Below, one piece after another: positions 1 through 64,000 of a stretch of 64,000 bases of DNA. The notes beneath the pieces were generated by a model, which saw only the letters and a list, made by a program, of their open reading frames with translations, searched no databases and was not told the origin of the DNA. Position 1 is the stretch's first letter, and each line of letters opens with the position of its first letter. The DNA comes from Heteronotia binoei (lineage: Eukaryota), in contig NC_083227.1 of NCBI RefSeq assembly GCF_032191835.1, positions 18,972,001-19,036,000 of the forward strand. Reading direction: 5' to 3'. The translations under genes were made by a program, and so were the position numbers.

Positions 1-274
1 TGTTTCCTCTTATGCCTGATCAGGCTGGACCCATCGCTGAAGCTGTTTCCGCACTCGGAGCACCGGAATGGCTTTTCTCCCGTATGGATCCTTTCGTGGG
101 TGCGAAGGTTGGATCTTTTCATGAAGCTTTTTGCACAGCACGAGCATTTGTGAGGCTTCTCTGCTGCATTCTGCGTTTCTTGTTTGATAAGATTCGGGTT
201 AACGCTGATGCTTTTCCCAAACCCTGAGTAATATGGCATTTGTCCCACGTGGATTCTTTCACGGCCATCTCCTG
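1..274 (-). CDS. Gene A last exon (partial): C2H2 zinc-finger array, continues past window edge
   Basis: Minus strand reads ttccag|CA GGA GAT (phase 1), then [96 protein letters not shown] acceptor at 272-276. Confidence 0.9.
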
Positions 275-875
275 CTGGAAGAAACAGAGAGCCAGGGCAT
301 TATATGCAAGTCTTTACCAGCTCGTTGTCAATCAAAAACAAATTCAGTCAAAAACTAGTAGGAAGAATTTAGTGTAGGGATCTCTGAGTTTGTTCAGTCT
401 TTGAGTAAGTCTCACAAAACTTTAGGAAGATGCATGCATGGAATCTCCTACTGTTTCTCTGCAGACATTGCCCTAGGAACAGGATACACAACTAGAGGTC
501 TGGGGCCAAATTCAGCTCCAGTGTCTTTCCATCTGGCCCCAGACATTGCCCCTGTTCCTAAAAATTCTCTCACACACTATTGTGCTCCTCAGATGCTTTC
601 TTCCAAGTCAGGAGGAAGGCAAAGGGTTCTTCAACCGCACTCTCCCCAAGAGATAGATCAAGATGGGTAGACACGTTTGTAAGCGCCAGAACAGTTTTAT
701 TGCTGCCAGATACATTTAATGTAACTTAAATTATGTATTTTAACTCAATTAACTGGTTTTTATGTTTAATTTTTTAACTGTTAAATTTAAAGTTTTACCT
801 ATTTATGTTAATGTATGGAATGTTGTTAGCCGCCCTGAGCCGCCTTGGCGGGGAGGGCGGGATACAAATAAAATC

Positions 876-905
876 TATTACTATTATTATTATTATTATT
901 ATTAT
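876..905. repeat. (TTA)n microsatellite at the tail of an L2-like 3' end fragment (~790-905)
   Basis: Direct TTA/ATT tandem repeat preceded by agccgccctgagc...ggagggcgggatacaaataaaa, typical of squamate L2 3' ends. Confidence 0.75.
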
Positions 906-2721
906 AGTCTGTCTGTACCAGTGGAAAAGAGCAAAAGTCCATTTTGGGTGGTGGGCAGGGGAGCCGGGTTGGTGGTGGTGGTGGAGAGAGAGCTTGATCG
1001 CTGGCCTCCCATGAAAAGAAGGTGGGGAGCAGCATTCCACCCTCTCATTGGCAACAGCTGGGGCAGAGCTCATGACTGAGGGAGAATGACCCCGCACTGC
1101 CCCTCCATAGCTACAGGCCTGGCATGAACAGGAACGAGAGGCCTTCCTCAGGCTATTCTGGTAATCACTGCATGAGCTTCCAACCGAGAAGCAAATGACA
1201 GGCTTAAAGATGGGCCCTGCTGTGATCCAATGCTGTTCACTTCTGCGATGATAAGAAGAGGTTGCCTTTTTCAGACCTACATCTGAATTCCTCCCTCAAA
1301 ATGGCTTCCACAGGTAGGGCTGACCTGCCCACTAGGCAAATTAGGCATTTGCCTAGGATGCCAGGAGAGGGGGGGGTGAATTGGGCTCTCCCCCCCTCCC
1401 AGCACCCAAGACAAAGGCCTAATTGCTGCAGTCACTGGCTCATGGCGGCAATTAGGCGGCCGTGGACAGCAGGCAGGCCACCCCCCACCAGTGCACTCAG
1501 AGGAGTGACGCCCTTCCTGTTCTGGAAGGGAGGGGTGCGCGAAGCCTCTTCCTGCTCTCTATTAAGAGAATGGTCTACTGTGATGCCCGCTGAAGCGGGT
1601 AAGGACGAGTCTAACGTCGTTTCTCCACAGAGAAGAGGGGATGGCCCAGGGGTGCCACTGCAAAGGGGGGCACGCAGGCAGTAAGTCCACCTGGGGCACC
1701 ACGCACCCTAGGGCCAGCCCTGTCCAGAGGCTAAAGAACACCACACAAACATTACATCACAATAGCAAATAACAGGACTTCAAAGTTCTGTGCCCATCAG
1801 GAGGGTAGTGAAATGGGGCTGCCCACAGAATTCTCTGAGGATTCCTCAGGAATGAATAAAAACATTTGATTTTTTTTTAAAAGAAAATATCTATCAACAG
1901 TTATTGGACATGGCAACCAAACAGAACTTCCAAGTTCAGAGACAGTATATCAGCCAGCCTGTGTAGAGTAGAGTGTAGAGTAGAGAGTAGTGGTAAAGTA
2001 TCATTCAAGGATCTGGGTGACCTGGGTTCAAATTTCTGTCTGCCATGCAAGCTTGCTGGGTGGGCTTGAGATAATCTCACACTCTTAAATCTAACCTACC
2101 TCACAGGGTTGTTGTGAAGATAAAAAGAAGAGCAGGAGAACTGTGTATGCTGCCCTGAGATACAGTACCAGTTATTGGAAACAAACCACAGAGAAAAGCT
2201 TCAGGCCCATTAACTTCAGCTTATTAACTAGAATTTCATTCTATGCTTCCGGGGGGGGGGGGGGGGGAGGGCATAGTTTCCCACATCATCATCATCATCA
2301 TCATAATAATTTTTTTTAATTTATATCCTGCCCTCCCCGCCGAAGCAGGCTCAGGGCACACAAACAAACTTTATCCCCATAACAATCCTGTCAGGTAGAT
2401 TAGGCTGGGAGATAGTGACTAGCCCATATGACACACGAAATACAATTCTGTGGATGTTTACTCAGAACCAAGATCCTCTTGTGTTCAGTGGAACTACACC
2501 AGTAAGTCTACATAGGACTCCAACTTCTGTGAACTCTGTAGAAGAGTGGGAATTTGGACTGGGTCTCCCCACTTGTGGTCCAGCATTCCTACCACTGCCC
2601 CATATGGAACACCAGTGAAAACAATGTGAGGAGTTGGAGACTAGACAGACCCTTGGCTTGATCCAATCTCTGCTATTCTTTTACTTGTCAAAATGGTGCT
2701 AGTCCCTGTGATCTCTCTTAC

Positions 2722-2823
2722 CTGAGAGAGCCTCGTGGAGTATTTTGCTTCCCTCTGATCCTTGGCGATACGGAACGCATGGCTCCTCTTCTTCCTCCAG
2801 CTTCACAATCACATCAGGAAGCT
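2722..2823 (-). CDS. Gene A KRAB-B-like exon 3 (102 nt, phase 1-1)
   Basis: cctctcctcag|AG ... TCA G|gtaaga; encodes (E)LPDVIVKLEEEEEPCVPYRQGSEGSKILHEALS(G), open frame. Confidence 0.8.
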
Positions 2824-2887
2824 CTGAGGAGAGGACAGATAAAATATTCCAGCTGCAGGGGAAACAGTTTCAGTGCAAACCCTAAAC

Positions 2888-3458
2888 AAGGGGTGTCAAA
2901 CTCATTTATTATGAGGGAGGGATCTGACATAAATGAGACCTTGTTGGGCCAGGCCATGTGTATTCCTATTTAAGATTAGGTAGCAGAGATAGAAACTTTA
3001 TAAAGGACATAGACAAACACAATTAAGATTTCTTTAAAACTACTTAAGATAAAACATGCTTAAAACATTAGCACTCGTTGGTCTTAAAGGTGTTTTCTTT
3101 GTATTTCTCCTATGGGATCCAGGGAACTGGCCAAAGGAAGCTTTGGCTCTTTCTTTCTTTCCCCAGGGGACTAGGAGAGGGAGGAGCCTCAGCCAACAGA
3201 AGGAAGCGGGGCTTGCCTCAGTAGCTCTATTGTGCCATTGAGAGAGCCTGGCAAAGCAAACTTTGCCTCCCCCCAAGGGAGGAACCTCAGCCAATGGAGA
3301 AAATAGAGGTTTTGCTCTGTAGCTCCTGTGTGATTGAGCAAGCCTGGCAAAGCAAGCTGTGATGCAGAAGGCAGCAAGAGAGAGGGAGAAAGAAGCAGAT
3401 GACAGCCAGTCACTCGGGGGCCTGATACGACCCTCGGGCCGCATGTTTGACACCCCTG
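2888..3458. mobile_element. Non-autonomous hAT-type DNA transposon (MITE), CAGGGGTGTCAAAC TIR family
   Basis: Termini aaggggtgtcaaac / gtttgacacccctg; 8-bp TSD ccctaaac (2880-2887) vs ccctaaaa (3459-3466); homologous copies at 8297 and 60457. Confidence 0.85.
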
Positions 3459-3984
3459 CCCTAAAATGTGTCCTGATGGGCTCAAGACCCAGTCTCTGTA
3501 TCATGCCTCCCAGGTGACAAAGTCCAGCTCTGACCATTTTGAATGTTAAGGGTCTGTCCCAAAAAGCCAAGGAAGACTGGAGGGGTGGGACGTCCACCTG
3601 CCAGGGAAGGAGATCCAGCTGGTTTATCTGGTGTCTAATTCTGATTCTCTGTCTCTCTCCACCTTGTTATCTTTAGCAGTTGGGAGTGGAAGAAAGAACA
3701 GAATATAAATGGCTGAGAAGGACTACTAGTGATCAAAAGGAAATCTTATAAACTTTTTGGTGATGGCTTTAAAAAAAAGGCATCGGGCAAATATTATTTA
3801 ATAAAAAACAACAAAAGAGAAAAGCCCAACTGGAAGCTTCTTTGTCATGAGAAGAAGCCCTGCCAGATTCCTGTCAGGGAACAGGCTTTTGAGTTTTGGA
3901 CAGGGGCAGCTGGACTCTTTCTCACAAGGAAAGTTTAGCTCGGCTCTAGGAGTCTCTGTCCCCATGTTTTTTATGTTCCCTCAC

Positions 3985-4086
3985 CTGACCCATAGTCCGT
4001 TGGGATCTCCCTTTCCTCTGAAACAGGCTCTGGAATCCATGGATCTCCTCCATGGACCACCTCAGATTTGGGAATGGCAAATCCTG
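3985..4086 (-). CDS. Gene A KRAB-B-like exon 2 (102 nt, phase 1-1)
   Basis: ccttccttcag|CA GGA TTT ... TCA G|gtgagg; encodes (A)GFAIPKSEVVHGGDPWIPEPVSEEREIPTDYGS(G). Confidence 0.8.
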
Positions 4087-5703
4087 CTGAAGGAAGGAAG
4101 GAAGCAGACTTGATCAAAAGGAATTTGGTCCAATACCTGTCGCATCTTAATCATGCTCTGATTCTAGAACAGATGGAGCTATCTCTGGGTTGGAAACAGA
4201 ACTAATCACCAGATTGTACAAAGAGTTTGTGGAAAGGTTAGAGGAAAACCATCTCCCAAGACTTGTGAGAACCAATGGTTAGACTGTCAGACCTGAGTTC
4301 AAATCCTCACTTGGCCATGAAGTTCACTGAGTATCCATGGCCCAGTCACTCCCACTTAGCCTAACAACCTCACAGAGCTGTTGGAGGGGTAGAGAAACAG
4401 GTATGTTGTTGTAAATTCCAGTCATGATCCTAGGCTTAGTGAGGCCTACAGACTCTAGGGAAGCCTATATTAAATAAATAATAAGGGGCTGGAGCAAACT
4501 GCTTGCCCTCCTTTAATTGCACTGACTCTGAATTCTAGGCTTCAGGAGTTTCCTAGGATCCCTTCTGACCCTCTGATTGGGTGCGCAGCAGTTTTGGAGG
4601 GAAAACGAGGCCAGAGGGGTGGGACCTGGAAGGAAGGAAATTAAAGGCCCAGTTAGAGAGGGAGGGTTGTTCTCTCTGGAGGAAGGCTGCAGTCATGAGA
4701 GTTCCCTCATCCAAAGGGTGATGAATCAGTTGGAATTAGAGGAAGGGAACATATAGTTAATTGCTTTGGGGCTTTTTATTTATCTGATAACCAAGTGACT
4801 AGTCCCTATTGAAGGCATGAAAGCACATTCACAATGGGCTTCCTGATAGGGAGGGAAGGAGGACTGCATTTCATTTGGTTAATTAACAGAATATTCCCCC
4901 CAAGAAACCTTGATGAGGAATGGACTTTCCAGGAGTCAGTCATGGAAAGTGGAGAGCAATTCAGAGTCAGTGCAATTAAAGGAGGGCAAGCGGTTTGCTC
5001 CAGCCCCTTATTATTGACTACCTTTATAGTCCGCTTTTATAGCTGAGACTGAGGGCGGATCACACAACTAAAACACGATGCAATAAACATGGCTTGATAC
5101 AAATAAGCAACGTAATAAAACCAGATCACAAAATTTAAAAACAATGCAATTGTTCTATATAGTATAATAGATTCAAATAATGCAGAACACCCAGTGATAA
5201 ATTCAGAGAACACAAACACACCAGGGAAATGGTGGTAGAAAGTGCCATCAAGTTATAGTTGACTTATGGCTACTCTCTAGGATTTTCAAGGCAAGAGACG
5301 CTTAGAGGTGATTTCCCATTGCCTGCCTCTAATGGCATAGTAAATACAACAACTGGTGCAATTAAACAGGATTACAAAACCAAATCCTGAGAAGATGTAA
5401 TTAAGAGCATCGGAAACCTGCTGGGCTTGTTTTCTATAATTTTTTTTAATGTGGATCATTCAGAACAGAAAGCCACTCCCTGCAAAATGCTGTACTACAG
5501 TCCAGTCCACCTCTGCATGCTACCAATATTAGAAAACCAGGCAGTTCCTTAAGTTTTGTTGTCCAACAGTCCAGCCTTGAGAATGTTCAGAGTCAATGAG
5601 CAAAGGCTGATTTATCATGCAGTTGACACCTTGAAAGGTTAAAAAGAAGAGGAGACTCAGCATATTCATCTGTGCATCACAATTTACTGGAGCCAGCCCT
5701 CAC

Positions 5704-5805
5704 CTGAGCAGGTACCAGTGAAGGTCTCGCTTTCCTCCGATCCCTGGTTGTTTGGCAGCCAGGGGACCTCTTCATCTTCGAGCTTTATCACCACATGGGG
5801 AAAGT
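5704..5805 (-). CDS. Gene A KRAB-B-like exon 1 (102 nt, phase 1-1)
   Basis: ttctcctgatcag|AC TTT ... TCA G|gtgagg; encodes FPHVVIKLEDEEVPWLPNNQGSEESETFTGTCS(G). Confidence 0.8.
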
Positions 5806-5937
5806 CTGATCAGGAGAAGGCAACAATGTTTGAGAAATAAGGCACTGAGAAATTGCATTTTGTTGTTGTTTGCACTGTAAGCAGCCTTAAATTCCTAATA
5901 AGATAGAGAGGCATCTAATAAATGTCTTAAATAAAGT

Positions 5938-6505
5938 TGGGTAGTTGTGTTAGTCTGTCCTTAGCAGTAGGAAAGAGCAAGAGTCCGGTAGCACCGTAAA
6001 GACTAGCAAAATTTGTGGCAGGGGAGGAACTTTTGTGAGTCACTGCTCAGTTCTTCAGTTTTACAGTGTAACTGAGAAAATAGTTCTCCGTTTAACCCAG
6101 ACTTTAAGAGCCAGAGAGCAATTAACAGACTGCTTTTATTGCCCTGTAACACCTTCTTCAATTCTGACATGTTAACTGTCACTTTTGTTTTCCTATGCAG
6201 GAGCTATCCAGACCAAATGCCCTTTCAATTTGCTAATTTCACTGTTTTGCTACTGGATTATAACTTTGTGCCATTTTGCATGCTTAACCACTGCCCACCA
6301 GCTGTATGTAACTCTGCTCACTGCACACCATTCCTTCATCTGATGAAGTGTGCATGCACACGAAAGCTTACATTCTGAATAAAACATGGTTGGTCTTAAA
6401 GTGCTACTGGACTCCTGCTTTGTTCTAGCAACTCACTAAAGTTCATCTCCTGTCATAAAATTTGATAGTCTTTCAGGTGTTACTGGATTGTTTTCCTTTT
6501 CTACT
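5938..6505. mobile_element. Penelope-like element terminal fragments (inverted plus direct 3' ends)
   Basis: Reptile Penelope terminal motif (ctgatgaagtg...cacgaaagcttac...aataaaa...ttggtcttaaagtgctactggactc) at ~6335-6430, with an inverted copy at 5938-6060. Confidence 0.6.
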
Positions 6506-6606
6506 GTTAAATAAATAAATGATAAAATATATAACAATCTCCTGCAGTTAAGGGAAGACCCCACCCACCCCCGCTTGCACAAACCCATCTCTGCAAAGGT
6601 CTAAAC

Positions 6607-6980
6607 TGTGGGGCTCACGCGCTTGAGCCCTCAGACCCCACAAAGCCTGAAGACAGAAATGTGGGTGGATCACGCATTTGGCATATCAGCCTGAGCCGCC
6701 CACATTGTGTCTGAAAGGCTAAAAGGGCGCAGACATCTTACACTCGTATTCTCGCTTCCTTTTGCTGACACATGTATTCTTGATAAATTGCTGGCTGTAT
6801 CGAATCTTGGAGGCTATGAAGACATAACCTCATGCTTTTGAACAAAAGCTTCCTGTTTCATTAACTGCCTGATTATTATTAGCATCCGCTAGAGATGTAT
6901 AAATAAAACGAGGACTTGCAGAGAGCAAGCAAGCTTTCCTCACTTCCTCAATACACGTGTCGGGAGTCTTCATTCCTACA
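6607..6980 (+). mobile_element. Solo LTR candidate, 374 bp, 6-bp TSD
   Basis: Starts TGTGGGG, ends TTCCTACA; flanked by perfect ctaaac at 6601-6606 and 6981-6986; TATAAATAAAA at 6898-6908 and AATACA at 6950-6955. Confidence 0.75.
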
Positions 6981-7400
6981 CTAAACACACGGGCAAAAAC
7001 TAGAAGAGCTCTGCATAAGATTACACTTTAAGATCCAAAGTTTTCATATTATTTTCATTAACATTCCAGCAAATGGCACCATTAACTCAGCCTCTAAAAC
7101 CTCCCCTGGGGTATCAGGACTTTTAGGAGAGAGGTTTCTCTATTCCTGGAATTTCTACATGACAAAATTAAAACGCGTGGGGGGCGGGGTGGGGGGGAAC
7201 AGGATGTCGAGCAGGTATAGCACTGCTCTGTGAACACAAGCAGGATGTACCCTGAGAACTCCAGTCAGGCCACATGACACTGTGAGAATAATTTTGCCTT
7301 CCCTACCCCAATATTGTCCGTGACTATGGCATTTTATTTTCTCATCCACCATCTCTATATGCCAATTTCAATTCCAAAACTACAAGACAAGAATCCTTAC

Positions 7401-7535
7401 TCAAAGAAGCCATGTTGCTGCAATTCTCCTGTTGGTACAAAACCCACTTGAAAATTCATGGGTTGGTATTCAGCACCTCTTACTCCTTAATTTATGGAAC
7501 GCCCTGCCACATCCTCCAAATCTGACTGGGCAGGC
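7401..7535 (-). pseudogene. Degenerate KRAB-A exon of gene A (frameshifted, stops in all frames); possible start ATG at 7413
   Basis: tttctttctttctag acceptor, PVRF(+1)EDVA at the start and QENCSNMASL|gtaagg at the end. 135 nt versus 127 nt for the intact exon of gene D. Confidence 0.7.
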
Positions 7536-7871
7536 CTAGAAAGAAAGAAAGAAAATGCATCTTATCCACTTCTGTTAGTGAAGACATATAGTTTTATTTT
7601 TAATCTACAAAGTGATCTGGGTTTTGCACTTGAGACCACAACATCCTGGAGGAATGAATGGTCATCACACCAGATTTACAAAGGAGGAAACCGAAGTGCT
7701 GATGCTATCTGATCATTGGCTCATCTTGCCAGGTATTTCTATTCTGACAAGCGGTAGTTCTCAAGAAGAACCCTTTTTCCATAGCATTAACTGGAGAAAG
7801 GAGGGATTGAATTTGGGAATGTTCAGTGTGGAGAAAATGAGGTTGAAGGAGGGGAGGACATGACTGCTCTG

Positions 7872-8142
7872 TTTGGTGTAGTGGTTAAGTGCGCGGACTC
7901 TTATCTGGGAAAACCAGGTTTGATTCATCACTCCTCCACTTACAGCTGCTGGAATGGCCTTGGGTCAGCCATAGCTATCATAGGAGTTGTCCTTGAAAGG
8001 GCAGCCACTGTGAGAGCCCTCTCAGCCCTACTCATCTCACAGGAGGTCTGTTGTGGGGGGAGAAGATATAGGAGATCATAAGCGGCTCTGAGTCTCTGAT
8101 TCAGAGAGAAGGGCGGGGTATAAATCTGCAGTCTTCTTCTTC
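7872..8142 (+). mobile_element. tRNA-derived squamate SINE (Squam3-like)
   Basis: tttggtgtagtggttaagtgcgcggactc head, conserved body, (TTC)n tail. Near-identical copies at ~28915-29180 (+), 31266-31542 (+), 43500-43775 (-), 43850-44060 (-), 46715-46990 (-). Confidence 0.7.
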
Positions 8143-8296
8143 TCTCTTTAAGTATGTGAAAAGCTGCGGGCAGGGAGATGTTCCTGCTGGTGGCAGAGGT
8201 GGGACTTGCAATAATGGAGTAGTTCAGCAGTGGAATCAGCTGCCTAGGAAGGTGGTGAGCTCCCCCTCACCGGTAGTCTTCAAGCAGTGGCTAGAG

Positions 8297-8759
8297 TGGG
8301 GGTGTCGAACTCATTTGTTATGAGGACGGATCTGTTATAAACGAGACCTTGTCGGGCTGGGCTATGTGTGTATCTATTTAATATTAGGTAGCAGAGATAT
8401 AAACTTTTAAAAGGACACAGACAAAAACAACTAAAAAAAACATGCTTAAAACATTAGTACTTCTTGGTCTTAAAGGTGCTTTCTTTTATTTCTCCCATGG
8501 GATCCAAGGAACTGGGCAAAGGAAGCTCTGGCTCTTTCCTTCCTTCCCCAGGAAGGGGAGGAGCCTCAACCAATGCAGAAAATTGTGGTTTTGCTCAGTA
8601 GCTCCTGTGCGATTGAGCAAGCCTTGCAAAGCAAGCTGAGATGCAAAAGGAAGCAAGAGAGAGGGAGAAGGAAGCAGACAAGAGCCAGTTGCTCGAGGGC
8701 CTGATAAGAGCCCTCTGGGGGCCTGATTCAGTCCCCAGGCCACATGTTTGACACCCCTG
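8297..8759. mobile_element. hAT MITE (CAGGGGTGTCAAAC family) inserted in a CR1 3' fragment
   Basis: Perfect 8-bp TSD ggctagag at 8289-8296 and 8760-8767; CR1-like sequence resumes on both sides. Confidence 0.85.
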
Positions 8760-9316
8760 GGCTAGAGGAACTCTGGTCAGGGATGCTTTAGGTTGATTCT
8801 TCATTGAGCAGGGGTTTACAACTCATGGCCTGTAATGGCTCCTTCCAACACTATGATTCCATCATTGTATGAACCTGGGACCTTTCATTAGCAAACCCCA
8901 TACTGTACCATGGAGCGCTGGTCTTGGGAAGCTTGGGCCAGGCCTGGTTTCCCTTCCTTGCTTCTCAGCACTGGTAACAGGATGATCAGGTGCAAAGACA
9001 GAGAGGGCTCTTGTGTCTTTCATAAGGCAATTTCTGTAGGGGCCAACTTTCTCTGCAGGGTTTCAGGAAGGCTTGCCTTCTCAGCACCATTACTTTTTAA
9101 AATTGGAGATGCTACCTATGGATATGAGAACCCTGGCATCCACAGCTGGTGTTCTGACCACTGGGTTATGGGTCCTTTCAAAGCTGCTGCCACCAAGAGT
9201 GCCAGATGTTGGGTTGGTAGGGGCACTTGAGCAGAGAGCCTTTAATAGCCCTCATAGCACTGGGAATATGAATCTAGCCTTCATCGCTGTTGCTCTACAA
9301 CACAGGAGAAAATATA

Positions 9317-9945
9317 GCATTTGAGAAGGTGCAGAAAAGGGCAACTAAAATGATTATGCGGACGAAAACCTTCCCTATGAAGAAAGGTTAAAGAGGTTAG
9401 GGCTCTTTAGCTTGGAGAAATGATGATTGTGGGATGACATGATAGAGGTTTACAAAATTATGAATGAGACAAAAGAAGTACTTTTCTGACTTTCTCACAA
9501 TACAAGAAGTTGTGACACTCAATGAAATTGATGTAGACTTGGAACAGATAAAAGGAAGTACTTCTTCATCTAAAGAGTAATTAATACATGGAATTCCACT
9601 ACACAGGAAGTAGTGGCAGCTACAATTATAGACAGCTTCAAGAGGGGATTGGATCAACATATGGAGAAGATATCCATCAGTGGCTATTAGCCACAAGGTC
9701 TACTGGAACCCTCTGTTTGGGGCAGTGATGCTCTGTATTCTTGGTGCTTCAGGGCTACAGTGGGAGTTTCTAGTGTTCTGGCCCCACTGTTGGGCCTCCT
9801 GATGGCACCTGGATTGTTCAAGACCTTGGGATGTCAGGTTCAAGATTAAAGGATGTCAGAAACAGATGGCATCTGGATTTTGGTCATGGGGTGACACAGT
9901 GTGTTGGACTGCATGGGTCACTGCTCTAATCCAACATGGCTTCTC
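9317..9945 (+). mobile_element. CR1 LINE 3' fragment, family B (tail ggcttctcttatgttc)
   Basis: Decayed RT C-terminus (gagaaggtgcagaaaagggcaac..., ccctatgaagaaaggttaaag) and 3' UTR shared with 11990-12725 and 18601-19012. Confidence 0.8.
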
Positions 9946-10957
9946 ATACTATAGAGCTGGAAAGGACCTCCAGGGTCCTTGAGTCCAACCCCCTGCACAA
10001 TGCAGGGAATTCAAAAGTACCTCCCCCCCCCATCCCCAATGACCCCGTTCCATATCCAGAAGATGCCAACCCCCCCCAAAAAAACCCTCCAGGATCCTTG
10101 GCCAAACTGGCCAAGAAAAAAATTGCTGCCTGACCCCAAAGAGGTGATCAGCATCTCCTTGGGCAAGTAAGAAAGGGCCCTGAGAACTAAGCCCTGATGC
10201 AACCCTTCCTGCCCTCTTCCTTCTCATGATCTGCCTAAGTTCGCAGAATCAGCATTTCTGTCAGATGGCCATCTAACCTCTCTTTTAAAAACTTCAAAGA
10301 AGGAGAGACCACCACCTTCTGAGGAAGCCTGTTTCACTGAAGAACCCCTCTGTCAGGAAGTTCTTCCTAATGTTTAGCTGGAAACTCTTCCATTGGTTCT
10401 GGTCCAACCTTCTGGGGCCATAGAAAGAAAAAAGTTCCACTCCATCCTCTACATGACAAAGTACTCGAAGATGGTGACCATATCACCTCTCAGTCATCTC
10501 CTCTCCAGGCTAAACATACCCAGCTCCTTCACCCTTTCCTCATAGGACCTTCTCTCATCACGTTCCAGCTTATCTATATCCTTATTAAATTGTGGTGCCC
10601 CAAACTGAACAAAATACTCTAGGTGAGGTCCAACCAGAGCAGAGTAAAGCAATACCATCATTTTGCATGATCTGGACACTATACGTCTGTTGATGTGGCC
10701 CAAAATTGCATTTGCCTTTTTTAGCTACCACGTCACCCTGCTAACTCATGTCTATGAAGAACCCTACGTCCTTTTCGCACGTAGTGCCACCAAGACAAGT
10801 CTCCCCCATCCTGTAATTATGCGTCTGATATTTTTCCTAGGCAGAACTTTACACTTATCCCTGTTAAAATTCATTTTATTGGTTTTAGCCCTGTTTTCCA
10901 GTCGGTCAAGATCACCCTGTACTGTGACTCTGTCTTCTACTGTATTTGTGACCCCTC
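9946..10957 (-). mobile_element. CR1 LINE 3' fragment, family A
   Basis: Minus ORF remnant GHINRRIVSRSCKMMVLLYSALVGPHLEYFVQFGAPQFNKDIDKLER; 3' UTR shared with 26872-27710. Confidence 0.85.
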
Positions 10958-11285
10958 CTTCTCTTATGTTCCTATTTTCTCTCTTGTTCTTAAGACAGTA
11001 TTCTAGCTCAAGGGTACACAGCCCTTGGCACGTGCTGACAGCAGCTCACTGAGCCATTTTCCTTTAGCACCCAGAACCAGATTTCTGACCAAACAACTCA
11101 GGGCCAGCCATTGTGAGAGAAGGCAACAGCACATCATATGCCCATGATCTCCTCCCAAACCTGCACACCCACCAGCTGAGACCAAGATGAATCTCTGAGA
11201 TGTTTGCAGTCTTCCTGGAGGCCTGGCCAAATACAATCCCACCCCCCTCTCATTTGGTTTGCCAGCACACAAAATATCTTCACAG

Positions 11286-11775
11286 TAGAGTTGCCAAGTC
11301 CAATTCAAGAAATATCTGGGGACTTTGGGGGTGGAGCCAGGAGACTTTGGGGGTGGAGCCAGAAGCAAGGTTGTGACAAGCATAATTGAACTCCATAGGG
11401 AGTTCTGGCCATCACCTTTAAAGGGACTGCACACCTTTTAAATGCCTTCCTTCCATTGGAAATAATGGATAGGGGCATCTTCTTTGGGGGCTCATAGAAT
11501 TGGACCGCCTGTTTTTGAAACATAGACAGTATTCTGGGGATAGGCACTGAATGCTATGCTGAAAATTCAGTGCCTCTACCTCAAAAACAGCCCCTCCCCC
11601 AGAGCCCCAGAATCAATTCTCCATTATATTCTATGGCGAATCGGTCTCCGTAGGGAATAATGGAGTGCCCAGCAGACATTTCCCCCCCACCCTGACACTT
11701 TCTGATGACCTGAAGCAGGGGGAGGGCCTTCAAACCAGGGGATCCCCTGCCCCCACCTGGGGACTGGCAACACTA
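11286..11775. mobile_element. TAGGGTTGCCA-TIR MITE (hAT-Tip100/Zaphod-like)
   Basis: Termini tagagttgcca / tggcaacacta. The same internal sequence recurs at 33965-34682 and 37455-37946; shorter relatives at 13157-13350, 14985-15212, 16040-16238, 22388-22590, 33403-33652, 51582-51750. Confidence 0.65.
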
Positions 11776-11989
11776 CTTCAGAGGCAGACAAAGAATTCCC
11801 CCCACCAGCACTTGAGTCAAAAAAGGCTGCATGCCAATGCTCTGGAACAAAAGCATCTTTAAAGTGTTACCAGGCACTTTACATTATCTTTAAGGGCTAG
11901 ACACAAAGACCCCTCTGTAATTATTATCTTGTAAACTAAAACTTTGCAAGACTTGAACAATGCTGTTAATAATACAATGTTTTGGAGGT

Positions 11990-12725
11990 CACAAATAAAA
12001 AAGGCCAGCGCCATGCTGGGAATTATTAGGAAGGGAATTGAAAACAAATCAGCCAGCATCATAATGCCCCTGTATAAATCGATGGTGCAGTCTCATTTGG
12101 AGTACTGTGTACAATTCTGGTCACCACACCTCAAAAAAGATATAGCATTGGAAAAAGTCCAGAAAAGTGCAACTAGAATGATTAAAGGTATGGAACACTT
12201 TCCCTATGAAGAAAGGTTAAAACGCTTGGGGCTCTTTAGCTTGGAGAAACATCGACTGTGGGGTGACATGATGGAGGTTTACAAGATTATGCGTGGGATG
12301 GAGAAAGTAGAGAAAGAAGTACTTTTCTCCCTTTCTCACAATACAAGAACTCCTGGGCGTTCAATGAAATTGCTGAGAAGTTAGGTTAAAACGGATAAAA
12401 GGAAGTACCCAAAAGGGTGATTAACATGTTAATTCATTGCCACAGGAGGTGGTAGTGGCTACAAGCATAGCCAGCTTCAAGAGGGGACTGGATAAAAATA
12501 TGGAGCAGAGGTCCATCAGTGACTATTAGCCACAGTATATTATTGGAACTGTCTGGGGCAGTGATGCTCTGTATTCTTGGTGCGGGGGGGGGGGGGGACA
12601 AAGTGGAAGGGCTTCTAGACCCACTTGTGAACCTCCTGATGGTGCTTGGTTTTTTGTTTTTGGCCACCATGTGACATGGACTGGATGGGCCATTGGCCTG
12701 ATCCAACATGGCTTCTCTTATGTTC
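11990..12725 (+). mobile_element. CR1 LINE 3' fragment, family B
   Basis: ORF 11944-12384 contains AMLGIIRKGIENKSASIIMPLYKSMVQSHLEYCVQFWSPHLKKDI...ERLKRLGLFSLEK, a CR1 ORF2 C-terminus. Confidence 0.9.
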
Positions 12726-13439
12726 ATCGATCCATAGGGCTGCCCTCTTGTTGGAAGCAGGTGACTGCACATCACACACACAAATTATAAATACTGTATC
12801 AACGCAGATCTCTTATGAGAGGAAGGTACCTGATTCAGCAACCTTGCCAAAGTTCAACAGGCCTGGCTCTGGTGAATGGGGGGGGGGGAGGGGAGAGACT
12901 CCACATGTGCCACCTTGAGTTTCATAATAGAAGCACAATGGGATAGAAATGTGCTTACTGCTGACCTAGGAGGAGCTCTGCTAGATCAGACCAAGGGCAC
13001 ACTGGATCCAGCATGCTGTTTCCCACAGTGAGAAACCAAATGTCTGGGAAGGCTTATATAGCCTGACCGGCCCAAACTTTCACCTGCTATTGCCCCTTCA
13101 CCAGCTGGCATCCAGAGGAACAGTGCCTCTGAAATGGGAGGGTCTATCTATGGCATTACCAGCCTCCAGGTGGGGCCTGGGGATCTCTCCAGCTGGCAGA
13201 GATCAACTCCCCTGGAGAAAATGGCTGCTGTGAAGGGTGGGCTCTATAGCATCGTACCCTGCTGAAGCCCCTCCCCTCCCCAAACCCTGCCCTTTCCTGG
13301 CTCCACCCAAAAGTCTCCAGGTATTTTCCAACCCAGATCTGGCAACTCTATTTATCTAGCTCCCTAGCTAACAGTCATTGAGGGATTCATCCTCCTCCCT
13401 TTTCAAAGTCAAGCTTGTGGACATCCTGTGGCAGTGCGT

Positions 13440-14230
13440 TCCAAGGGTCAAGTACGCATTACGTCCTTACCAGCTTGGCAGCTTCTCTGCTCCTTTTAAA
13501 GACAGTCTGTAACGCGCTACCTAACACTGAAAGGGGCTTGCGGCAAGATTGCATTGGGAGCGGGGTTGCACCGAGCTGGGGTATAGTTTGCAAACCCAAA
13601 GGAGACAGTCCTTCCTCCGCCTTTCTCACCTCTTCAGCAGTTCGTCTCCCCGCTTTCTCGTTCCTGCAGCTTCCGAAGACCTTCCCCGCCCGCCTTCGTC
13701 GCCTTCAATGTCAAAACGCCGAAAAAGCTTTGCACTCCGCCTGGATTAAATCCCAACTAGCAAACATTCCCCCCGGTTTCCTTACTCGGAGTTTTAAAGC
13801 CGGATTCATCCAGGAGCATGCATTAATTTTTCGGGTTTTTTAAGGGAGCGAGAAAAGAAAATCCAATCTTTTAATTCCTCCTTCTGAACGCAGCGGAATA
13901 GTTAATCCGCATTAAGTGATGCCCAACATACATGCACTCCCCCCGCACACACGCATATAAACACACACGCACAAAAGGGTGGGAGGGAAACGGCTTGTAA
14001 ATTTAAAGATCCGGATTAAGCGTTTTGGGAAAACTGCATTTCAGGAAGCTCAGCCTCCCCTTTCTTGCTTATTCAGGCGGCTTTTGCTTTGTTTTCCGCT
14101 TCCTATCATGTGACCGAAGCAAAGCCAGAAGCCGGGCAAAGCAAGCGCTACCAAGTCGCTGCCCGAGAACATGGATGGCTGGAGGGCCGCAGCAAGCCCT
14201 CCCTCTGCCAACCAACTCATTGGACTTTGC
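13440..14230 (-). promoter_or_regulatory. CpG-rich promoter and non-coding first-exon candidate for gene A
   Basis: Local CpG enrichment; minus-strand donors gag|gtgaga (exon end 13630) and ctg|gtaagg (13471); E-box atcatgtgac at 14105-14114. Confidence 0.55.
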
Positions 14231-15589
14231 TTTAATTCACACAAGTGAGGAGCCGCTTTCAGGGCTGCCAGCCTTTGCAATGCCCCTGCCAACTCCTCCT
14301 AAGACAACAGAACAGATTGAGCAGCAGTTAGGGGGAAAGGGGAAATGTTCAGTTCTGCAGTTGATCACAGTGGACTGTTGTTCTGTCTGATGGATCCAGG
14401 TGGGCAGCCGTGTCGGTCTGAAGCAGTAGAACAAAGAAAGAGTCCAGTAGCACCTTTAAGGCCAACAAAGTTTTATTCAGAATGTAACCTTTGTGTGTTC
14501 TAAGCAGACTTCATCAGACAGTAGGATGGAATGGCAAGCAGTCCTAAATATAGAGAAAGCGGGCAGTGAGCTAGTAGGCAGAGTCATGGAAATGTTTTTT
14601 AGCAGATTAAAAGAGTCACAAATTGGGGTCTGGTGCTTGTTAGTTTATGTTAACTGGGCTGAAACAACAATTAAGTTGGAATAGCAGATTGATGTCCATT
14701 ACGGATCCTGGGTGTGAAGTGCAATAAATGAGAGTCTGTTGTAATGTTAGCTCTGGGTTAAAACGAGGGCATAGGTTTCTCAGAGGTTTGATTTAAACAT
14801 GCAACACACATATAAACATAATTCTAGTTCGCCATTAGAAAAAAAGAATACATTAAAATATAGTGGAAGATGGGTTCGTATATGTAACGAGATAAACAGC
14901 CAGTATCCCTATTTGAGTATGTCAATACAAAAAACATTGCTTTGCTCATGTCTAGGGGAGTTCTTCTGGATCAAAACGGGCACATAGGGTTGCCAGCCCC
15001 CAGGTGGGGCCTGGTTATCTTCCATTTTTACGACTGATCTCCCAACTTGCAGACGGCAGCTCCCCTGGAGAAAATGGCTGTTTTGAAGGGTGGACTCTAC
15101 GGCAATGCAGCAGGCTGAGACCCCTCCCCCTCCCCAAACCCCACTTGTTCCTGGATCCACCCCCAAAATCTCCAGATATTTTTCCACACAGACCTGGCAA
15201 GTAGCAACCCTAGTGGTGCAGGTTCACCTTGGTATTGGTGAACCTAAGAACATAAGAGAAGTCGTGTTGGATCAGGACAATGGCCCATCCAGTCCAGCAC
15301 TCTGTGTCACACAGTGGCCAAAACCCAGCTGCCATCAGGAGGTCCATTAGTCGGCCAGGTGTATTTATGAATGCTTGTTCCACCTGCATTTCAGCATAAA
15401 TTTGAATAAAAGCATAAGAAAATTGCAGCTAAAACGTGGCTCATAAAGTTACCAGCTCTGGGTTGGGAAATACCTGGAGATTTTGGGGGTGGAGCCTGAG
15501 TAGGGCAGGGTGAGGGGAAGGACCTCAGTAGGGCATAATACTATAAAATCCACCTTCCGAAGGCACAATTTCCAACAGTCTGTGGTAAT

Positions 15590-15771
15590 CAGTGTTCGCT
15601 CTGAGTTAGCATGAGCTAGCTTACAGATTTTTAGCCTCCAGCTCACAGATTTTTGTCTTAGCTCAGGAAGGATGACCCCAGAGCATGATAATTTATGCAG
15701 TAGCTCACATCTTTAATGCCAGTAGCTCACTGGCATTGCTCATAAAACTCTGCAGCTTAGAGGGAACATTG
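15590..15771. mobile_element. hAT MITE, CAGTGTTCCCTCTAA TIR family
   Basis: Perfect 8-bp TSD gtggtaat (15582-15589, 15772-15779). Second copy 16537-16754 has TSD gctgcaag/actgcaag. Confidence 0.8.
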
Positions 15772-16789
15772 GTGGTAATCCCGAGATCTTCAGCTACCGC
15801 TTGGAGGTTGGCAACACTACAACATGCTGTGATTTGAGAGGTCTTGGACTTCAAGCATAGGTTCTCAGGAAGCTGAATTATGTTCCACAAGCTTAGTTTT
15901 TTCTATGCTTTTGTGAAAAGTATGGCTTCCAAACCTCCGTAGTTAATGAACCCTAGTTTAGCTGAGCTATCAAATCTCCTTTTCGTTATCTTTAAAAGCC
16001 AAGAGGACTTAAGAATTCTTCCTGAAGATGCATGGAAAATGGGGTTGCCAGCCTCCATGTAGGGCCTGGAGATCTCCTGCTTCTACAACTGATCTCCAGC
16101 TGGCAGAGATCAGCTCCCCTGGAGAAAATGGCATGGCACTGAACCATGCTGAGGCCCCTCCCCTCCCTAAACCCCACCCTCTCCCAGCTCCATCCCCAAA
16201 GTCTCCAGGTATTTTCCAACACAGATCTGGCAACCCTACAAGACCAACAAGTCCCGTGGCACCTTTAAGAGCAACAAAGTTTAATTCTGGGTGGAAGCTT
16301 TCCTGTGTGTGCACTTCATTCTGACAAAGGCTTCTACCCAGAATTAAACTTTGTTGCTCTTAAAGGTGCCACTGGACTCAAAACTTTGTCCTTCTGCTCC
16401 AGACCATTACGGCTACCCCCTTGAATCAAAGTGCTTCCGTAGGGCGGCTCCTTTAATCAAATTGCTCTGCTCCTGATCTCAGTCCAGTAGGGGAAGGGGA
16501 GAAGACCAGGGGACTTCAGGCAGGATCTGCTGCAAGCAGTGTTCCCTCTAAACTGAGTTAGCCTGAGCTAGCTCACAGATTTTTAGCCTCCAGCTCGCAC
16601 ATTTTTTGTCTTAGCTCAGGAAGGATGATCCCAGAGCACACTAATTTATGCAGGAGCCCACAACTTAAATGCCAGCAGCTCATAACTTTAATGCCAGTAG
16701 CTCACAAAGTAGATTTTTTTGCTCACAAGACTCTGCAGTTTAGAAGGAACATCGACTGCAAGGCAGACAGATCTCTTTGCACAGTTCCC

Positions 16790-17600
16790 TTTTCTCCTCC
16801 TCCTTCGCTCTCCCGTTCTATCTTTACTCACCCGATCTATATAAGCTTTGCATAGAAACCTCGGCAGCCCCCCAACCCGCTCCCCCAAGCTTTTAGAGTC
16901 CCCTCTCCCTTTAACTCCTTGAGCACCCCTCCAGACGCCAATATATTGGAAGGAGTGACAGGGCAGGACGGTGGTGGTCGTGGTATTCTCCGGCTTTGCA
17001 GACAGTTGCTGCTTCCGAGATAAGGCGAGTTCGAATCCCTCCACACCCGATGATCAAAATTCTATTTCAGTTTACTATGCTTCTATGGGGAAGGCAATGG
17101 CAAACCACCCCGTAAAAAGCCTGCCGTGAAAACGTTGTGAAAGCAACGTCACCCCAGAGTCGAAAACGACTGGTGCTTCCACAGGGGACTACCTTTAGCT
17201 TTTTTTACTATGCTTCTAGTGGATTTTTCACCCCAGAAGGAGGAGGCGTGCAAGGGTTTCAAAATAACTCATTTAGATATATCCTTCGCGGGATTACGCC
17301 AATCTAGTATTACAGCGTCTCCCCCACCCCCAATAGGCGTCCCATCATTTCCCCGTCTTTCCTCCCCCGGAAGACGCGTACAGCATCCTGCCTCCTCCGA
17401 GTCCTTCCCCATCCATCGCTCAGATCTCCGATTGGTAAGGGCTGTAGCTTTTCCCAAAAGAGCGGAAGGTCGGAGCAAGCGAGCACCCAGAATTTACCCC
17501 GGGAGGCGGCACTGGGAGGATGGAATTGAATCCTATACAAAACTTTCAACAGTTAGCAAGAACCAAAGATCGGTGGGCTTGATCTGATCTGAATGCTTAG
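16790..17600. promoter_or_regulatory. Orphan CpG-rich region with divergent splice donors (bidirectional promoter candidate)
   Basis: CpG retention; minus donor cgg|gtgagt (exon end 16832) and plus donor ttg|gtaagg (exon end 17434); CCAAT motifs. Interrupted by a Sauria SINE 3' piece at ~17085-17200. Confidence 0.4.
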
Positions 17601-18477
17601 CCCACGGGTGTAAAGGAAACAACGGGATCTAGCTGGGCGGAGGCTCAAGCTTTGTTTCAGAGATCCCTTTAAACCATTACAATTGCCAACTCCAGGTTGG
17701 GAAATTCCTGGGTAGAGTGGGATATAATGCCATAGAGCTCACCCACCAAAGCAGCCATTTTCTTCCTCCTCAAAGGATTAAGCCAGACCTACCCCACCTT
17801 CAAAATACAGGGAAGGGGGATACCCGGTTATTCCGCATAGCAATAACTGTATCTCTATAGAAACGGAACATTTGAGGGAATGGAAATTAACACTATCCCA
17901 ATTTACTGTGCCTCAGTCTTCTAGGGCCAAGTCATTTGGTTATGCCCATAGCTACAAAGAATGTTCTCACACTGTCCTTAAGGAACCCTTTTATAGGGCA
18001 TTTCAAATTGTGACTGGATTAATAAAGGCTTTCGAATCTGTAATCTTCGCAGCAGCCCTTTAGAAGCCTCCGGATGAAAGGACCTATAGCTGCCAAGTCC
18101 CCCCCTCCCCCGCCAGAAATGGCGATGCCCTTGGCTCTAGGTATGTGAATATTCCTTAGGTTAATGAATGGGACTGGGAAAATAATCATAGAGTTGGAAG
18201 GGACCTCCAGGGTCATCTAGTCCAACCCCCTGCACATTGCAGGAAATTCACAAATACTGCCCCCTGAATTCACAGGATCCTCATTGCTGTCAGATGGCCA
18301 TCTAGCCTCTGTTTAAAAACCTCCAAGGAAGGAGAGCCCACCACCTCCTGAGTGGTAAATAGCGGTAAATAGGCGGCCTTGATTCACTGACCTAAAGCGT
18401 TCTGCGCAGATGAGCAAGCTGAACCAACAGCCAGCCCCAAGAATTGCCACAAGCAGTAAGCACCCAGCTGCAAACAG

Positions 18478-19570
18478 TATTGTGTTCATTTTGGGGCACT
18501 ACAATTTAAGAAAGATACAGACAAGCTGGAACAGATCCAGAGGAGGGCGATGAAGATGGTGAGGGGTCTGGAGACCAAGTCCTATGAAGAAAGGTTGAAG
18601 ATTGAAGTAGACAAAGAAGTACTTTTCTCCCTTTCTCACAATACAAGAACTCGTGGGCATTCAATGAAATTGCTGAGCAGTCAGGTTAAAACGGATAAAA
18701 GGAAGTACTTCTTCACCCAAAGGGTGATTAACGTGGAATTCACTGCCACAGGAGGTGGTGGCGGCTACAAGCATAGCCAGCTTTAAGAGGGGATTGGATA
18801 AAAATATGGAGCAGAGGTCCATCNNNNNNNNNNNNNNNNNNNNNNNNNNNNNNNNNNNNNNNNNNNNNNNNNNNNNNNNNNNNNNNNNNNNNNNNNNNNN
18901 NNNNNNNNNNNNNNNNNNNNNNNNNNNNNNNNNNNNNNNNNNNNNNNNNNNNACAGTGTTGGAGTGGATGGGCCATTGGCCTGATCCAACATGGCTTCTC
19001 TTATGTTCTTATGAGCTGTGTATGTTTAACCTGGAGAGGAGGCAGCTGAGAGGTGATATGATCACCATGTTCAAGTAATTGAAGGGCTGTCATATAGAGG
19101 ATTGTGCGGAGTTGTTTTGTTGCCCCAGAAGGTCAGATCAGAACCAACAGGTTGAAATTAGTGTTTTCGACTAAACGTAAGGACTTCCTGACAGAATGAT
19201 TCCTCAGTGGAACAGGCTTCCTCGGGAGGTAGCAGGCTCTCCTTTGGAAGTTTTTAAACAGAGGCTAGATGGCTCTCTGACAGACAGCAATGCTGATTCT
19301 GTGAACTTGGGCAGATCATGGGAGGGCGGGCTGGAGGGGTTGCATCAGTGCTTAGCTCTTGTGGCCCTTTCTTGCACACCTAGGGAAATGTTGTACATCA
19401 CTTGGGGGTCAGGTAGAGATTTTTCTCCAGGCCAGTTTGGCCAGGGATCATGGAGGGGTGTTTTGCAGTCTTCTGGGCACGGAGCAGGGTGTGTGTGAGA
19501 GGAAATTACTTGTGAATTTCCTGCATTGTGCAGGGGATTGGACTAGATGACCCTGGAGGTCTCTTCCAAC
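18478..19570 (+). mobile_element. CR1 family A fragment interrupted by a CR1 family B fragment (18601-19012)
   Basis: gaaaggttgaag (ends 18600) rejoins gagctgtgtatgtttaacctggagagg (19013), restoring ERLKELxMFNLERR; the insert ends in ggcttctcttatgttcttat. Confidence 0.8.
18824..18952. other. Assembly gap (129 N)
   Basis: Run of n inside the CR1-B 3' UTR. Confidence 1.
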
Positions 19571-19808
19571 CGTGATTTGTAGAGAGGAGACATGGCTTGC
19601 TGGGAAGGCCTCTGCTTAGTATGCAGAAGGTTCCAGGTGCAATCTTTGCTATGCTAAGGTAAAAGGATCAGGTGGCAAGTGATGTTAAAGAACCCCTGCT
19701 GGTGAACCAGGAGAGCCACTTTCATTCTAAGAGGATGACTGTGCTTTTGATGCACCAGGGTAGCTTTCTGTGCTCATGTACTTACTGATTACCATGTTTG
19801 TTTCCAGT

Positions 19809-20115
19809 GGGGGAAAGAGCCCCGTGGCGCAGAGTGTTAAAGCTGCAGTACTGCAGTCCTATGCTCTGCTCACAGCCTGAGTTCGATCCCTGGCAGAAGC
19901 TGGGTTTCAGGCAGCAGGCTCGCTGTTGACTCAGCCTTCCATCCTTCCAAGGTTGGTAAAATGAATACCCAGCTTGCTGGGGGGAAAGTGTAGATGACTG
20001 GGGAAGGCAATGGCAAACCACCCTGTAAAAAGTCTGGCATGAAAACATTGTGAAAGCAACATCATCCCAGAATCAGAAACGACTGGTGCTTGCACAGGGG
20101 ACTTTTCCTTTCCTT
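19809..20115 (+). mobile_element. Sauria SINE
   Basis: tRNA-like head (tggcgcagagtg A-box, gagttcgatccc B-box) and (ACCTTT)-like tail. Confidence 0.8.
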
Positions 20116-21829
20116 CCAGGCAAATAGAGAGCGCTGCCTCATTCAGGCAGGTGACAGATTCTGAGTCCATGTGATGGAAAGTAATAAAAGCTAGTAAGTT
20201 AAACATGCATTTTCCCTTACAGAGGGTACTGTAGGTAGAGGATCCTAATGTCCAGCAACAGACACTTACAGATGTTCCTTTTCCTTAACAGTCAGCCTTT
20301 GAGGCTCAGTTGAGAGCTATGGAGGACAAAATGGTTAGAGCCGCCAAACAACCGGAGAGACTGAAGTGGGGTGGTCAAAACCAATAATGACTATAGTTTT
20401 GTACAGTTAAATTTTATGCTGTTCTTTTTTGAATTTTGTTGTTTAATAATAAAAAATTCAACCAGTGTTGTTTTCTGATTGACATGAGAGAAATATTCCT
20501 CAAGATGCATGGACCTCAACTGGGCAAACACATCTCTTGCACCTTTCCAGTGAATCCTTAATAAGACTTCCTCCAGTCAAAGCCTGTTTCTATCAGGAGA
20601 ATTTGATAGGTGAAACTCTGCCTTTTTAGATGAGCCCAACAGGTCAGATATTTTCTTTCACTCAGTGGGCAACCAGCTGCCCTCAAAAAAGCCCACAGGG
20701 CAGGACTACAGAGGCCAAAATGTCTCCTTGCTATCCCCCGGCCATCAGTAAGCACACTGCCTCTGAACATGGAGGTTCCGTCATAATCAATACCTATGGG
20801 GGTCATTTTGTAGAAAAAGAGGTGCTGGAACTCATTTGCACATGCCACACACCCCTGACATCACCGGACAGTGTACTAAATTATATCACCTCAGCATCTA
20901 CCCTAAAATACTTCTTGAATTATAATTGGCATAAAACCTTGCTCCCATCAGACTTTTAAAATTACTTTCTCCTATATGGCCACAGTGGCATGATGAAGAT
21001 TTCCATCTGTCTGCTTTATACGTTTTGATTATTTTCCCATTTTTTTGTGTGGGGGGGGGGAAATACCAGAAAATTTGTCAAATCTTAAGAGTTTGGCAAA
21101 ATTCTCACAGGGGGTTTGAATAATGAAGCCCAGAAGCAAGTATTTTGGGGGAGCAGGTAAGAAAAAAAGAGCACAATAAAATTTAGAGGTTCCAGAGCTC
21201 TGCTCCTGTGAGCTCCTGCCCAAAATGAGGCCTGTATTATCCTCAAGCCAGGCAATCTACAGGGGCCCTCCTGCAATTTCCCCCACCCCACCCCATCATG
21301 CTGGTTAAACTCAAAACAGGTAGCCTAGAGGGAGAAATACTAGGTTTGCATCTTTCTTCTGCTCTGTGTTTTAAGGATGAAATGTCTGTATGCAGCAGCT
21401 AGAGAGATGCGGGGGCCAAAGCCTTTCTAGAATGCCCCCTAGGGTTGTCAGGTACTTCCTTGCAACCAGCAGGGGATTGGGAGGGGCGGGGTACAGTTGC
21501 CAGATCAGGTGGGAAAACTCCTGGAGACTTGGGGAGGACAGGGACCTTTGGGGGGGGGGGTAGGTACAATGCCATAGAGTCCACCCTCCAAAGCTGCCAT
21601 TTTCTCCAGGGGAACTGATCTCTGTAGTCTAGAAATCAGATGTAATTCCAGGGGATCCCCAGGAATTACACCTGAAGGATGGCATCCCTAATTCTGATCT
21701 GCTCCATTTAAGTGTGCAGAGTGGACTGGCTGTGGTTCCTCAGCAGCGAGAGGGGAAGCACTCTGCACATTCTCAGGGACAATCCCATCTGCATTAGTAT
21801 TGAACCCTATCTTTGCAGACCTGTGTCTT

Positions 21830-22221
21830 GAGTTAAGGATGATTACGCGGAGGGGGCGAAAGCCTAGCCCCAGCCCCAGCCCCACCCGTACAAGCGAAAC
21901 GCTTTTCTCGCTATTCCCCAATGACCGGCTCTCGCACCTCCACCCTGCTCCAGCAATGCAAAGAGTTGGCTTTCCCGCTACTCTGTCACATGACGGGAAG
22001 CGGAAAAAAGTAACAAGTCTTTAAATGATCCCCCCATGAAATTGCAAAAGAACGCGGGTTCCGTTGCCTGGAAAAAAATGCATTAAAGAAATCCCTTTTT
22101 CTTTGGCTGCGCGTTTAGACCGGCGCGGGCGGAATCCGATCTGATGGAAACGGATGAGACGATCACGGAGCCAAAAGGGATCTTCCGGCTGGGCCAGGGG
22201 ACCGCTGAGCTTTGCTCCCAG
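21830..22221 (+). promoter_or_regulatory. CpG-rich promoter and non-coding first exon of gene B
   Basis: CpG cluster; gtcacatgac (21985-21994); ETS-type ggaagcggaa (21996-22005); donor cag|gtaagg after 22221. Confidence 0.65.
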
Positions 22222-24186
22222 GTAAGGCAGAAGGCGGGGAATAGGGATGGTGGTGCTGCTATCCCATCCCTGGTCTGTCTTGGGATTCTGTTCTTAACAA
22301 TCCTGTGAGGTAGTGTAGGCTAAGAAAGAGCGACTGGCTGCCTGGAAGTCCCCCTATGGCGTTGTAGGGATTGAATCCCACGTCCGCTAGGGTTGCCAGC
22401 CTCCAGGTAGGGCCTGGAGACCTCCCGCTTTCACAATAGATCTCCACCTGACAGAGATCAGCTGTCCTGGAGAAAATGGCAGCTTTGAAGGGTGGACTCT
22501 GTAGTATTGCACCATGTTGAGGCCCCTCCCCTCCCCAAACCCTCTCTTGGATCCACCCCCAAAGTCTCCAGGTATTTTCCAACACAGACCTGATAGCCCC
22601 ACACGTCCCTTCTGCGCAAGCCGAAGGGGCTTCCACATTCTCTCTTTCAAAAGTTAATTTTAAAAGCTTTTCCACGCTTTTTTGGAGGGGAGGGGAGGAC
22701 TTTGAATTGGTGACTACAGCAACAGCATTAAGAACATAAGAGCATAAGAGAAGCCACGTTGGATCAGGCCAATGGCCCATCCAGTCCAACACTCTGTATC
22801 ACACAGTGGCCAAAAATTTATATATATATATACACACACACACATACTGTGGCTAATAGCCACTGATGGACCTCTGCTCCATATTTTTATCTAACCCCAT
22901 TGCAGATGCTTCTATGGTTTTCTATGCATCAAATTAGATGCTTTCTTTATGGTTTCCTCCCACTACCACTACACCACATAGCAGGTGTATGTAGGGGGAG
23001 GTGTTTGTGAGTTTCCTGCATTGGGCAGGGGGTTGGACTAGATGACCCTAGAGGTCCCTTCCAACTCTATGATTCTACATAGCAGTTTTCTTTGTGACTA
23101 GCTGCAATGAAGAACAGACCTCTCAGTTTGCGTGGTCATTTCTGTGTCTGGAACTACCTGAGCTGGAACTATGCGAGCTTCCAGGTCACCAACCTGGAAC
23201 AGGCACCTCAGCAAGTTAAAAATGATGGTGGACTTGCACAGGTTATTAAATGCCAGCTCTCTGAATGTCAAAAATATATTAAAAGACTTTTTGAGAAGTA
23301 CTTCTTTCACCCTTTTACTCCAGTGCTCAGTGATGAAGGAAAAGCATCATGTATATGCTCAGAGACATTTGGATTATATATTGTTACTTCTCAGACAGTG
23401 TGAGGGAAAATCTTTCTCTTCTTGAAATTCTGGCAAAAGTAGACAATATTGAAATATGTAGGCCAAAGTTTTGACTGGGTATTTGTTAAATCGACTTTTT
23501 TTGTAGCAGGAACTCCTTTGCATATTAGGCTACACTCCCCCTGATGTAGCTAATCCTCCTGGAGCGTACAGTAGGCCTTGTACTAAAAGCCTTGTATGCT
23601 CTTGGAAGATTGGCTACAGCAGGGGTGTGTGGCCTAATATGCAAAAAAAGCCCTGGATCTCCCTAAGGTAACTATGATTAAAAAAATAAATCATGCAATC
23701 ATTTAAAAAATAAGAATCATCAATATTACAATGAGACATTAAAAACAAACCAAGGATATAAAAACAGCATGAATGCCATAAAACAGTATCTACAAATGAT
23801 CAAAAGCTAATCACTAGACTGTACACATTAATAAAGATTCAAAATGTAATTACGTGTGTTCAAGGAAAATCCCAAAGACAAAAATATGCAAGTGTTAACA
23901 TATTTTTTTGAACAAACATGTTAGGCAGGCCATGAAAACAACTAACAATGGAACTGCTTAGTTAAAAATCTGGATGAAAAGAAGTGTTTTGGTCTAGTGT
24001 CTAAAAGAACATCAGGTGAGCCTCAAGTGGGGAGAACATTCCAGGGTACGGTGCCACCCCTAAAAAGGCCCCATCTGTGGTTACCATGTACCTTAACTGT
24101 GCAGGCATGGAATGGTCAGCTTCCCTAAGCATACCTAGCCAAATTGGTTTTCTCTTCCAGTGTCTTATGTGTATTCAGGAGTGAAA

Positions 24187-24909
24187 ATGGAGGAAGCGAA
24201 TGCACCAAAAGCAGTTCTTCGGGAGAGGCTGGAAGGAAGAGGAAGAGACCTTCATGTCCTGAAGGTTGGGACTGTGAGGGAATTTCTCCCTGGGCCCGGC
24301 CTACAACAAGTTAAGCAGAAAACTGAAGAGGGGTTTCAACAGCCCTGGGAAGACCAATGGCAGGCACTTCTCAAGGCAGTGGCATCTCCCCCCTCACAAG
24401 GTGGAAATCCATGCAAGCTGGAGTCCTCAGGCGGGGGTGAGACTAAAGATTTTCAGCCCTCCTCTGATGGAGAAACTGCTGCCAACCAGAGGTCTGGGGG
24501 AGAGGGAGAGTCCCACAGCCTGCTGAGCCTGAATGGAGACACTCTGCAGGTCTCTGGGAGACTGGGAGACTCTTCTGGGACAGTGAAAGAAGAGACTGTG
24601 GATGAGGACGATGTTGGTTTGGAAGTATGGCAGCAGCGCTTCAGGACTTTCTGCTATGAGGAGCACGGGGGTCCTCGACACGCTTTCGGCCATCTCCAGA
24701 AACTCTGCCATCAGTGGCTGAAACCAGAGAGGCACACCAAGGAGCAGATCCTGGAGCTGCTGATCCTGGAACAGTTCCTAGTCATCCTTCCACAGGAAAT
24801 GCAAAGCTGGGTGAAGGAACATGACCCCAAGAGTTGCACCTGGGCAGTGAGCTTGGCAGAGGATTTCCTGAGGAGAAGGCCCGAAGAAACCGAGACGCAG
24901 GAACAACAG
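24187..24909 (+). CDS. Gene B exon: N-terminus plus SCAN domain (SCAN-ZNF, predicted 684 aa in total)
   Basis: Acceptor ttttctcttccag at 24160, aaaATGG start, SCAN motif [62 protein letters not shown]; phase-0 donor cag|gtgagg. Confidence 0.92.
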
Positions 24910-25039
24910 GTGAGGCTGTTATCACAATCCCTGGAGGCCCAAGGATGGCTTCCACGCCTCTGTCCCTCTCATGCAGAATGGCAGGAACTCCGTTGAGCTT
25001 TCTCATGGTCTGTCTGATGTCATGTGTATGACCTATGTA

Positions 25040-25330
25040 AAAAAAAGGTAAAGGTAGTCCCCTGTGCAAGCACCAAGCGTTACTGACTCATGGGGTGATG
25101 TCACATCATGATGTTTTCTTGGCAGACTTTTTTGTTACGGGGTGGTTTGCCATTGCCTTCCCCAGTCAGCAAGCTGGGTACTCATTTTACTGACCTCGGA
25201 AGGACGGAAGCTGAGCCAACCTTGAACCTTGAACTACCTGAACCCAGCTTCTGCCAGGATCGAACTCAGGTAGTGAGCAGAGCTTGGACTGCAGTACTGC
25301 AGCTTATCACTCTGCACTACAGGGCTCCTG
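25040..25330 (-). mobile_element. Sauria SINE with 11-bp TSD
   Basis: TSD tgacctatgta at 25029-25039 and 25331-25341; aaaggtaaaggt is the reverse complement of the ACCTTT tail. Confidence 0.85.
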
Positions 25331-26404
25331 TGACCTATGTACCTAGGTGTTTATACCAGCAAATTCCCCAAGAATATGGAATGTTTCTGAACATTCCAAG
25401 ACAGCCTCTTGGGGTCACAAGAGGCTTCATCGCTGAGACAGCGATGAAAGCCTTTACCGTGTTACAACACGGGTGGAAAAGATTTTGACTGGCCAGGTCA
25501 GGAAGTATTTGCCGCACAGGTGTTACAGGAGGGTTTTTCATCTATACTTTCTTTATTTATTTTAGTATATTTGTATTCTGTCCATTCCTCGTAGGTACAA
25601 CATATGATAAAACAATAAAAAACAATAAAAACATTTTATAAGCAAACAACTCAACAGTGTGACTTTTGCTGCCCCAGCTCTTTTCTAAAATGTCATGCTT
25701 GGAGAGATTTTACTTGTGCAGGGAGTCACAAATAAAACCAGTCCGTTATCTGCTGCTCTTGGTACCTTCCCACACACTCCCACCTCCAGTGGGGGAAGTC
25801 CACATAATCCATATATCTGAGCCATGACTTGTGCAGACTTGGCGTTCTGTCAAGTAATCCTACAAACCAGTAACACTTCACCTAACTAATACAGAGGAAG
25901 TGTGACTACCTCCTAGCCCTGATATACCAGCACCAGCTTCTGGATTTTATTTTATTTATTCTATTTAGCGGATTTATATTCTGCCCTTTCTCATATGGGT
26001 TCAGGGTGGATTACAGGCATAAAAACAGATAAAATACACAATAAATTAATAGTCTACAATTAAACAATTACAACTCACTAAAAAATGTAATACAGGCGGG
26101 ACAGGGCACATTTTGCAAATTAAAACATAGTTAACAGCCCAAATATAATTGTTCAGATGGTAAGTCATGGTGGGGGAAGACAATAGGTGATATTATAGAC
26201 AATAAAAAGAGAGGATGCCCGCTTGCCTCAGCCAAGGCCTGGCGGAACAGCTCCATCTTACAGGCCCTACGGAATGGTTACCAGTAGGGCCCGGATCTCC
26301 ATGGGGAGCTGATTCCACCAGGTCGGGGCCAGGGCTGAAAAAGCCCTGGCCTTTGAGGTAAGTCAGACATTCTTTGGGACATTCTGTTGATATTTCTGTT
26401 CTAG

Positions 26405-26528
26405 GCATTGGTGTCGTTTGCCAAGGAGGAGAAGTTGGAGAATTTGTCCAAGACTGAGCAGCAGCCATTGGACGGTGTGAAAGCTGAGCCCACTGGAGAG
26501 GACAGTGACAGGGACGCCACCTTGAAGG
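26405..26528 (+). CDS. Gene B middle exon (124 nt, phase 0-1), vestigial KRAB-A-like
   Basis: tttctgttctag|GCA ... AAG G|gtaaga; encodes ALVSFAKEEKLENLSKTEQQPLDGVKAEPTGEDSDRDATLK(G); the phases join the SCAN exon to the ZNF exon. Confidence 0.75.
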
Positions 26529-26871
26529 GTAAGAAGTCACAGGCCTAAATTACTGAATACTGCACAGTTCCTGGAGTAAATCTAGCATGCACACACAAAC
26601 ACACTCTCCACTGTGGTGTGCTACACAAAGTGTCAGATTAGGGCTGAGAAAAAATCTTCTGAAGGAATTATCTGCCCTGGTTAGCATAGTTTAATGACTA
26701 ACAGTGTAATTCCAAGCATAATTGCACTTTTCCACTTTCACTAAAGCTTAGAAAGGTAAAACGCTGCTTAGGAAAGCGCTGCAGAGAACAAATCAGGACC
26801 TGGGAGGGTACTGGTTCAAATCTTGGCAGCTGCCTCAAACTGACCAGGTGGCCCTAAGCAAGCCACCCTAG

Positions 26872-27710
26872 AATCATAGAATCACAGAGTTGGAAGGGAC
26901 CTCTAGGATCATCTAGTCCAACCCCTTCACAATGCAGGAAACTCAAACACCTCCCCCCAAATTCACAGGATCTTCATTGCTGTCAGATGGCCATCTTGCC
27001 TCTGTTTAAAAACCTCCAAGGAAGGAGAGCCCACCACCTCCTGAGGAGGCCTGTTCCACTGAGGAATTGCTCTAATGGTCAGGAAGTTCTTCCTAATATT
27101 GAGCCAGAAACTCTTTTGATTTAATTTCAACCCATTGGTTCTGGTCCTACCTTCCAGGGCCACAGAAAACAATTCCACACCATCCTCTATATGACAGCCC
27201 TTCAAGTACTTGAAGATGGTGATCATATCACCTCTCAGCCACCTCCTCTCCAGGCTAAACATGCCTAGTTCCTTCAACCTTTCTTCATAGGTCTTGGTTT
27301 CCAGACCCGTCACCATCTTCATCGCCCTCCTCTGGACCCGTTCCAGCTTGTCTATATTCTTCTTAAAATGTGGTGTCCAAAACTGAACACAATACTCCAG
27401 GTGAGGTCTTACCAGAGCAGAGTAAAGCGATACCATCACATCACATGATCTGGACACTATACTTCTGTTGATACAACCCAAAATTGCATTTGCCTTTTTA
27501 GTCACCACATCTCACTGTTGACTCATGTTCAGCATATGATCCACTAAGACCCCTAGATCTTTTTCGCACATACTGTTACTAAGACAAGTATCCTCCATCC
27601 TATAACCATGCATTGGATTTTTCCTACCTAAATGCAGAACTTTACATTTATCCCTGTTAAAATTCATTTTATTGATTTTAGCCCAGTTTTCCAGCCTGTC
27701 AAGGTCATCC
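26872..27710 (-). mobile_element. CR1 LINE 3' fragment, family A
   Basis: ORF 26963-27508: AILGCINRSIVSRSCDVMVSLYSALVRPHLEYCVQFWTPHFKKNIDKLERVQRRA...; tail ttctatgattct. Confidence 0.92.
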
Positions 27711-28015
27711 TCAGTTAAACATTAAAACATCAATAAAACAAAATTTAAAACCACAGATTAATTTGGTGCTACAAATATAACATAGCTTTGCATAGTGATG
27801 GTATAATTCCGCATTAAAAAGCCAGCTGGAAGAGGCATCTGGGGTAGGAGGATGTTTATTTGTTTATTTGAACCATTTGAGTGGGGCTTTTCTGCTACTT
27901 CATTCAAAGTGGTTTAGAATTAAGCAGGGCTTTTGTTGTAGCAGGAACTCCTTTGCATATTAGGCCACACCTCCCTGATGTAGCCAGTCCTCCTGGAGCA
28001 TTTAGTTCTTAATTG

Positions 28016-28197
28016 CAGGGCTTTTTTTATAGCAGGAACTCCTTTGCATATTAGGCCACACCTCCCTGATGTAGCCAGTCCTCCTGGAGCTTACAGTAGG
28101 CCCTTTACTAAGAGCCTTGTAAGCTCTTGGAGGATTGGCTACATCAGGGGTGTGTGGCCTAATATGCAAAGGAGTTCCTGCTATAAAAAAAGCCCTG
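28016..28197. mobile_element. CAGGGCTTTTT-TIR hAT-like MITE
   Basis: Termini cagggctttttt / aaaaaagccctg. Relatives at 29248-29364 (TSD gttgagac/gttgagat), 56355-56553 (TSD actaccat/actactat), and ~23495-23660, 35522-35705, 42600-42783. Confidence 0.75.
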
Positions 28198-29604
28198 CAA
28201 TTAAGAACTAAACCTGCAATACAATATACACAACAGGGGGTCAGAAAAGGGAAGAGGAAACAAAGCAAATTCCGATTCATTAGGTAGTTTTCTGGTGTAG
28301 GCTGGGAAGAGATTCCTGGAGACAGAGAACCCTTATTTTATTTACGTATAATATGTATACCCTACCATCCCATAAAACATACATTCAAAGTGGTGTACAA
28401 CCTTCCATTAAAACAATAAACGCAATAAAATAAAAAATAAAAACAACAAAAAGCAATAAAAGCAACCAAGAAGAGAGTGCATATGCTAAAACAACAGCCC
28501 TTAGAGAAACCAGATACAGCAGACAGAAGATAAAATAGATGACAACTGTCAGCATCTATAAAAGCCTTCAGTCACAGCTGAAGTCAGATGATATAACGCT
28601 CCACTAAAGTATCTTGAGGCAGATGTAAAGACTTTGAGAGAGGAAAAGTGTTTTTCCTGGCATGCCTGAGCTTGCAGAACTAGCACCAGGCCAGTTTTTG
28701 GGGGGAGAGTGTTCACAAGCTTTGGTGCTACCCCAGAGCAAGGCCTGCTTTTTCTGCTCACCCACTTTGCCAGTGACTGCTCAGATGGTTTCCTGAGCCC
28801 AGATGGCATAGGTTTCTACTAATAACAACTAACCCTTTGAATCCTTAAATGGCTATAACAGCTAAAAACTGGTTAAGATGCTATGTGCCACAGAGGAGAT
28901 CAGCTTCAGAGAGCCAGTTTGGTGTAGTGGTTATGAGTGGTGGACTCTAATCTGGATTGATTCCCCATTCCTCTTCCACATGCAGCCTGCTGGGTGACCT
29001 TGGATCAGTCACAGCTCTTGAAAGGGCTCCTCTCTCAAGAGCAGTTCTCGAAAGAGCTCTCTCAGCCCCACCTACCTCACATCACAGGGTATCTGTTGTA
29101 GAGAGAAGGAGGGAGGAAGATTGTAAGCTGCTCTGAGACTCTGAGTAAAGGGCGAGGTCTAAATGCAATCTCTTCTTCTTCAGTCTAAAAGAATGTCAGA
29201 GATAAGATGAATGATGGAAGGGTGCAGCGTACACAATCAGTTGAGACCAGGGCTTTTTTGAGCAGAAACGCACAGGAAAGCAGTTCTGGCTGGCTTGGTG
29301 TCAGGAGGTGTGGCCTAATATGCAAATGAGTTCCTGCTGGGCTTTTTCTACAAAACAAGCCCTGGTTGAGATACCAGAACTTAAGGAGCGGATGGGTGAA
29401 AGTGAAATGGGTGGAGGAGATCCAGCAGACTTCGAAGGGGTTTTGAAGTGACCACATTGAAATCGCAACAGGCTATGTATTGTACAGGGGGGAATTCAGC
29501 TGATTCTTTGGCAGTAGGTTTTCTCATTTTCCTGTATTTTCTGTTTTACTGTCTACTCTCCTCACAAACAAAGCCTGTTTCACGTTTTCCGCTTCTTCCT
29601 ACAG

Positions 29605-30812
29605 AGCCTGAGCACAGCCAGCTTGCCGAAGAAAAGAAAGCCTATCAGTGCTCTCGCTGTGAGAAAAGCTTCCTCTGGAGATCCCACCTCACAAGGCATG
29701 AGAGGACACACACGGGAGAGAAACTGTACGGCTGCTCAACTTGTGCAAAAAGCTTTGCTCAGGCATCCCATCTTGCCATCCACGAGAGAACCCATACGGG
29801 AGAGAAACCGTATAAATGTACAGTGTGTGGGAAAAGCTTCAACCAGAGTTCAGTCCTTTCCCGACACATGAAGAGCCACACAGGGGAGAGAGGGGGCAAA
29901 GGCTGTGAGAAAAGCCAGGAGAGGTCACCTCTTACAAAATACATAACGACCCTCACAGGAGAGAAATTATATCAATGTTCATGGTGCGAGAAAACCTTCA
30001 AGCAAAGGTCTCAACTCCCCAAACATGAAAGGATCCATACAGGAGAGAAACCGTTTTCATGTTTGATGTGTGGGAAGAGTTTCATTGCCAATTCCGATCT
30101 GACTGTTCATGAGAGAATCCATACGGGGCAAAAACCGTACACGTGCTCCTATTGCAGCAGGGGCTTCAGTAACAGTTCGGCTCTTTCGAAACACAAAAGG
30201 TCCCACACGGGAGAGAAACCGTATAAATGCCTGACCTGCGGGAAAGGCTTCAGCGACACTTCAGACCTCACCAAGCATAAAAGGACCCATACGGGAGAGA
30301 AGCCATACCAGTGCTCTGAGTGCGAGAAAAGGTTCAGTGACAGCTCACAGCTGGCGAAACATGAGAGGACACACATGGAGGAGAAGCCATACAAATGCTT
30401 TGTCTGTGGGAAAGGCTTCCGTGAAAGCTATCGCCTCATTAGACACAAGATAAGCCACACAGGAGACAAGCCCTACGCTTGCGCAGTCTGTGGGAAACGC
30501 TTCATTGACCAATCAGGCTGTGAGAAACACAAGAAAAGTCACACGGGCGAGAAGCCACACAAGTGCTCAGTCTGCAGCAGAAGCTTCAGTGCGAGATCAA
30601 ACCTTCTCAGCCATCGCAGAGCCCACACAGGAGTGAAGCCGTACAAGTGTGCCGTCTGTGGGAAAAGTTTGAGCCGACAATCGCACCTCCTTAACCATCA
30701 CAAAACACACACCGGAGAAAAACCTTATAAGTGTGTTGACTGCGGCAGAAGCTTCATTCAAAAAACACAGCTTCTTATCCACGAAAGAACCCACAAGATG
30801 GACAGTCCATGA
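29605..30812 (+). CDS. Gene B last exon: 13 C2H2 fingers plus one degenerate finger
   Basis: Acceptor cttcttcctacag|AG (phase 1); repeated CxxC...HxxxH with TGEKP linkers; stop at 30810-30812. Confidence 0.95.
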
Positions 30813-31611
30813 TTATTCCCTATTTGGGAAGATCCCTCAAAGGGGGTCTAGTAAATGGCCTAAGAACACCACATGACCTGATACTGCTGATAGTTTCAGA
30901 CGCCAACTGTGTTGGTGTCCAGTAGAAGAGCTAGATTCGAATCCAGTAGTACTTTAGAGACCAACAAGATTTTCAGGGTATAAGTTTTGGAGAGTCAACG
31001 CTATTATTATTATTATTATATATTGCTTCATCCCAGCCAATGCCGGTCTCTAGGTGATGTACAACAAGAAATACACATACAATCAATAAAACCAGTAATT
31101 TAAAACAGTTGCTGCTACCCACAGATGAGGGGTAAATAAATATGGCCCTAATTTGTCTCCTGGGGGCAGAGAGGCCACTAGGGGCACTCCAGAAGAGCAG
31201 TGGGACAAATAAATCAATAAATATTTCATCTCCAGCAGTCAAAAATCTTTATATTTCCCCCCTCCGCCGGTTTGGTGTAGTGGTTAAGTGTGCGGACTCT
31301 TCTCTGGGAGAACCGGGTTTGATTCCCCACTTCTCCACTTGCACCTGCTGGCATGGCCTTGGTTCAGCCATAGCTCTGGCAGAGGTTGTCCTTGAAAGGG
31401 CAGCTGCTGGGAGAGCCCTCTCCAGCCCCACCCACCTCACAGGGTATCTGTTGTGGGGGAGGAAGGTAAAGGAGATTGTGACCGCTCTGAGACTCTTCGG
31501 AGTGGAGGGTGGGGTATAAATCCAATATCTTCTTCTTCTTCTTTTTTTACAGTGGGGAACAAGCTGTTCTTGGATGCTGTACTTTAAAAAGAATTCAGGC
31601 AGCCCTGTCCT

Positions 31612-31790
31612 GGGTAGCCCAGGCAAGCCCGATCTCATCAGATCTTGGAAGCTAAGCAGGGCCAACTCTGGTTAGTACTTGGATGAGAGACCTCTTTGAA
31701 ATACCAGCAGTCAGGAGGCAGAGGCAGGCTTTACTCAGTTTACTCAGAATAGCCTCTAGTCCCTCAGTAGGGGTCAGTTACCAGAGGTTG
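31612..31790 (+). mobile_element. 5S rRNA-derived SINE fragment
   Basis: gcccgatctcatcagatcttggaagctaagcaggg...ctggttagtacttggatg matches the 5S internal region, but the 5S ends are absent. Relatives at ~38640-38815 (-) and ~44070-44240 (+). Confidence 0.7.
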
Positions 31791-32982
31791 TCATGACTTC
31801 CAGGTGCAGATGCACACACACACAAAATACAAAAATACCGAAAAAGAGAATAATTCAGGCAGAAGAGGGGGGAAACATACCTATCACATTTTTATCCCAC
31901 TTTCCCCACAAGGATCCCAAGGTGACATACATAGTTCTTGTCCCCACGCTTCCATTTTATCTCACCGCCCCCCCCCCCCATTTGAGCATCACAACAGCCC
32001 TGTGAGATAGGTGAGACTGAGAGAATGACTTGCCCACAAGACCCAGTTGAGGGTCTTGGCTGAGTGGGGGTTTGAACCTGAGTCTCTTGTTCCAGCAGGC
32101 TAGCCACTGCTTCACACTGTTTTTCTGTGTTTACACTTGTCTCATGATGAGGTCATCTATTCCTGAGATAAAGCATCACTCGTAATGTGAGGAAGAAAGC
32201 ACATCTGAAGAAAAAAGAGCTTTTGCTTTTTTGAAAGTAGGCCTGTGCAAGTTTTGAGGCACCAAAACAAATGCAGCCCACAACTTCACCAAGTCACCAA
32301 GACAAATACATGCCACAGTCTGGATCATATGTTCAGCTGTATAAGTGTTGAATGTAACATAAGAATCAATTTGCGCATGTACAAAGAAAAATAAAGTGTA
32401 CACTGTGCATGGATTGTACATGCATTCACTATAACTTATGAACAGGGCAACTACTATAAGAACATAAGAGAAGCCATGTTGGATCAGGCCAGCGGTCCAT
32501 CCAGTCCAACACTGTGTCACTCAGTGGCCAAAAAACCCAACAACAGGTGCCATCAGAAGGTCCACTAGTGGGGCCAGGACACTAGAAGCCCTCCCACTGT
32601 CCTCTCCCCACCACCCCCGGCACCAAGAATACAGAGCATTGCTGCCCCAGACAGAGAGTTCCATCTATATCTTGTCGCTAATAACCACTGATGAACCTCT
32701 GCTCCATATATTTATCCAATCCCATCCTGAAGCCGTCTATGCTTGTAGCTGCCACCACCTCCCGTGGCAGTGAATACCATGTGTTCATCACCCTTTGGGT
32801 GAAGATGTACTTCCTTTTATCTCACTATCAAATAGTGGGAAAGTTCCCTACCAGGAGGCTGAAGACTTTGGGGCTTTTCCCTTTATCAAACAAGACTACT
32901 GAGATGGGAGGGACCTGATAGAGGGTTATAACATTATGCATACGGGGAGGGGTGGGATAGTGATGACTTTCCTTCTTTCTTA

Positions 32983-33270
32983 AAAAGGTATTCCCTTGTG
33001 CAAGCACCAGTGGTTTCCGACTCTGGGGTGACGTTGCTTTCACAACGTTTTCACCCCGTTTTTACGGGGTGGTTTGCCATTGCCTTCCCCAGTCATCCAC
33101 ACTCTCCCCTCAGCAAGCTGGGTACTCATTTTACCGATCTTGGAAGGATGGAAGGCTGAGTCAACCTGAGCCGGCTACCTGAACCAGCTTCTGCCAGGGA
33201 TTGAACTCTGGTCATGAGCAGAGTTCAGACTGCAGTACTGCAGCTTTACCACTCTGCGCCACGGGGCTCT
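32983..33270 (-). mobile_element. Sauria SINE with 15-bp TSD
   Basis: TSD tttccttctttctta at 32968-32982 and 33271-33285. Confidence 0.85.
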
Positions 33271-34779
33271 TTTCCTTCTTTCTTACAGCACTCGAAATTG
33301 GGATGCCTAATGAAATTGGCAGGCAGTGGATTCAACACTGGGCTAGGGAAGGCAATTGCGTTGGAGAGGGAAAAAGTCTTTCCCCTTTAATGGAGGCCTA
33401 AATAGGGATGCCAGCCTCCAGGTGGGACCTGGGGATCCCCCAGAATTATACCTCATCTCCAGACTGCAGACATCAGTTTCCCTGGAGGAAATGGCTGCTT
33501 TGGAGGGTGGGCTCTGTGGCACTGCACCCGACTGAGGTCCTTGTCCTTCCAGTCTCCCTCCTCCAATCTCCAGGCGTTACCCAGCCTGGATATGGCAACT
33601 CTACCCCTTCATCCCCTGTCAGTGGCTGCAGTGGGGGAACCTGGCAACCCTAAATAGCATAGTTTTCCCTAAATCCAGGTTGGGGAAAGTCGTGGAGATT
33701 TGGAGGGGAAACTTGGGGAGGGGCCTAGTTTGGGAAGGGGAGGCATGTCGGTGGGGTGCAATGCTACATAGAGCCCATCTTCCAAAGCATCCATGTTCTC
33801 CTGGGGAACTGATTTCTGTAGTCTGGACTGGGATCCCCAGGTCCCACCTGGAGGCGACCTCCAGCCCCCCATCCCAGAGGGCTTCAGTGCCATATGTCTA
33901 TTAAAGGGGGAGGATATTTTTCACCTGGCCTGTTGACAACACCTCATCCGGAGGGGGGTGGGTCTAGGGTTGCCAAGTCCAATTCAAGAAATATCTGGGG
34001 ACTTTGGGGGTGGAGCCAGGAGACTTTGGGGGTGGAGCCAGGAGACATTGGGGCGGAGCCAGGAACAAGAGTATGACAAGCATAACTGAACTCCAAGAGA
34101 GTACTGGCCATCACATTTAAAGGGACAGCACACCTTTTTAAATGTCTTCCTTCCATAGGAAATAATGAAGGATAAGGGCACCTTCTTTTGGGGCTCATAG
34201 AATTGGACCCCCTGGTCCAATCGTTTTGAAATTTGGGGTATACTTTGGGAAGAGGCTCTAGATACTATATTGAAAATTTGGTGCCTCTACCTCAAAAAAC
34301 AGCTCCCCCAGAGCCACCGAAACCTCCAGATCAATTCCCCATTATACCCTATGAGAAGACATTTCCCTCTCCACCCCCCCCCCCCCCCCCCCCCCGTTTC
34401 TGGGAAATCTGATGCAGGAGAACAGAACTCACCTCCGGAGGTGCAAAGGCACATGGTCCTTTGGGGGCGTGGCTGGGCTCCCCTCCCTTCACCGGCCAGC
34501 TGACTGGGGGTGGGAAGCAGCCTGAGAAAACGGAAGAGCTCTGGCTGCTGCGATCGGGGCTGGGTGGGAAGGGCTGCCGTTCTCCCCCCTCCCCTCCCCC
34601 CCGCTTTCCCTTTTATGGCCAGCGGGGGGAGGAGGCTCCAAATCGGAAGTCTCCAGGCCTAGCGGGGGATTTGGGAACCCTAGGTGGGTCTGCGTCAGCA
34701 AAATCTTTTTGAAAGGGGAGACTGGGGGAGGAGATAGTGTGGGCAGAATGAGGGCAAAGCCAAACCTTCGGTGACTGCT

Positions 34780-34935
34780 AGTGAGCATGCTCGGGGGGCG
34801 CCGCGCTGCGCGTCTCTATCATAATAAGAGTCCCCCTTATTCTAATCTCGCTGTTTATTCGCTCCGTCTGTCCCGTCGTCGTCTTTCCCACGGGAACTTG
34901 CTTGGGTGCTGCTAGGACTACGTAGCGATCGCAAG
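34780..34935 (+). promoter_or_regulatory. CpG-rich promoter and non-coding first exon of gene C
   Basis: CpG cluster just downstream of a MITE end (34682); donor aag|gtatgg after 34935. Confidence 0.55.
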
Positions 34936-35373
34936 GTATGGGCTTTGCCGAGGAGGGGAAATTTGGATGCAACGGCAATAGTGCATGCGGCCCCGATCCG
35001 GCAGCTTGGGGTTGGCAACTCCATGGCCTCTCTCATATGTCCCAGCAGGAGAGGCACAAAGAACCCCTCCCCATCCATTTTAAACATTGAAAAGTATTTA
35101 ATTGCAAATGGGCTGCAAAGTAATTTGAAGTCTTTTGCAGCAGCCTAAGATCCTCCCCGCCCCATGCCTCTGTCCCTCCCCATTTCTCATTGCTCTTATC
35201 TTTTCCCCTCTGTCGGCTCCTTCCACCTAGGTTTGGGGCACAGAAAAACAAAGCCTTATATCTCCATTTTAAACCCCCTTTCCCTAACTAATTACTCTTT
35301 TTGGCCATCCTTCTAGAACCATGGGCAATGTAGTTTTTCTTTAGCCCGGGGATTGTGACCCTAAAGAGAATAA

Positions 35374-35395
35374 GGACTGCATTTCCCAGCAAGCC
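35374..35395 (+). promoter_or_regulatory. ZNF143/THAP11-type composite motif candidate
   Basis: ggactgcatttcccagcaagcc resembles the consensus GGACTACAnnTCCCAGnAnGC. Confidence 0.4.
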
Positions 35396-35857
35396 CCTTT
35401 TCCCACACAACACCCACCTTCACGCCCTTGCCCGGCTTTATTTTGGGGTGGGGGAAGTAACGTGAAAATATATTATTAGTCTGTTGCCGGGTTGTTCACA
35501 TTTACCTGAAATTAGTTCCGTCAGGGCTTTTTAAAGCAGGAACGCAATTCCGGCTGGCTTGTCAGGGGGTGTTGAGTAATACGCAAATAAGTTCATGCGG
35601 AGCTTTTTCTACAAAAAGCCCCATGTGAAACATTGGTGACGTCAGAGGGTGTGGCCGAATATGCAAATGAGTTCCTGCCGGGCCTTTTCTTCTAAAAAAG
35701 CCCATTATGTAGTAGAGCAAAGTTTGAGTCAGTGGTACCGTTAAGACCAACAAAGTTTAATTCTGCGTATAAGCTATTGTGCGCATGCATGCTCCAAATT
35801 AAACTGTGTTGTTGGTCGTAAAGGTGCCCCTGGATTCAAACTTTGTTCTGTTGCTGT

Positions 35858-36143
35858 TAAAGCTGCAGTACTGCAGTCCTAAACTCTGCTCACAACCTGA
35901 GTTCGATCCCCGGCGAAGCTGGGTTTTCCGGTAGCTGGCTTGAAGTTGACTCAGCCTTCCATCCTTCCAAGGTTGGTAAAATGAGTACCCAGTTTGCTGG
36001 GGGGGGGGGGGGGGGAGTGTGGATGACTGGGGAAGGCAATGGCAGACCACCCCGTAAAAAAGTCTGCCATGAAAACATTGTGAAAGCAATGTCACCCCAG
36101 AGTTGGAAACGACTGGTGTTTGCACAGGGGACTTTTCCTTTTC
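35858..36143 (+). mobile_element. Sauria SINE (5'-truncated)
   Basis: aagctgcagtactgcagtcc...gagttcgatccc...gcacaggggacttttcctttt. Confidence 0.8.
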
Positions 36144-36190
36144 CTGAATCCATATACAATGTATGACTTATTCCTGGGTAAATGTGCTTA

Positions 36191-36500
36191 AATCAGTCAG
36201 TCCTAAGGGAAATCAACCCAGTCTGTTCACTGGAAGGTCAGATGCTGAAGCTGAAGCTCAATCACTATGGCCACCAAATGAGAAGGGAGCACTCCCTGGA
36301 GAAGAGCCTGGTGCTGGGAAAGACAGAAGGCAAAAGAAGAAGGGGACGACAAAAGATGAGATGGCTGGACAGTGTTACTGATGTAACAAACACGAATCTG
36401 AGCAGACTTTGGAGGATGGTGGAAGACAGGAGGGCCTGGCATGACTTTGTCCATGGGGTCGCAAAGAGTCGGACTCGACTGTGCAACTGAACAACAACAA
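36191..36500 (+). mobile_element. BovB (RTE) LINE 3' end
   Basis: ORF LREINPVCSLEGQMLKLKL...GKTEGKRRRGRQKMRWLDSVTD...VHGVAKSRTRL; tail ctgaacaacaacaa; TSD aatgtgctta at 36181-36190 and 36501-36510. Confidence 0.92.
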
Positions 36501-38848
36501 AATGTGCTTAGGCTTGCACAGGTACAGTGGCTCTCAGGTATGTTTTGTGCTAGAGTCAACTCAAGAGAGCTCCAGCCACACAAGGAAAGTGTAAGTGTGG
36601 GGCTGAAGGGTCTGTGATATTAATATACAGTTTGTATTGCTAGAATTATTGCCATTTGCAGCAACTGAAATCTAAACATAGCACCTTACCGTTCTAAAGG
36701 GAGCATCTTACATTACACCTTACCAGTTCTAAAGGGAGTCTGGGATCTTAGGGTACCTGTTTTCAACTAAGCAGATGGTTACTCATTGTTCTGAATAAAA
36801 CTAAGTTGGTCTTAAAGGTGCAACTTGACTCCTATTTTGTTCTATCAGTAGAATAAGTTTAAAGTAAGACATTTTCTGTACATGAATTGGTGTTTTGGAT
36901 TTTACATTTGGACTGACATGGATGTAAACAACTTCTCTGTACCAGCCACATTTCTTTATGCTGCTACAGGACAGCAAATGCCTCTGTGACAAGCAATTTC
37001 TTTGTAGTATGTTTTTTTTTCCTCCTGGAAATTTTCCTGTTTCTCTCAACTCCTTTACTTTTTCATCAATGTGTGGCTGAATTGCCCTTGTAAACAAGGA
37101 AATTTCCCCTCTCTGGCCACACTGGAGACTTTAGACCAGTTGTAGGTAGACAGTAGCATCTATAACTGAATTTCATTTCCTGTGTCAATGAGGCGAGCAC
37201 ACCCTCTCTGAGGAGGCTCTTGGTGGAAATGTACTGTTGCCATTCCCCTGGCAATTTCATTCTTTATGAGTTTGACTTGGACAAAAATGAAATACTTCAA
37301 GCATGGAAACAGGAAGAATCCACAACCCTTCTGAATGTGTGGCTGCCATATTCCAACAGGCCTCCATGAATCCATGAAAGATTTAAAACTAGCTTAGGAA
37401 AGATGGCCATTGACTGCATACAAGAATGGGGATCTGCTTGAAGTAAAAATCAGTGTAGGGTTGCCAGGTCCAACTCAAGAAATATCTGGGAACTTTGGGT
37501 GTAGAGCCAGGAGCAAAGCTGTGACAAGCATGAATGAACTCCAAAGGGAGTTCTGGCCATCACATTTAAAGGGACCGTACACCTTTTAAATGCCTTCTCT
37601 CCATTGGAAATAATGAAGGATAGGGGCACCTTCATTTGGGGCTTATAGACTTGGACCCCCTGGTCCAATCTCTTTTAAACTTAGAGGGTGTTTTGAGGAG
37701 AGGCACCGTTTAAAGGGATCATGGAAATAATGGAGGATGGGGACACCTTCTTTTGGGGTTCCAGTCTTTTTGAAACTTGGGAGGTTTTTCTGAAGAAAGG
37801 AACCAGATGCTATGTTGAAAATTTAGTGCCTCTACCTCAAAAAACAGCCCCCCAGAAACTCCTGGATCAGTTCTCCATTATATCCTATGGGGGCCAGTCT
37901 CCATAGGGCATAATAAAATGCCCAGCAGACGTTCAGTCCCCATAGAAGCAAATGCCTCTGTGACAGCCAATTTCTTTGTAGTATGTTTTTTTCCCCTCCT
38001 GGAAATTTTCCTGTTTCTCTCAACTCCTTTACTTTTTTATCAATGTGTGGCTGAATTGCCCTGTAACCAAGGAAATTTCCCCCCCTCTGGCCACACTGGA
38101 GATTTGCTTCTTTCTGCATCACAGCTTGCTTTGCCAGGTTTGCTCAGTTGCATGGGTGCTACAGAGCAAAGCCTCTATTTTCTCCATTGGCTGACCAGCA
38201 CATGAAGCAACATAAGTACAAAAGCTTGCACAGCCCAGCCATTTCATGTTTCCCCCTGGGTCTTAAGCTTGAAGCATTGACCATGAGATTTCTGTAATGA
38301 GTGTCACTAAATCAAAAGTAGGTTTGCAACTTACAAACACAGACACCTGAACAACACCTGGACAGCATACTCAAGATTGCTACAGCACAGACATTGTCTC
38401 CAGATTTTGATGCAATAATTCAGAGCAAGAAGTGTCAGTTATCAGAAACTAAATAAAATATCGCAAGAGTGCTAATCTTTTAAGCATATTTTATTTTAAG
38501 TTTTTAAAAAACCTTTGTGTTTGTGTCCTTTATAGATTTTATATCTTTGCTACCTGGCATTAGATTTTATGACACACATGACCCGGCCAGGTTACATGTC
38601 AGATCTGCCCCTCATAACAAATGAGTTTGACCCCCCTGCCATAGGGTTTTCAAGGCAAGAGACATTCAGAGGTGGTTTGCCATTGCCTGCTTCCATGTCA
38701 CATCCCTGGTATTCTTAGGAGGTCTCCCATCTAAATAATAGCCGGAGCCAACACTTTTTGGCCTTTGACATCTGATGAGAGAGGGCTTCCCTAGACTATC
38801 CAGGTCAGAGCTTTAATTCTGAGTGGTGGTGTTGATTTTGTCTTTCAG

Positions 38849-38975
38849 ATGCCTGTGAATTTTAAGGAAACTGCTGTATATTTTGGGGAACAGCAAGGGA
38901 CTTTGCTGGAACAAGGTCAAAGGGTTCTGCAGAAGAGCACTATGCAGGAAAAAGATGGAGAAGTAGCCTTTTTAG
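38849..38975 (+). CDS. Gene C divergent KRAB-A exon (127 nt)
   Basis: tttgtctttcag|ATG CCT GTG AAT TTT...TTA G|gtaaga; MPVNFKETAVYFGEQQGTLLEQGQRVLQKSTMQEKDGEVAFL(G). It may be preceded by an unseen phase-0 exon. Confidence 0.8.
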
Positions 38976-40238
38976 GTAAGAATCTTTTAGCCCCTGGAAG
39001 GCTTGGATAGAGGTGTGATTTGCCCTGAAGGGGAAAAAAAATCATGTCCCTTTAATAGAGCCTTATCAGGATACTTTTATCAGGTGATGTTTATAAGCAT
39101 CATGACCATGAGAAGCTTCAGCCACCCTTTCCTTACATGTTTAGTCTCTGTCAAAAGGGTTCACAAGGGTTCCCCCCTCCATTATGCGTATATAATTTTA
39201 TTAAGCACAGCTTGCATTATACAGGCTTAAATTCAGGTGTATTAAATTCTTCACACATGAACACACTATGCTTGAACACACTATACTCATGAGGGAATGA
39301 AAATTATTTTAGTGCCTCCAAAACAAATACAGAGATTTGGCATGCGAGCAGCCTGAGACAATCGCATGATTGGACAACTCTGTCACTTGCAAGCCAGTGA
39401 TTTGAAATGTACCTCAGGAATCTGCCAGTTGGAGAGCAGCCAACCCACATCATCATTCACAACAAAATTGCTCACAGAGAAAGAGTTACCAAGAGAGTGT
39501 TGATCAACTTTGCAGTATCCAAAAAGAGATATGACAGTTTGACTGATAGAATACAGAGCCCCAGAGACGTGTGACATGGCTGTTATTATCTATCATTGAT
39601 CATATTTGTATCCCACCCCTAACTCTTCATTCAGGGACTTAGAGCAGCAGTTACAGATTTATCCTGTTCTTTTGACTAGAAATGTAATACTTGGAGATTA
39701 GTCTGATCCTTAAGGCTTAAAATCTTCTGTCATATCCTTGTCGTTTGCTGTTGGAAGTGTTTGTGGATAGTTTCAAGGTGGATAAGAAATCTGAGATGAA
39801 CAGGGAGTAGTGAACATCTGCTCCCTGTTCATCTCAGATTACTTATTTACTCTGAAACGATCCGCAAACATTCCCAATAGCAAATGACAAGAATATGACA
39901 GAAGATTTTAAGTGGAAGCCTTCAGGATCAGACTAATCAGCCCATCTACTCCAGTGTCCTGTTTCTTACAATGGCCAAGTTTGTCAGCCTCTAGAAGGCC
40001 TACAAAGCTGAAAGTTCCAGTGACATTCAGAGGCATGGAGGTTCTGTTTGGCTATTGTTGGATTTATCATTAATGAATTTGCCTCCTTTCATAGACATCT
40101 AAGCCTGTAACCATCATTATGTCCCATTTTATAGGTTAATGATGCATTCTCTGTCTTTATTAATAATTAAATTAAATTATTATAATAATAATTAAAAATA
40201 AGGGGGAGAAAAAATCAATTATTTGTTTCTCCTAATAG

Positions 40239-42244
40239 GCAATGGACTGGCGAGTGAAAATAAAGAGGATCATCAGGTACAAAGAACTGAGGAAGAAGAA
40301 CAGATGTTGTCGAGAAGAGGTGAGATGTCGATTTCTCACTGTCATGACGCAGGAGAGATGGCTGTGAATCGTCACAGACCAGAGAGGCATCTGGGAAACC
40401 CCCTAGCAAAGAAAATGGACACCACCATTCCTTGTGCTGAGGCGTTGCAGGATCTTAGCAAAGGCACAATCCACAAGCGAACCCGCAAATCTCAGAGTCC
40501 AAGGACGTGCAATGAGTGTGGGAAAACTTTTGCCCAGGCTTCGAATTTTTTGGCACACAAAAGAATCCATACAGGTGAGAAGCCATATAAATGTTCACAC
40601 TGTGGGAAAAGCTTCACAGAAAGGTCCAACCGTAACAGGCATCAGAGAACCCATTCAGGAGAAAAACCATATCAGTGTGTGGACTGTGGGAAAAGCTTCA
40701 GCTTTTGGTCAGACCTCATTAGGCATGGGATTACCCATACAGGAGAGAGACCGTACAAATGTTCAGACTGTGGGAAAAGCTTCAGCCATGCCTCTACTCT
40801 TATTAGGCATGAGAATATCCATACAGGAGAGAAACCGTATTCCTGTACGGACTGTGGAAAAAGCTTCACCCAGAGTTCCTCCCTTTTAGCGCACAAAAGG
40901 TTGCACACAGGAGAGACGCCGTTCATATGCCCCGTGTGTGGAGAGACCTTCAACTGGAAATCACACCTGGTGACGCATAAGAGAATCCATTCAGGGGAGA
41001 GACCATATAAATGCGCCAAGTGTGGGAAATGTTTCATTGAAAAGTCCAAGCTGAATAGACATCAGAGGACCCATACAGAGAAAGAACTTTACGAATGCTC
41101 GGAATGTGGGCGAGTCTTTAGCATTAGATCCAACCTCATTCGGCATGAAATAGCCCACAGGGGAGAGAAATCGTACATGTGTTTAAGCTGTGGGAAACGC
41201 TTCAATCAGTCCTCCAAGCTGATGAGGCATGAAAGGATTCACACTGGAGAAAAACCCTATTCCTGCACGGATTGTGGAAAGAGCTTCAGCCAGACCTCCG
41301 AACTGCTTAGGCACGAGAGAATCCACACTGGAGAAAAACCGTATAAATGCACCATTTGTGGGAAGAATTTCAATCGGAGATCCCACCTTAATACACATAA
41401 AGCAACCCATATTGGAGGCCAGCCATGCAAATGGGCAGACGGTGCAGCACTCTATCATTCTGGTTCACTCCATATTACTGGGATGAATACTCCGCAGCAG
41501 GTTTCTACAAGGGACCAGCCTCATAAATGCTTGGCAAATGAAGAACGGTACAATCCTGGCTCACTTCTTGTTGCTGGCCTGAATCTGAACAGGCAGACAC
41601 ACACAGGCGGACAGTTGTACAAATGCCCGAACAACGAAACAAGCTACAGCCATTGTTCCTTCCTTGTTGCGAGTGTGACTCCACAAGAGAGGATCCTTAC
41701 AAAAGACTCGCCATATAAATTCTCAGGCCAGGAAACAAACTGCAGACACAGCAGCCCTTTGTTTATGGCCCATGTGGACACTCAAGAAGACTTGCTTGCG
41801 AGACGTCGGCCATATAAATGTCTCAGCGGTGGCCGAAGCGAAGATGACCCCTCCCTCATTATAACAGATGTGAGCACTCACCAAGAAGAAAAAGTGTTTA
41901 AATGCTCCGAGTGTGAAAAGACCTTCTGTTGGAGATCTCACTTCATTCGCCACAAGAGAATCCACACAGGTGAAAAACCGTATCGTTGTGTGGACTGTGG
42001 GAAAAGCTTCAACCGGAGTTCACACCTCGTTCGACATGGAAGGACTCATGAGGGGCTGAGACGGTACATTCAGGCTGAGGAAGAAACCTCAGCTGAAGAT
42101 CGACTTCTTTTTAACACAAATGAATCTGGACAGGAGGTTGATCATACAGACACACGGCCTGAAGGAGGAGTGTCTGTTGTGACTCACACCATGTTACACA
42201 CCAGAGAATTTGTAAAGGAGACAAATCTTGCAGATGTTCAGTGA
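40239..42244 (+). CDS. Gene C last exon: 11 fingers, five decayed repeats, 2 fingers, acidic tail
   Basis: Acceptor tttgtttctcctaatag|GC (phase 1); uninterrupted ORF to stop 42242-42244. Confidence 0.95.
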
Positions 42245-45200
42245 GACTGCACGTAAGATTAAACATAAAATAATCTTTTCTAGAAGAGGAAGCCAGTAGC
42301 AAGAGTGCCAGTTAGACATCCATTCTCTGAAGAGACTCCAAGCAAAGATGCTACAGGTCTCATTCACACACATAAACACACACAAAGAGAGCAGATTAAA
42401 TGGTATAATTGTTCCTGTAGTGCTGGCTATCACATGGCTGAATGCTTGTGTACATGTATCTTTTTACGAGAGGAAAGCACAAGGAGGGCAGGAGTTCCGC
42501 AGTGGCACGCGGACTGCAGAAAACGGGGGGCGTGCAGGTTAAGAAGATCAGTTCTGTGAGCAGAGTTTTCATTTGCAGTTTGGATCTAACCCATTAAGCA
42601 GGGATTTTTTTTGCAGGAACGCAGTTCCAGCTGGCTCGGTGTCAGGGGTGTGTGGCCTAATATGCAAATTAGGTTTTTTGAAGAAAAAGCCCTGTGAGAA
42701 ACAATGGTGATGTAAGGGGGGGTGGCCTAATAAGCAAATGAATTCCTCCTGGGCTTTTTCTACAAAAAAGAAAAAGCCCTGCCATTAAATATACAACTTC
42801 CCTGCACATAGAAACTTTTGTCCCTGATTTTATCTGTGTGTGGATAGAGGGAATTTTCTTTTACATGGGTAAGCATGCAGCCATGCTGTTTCTCACCCAC
42901 TTTCGGCAATGGTACAATCTGGAAACTGTTTTAACTCTTTGTGTACTGTTTGGATTATTCTTAGGCTTCTTATTCATGCTCAAACTGAGTAAGGTGTTTC
43001 AGTTAAAATTTAGGTCTCACAAAAAAAACCCCTTCATGCTAGAAATGCATCACCGGATCAGCTGTCCCTTTAGGCTGTGGGGAAGCTTCATTCCAAAATC
43101 AAGTCTTATTAGCCACAAGAGGACTCATAACACCAAGTCCTGTATTTGGAAAAAATCAGGTCATCAGTGCTTCATGGGTGGGAGAGAAAATCCAGAGGTG
43201 CTTTGCTTGAAGAAAAGCTTTTCTCAATGTCAAAACATTGCTGTCTTCCAGAAAGAATCCTGCTACTGAAATCTTAAAATGTTCCCAGTGAAGACAGTGG
43301 CTAAACACTTAAAAGCTGCATTAAGTATGTCGAAACTCTTGGATTTCAGTGTTCTTGTATACACTTAGAAGCCAGTGCAGAGTAAGAGGCAATTAAATGC
43401 ATGGACTAATCCATGTATGTTAAAAAATGCAGGTTCCACCTCCTTGCAGTTTTTTCCATTGTCCAGTCGTTCTTACATAGAGATTTTTTCCCTCCCACAT
43501 AGAAGACGACGACTGCAGATTTATACCCCACCTTTCTCTCTGAATCAGACTCAGAGCAGCTTACAATCTCCTATGTCTTCTCCCCCCACAACAGACACCC
43601 TGTGAGGTGGGTGGGGCTGAGAGGGCTCTCACAGCAGCTGCCCTTTCATGGACATCTCCCGCAAGAGCTATGGCTGACCCAAGGCCATTCCAGCAGGGGC
43701 AAGAGGAGGAGTGGGGAATCAAACCTGGTTCTCCCAGATAAGAGTCTGCACACTTAACCACTACACCAAACTGGCTCTATAGGTAATGCCTTCTTATCTT
43801 GATGTGGCTGGGGCCAGGCTAGCCGAATCTCATTAAGAAGAACAAGAAGATGATGATGATATTGGATTTATATCCTGCCCTCCACTCCGAAGCGTCTCAG
43901 AGTGGCTCACAATCTCCTTTACCTTCCTCCCCCACAACAGACACCCTGTGAGGTGGGTGGGGCTGGAGAGGGCTCTCATAGCAGCTGCCCTTTCAAGGAC
44001 AACCTCTGCCAGAACTATGGCTGACCCAAGGCCATGCTAGCAGGTGCAAGTGGAGGAGTGGCTCTCCAGTTTGGATCTCAGATCTAAGCAGAGTCAGTTC
44101 TGGCTAGTACTTGAATGGGAGAGCACCCAGGAAGTCCAGGGTTGCTACAGCAGTGATAGGCAATAGCAAACACCTTTGAAGTCTCTTGCCTTGAAACCCC
44201 TCCAGGGAATCCATAAGTCAGCTGCACCTCAGTGGCACTTTGCACCACCGATGCTAGCTTTTTTCTGGCAGTTTTAAGTCTTTCAGCTTCATCTGCATGT
44301 TGAGGATGTGAGTCGTTCTGGGCTTCACAGATCATAATCCAACCCATGTTTATTTGGGGGTGAAATATCAGTGGAGAAGAGTTCTAATTCTTGCAAACAG
44401 CAAAAGAAGTGGTAAACCTGTAGCATTTGAAATAATCAGTAGTGTGTGAGTGTGTGTGTATGTATGTATATGCCAAGCCACACTGTTTCACCATGTGATC
44501 ACAGCCAGTTTGCCCTTAAGTGTTTAGCCACCATCTTCACTGGGAACATTTTAAGATTTCAACAAACTGCATGTATTTCAGCCCACTATACCTGATCCCC
44601 TCATCTGAAGAAGTGTGTTTGTAGCACACGAAAGCTTACGTTCTGAATAAAACTTGGTTGGTCTTAAAGGTGCAACTTGACTCCTGCTTTGTTCAGCTGC
44701 TTCAGACCATCAAGGCTGCCCACTTGGATCAATCAGTAGTAGAATTCTCCTTATCTTAAAAAAAAAGCACATGGAGGTTCCCTTTGTCACCATGGTAGAC
44801 CTTTTCTCCATGAATCTGTCTAACCCCTAATTGCTAGTGGCAGGCACTTGGTAGGAGACTGGGGAGTGGGGTGCAAGAATATGGGGAGTACCTGTTGCAT
44901 CAACAGTATGACATTCTTTTCTCCATTTATGTAATTTAAGAATATGACATTTCCAGGTCAAACGCCAAAGTGACGTGTTGTCACTGTGGTGGTCTCATAT
45001 TCAACTGGAAACTATGGTTTTTCTTTGGAGTTTCTGGTGAATGCTAGAGTGTCATCACATTCATCAAAGTTTTGGCTCATTTCCCCCTGCCACCCTATCA
45101 AGCAACAATGTAGGTGATGGCTCTAATAAAAACTCAGGGGATGTGCTGAGATATGCACGTCTCCTTATTCAGATCTCTGTATTCAAAAGCATGCTTGGCA

Positions 45201-46188
45201 AAAAAAATCTCTTACTTGATGACCACAAACTTTCTTTTTGTAATATAGCCTTTAAAAATATGTATACATTCCTGTATCACCTTGTCTAGAACGGTATTTA
45301 AAAAGCATCTGTCTTCCAGATATACCGAGAGCAGTTGTTGTGGCACACACAATAAATTTGTTCCTCGTTCAGATGCCATTTTATTATGGCTGCTACAGAC
45401 TTAAGACAACCACTCTCTGAAGTCTGAATATTTTGGCTGATCTGTAATGCCAGTCATTAAGAACTTTTTGAGGATTTTCTTCTTATTGTTTCTTTTTTAT
45501 TAAACTTGTTTTAGATCAGTACTGCTAACGATTTGGCCTGTGTATTTTGATATTATTAATAATCCATGCACTTCAATAGCCCTTGTGTTCACAGCCAGTC
45601 ACATTCTCAAAAACGCTACAGCCACATTGTAAGGTAGACCTATATTGTTGCACCCACATTACAGAGGCTGAAGAAAATAGCAATTTGCCTAAGACTACAA
45701 AGCAAGTTTTAATTGTGCCCCACTTGATTGATTTGATTTATTCAATTCCTGTCCTCCCAAGGCTCCTTCTTCAAATCTCCAGGAGTTTCCTAACCTGGAT
45801 ATGGCAACCTTACCCCACCCCCCATCCTTTGCCAGTGGCTAGTAGGACCTGGTAACTAGACAGAAATGATGCTTGAACTGGAGACTTGCCTATAAAATGA
45901 ACAGAGCTCTTTCTATTTTGTTTTGTTGCTGCTGCTGCTTTTAAAAGTGAAAATAGAAGTTGCTGGGAGGTCCCAATTTGACATTTACCTCAATAATTTT
46001 CATTATTCATGTATTTATACCCAGCTTGCTGAGGGGAAAGTGTAAAAGACTGGGGAAGCCAATGGCAAACCACCCCGTAAAAAGTCTGCTGTGAAAACGT
46101 TGTGAAAGCAACGTCACCCCAAAGTCGGAAACGACTTGTGCTTGCACAGGGGACCTTTCCTTTCCCCTTAATGGGAACACAAAGCATA

Positions 46189-46449
46189 TGTGGGAAGTTA
46201 TGTGTAAGGTTTGGCAGTTGGTATAATTGGATACTATATAACTAGAAGTACAGAATGCATGTGCTCCTTGTTGTTGAGCAGATTGTACTCGACGCCTTAT
46301 TGGTTAAGGGGTATGACGTGTATGAAGAAATAAAAGGAGGTGCTGGAGAAGCTGAGGGATCAGTCCCTGTGCAGCTGTACTGGAGCGTGCTTTGCAATCT
46401 TTAAATCTTCTTTTTCACACCATTATATTGTCGGGACTGGACTGCGACA
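46189..46449 (+). mobile_element. Short solo LTR candidate (261 bp)
   Basis: TG...CA termini (tgtggga...tgcgaca); 5-bp flanks gcata/gtata; internal attgg, tgacgt and aaataaaagg motifs. Confidence 0.4.
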
Positions 46450-47279
46450 GTATAGATAGGTGAGGTAGGTGACTGGCTGAGGTAGGTGAGGCGGAGAGTG
46501 CATGGCTGGCCCAAGATCATCCAGTGAGCTTCCATGGAAGAATGGGGGTTTGCACCTGGTTCCTTCAAATCCTAATCCAATGCTTTAACCCAGGGGTCTC
46601 TTAATATTTTCAAGCCTGTAGGCACCTTTGGAACTCTGACACAGCAATACAGCCACAAAATGGCCACCATAGTGTTGGAGCCACCCATAAAATGGCTGCC
46701 ACTTCTTTCAGTCATAGAAGAAGACTGCAGATTTAGACCCCGCCCTTCTCTCCGAATCAGAGACTCAGAGGGGCTCACAATTTCCTTTATCTTCTTCTCC
46801 CCCCACAACAGACCCCCTGTGAAGTGGGTGAGGCTGAGAGGACTCTCCCAGCAGCTGCCCTTTCAAGGACAACTCCTGCGATAGCTATGGCTAACCTAAG
46901 GCCATTCCAGCAGGTGCAAGTGGAGGAGTGGGGAATCAAACCCGGCTCTCCCAGATAAGAGGCTGCACACTTAACCACTACACTAAACTGGTGTAGATTC
47001 TTGTGTTGCGTGGGCAGCTGCTGCCAAAGCCAACATTTTAAAAAATGTGCATTGTCAAACAGAAGTAGGGTTGCCAGGGCCCCTCTGGCTACTGGCAGGA
47101 GATGGGGAGGTATAGTTGCCAGATCCAAGTTGGGAAACCCCTTTGCTGGTTGTTTGCAATACGCAACTGTGCCTTACTTATAAAAATAATTCTGCCCACC
47201 TTCTCCTTATATATATATTCTATTTCGTGAAGGAAGACTGCATTTGTACTGTTGGTTGTACTTGTAGTTTGGAATGACT

Positions 47280-47760
47280 GCAGAACGGTCTTTTAAAAAA
47301 ACAATGCATTAATAGAAACGCGCCCCCCCCCTCATCTCTTCCCCAACCCTACAACGCGCTGTTCTAGCCAAAACCGCCACCTGAGGGCAAAGAGAGAGGG
47401 CGGGCAAGGAGGATGAGCTTCGTTTGCTGCTGGTGAGCATGCCCGAGAGGACCTGAGCATGCTCGGTTGCATTTGGCGGGCGGGGGGATCACTTGCCGAG
47501 TTTCTTGGAGGCTTGGTTGGCAGCTGGAATGGCATCCCCCCGACCGGTTTGATCTTCCGTCCTTATTGTTTTGCGGGGAGGGGGGCTGGATGGGACAGCG
47601 GGGCGGCTGCTGGCGTCGGGAGAGGCGGAGGCTGGGAGCGGCTCTCTTTTGCAGACGAGCCCGCTGCACGCCCGGCTGCACGCTTTGATGGGGCCTGAAG
47701 CACATTCCTGTGTGTTGTCTGCTGCCCTTTTTCTCCCTTTCATGGGGGCGGGGATTATTG
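47280..47760 (+). promoter_or_regulatory. CpG island promoter and non-coding first exon of gene D
   Basis: Dense CpG, GC boxes (gggcggg), donor ctg|gtgagc after 47432. Confidence 0.65.
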
Positions 47761-48467
47761 TCCTCCTTTGGCTTCCTTCTGGCTTCTTTCCTTTTTTAAA
47801 AAGGCTGCATTTCCCCGGGTTTTGTTGTGCTCCCAGTGTTACTGAGTTGATCTGGAGTTAAGGCTGAACGTTGAGTTAGTCAAAGAAACTCCCCACCCCG
47901 AAATGAAATGAATGAAGATAAGATCAAGGTTTTATCTCTGTTCAGTGCCAGGGTGTTAAATCTTCTGCCCTTCAGCCATTGAATTGTAAATGGTTTTATA
48001 TCTGCTCGTGTTGCCCCCACTTTTAAATGTTTAGGTTTCAACTGGTGTTTTAATTGGTGGTTTTATTGGTATGACTGAGTTTGTATGCCGTGTCCAAGAG
48101 TCCCTGTGCTGGCTGGGTTTAGCAGAGTCAAAATTAGCCTTTTATGTTGGGGAGTGGGGCGTGGCTCAACCCCCAGCATCTCCAGTTAAAAGGACCGCAT
48201 AAAACAAAATTGAAATTATCGTATGGCATTGCATGTAGAATAGCCAGGAGATCCCAGAGTACCTGGCTGCTGAAGCTGTAGCTCTTTTTTGTCACTATCA
48301 TTGGCGAGCCTGCTTTTTTTTTAGGCTTGGAGTGCTGTGACTTGCCTAAGGACACCCAGCTAGCTTCAAGTAGGGGAAGTGTGGCATCAAACCCTGTTCT
48401 CCAGATTAGAGTCTGTTGCTCTTTACCACTACACCAAATTGACTTCCAAAGGACCAGGTGGAACATA

Positions 48468-49095
48468 AGAACATAAGAAGAAGAGCCCTGCTGGTTCAGA
48501 CTAATAGGCCATCTAGTCCAGCAACCTGTCTCACACAGTGGTCAACCAGGTCCTCTGGAGGGTTGACAACAGGACATAAAGACTGAGGCCTTCCCCTGAT
48601 GTTGCCTCCTGGCTTTGGGATTCAGAGGTTTAGTACCATTTAATGTGGAGGTTCCCCTCAGTCATCATGGACTTATCCTCTATGAACCTATTCTACTTTA
48701 AAAAGATAATAAGAACATAAGAATAGCCAATAGGCCATCTAGTCCAGCATCCTGTCACAGCACAGTGGCCAATTAGGCCCTCAGGGCATAAAGGCTGAGG
48801 CCTTCCCCTGTTGTTGCCTCCTGACTGGGATTCAGAGGTTTTATGCCGCTGAATGTGGAAGTTCCCCTCAGTTGTCATGGCTGGTAGCTGCTGGCACACT
48901 TAACATAAGAAGAGCACTGCTGGATCAGACCAGTGGTTCCTCTAAGACCAGCATCCTGAGTTCCTCTATAGGGCCAACAAAACAGCATAGAGGCTAATGC
49001 CTTCTTCTGATGTTGCTTCCTGGCTTTGGAATTCAGAGGTTTCATGCCTCTAAATGTGGTTTCCTTCAATCACCAAGCAAGTAGCCAGCGATAGG
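48468..49095 (-). mobile_element. Stack of three short CR1 3'-end fragments
   Basis: Three successive aacataagaa(gag)... CR1 tail starts at ~48468, ~48712 and ~48902, all in the same orientation. Confidence 0.6.
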
Positions 49096-49097
49096 GT

Positions 49098-49320
49098 AGG
49101 GACGGTGGCTCAGTGGTAGAGCATCTGCTTGGGAAGCAGAAGGTCCCAGGTTTCAATCCCTGGCATCTCCAAAAAAGGGTCCAGGCAAATAGGTGTGAAA
49201 AGCCTCAGCTTGAGACCCTGGAGAGCCGCTGTCAGTCTGAGAAGACAATACTGACTTTGATGGACCAAAGGTCTGATTCAGTATAAGGCAGCTTCATATG
49301 TTCATGTTCATATGTTGATA
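49098..49320 (+). mobile_element. tRNA-head SINE with CR1-like tail (Squam2-like)
   Basis: ggtggctcagtggtagagcatctgc head and ...ggcagcttcatatgttc tail. A second copy at 60318-61115 is split by a MITE. Confidence 0.55.
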
Positions 49321-50632
49321 CACTTATTATCTCTGAATCTATCTAATCCGCTTTTAAAGCTCTTTATTTCTGTGACCATCACTACATCGTCTGGCAGCGA
49401 ATTCCACATTTTAATCCCTGGCTGTTTAAAGTAGGTGATAGGAAGGTCTCTGCCTGAGACTCCGGAGGGCCACTGCCAGTCTGAGTGCACAGTGCTGACC
49501 TTCATGCACCAATGGTCTGATTCAGTATAAGTAACTTCATATTTATTTAGAAGTGAGCCCCACTGGCTTTTCCCCCAGAATCTTGCCTAGGAATGTAGGC
49601 ATAATCAACCTCATTCATGTTTGCAACTAAATATGCTGCATTTGTTTGCAGTTGTCTGTCACTCTCTTTCTCTTAAGGCCACCCTCATCCTGCCTAAATT
49701 TATATTGTAAGATCCTTGGGGGCAGAGCCTGCTTTTTGGCCATGTTATCTATGATAGTGGTGGTGTGTAGATGAAACAGTCACAAGAGATTTATGTGCCC
49801 CTGGAAGTCTCCTCAATATTGAGTAGATCAGGAGAATTTAAAAACCCCACGAGGTTTAGAAAAATGGTAACTAAAAGGGACAAATGAAAGAGGTTTATAG
49901 AGGTGTAGTTGGTATGGAGAAAGCAAGGGCTGTTTTTCCTTCTGCCATAATGCTGGAACTTGTGGCCACCTAGTGAAATTAATTCCCCTCCCCTCAATTT
50001 AAATCACATTTAAATAACAATTTAAGTAACGTTTAACATTCAAATTGCGAAATTACTGAGCAGTAGATAGACAAAACGCGACACATAATGAACTTGTGGT
50101 ACTCACTGCCACATGATATAGTGATGGCCAGTGGCTTTGCTGGTTTAAAAAAGACACTACGCAGCATTATATATTTGCAGACTGTACATGGTGGATTGCA
50201 TTGCTGAATATTCCCCTGTGTAACAAAAACAAAACACTTTGAAAATAGAAAACAGGCACAGCAGGGTGATGTACTTAGTGTTCTGTTTCTAGACAGTCAC
50301 TATTTTAACCCTGGAACCAAAACTGGTATCTGTTGTTTCCTGCACTTCATTCCTACCACCTCATTCACGTGTCTTACAAAACATGCGTTGAAAGAGTAGA
50401 GGAGAAAGATCTGTTTTTGCTTGAACCAGCCTGGTTGCCCGTATAGTACGATGTATTATTATTCTTTTAGTTTCAGAATTTGTACACTGCCTCTCTAGAA
50501 CCTTCCTGAGATGGCTCACAGTTAAAACAGTTCTAAAAGGTGTATTAGAATAATCCTGTCATACCTCTAGGCAATGGACTGAACTTCTCAGCAGGTTGCC
50601 AGCTTGTTCCATCCAACCAGAGGTGAAAAAAA

Positions 50633-50656
50633 ATGGCTGCCTCAGCACCATCTCAG
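50633..50656 (+). CDS. Gene D first coding exon (MAASAPSQ)
   Basis: aaaATGG Kozak context; phase-0 donor cag|gtagga matching the KRAB-A exon; typical KRAB-ZNF start exon. Confidence 0.65.
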
Positions 50657-52076
50657 GTAGGAGGATTGTGGGTACTGTGGCTGGATGGGAGGGGAGGGGA
50701 GTGAAATGAAGGTTATGAGTTGAATCAGATTTTGGTCAACAGCAACAGAAGCAGCTTATTTCCAGACCTAGAGCCCGCTTAAATGTTTAAGCATTCATGT
50801 GGTATGGCCCTGTGTTAGAATCATACCATTTAGAATGTACAGAAGGAGGAAATGCTTTCTGTCATGTTTCCTTGCACGTGAAAAGCAAACATAGCAGAGG
50901 GGAATGTTGTGTCATAGTATGTGGTAGAGAGGATTCTGCTGTGTCTAAAGAGGTCTGTTCAAGTGATGCCCAGAAAATCAGTCATCTTGTTCAGACCAAA
51001 TTATTCTTCTCCCATCAGATTTGGTATACTCTTAGGTTATTTATATATATATATAATTGCTGAGCCAACCCTGGTGAAATAAGAAGCCGTTGTTCTCCCC
51101 CAGTTGGCAGTAGAGCAGGATTTTCCAATATAGTGCCTAGGGTGCCATATCGCACACTAGCACCTTTCCCAATGCCCACCGAGTTTTTAAAATAAAATTG
51201 GTGGGTTCAGGCAGGGCACTTGCCCAGCAGGGCTTCTGATGACCACTGGTGAACCTGTTGGCTGTACAAATTAAAATAACGTCATTTTGGCAGCAGCTGC
51301 CACCACAGTATTGGTTTTATTCTCTCTCACTCCTCTTTCCCAGTGCATTTTTAAAATAGCCCATTATCTCCCCTGCACTTGAACTTCCTGCCTGTGGCTG
51401 GCTCCACCTTCTGTGGCAGCCATTTTGTTTTGCGTTCACCACCCTGGGTCAGAATTCCAAAAGTACCCTCGGGCTCAAAAAGGTTGGGGACCCAGAGGCA
51501 GAGGCTTAGGGTATCTGAAGCAGAAAGAGATGAAGAAAGCAATCCTAAATAGGTATACTTGGAAGTAAGTTCTGTGATAAGGATGCCAGCCTCCAGGTGG
51601 GACCTAGGGATCCCCCAGAATTACAGATCATCTCCAGACTAGAGAGATCAGTTTCCCTGGAGAAAATGGATGCTTTGGCGGATGGACCCCACTGAGCTCC
51701 CCAGGCGCCATCCCCAAATCTCCAGGAATTTCCCAACCTGGAGATGGTAACCAGGGGGCCCTGGGAGCCCTAGGAAAATGTTCTTTGGATTGCATGCTAG
51801 TTGATCTAAAGCCTCCCAGTAAACTTCCTGGTGGAGTGAGATCTGAATGGGGGGATTTTAGCTTAAAACGTAGGCCTGTAGCTGCTGTGCTACACTACCT
51901 CCCTTGTGGGTTTTGTTATCTCTTGAATCTTCTTCGTGGTCTCTGTGCATTCTTGGGAGTATCCCTCCCTCCTCCTTTACATTCCTGACTGAGGATGAGG
52001 TTGGCCAAGTTCTTGGATCACTATTAATTTTGTTTTGCTGAGGGGGCTAGTGCTTGAAGGTGTTTCTCTCTTTTAG

Positions 52077-52226
<150 letters not shown>

Positions 52227-53393
52227 TGAGAGACTTTGCTGGGCTCACAAAATCCAGGAGGTTCAGGTAGGAAATACCACTTTCCCCTTCCTACTCCGCC
52301 AGATATCCTAGCTCCGCTTTCTTCTGTCACACAAGGAGGGCTCAGACAACATACTAGTTTATCCCTGAAGCTGACTGAAGGTCAAACTAAGCATAACTTT
52401 TGCATGTGTGTGTTAAGGTTACTTTGGCAAATACTTTATTTTACTTCATGTACACCCTACCTTTCTCCCCAGTGGAGATCTAAAATGGCTTATGTCATTC
52501 TCCTTTCCTCCATTTTTTCCTCACAACAACCCTGTGAGGGAGGTTAGTCTGAGAGGGTGTGACTGGCCCTAGGTCAGCCAGGGAGCTTCTGCAGTGGAGT
52601 GGGGTTTCGAACCTGGGTGTCCTGGATCTGAATCTGAAGTTTCAACCACTGTAGCTCACTGTTGTTGTGACTGCCCCAATACTTTTTCAAAGAAAATGGG
52701 AGGAGAGGAATTTTTGCTCACAAGACTCCACAGCTTAGAGGCAGTATTGGTCACTGGGTGTGTGTGTGTATGGGAGGTACCTGTGAATTTCCTGCAATGA
52801 ACAGAGTTGGACTAGATGACCCTAGAGGCCCCTTCCAACTCTATGATTTTATTATTCTCTTACCATTTTCTCACTGAAAAAAGGTACCTCTGTGCTGCTG
52901 TTACGCCTGCTGAGGGGAAAATTGCAGCTGTTCCTAAGTTCTGAGGTGATAGGATGGAGTGTACAACTTTTAGATTGGGGGTGGGGGCGGTGTGCAAAGG
53001 TAATTATATTTTTAAATGATCCCTTACCTAAACCTCAGGCTGTTGTACCAGCTCAAGATTCTGTGACCTTATTCAGTTTTATCATGTCTGCGCATGTAGC
53101 ATAATGGGGTGAGGTGTCATATTTTAAATGCTACATCCAACTAGGAAACCAGAGATAGAGATTCCTGGAAGTGGGTGCTGGGGGAAAACGTCCCTAGGAT
53201 TCTTCTTACTCATCGTCTGTTGAAGTCTTGGCAGGACAGTTTCCCAGTGGTTGCTTCCAGAGGGATAGCTTCCCACAATTTCATGGTCCTTAGTATTGCA
53301 GGACAGCTTCTGTGATCCAGAGGTTCACAGCTTCTGTGATCCAGAAATGGAACAGAATTCCTGTGACTCTCCCTGCTTCTTTTCTTCTGCCAG

Positions 53394-53510
53394 CAGGATT
53401 TTCCCTTTCAAAGCCATCCTTGATCTACTTCCTGGAACGAGGGGAAGTGCTGTGGGAACCTGATCAGCAACAAATCAGAGCCAGGGAGATCCTGTCAGGC
53501 ATCAGCTCAG
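53394..53510 (+). CDS. Gene D KRAB-B exon (117 nt)
   Basis: ttttcttctgccag|CA ... TCA G|gtgagg; AGFSLSKPSLIYFLERGEVLWEPDQQQIRAREILSGISS(G). Confidence 0.9.
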
Positions 53511-54969
53511 GTGAGGAATCTGACCAAAACAAAATCAGGAGAGGGCAGAAATGTGAGGTTTTGCCAGTTATTGATCCAAATGACCTGTTCTCGTAATAAA
53601 ATGGTAAAAGATTATTTGAACCAAATACAGAGCATGACCTTGTGATGTTACCAGCCAAAGCCAGGAATGACGAAAGTAATATGGATACTTAGAATTGTAC
53701 TCAAAAAAAGCCCGCACAACAAATCTCCACCCAACAAACTGCTGGTTCCCATGGAAGGTGATGCTTAAAGATAATTAGAGCATCACGGTCAACAGCCAAG
53801 TCTTACTGCCCTGTTGTCAGAGCAACATGATAACTAAGCTAGCCATGTCTGGAATACAATCAACCACAAAGCATTCCTTCTCCCCATCTCTCCTGCACAT
53901 GTCTTAGCAGTTAGATATACATTTCTTCAAGCAGCTACAAGAAACGGAAGTTATAAAGTTCAGAGCAAGCAATACCAGTTCATGTCCATTGCAAAACATG
54001 GCAGGCTCATCCTGACATTCTGCCCACCCAAACATCATTCCACCCCCCCCCCCATTATTCCCCCTCCCCCGGATGATCCAGGAACAGTGGTTACCTGACA
54101 ATCTAAAGTAAGACATTTCGTGGCAGGGGACAGGAGCTTGCGAAATGGTGCTCTGGTAACCACCAGATGTCCCTCTCCTTGGGAGATCCCCTCGATGTGC
54201 TCTGTGTCATTGCATGGCAGGAGCAGTCCCCCAGCTCCTGATGGGCAGCCAGGGTGGCTCCATGCACCCACTTGGGTACCGCCCTGAATACCTGAGACTG
54301 ACAAGTTTCAAGGGAGCCACCTGGGTTTCTGTGCAAAGGAATAGTGGGTTCTGGGCCTCTCCAACAATGGTGGGCCTCCTTACAAATCTGAGCTTTTCTT
54401 GGTATCCAGCCACACAAATTTCTGACTTCTGGCCTGAACAGTAGTATGAAAGGATGTCCCCCATTCTTGTTTTGGCCCTTTAGAGCATGCTTTAGCTGCT
54501 TCATGTTTTATTTTTTTGAAAAATTGTTTTATTCTATTTTTTTTTAAACGTGCTGCTGTTAAAATTTTTGGTGTTCTGCTGGGATTTTTACAGCTTTATT
54601 GATTCAGTTTGTAAGATGCTGTAGGATTCTGTGATAGAGGAATGGGGTAAAAATGTCTCAAAATAAGGGTTTGAATTTTTTTAGATGATAGATGCATGTG
54701 TCACAGTTGGCACTATCTTAAAAGAAGCATTCCTTCCCTTTGTGAGAGTAGAAAACGTCTTCCAAAATGGTAGCTAGCATTTTGCTAGGTACTTTTAAAA
54801 CTTGCATTTTCCTTGTAAATATTATATCAAAAATAGCTTCTGAAAATGCCTTGCCTGAACTGGGGGTGCCTCATTTGTCAAAAATGGTTAATTGGCCAAA
54901 TGTTGCATTCCTAATTTAGAAATGTAGGTGCCACGGCTTTGTCCTTTATGTTTTTTGTGTGCCCTGTTC

Positions 54970-55270
54970 TTAAATTGCCTGGATTATCTGAACTGTGGGG
55001 TTAATCTCATCCCCAGTCACACGCCATTGGTTTCTCATGGCCTTGGTCCCTCATATCTGCAGAACGGCCTCTCCCGTGCACTCCACCACAGTGGCTTCGC
55101 TCGTCTCAGCAGGGCCTTCTGCAGGTGCCAGCCTGCAGATGGGCAAAATCAACAACTGCTCGTACATGTGCCTTCTCTGTTGTGGCCCCCTCACCTTATG
55201 AAATGGCCTGCCTGAAGAGATTAGGAAGGCTCCCATTCTCATGGCTTTCCACAAACTATGCAAAACATAT
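54970..55270 (+). mobile_element. L2 LINE 3' fragment
   Basis: Decayed ORF2 end (HGLGPSYLQ..., ctgcaggtgcc..., tgtggccccc...). Other L2 pieces lie on the minus strand at ~23990-24110, 26190-26360 and 28540-28810. Confidence 0.5.
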
Positions 55271-55303
55271 TCAAGAGGGTAAGGTAGATGTGTTGGTCTG
55301 AAG

Positions 55304-55655
55304 CAGGGGTGGCCAAACTTGCTTAACATAAGAACCACATAGAATAAATGTCAGATGTTTGAGAGCCACAAGATATGAATGTCAGATGTTTGAGAGCCAC
55401 AAGATATGAATGTCAGATGTTTGAAAGCCACAAGACAGGGAGGAAGGGAGGAAAACGGTGAGGTGGAAAGAAAGCAACTTTAACGTTAAATGCATTCTCT
55501 AAGCCATTGGCTGGCTTGGCTCGGAGAAGTACTGTAATTTAGAAAGATAAATGCCTTTTCCAAGCTTGCTGATGAGGCTGTGGGGGCTTGGAGAGCCACA
55601 CAGTATGTGTGAAAGAGCCACATGTGGCTCCTGAGCCATAGTTTGGCCACCCCTG
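55304..55655. mobile_element. hAT MITE, CAGGGGTGGCCAAAC TIR, inserted in a Penelope terminus
   Basis: Perfect TSD gtctgaag at 55296-55303 and 55656-55663. A relative lies at 59315-59630. Confidence 0.85.
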
Positions 55656-56675
55656 GTCTGAAGCAACAGAACAAAATCTGAGTCCAGTGGCACCTTTAAG
55701 GCCTACAACGTTTAATTCTGGGTTGAAGCTATCGTGGGCATGCACACTTCTTCAGATACATCGAATCACAGAGTAGGAAGGGACCCTACAGGCCATCTTG
55801 TCCAACCCCCTGCTCAATGGAGGATCAGCCTACAGCATCCCTGAGCAGTGTTCATCCAGCTGCTGCTTAAAGGTTGCCAGTGAGGGAGAGCTCACCACCT
55901 CCCTCGGTAACTGATTCCACTGTTGAACAACTCTGACTGTAAAAACGTTTTCCCTAATTTCCAACCGGTATCTTCCCACTCTTAATTTAAACCCATGACT
56001 GCGAGTCCTCTCCTCCGCTGCCAGCAGGAAAAGCTCCCTGCCCTCCTCTAAGTGACAGCCCTTCAAATACTTATTTTAAAATTTATTTTAGGTAGTTTAT
56101 ACTCCAGCCTCCTCCCAAAGTGGGCTCAAAGAGAGCAGTCATGCTTTATCTGAAGGACTGTGCTTGCACACAAAAGCTTATACCCACAAATTAAACTTGG
56201 TTGGTTTTGAAGGGGCCACTGGACTGGACTAAAACTTTGTTCTGTGCAAAGCACAGTTATTCTAGAGGGCTTTTTTGCAAAGGTAATATGGCCATGCTGT
56301 AACAAAACAGTTCAGAAAGTTGCATTGGTAAAGGGATAAGGCCTATACTACCATCAGGGCTTTTTTTGAGCAGGAATGCACAGGAACACAGTTCCGACTG
56401 GCTTGGTGTCAGGGGGTGTGGCCTAATAGGCAAATGAATCCCTGCTGGGCTTTTTCTACAAAAAGCCCTATGTGAGACAATGGTGACATCAGGGGGTGTG
56501 GCCTAATATGCAAATACGTTCCTGCTGGGGCTTTTTCTACCCAAAAAGCCCTGACTACTATATTGCTGCACCTAATAATGTTTCTACAAAAACCTAAGTT
56601 TCCAACAATATCTAGAACTTTTTAAAATCTACACTGTGGTATTTTACTTATCAGTCTTCTGTTTGTTCCCACAAG

Positions 56676-58669
56676 GAAATGAGCATGTGAATGAGGAGGA
56701 GGAGAAACCCCTTTGGCTAGTGAGTTCTACACCAGAGAACCAAAGCAAAACATTCCTTCTAAGACCACCAGTGGAAGTTCCCCATTACCACGAAAATGGA
56801 GAAAGCTCTGCTACTTGGCTTGGACCAGAAGGGCAGAAAGTTAGAGCCGTTCCTACTGGGAAAAGCAACAGTGGTCTTGGTGAAAACACAGGCCAAAACT
56901 CAAATTGCGGGAACAGAAGACAGAAGACACACACAGAGCCAAGGAGGAATTCTGCTGGAAAAGCACCTGACAGAATCCGAGCTATACCAAAATCAGAAAA
57001 GTGTTCCGTCTGCGGAAAGAGGTTTTGTAATAACACTTATCTCGTGATCCACGAGCGATCTCACACAGGAGAGAAGCCGTATGCATGCAACGACTGTGGG
57101 AGAAGCTTTACTTCCTCCTCCAACCTTCTTTCTCATGAGAGAATCCACACAGGAGAGAAACCCTATGAATGTTGCGATTGTGGGCGGAGTTTTGTGCGGA
57201 ATCGAGACCTTCAAGCGCACATCAGAATCCACACTGGTGAAAAACCACATATATGTTCCTATTGTGGGAAGACGTTCCGGAGCAAAACACACGTTGTCAG
57301 GCATGAAAAAATCCACAGGGACGACAGGCCATTTAAATGCTCCATATGCGGGAAGGAATTCCGACTGAGAGAGCACCTCGACGTACACAACAGGACTCAC
57401 ACAGGAGAAAAGCCCTACAAGTGTTCGGTGTGTGAAAGAAGCTTCAACTGTGCGGCAAACTTTCACAGACACAAAAAAACGCATGGCGGTGAGAAGCCGC
57501 ATAAGTGTTCCGACTGTGGGAAAAGCTTCAGGAATAGCTCAGACCTGAAATCTCACAGAAGAATCCACACTGGCGAGAAACCTTATCAGTGTTCGGATTG
57601 TGGGAAAACCTTCCGTTGCAGCTCAAGTCTTATAACACACAAGAGAACCCACAAAGGAGAAAGGCCATACAAATGCCTGGAGTGTGGGAAGTGCTTAAGT
57701 CAGAAATGGTGCCTTATTAATCACCAGAGAATCCACAAGTATAAATGCTCAGATTGTGGGAAAAGCTTCAGCCAAAGCTCAGCCCTTCAGCTGCATAGAA
57801 GAAAACATACTGGCGAGAAACCGTTTAGATGCTTACTCTGCGGCAAGTGCTTCGATCGGAGGTCACTGCTGATCATTCACGAGAGGATCCACACGGGCGA
57901 GAGACCGTACGTCTGCTCAGAGTGCGGGAAAAGTTTCATCCAAAAATCCAAGCTTATCCGACACGAAAAGACCCACACAGGAGAGAAGCCCTACGGGTGC
58001 CCACACTGCGAGAAGTGCTTCAGCGAAAGAGCAAACCTCGTCCAACATATGAGAATCCACACGGGAGAGAAACCGTACAAATGCTCACATTGTGGGAAAT
58101 GTTTCAGCCAAAGGTCCCACTTCATTGAGCACGAGAGATCTCACCCGGGAGAGAAATCTTTTCACTGCCTGGATTGTGGGAAACGCTTCAGCCATGTTTC
58201 ACGCCTCCTTAAACATCACAGGATCCACACTGGAGAAAGCCCGTACAAATGCTTGGAGTGCGGGAAGTGCTTTGCTGGAAACTCTCACCTGAAATCGCAC
58301 AAAAGGATCCACTCTGGAGAGAAACCGTATCAGTGCTCAGATTGTGGGAAAAGCTTCAGGCATAACTCAGCCCTTACCGTTCATAAGAGAACCCACACGG
58401 GAGAGAAACCATTTCAGTGTTCGGACTGTGGGAAAAGCTTCAGCAACAGCTCAGGCCTTACAGCACACCGAAGAACCCACTTGGGAAAGAAGCCGTTCCA
58501 GTGTTCCACCTGCGAGAAAAGCTTCACGAACAGGTCCAGCCTTCTTAAGCACAAAAGCATCCACCGAAGGGGGAAACGGTTCAAATGCACCTCATGTGGG
58601 AGGGCCTTTGTTTGGAAAGCACATCTCGCTGCACACCGGAAGATCCATGCACAAGGAGCAAAGCATTAG
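56676..58669 (+). CDS. Gene D last exon: 20 C2H2 fingers (KRAB-ZNF, predicted 753 aa in total)
   Basis: Acceptor tttgttcccacaag|GA (phase 1); 20 CxxC...HxxxH units; exon lengths 24+127+117+1994 sum to 754 codons including stop. Confidence 0.95.
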
Positions 58670-60456
58670 GAGAGACTGGGCTGAAGGCATATCTTGCTTG
58701 CAAGGACCGTGGGTGGCTGCCAAAAGCTATGCTGGGCTGGGCAGGGTCAGGGAGAAAGTAGGACGCTTGCTGCGTCCAGGGCTGGCTCCTGGCTTCAGCG
58801 AGCCCTGGAGAGAGTGTGCCTGGGGGGACTCCCTCCTCTCCTCTGCTTGCCATTGTGCCCCCAACTCATACTTCCCTGCCCACAGTGGCCAACATACTGC
58901 AAACGTTCGAAATACTTGAGAGGCTAAACAGAATTCTCACCATGAGCGGAACTTCCAGTGGTCTCCCAACAGGTCTGAAAATTAGACATGCACGGATGCA
59001 ATTTGGATGCATATAACCTTTCTTCTGGTGTTGTTTTCCTGGTTCCTAAGGATCCTAACTGGGGAGAAGGGAGGGGGTTGGAATTCCCTAGGGCCAGTCC
59101 GGGTTAGGAAAACAGCACAGGAGGAAGTTTTAAACCCTTTTTGTGGCCTTTTCCAGTGCGGATAGGCTTACACCCTGTATTTTGGAGGGAATGAGAATTC
59201 CATCCATGGACTTCTCAATCTAGTCTGTTTGAGCCTTAAGTCAATTTATCAGGAAGGGGCTCTGGTAGAATCACCTGCTTTGCACACTGAAGGATTCTGG
59301 CTCAGTCCCTAGCTCAGAGGTGGCCAAACTGGCTTAACGTAAGAACCACGTAGAATAAACATCAGATGTTTGAGAGCCGCAAGTCTTGACGATCGGATGT
59401 TTGAGAGCTGCAAGACAGGAAGGCAAATAGATGGGGGAGGGAGAGATGGAAAGAAAGCATCTTTAAATGCAGTATCCAGGCCGTTGGGTGGCTTGACTTG
59501 AAGAAGTGATTTAAAGAAACAAATGGCTTCTCCAAGCTGACCGATGGGGTGGTGAGCCAGGTTTTGAGAGCCACACGATATGTGTGAAAGAGCCACATGT
59601 GGCTCCCAAGCTGCGATTTGGCCACCCCTGCTCTCATTTCCATTTTTAAAAGATTCCAGTCCCTTTAACTTTAGAATAGACTCTCATCTTTGCTTTGTGA
59701 TGTGGGGGAACCAGTCCCTTTAGCATGGATAAGCACTGTAAAAGTGGAATGTTGCAATGGGCGCATCTGTGAGAATCTGTTAGAAATGAACATGGCTACT
59801 GCATGTGGAAAAAGAGGCTGCTTTTCAAGCCTCCATTTGGGAAAGCCGCATATTTTGAGAGGAAGGAAACAAAAAGCCCCACGTGAACCAGCTTCTATAT
59901 CCAATTACATAACAAGAAAAACCATTCAAATATAAATAATTGTATTTAACCCACATATATTGCTTTCATCAAAACAACCATAATGCTCAGTCCTTTGAAC
60001 AAAAGGAAGCATTTACACCAATAGTTCTTTTCCTTTATATGGTGAAATTGTCCAGCTTTTCCATGTAATCCTGGTGTGATAGACAAGGTTGTACTAATAC
60101 CCTTGTTTTGCAAAAGCTTTTTCAAGCTATAAAAGACCTCTTAGCAGAGACTTCTTCAAGCTGCAATAAACCTCTTGGTAGAGAGCCTATTCAAGTTGTA
60201 ATAGACCTCTTAGCAACGAGCTTCTTCAAGCTGCAGTACACCTCTTAGCAAATTCTTAAAGCAAAGGCAGTCATAGCCCAAATGTTTTCTAACTGAACAC
60301 CCAAAGGTGTTTTGAGAGGAGCAGCTGTGGCTCAGTGGCAGAGCATCTGCCTGGCAAGCAGAAGGTCTCTGACATCCCCAAATTTAAAGGATCAGGTAGA
60401 TGATGTGAAGAATCTCTGCCTGAGACCCTGGAGAGCCACTGCCAGTCTGATTAGGC

Positions 60457-61055
60457 CAGGGGTGTTGAACTCATTTGTTATGAGGGCTGGATCTGACATA
60501 AATGAGATCTTGTTGGGTTGGGCCATGTGAGGCCAGGGCAAGTGTGTACCTATTTAAGATTAGGTAGCAGAGATATAGACTTAAGGACAGGGACAAACAC
60601 AATTTTTTTTTTAAAAAAGAAACCTTGAAGCATGCTTAAAATGTTAGCTCTCGTTAGTCTTAAAGGTGCTTTCTTTGTATTTCTCCCATGTGATCCAGGG
60701 AACTGGGCAAAGGAGGCTGTGGCTCTTTCCTTCCGTCCCCAGGGAGGGAGGAGTCTCAGCCAATAGAAGGAAGGGAGGCTTGGGTCAATAGCTCTGCTGT
60801 ACGGTTGAGAGAGCCTGGAAAAACAAGCTCTAGCTTCCCCCTTTCTCCCCAAGGGAGGAGGCTCAGCCAATGGAGAAAATAGAGATTTTGCATTGTAGCT
60901 CCTGTGTGATTGAGGAAGCCTTGGAAAGCAAGCTGTTATACGGAAGGAAGCAAGAGATAGGGAGAAGTAAGCAGATGATAGTAGTTGCTCAGAGGCTTGA
61001 TAGAAGCCCTCCGGGGGCTTGATGCGGCCCCCGGGCCACATGTATGACACCCCTG
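60457..61055. mobile_element. hAT MITE (CAGGGGTGTCAAAC family) inserted in a SINE
   Basis: TSD gattaggc (60449-60456) / gagtaggc (61056-61063); SINE sequence continues on both sides. Confidence 0.85.
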
Positions 61056-61599
61056 GAGTAGGCAATACTGCCTTTGATGGGCCAAAGGTCTGTTTCACTA
61101 AAAGGCAATGTTATGTGCTCATACTGGAACACCCAGGCCAGACATGTGCAAAATGAGGTGTCGGAATCCTGAGAGCACTATCTTCTCATTCCTACCACAT
61201 CCTTCTGCATGTGTGGATCCAGTAGAGTGCATACAAACTCAAGATCCGTTAACCTCCAGGATGCTAGCCTGGCAAAATTAGAAGCACGTTTTTATTTTAT
61301 TTTATTTTGTTTGATTTATATCCCACCCTCCCTTCCAAAGTGGGCTCAAGGCGGCTTACACATTCATGTATATACATGAAATATAAAAATTCAGTAAAAG
61401 ACATAAAAGAAAAATCATAAAAATCAAAACATTTCAAGCGCTATATTAATCTTTGGATGGCAATCTGTTTAATAAAATGGATAATCTGTTTTTATATCAC
61501 ATTTTACTGTTCTGCTGTTCCAGCTGGATGTTGTATATAGAAACAGATCTTAGGTTCATGCTAGAGGTGGTCCAGATATTTCGAAGTCTGTTGTAGCCT

Positions 61600-61814
61600 G
61601 TGATCTTGTTGTTAAAAACAATTTTATTTGGTAATATATGGTAATTATATCCAGTTATAATAAAATATTAACACTTACGACCTTCCCCATACATTACACT
61701 TTCCCCTCCTCCCCTCCCCCCAAATCTTGACTTCGGCCAGTGTCAGTTACCTAAACTTCTAATATCAAAAGGTACCTTTAACTTTAAAAGAATTTTAATA
61801 AGAAGAAATAAAAA

Positions 61815-61854
<40 letters not shown>

Positions 61855-62977
61855 GCAAAGAAGTTAAAAAACACAATTTCTTATTCTTTATAAAGTCCCA
61901 CCCAGTTGTTATAATTCATCTTCTTTCTTCTTCTGAAAACCTGTGGTATTCTCAAAAATCACCCAGTGTCCTTTTATTTTCCATTCTTTTTCTATGTACT
62001 TTCTAAATTTATCCCAATCCCTTTTAAATCCCTCTAACTCATAGTCTCTCAAGATTCTTGTCAGTTTGTCCAATTCACTCCATGACATAACTTTTACAAT
62101 CCAGTCCCATTTTTCTGGTATTTTATCTTGCTTCCATAACTGCGCATATAATGTCCTAGCAGCTGAAAGCAAGTACCAAATAACAGTTCTATCTTCTTTT
62201 GGAAATGTCTCCATTTGTAAACCCAATAGGAAAGTCTCTGGAGTTCTCTTAAATTCATATCTCAAGATTCTAGAAATTTCTTGTTGAATCATTTGCCAAA
62301 ACTGTTTCGCTCTTTCACAAGTCCACCACATATGGTAGAAAGAACCTTCATGCTTTTTACATTTCCAACATCTATCTGGCATCTTGTTGTTCATTTTTGC
62401 TAGCTTTTTAGGAGTCATATACCACTTGTACATCATTTTATAACAGTTTTCTTTGATACTATAACATGTCGAAATTTTCATAGAGTTCTTCCATAAATAT
62501 TCCCATGTTTCCATCTGTATTTCTTTATTAACATTAATTGTCCATTTTATCATTTGAGATTTTACTACTTCATCTTCAGTAGACCATTTCAGTAATGGTT
62601 TATATAGTTTTGAAATCAACTTTTCATTGTCTCCAAGCAGAACTTTTTCCAATTCAGTTTGCTCTTTTCTTATTCCTTCACTTTTAATGTCACTTTCCAC
62701 CAAGTTCTTAATTTGTTGAATTTGAAACCAATCATATTTGTTACTTAATTCTTCCATCTTTAATTCAATTTTACCACCTTGGATTTTCAATATTTGACTA
62801 TATGATAGCCACTTTCCTTCACCTTCAGCATATATTTTTATTACTTCCGTTGGCACTATCCACAACGGCTTTCTCTCATCTCCATATTTTTTATATTTAA
62901 CCCACATATTTAACAGATTTCTCCTTATATAATGGTGTGAGAAGAAGCCGTCCATTTTACTTTTACCATAATACATA
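61600..62977 (-). mobile_element. L1 LINE 3' portion (ORF2 C-terminus with CCHC motif plus 3' UTR)
   Basis: 355-aa stop-free ORF 61909-62976 with CWKCKKHEGSFYHMWWTC and LYAQLWK motifs; AATAAA near the 3' end; (TA)n at ~61817-61850. Confidence 0.88.
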
Positions 62978-64000
62978 CCGTATTTGCCGGCGTATAAGAC
63001 GACTTTTTTGCCCTGAAAAACATGCCTCCAAGTGGGGGGGTCGTCTTATACGCCCAGTCGTCTTATACGCCGGTATAAAAAAACCCACAAACCCAAGGTG
63101 CGAGTTGCTAGCTCGCCCCCAGCAACGTTGTGTTTTTAAGGGAGGGGGGCATACGAGAAGAAGGCGAGTTCAATCGCAGAAGGCTAGGCGGGTGAGTGCG
63201 AACTTTCGCAACTTGCCCCAAAGCGATGCAAACAGACACGCACAAAAAAAAAGCCTCCACGTTGCAGGGAGAGAGAAAAAGCGAGCGAGAGAGAAAGATA
63301 CGCTTTCGCGTTGCCCCCCCGGGAAAAGGGGGTGGCGTACGTGAGCTTCTGGGCTTCCCACGTTGGCACCAGGAGCCTTGCAGATGCAAAGAGGGGCAAG
63401 TTTGCAAAAGTGAGGGAAGGGGGGGGATTTCCCAACCGCCCCCCTGACCGCTCCTCTCGATCTCCCCTCCGCCGCCTGCACGCAAACCAACCGCAAGACG
63501 CGCATTGCAACAAAATCAAACCACACACCCTTCCAAGCTGCTGGGAGGGGGATCAGCTCCGGAGCTCCTCCGTCGCCTTTCTGCATAAGGTATCCATTGG
63601 GGGGGGGGTGGAAGAAGCCAAGTGCTGCACCGCCTTCGCTCGCCGCCGCTGCCGCAATTTGCTCTCCCCTTCCTGGCATTTTCTTCCTCCCTCCTTCGAA
63701 GGGGGGAGAAGAAAATGGGGGAAGGCGGCGATGGGGAGGGGGGCAGAGAGCAGCGATTCCCAACTCGCTGCTGCTGATCACAGTGCAGCCTGCTGGGGGG
63801 GAGAGAAACCCCTTTCCTCCCCCCAAGTCCTGGCGGTTGGAGAGAGGGAGAGAGCGCCAAAGCCAGCTGCTTTCTGCTGCTGCGCTCCACTAGAAATGGG
63901 GTCGGGATCCCTCTCCGCCCAGCGAGAGGGAGACAGATTCACACAGGGGGCAGAGCCTGGCTGGCTTCTGCCTTCTCGTTGCCACCGAAGCCCCCCTCGG
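62978..64000 (+). mobile_element. Tc1/mariner (Tc2/pogo-like) element left end with GC-rich interior; right end outside the window
   Basis: TA + CCGTATTT...GGCGTATAAGACGAC terminus; subterminal gtcgtcttatacgcc repeated at 63040-63054 and 63057-63071. Assigning the whole GC-rich tract to the element is inference. Confidence 0.5.

Follow-up and report, generated by a model that had tools for sequence, protein, structure and literature searches.

Three KRAB-B-derived exons in tandem in a gecko zinc-finger gene with a dead KRAB-A exon

The analysed stretch of Heteronotia binoei DNA, referred to as the window (64,000 nt), carries part of a C2H2 zinc-finger gene on its minus strand and a complete KRAB-ZNF gene on its plus strand. 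In the minus-strand gene, three short exons, labelled e1, e2 and e3, lie between the relic of a KRAB-A exon and a zinc-finger exon that continues past the start of the window. Two of them, e1 and e3, are members of a squamate subtype of KRAB-B with the pattern FPxVxIKxE...EEPW, for which the name B' is used here. The features are as follows.

7401..7535, minus strand: KRAB-A relic, now the first coding exon, recognized by nucleotide alignment to the plus-strand KRAB-A exon
5704..5805, minus strand: exon e1, 102 nt, phase 1-1, B' subtype of KRAB-B; peptide FPHVVIKLEDEEVPWLPNNQGSEESETFTGTCS
3985..4086, minus strand: exon e2, 102 nt, phase 1-1, canonical KRAB-B type with a 4-residue deletion; peptide GFAIPKSEVVHGGDPWIPEPVSEEREIPTDYGS
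2722..2823, minus strand: exon e3, 102 nt, phase 1-1, B' subtype of KRAB-B; peptide LPDVIVKLEEEEEPCVPYRQGSEGSKILHEALS
1..274, minus strand: start of the zinc-finger exon, phase 1, acceptor before 274 or (NAGNAG) 271, continuing past the window start
52077-52205 (KRAB-A), 53394-53510 (KRAB-B) and 56.6-58.7 kb (fingers), plus strand: complete KRAB-ZNF gene

The three 102-nt exons, first described in an earlier note on this DNA, are real: each is stop-free in phase 1-1 and is bounded by a pyrimidine-rich YAG acceptor and a G/GTRAG donor. A loose filter (AG, 102 nt, GT and an open frame) leaves 122 candidates in the window. With a strict filter (AG, 102 nt, GT, open phase 1-1, at least 9/12 pyrimidines, YAG, G/GTRAG) applied to both strands of the 64 kb window (128 kb), e1, e2 and e3 are the sole matches. 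When lengths of 45-260 nt were allowed, the extra sites on the minus strand were a 99-nt NAGNAG variant of e2, produced when the tandem acceptor at 4083 is used, and one unrelated site. The claim that all three exons end in Ser-Gly stands in part. The last full codon encodes Ser in each case and the split codon begins with G, but the following residue depends on the acceptor. With the upstream acceptors, Ala (GCA) is the next residue before e2 and before the finger exon; Gly arises at these two junctions only with the downstream NAGNAG acceptors. The reading frame of the finger exon is open (GDGRERIH...KPHKCSCC...) and encodes a linker with a decayed finger, then two C2H2 fingers before the window start is reached. 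Pfam matches in this part of the exon (window 272-2, minus strand) are zf-H2C2_2 with 41.9 bits and zf-C2H2 with 31.1 bits, the two fingers being visible.

A KRAB-B origin had been proposed for all three exons and agrees with the result of a profile search, for which the exons were used singly, as an alignment of the separate exon peptides, the joined form being viewed only in public proteins. The exon-built profile matches true KRAB-B boxes of turtles, crocodilians and lizards, with 334 proteins at E<=1e-3. In the 160 proteins examined, 104 of the 219 detected units were found directly behind a KRAB-A C-terminal signature. Along their full length, QGSEExEIL tail included, e1 and e3 share 45-73% identity with B boxes of turtles and lizards; they also align with each other, as the earlier note had it (56% identity over 25 aa, E 2e-6, searched against the whole window). 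In addition, e1 matches the KRAB-B exon of the complete plus-strand KRAB-ZNF gene (E 1e-3). The likeness of e2 to e1 and e3 is weak, and its start is of the canonical B-box type (GFxxPK...DPW). The e1, e2 and e3 peptides gave no match in Pfam because the Pfam KRAB model covers box A only, so the B assignment draws on the profile search together with alignment to B boxes behind KRAB-A. Three times in this gene, a KRAB-B box occupies a phase 1-1 exon of its own. The equal length of the exons holds for geckos, with 102 nt each, but e1 has 105 nt in Podarcis and Phrynocephalus, and different deletions from a B exon of 114-117 nt gave 102 nt in e2 and in e1/e3. The equal length is therefore a coincidence in geckos.

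The description of the gene as a KRAB-ZNF with extra B exons is contradicted by the state of its KRAB-A exon (7535-7401), which is broken. This relic was located after the orthologues described below had supplied the "MASL" start. Both of its ends, acceptor and donor included, align at the nucleotide level with the plus-strand KRAB-A exon (71% over 45 nt, E 1e-3; 68% over 37 nt, E 1e-2), and its tail ...LYQQENCSNMASL can be compared with the KRAB-A end ...LYxDVMxENYxNxxSL. The old KRAB-A frame has been destroyed by stops and a frame change. The ATG at 7413-7411 (minus strand) encodes M-A-S-L plus one base (A), followed by the phase 1 donor A/gtaagg. The start codon is thus the Met of NMASL, inside the former end of the KRAB-A exon, and the upstream part of the exon is non-coding. 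Starts of the orthologues are MASLD, MASLE and ...FMQENHRNMAALE. No coding KRAB-A or SCAN was found upstream on the minus strand by regular-expression and tblastn searches, and Pfam KRAB (PF01352) is absent from the orthologous proteins of Gekko kuhli, Phrynocephalus and Podarcis. The stretch 7535-7401 is a dead KRAB-A exon, of which the last codons (MASL) alone are coding. Of the features that define a KZFP, the minus-strand gene has the array of C2H2 fingers in the last exon, two of them visible in the window, and lacks a coding KRAB-A box, the part that binds TRIM28/KAP1. Spots rich in CpG at 13.3-14.0, 16.8-17.7 and 21.8-22.5 kb are candidate promoter or 5' non-coding exon regions. A search of sequencing runs returned one RNA run, containing 6% of the sampled words.

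Three public models carry e1-e2-e3 in the same order, which supports the earlier assignment of the three exons to one zinc-finger gene. Of these, the Podarcis muralis model XP_028573489.1 has the complete chain of start exon, e1, e2, e3 and finger exon. The models of G. kuhli and Phrynocephalus forsythii, both 'hypothetical protein' predictions ending in intronic sequence, have the start and the three exons in the same order and stop short of the finger exon. A word search with Phrynocephalus residues 17-123, covering protein lengths to about 330 aa, returned four proteins. The window finger exon is 76% identical over 71 aa to Podarcis residues 107-177, directly after e3. Identities to G. kuhli, Podarcis and Phrynocephalus are 31/33, 21/34 and 21/34 for e1, 32/33, 27/33 and 29/33 for e2, and 27/33, 19/33 and 20/33 for e3. 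In a tree of the units, the e1, e2 and e3 clades have support values of 95/91, 100/100 and 100/95, respectively, and the e2 clade is nested in the canonical-B group (97/89). Orthology therefore holds position by position across Gekkota, Lacertidae and Agamidae, and since each exon has its own orthologues, the layout is older than the split between geckos and other lizards. These lineages separated about 200 million years ago. On the sequences compared, the B'-B-B' layout would be roughly 200 million years old. The suggestion that the exons are under selection is supported by e2, in which 27-29 of 33 residues are identical between gecko and non-gecko lizards. Between e1 and e3, dN/dS is 0.21 with dS of about 1.8, a rough estimate.

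The age of the layout bears directly on whether the exons could be remnants of a dying KRAB-ZNF gene, open by chance or through recent origin. Three features would fit such remnants: the damaged KRAB-A exon, the degenerate first 'finger' of the last exon, and a Podarcis model truncated past one finger. The Podarcis protein ends there with its frame shifted, so that the gene may be decaying in some lineages, unless this is an assembly error. However, three open exons with intact splice sites have kept their order and sequence over about 200 million years, and the MASL start is common to gecko and lacertid. Because sequence evolving neutrally would lose its open frames and its alignability over such a span, we regard a dying gene as a highly improbable explanation.

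The orthologues also bear on how the exons are used. As all three have phase 1-1 and lengths divisible by 3, any combination would remain in frame, and variable inclusion or skipping could yield N-termini that differ in having one to three acidic modules. The Podarcis model differs by one residue from those of the gecko and the agama, in agreement with the tandem NAGNAG acceptors of e2 and the finger exon: it is without the Ala at e2, as expected from the downstream NAGNAG acceptor. A second G. kuhli protein has the e1 and e3 types without e2, but its sequence differs from that of the G. kuhli orthologue, which marks it as a paralogue rather than an isoform. All three exons are present in 3/3 orthologous models, and each is conserved in its own position, as expected of constitutive exons. 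We consider such cassette use unlikely.

With a probability of about 0.8, the locus is a real and old C2H2 gene, descended from a KRAB-ZNF, that has lost its coding KRAB-A and kept three KRAB-B-derived exons. Translation would begin at the Met in '...NMASL', once the end of the KRAB-A exon, and continue through three frame-neutral exons in the order B'-B-B' into the finger exon, with all three exons normally included. The e1-e3 part would form an acidic effector region of about 100-105 residues, probably disordered, that acts without KRAB-A-mediated recruitment of TRIM28/KAP1. Its net charge is about -16, with -6 in e1, -5 in e2 and -5 in e3. An AF2 model of the Podarcis protein has a mean pLDDT of 53 and no secondary structure in the B part; it was made from a four-sequence alignment, and the zinc finger is also unfolded in it. 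KRAB-B has been found to be disordered or mobile within the KRAB-KAP1 complex (PMC9753469).

As the mechanism of such a region, we tentatively favour a role for both B' exons as SUMO-acceptor modules, a reading taken from the sequence motif. The B' exon motif combines a hydrophobic-K-x-E core with an acidic run and flanking prolines (e1 VVIKLEDEE; e3 VIVKLEEEEE). The SUMO-type core is matched by IKLE in e1 and VKLE in e3, but not by PKSE in e2. Its Lys is invariant across all e1 and e3 orthologues. Across five related public models, 10/10 e1/e3-type units carry the core, as do most B' units elsewhere among lizard proteins; it is also contained in some ordinary KRAB-B boxes and is therefore not specific to B'. 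Synergy-control-type motifs have acidic residues just downstream of the core and a Pro within a few residues on either side. Here the acidic runs after the core are DEE (e1) and EEEE (e3), and Pro residues lie 4 residues before the hydrophobic residue and 5 after the E, exceeding the published spacing by one. SUMO conjugation at the B' lysines would recruit co-repressors or damp activation. Such an effect has been reported for the SUMO site K189 of human ZNF746, which is located in exon 5, just behind the KRAB box (PMC6923878).

Alternatively, after the loss of KRAB-A the modules might serve as a transactivation domain, converting a former repressor into an activator. The modules are acidic and contain Trp or Leu (EDEEVPWLP, GGDPWIPEP, EEEEEPCVP), each carries the negative net charge given above, and conserved aromatic or hydrophobic residues adjoin the acidic runs. 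The region is predicted to be disordered, and KRAB-B by itself is without repressor activity (PMC6923878). However, the region showed no homology to any characterised activation domain, and a conserved Lys in a SUMO-type context usually accompanies dampened activation. A switch to activation therefore appears doubtful from the sequence features at hand, although SUMO acceptance and activation can coexist in one region.

The role of KRAB-B has been unclear since the 1990s, and a literature search found no papers on tandem KRAB-B exons or on KRAB-A-less multi-B genes. The destruction of KRAB-A, together with the retention of three B exons in order and in frame, argues for a KRAB-A-independent function, and the persistence of B-derived exons without KRAB-A suggests that the KRAB-B segment does something on its own. 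It is conceivable, if rather speculative, that squamate KRAB-B, beyond assisting KRAB-A, has become an autonomous, TRIM28-independent effector that has been copied as a frame-neutral exon into B' arrays of SUMO-acceptor or SUMO-interacting repeats. If so, B' arrays would be a separate class of zinc-finger effector missed by current domain libraries. The gene can be viewed as a natural experiment on the role of KRAB-B, with a short, testable region of about 105 residues. Catalogues based on Pfam KRAB would label such genes 'ZNF-only', and the counts of effector-less zinc-finger genes in reptiles may thus be inflated.

We have compared the gene with canonical KRAB-ZNF genes and with other proteins that carry several B-type units. 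A canonical KRAB-ZNF gene has a KRAB-A exon, one KRAB-B exon and one finger exon. The gecko gene shares with it the small phase-1 N-terminal exons, the placement of all fingers in the last exon, and the homology of the relic to the KRAB-A exon and of e2 to the KRAB-B exon, with matching splice-site positions. It differs in that KRAB-A is non-coding save for the last four codons and that three B-type exons replace one, two of them of the shortened subtype.

Tandem B exons are a feature of other genes too, being present in models from turtles, crocodilians, skinks and agamids and in further gecko models. Two-B sauropsid models include Pelodiscus XP_075765397.1, Gopherus XP_050776333.1 (layout SCAN-KRAB-B-B-fingers), Caretta, Platysternon and Alligator ZNF783 or ZNF282-like. 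Like the gecko gene, they have tandem B-type units with no KRAB-A in between; unlike it, their KRAB-A is intact (Pfam KRAB match) and their two units are of the canonical type. In a turtle 'zinc finger protein 184-like', with a KRAB region similar to that in the alligator ZNF783 model, the B-like units have IKQEEEP cores.

Closer in unit type are squamate multi-B' proteins, in which FPxVxIKxE...EEPW units are arrayed and KRAB-A is often absent: Sphaerodactylus townsendi A0ACB8EGF1, Pogona vitticeps XP_078244534.1, Lerista edwardsae KAJ6652731/35, G. kuhli KAL8213200 and Tiliqua scincoides XP_066468624, the last fused to a piggyBac-type transposase. They have no Pfam family match. In the unit tree, their units and the e1 and e3 clades lie together in the unresolved remainder outside the supported canonical-B group, a grouping with weak support (77/63). 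These proteins are products of different genes and usually have a canonical B followed by B' units, whereas in the gecko gene a B' exon precedes the canonical-type exon. Finally, in the human ZNF746/ZNF777 group, exons 5-6 behind the KRAB box add to repression in a setting of weak or truncated KRAB-A that lacks stable TRIM28 binding (PMC6923878). The gecko gene has no DUF3669 domain; the likeness lies in the extra small exons behind KRAB and would be an analogy of mechanism, not membership.

The earlier note had described three stop-free minus-strand exons of 102 nt with good splice sites (e1, e2 and e3), and these were recovered exactly. In both strands of the whole window, 122 AG-102 nt-GT stretches are open in the phase of e1-e3, in which two bases complete a codon at the 5' end and one base opens a codon at the 3' end. 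After a strict filter was added (at least 9 of 12 pyrimidines, YAG and G/GTRAG), the only stretches remaining are e1, e2 and e3, whose acceptors consist of a pyrimidine-rich tract with YAG and whose donors read G/GTGAGG or G/GTAAGA. With lengths relaxed to 45-260 nt, the only minus-strand extras are a 99-nt version of e2, using a NAGNAG acceptor, and one unrelated site at ~59 kb.

Features of the minus-strand gene
7535-7401, minus strand: KRAB-A relic, 135 nt, good acceptor, A/GTAAGG donor
5805-5704, minus strand: e1, 102 nt, peptide FPHVVIKLEDEEVPWLPNNQGSEESETFTGTCS
4086-3985, minus strand: e2, 102 nt, peptide GFAIPKSEVVHGGDPWIPEPVSEEREIPTDYGS
2823-2722, minus strand: e3, 102 nt, peptide LPDVIVKLEEEEEPCVPYRQGSEGSKILHEALS
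acceptor 274, or 271 (NAGNAG), minus strand: start of the finger exon, phase 1; open frame leaves the window start

The finger exon contains C2H2 fingers detected by Pfam. No KRAB-A or SCAN exon was found upstream on the minus strand in a first search; it was the MASL start of the orthologous proteins that led to the relic, a former KRAB-A exon. The nucleotide sequences of both relic ends and of the splice sites align with the KRAB-A exon of the complete plus-strand KRAB-ZNF gene of the window. The old KRAB-A frame is broken (PAQSDLEDVAGRSIN followed by a stop in one frame, a stop followed by IFKWVLYQQENCSNMASL in another), and the coding potential is limited to ATG-GCT-TCT-TTG-A (7413-7401), with the start context AACATGG and an in-frame stop 13 codons upstream. 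As read from the sequence, the KRAB-A of this gene is dead, and the predicted gene runs from the relic, used only for its start codon, through e1, e2 and e3 to the finger exon. At least one further 5' exon, non-coding, is expected upstream. CpG-rich spots at 13.3-14.0, 16.8-17.7 and 21.8-22.5 kb are promoter candidates.

Orthologous protein models
Gekko kuhli, KAL8213244.1: MASLD, e1, e2, e3, intronic tail
Phrynocephalus forsythii, KAJ7303376.1: ...FMQENHRNMAALE, e1, e2, e3, unrelated tail
Podarcis muralis, RefSeq XP_028573489.1: MASLE, e1, e2, e3, part of the finger exon

The final part of the Podarcis model shares 76% identity with the window finger exon over 71 residues and begins exactly at the predicted acceptor; the whole proposed chain thus exists as one public model, in agreement with the earlier assignment of e1-e3 to one gene. 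The NAGNAG acceptors (cagCAG) lie at e2 (4083-4088, minus strand) and at the finger exon (271-276, minus strand). An extra Ala precedes e2 in the gecko and agama models; in the Podarcis model the Ala is missing at both junctions, so that one-residue isoforms are likely. The G. kuhli tail (VERMLDHEWGGPVRIPSLLWSSQKLQS...) matches window ~2509-2594 (minus strand), in the intron that follows e3 (VVGMLDHKWGDPVQIPTLLQSSQKLES); it probably reflects a wrongly predicted last exon within a repeat rather than a real alternative end. Residues 177-193 of the Podarcis protein, after the first finger, follow a frame matching the window ORF at 10-147 (minus strand) and then reach a stop; Podarcis is thus shifted by one base relative to the gecko here, through either a real truncation (lineage-specific decay) or an assembly error.

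Identities of the window exons to G. kuhli, Podarcis and Phrynocephalus, respectively, are 31/33, 21/34 and 21/34 for e1, 32/33, 27/33 and 29/33 for e2, and 27/33, 19/33 and 20/33 for e3. The gecko lineage and those of lacertids and agamids diverged ~200 million years ago. Over this time the frames stayed open, phases and order were kept and e2 remained 80-90% identical, which indicates purifying selection on e1-e3, as had been suspected. Within the window, e1 against e3 gives a dN/dS of 0.21, a rough value from 33 codons with dS saturated at 1.8. Since e1 has 34 codons (105 nt) in both Podarcis and Phrynocephalus, equal exon length is a gecko feature.

The proposed direct alignment of e1 with e3 was reproduced (56% identity over 25 residues, E 2e-6 against the window). 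No alignment was found between the introns flanking e1 and e3, so the duplication is old. Pfam gave no match for the three exon peptides because its KRAB model spans box A only. A profile was therefore built from alignment A1 (the e1-e3 peptides and the B exon of the plus-strand KRAB-ZNF gene) and searched against a representative library of 1.84 billion proteins, returning 334 proteins at E<=1e-3. In the 160 matched proteins examined, 219 units were detected; 104 of these directly follow a KRAB-A C-terminal signature and are thus ordinary KRAB-B boxes. Along their full length, with the tail ...PDLQGSEEREIL.G.C included, e1 and e3 are 45-73% identical to turtle and lizard B boxes. In A1, e2 has the canonical B-box start (GFxxPK) and a 4-residue gap in mid-exon, whereas the first 5 residues are absent from e1 and e3; e2 and the e1/e3 pair thus reached 102 nt through different deletions, starting from ~114-117 nt. 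A 41-unit tree was read only at its well-supported nodes, since its alignment has few columns. In it, e2 groups with its orthologues (100/100) inside the canonical-B group (97/89). The e1 (95/91) and e3 (100/95) clades, each with its orthologues, fall outside that group, in an unresolved and weak remainder (77/63) with squamate-only units (FPxVxIKxE...EEPW). We call this subtype B'. The earlier overall reading therefore stands as to KRAB-B derivation, a single gene and selection, but has to be amended in that KRAB-A is dead and the equal length incidental.

A check of annotations for genes with at least two B units, suggested previously, was run on the profile matches. Of the 160 proteins, 20 have adjacent units without an intervening KRAB-A.

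Arrangements with adjacent B units
Turtles Pelodiscus, Platysternon, Caretta: KRAB-A, B, B
Turtle Gopherus: SCAN-KRAB-B-B-fingers
Alligator ZNF783 / ZNF282-like: adjacent B units
Sphaerodactylus townsendi, Pogona vitticeps, Lerista edwardsae, another G. kuhli gene: 2-4 B' units, no Pfam-detectable domain
Tiliqua scincoides, XP_066468624.1: KRAB-A relic start (MQENYENVASVG), one B, two B', piggyBac-type transposase domain

In the Tiliqua protein, the transposase domain (DDE_Tnp_1_7, 238 bits) follows the multi-B module, which is thus joined to a non-finger DNA-binding partner. Each of the other three zinc-finger genes in the window has at most one B exon.

Other zinc-finger genes of the window
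24160-30812, plus strand: SCAN-ZNF gene; SCAN exon 24160-24996, fingers 29448-30812
38855-42244, plus strand: weak-KRAB-A ZNF gene; KRAB-A 38855-38977 (26 bits), fingers 40223-42244 including a decayed stretch
52077-58669, plus strand: complete KRAB-ZNF gene; KRAB-A 52077-52205, B 53394-53510 (117 nt), 18-finger-scale exon 56636-58669

One interspersed repeat with long spurious ORFs (...SASFSLSLAAFCITACFARLAQSHRSY...) has three copies, at 3040-3597 (minus strand), 8442-8804 and 60550-61098 (minus strand), one of them in the e2-e3 intron. Fragments of retrotransposon reverse-transcriptase C-termini (...HLEYCVQFW.PH.KKDI...) and a 355-aa L1-type ORF2 tail (CWKC...HMWWTC) lie at 11944-12384 (plus strand) and at 26963-27508, 10494-10703 and 61909-62976 (these three on the minus strand). 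A run of 129 N (18824-18952), an assembly gap or mask, separates the e1-e3 gene from the SCAN gene.

No description of tandem B exons or of KRAB-A-less multi-B genes was found in the literature searched. In a 2014 survey of zinc-finger genes in lizards, models were derived from matrices for KRAB-A, -B, -b, -C and -L, and the layout goes unmentioned (PMC3971581). The multi-B layout is shared with other reptile genes in public annotation and apparently undiscussed in print.

With KRAB-A gone, recruitment of TRIM28 through it is unlikely for this gene. Both e1 and e3 carry a hydrophobic-K-x-E core with an acidic run and flanking prolines (VVIKLEDEEVP, VIVKLEEEEEP), an arrangement that follows the general pattern of SUMO-acceptor sites. 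The core Lys is invariant across the e1 and e3 orthologues and kept in most other B' units; the same core occurs in some ordinary B boxes, and the motif is no proof. The B' exons would be candidate SUMO acceptors acting in SUMO-dependent repression or damping. The net charges of e1, e2 and e3 are -6, -5 and -5, and in an AlphaFold2 model of the Podarcis protein (pLDDT 53) the B part lacks secondary structure, a weak result since only four sequences were used and the finger failed too. An acidic activation region is an alternative, only slightly less probable than the SUMO reading and compatible with it.

KRAB-B without KRAB-A does not repress; it boosts KRAB-A, and how it does so is not understood (PMC6923878). 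Repression by the N-terminal half of human ZNF746, a segment that does not bind TRIM28 stably, depends on a SUMO-acceptor lysine in the exon that directly follows the KRAB box (PMC6923878). The motif and this parallel favor SUMO-dependent repression or damping by the e1-e3 region, tentatively, with a probability of about 0.3.
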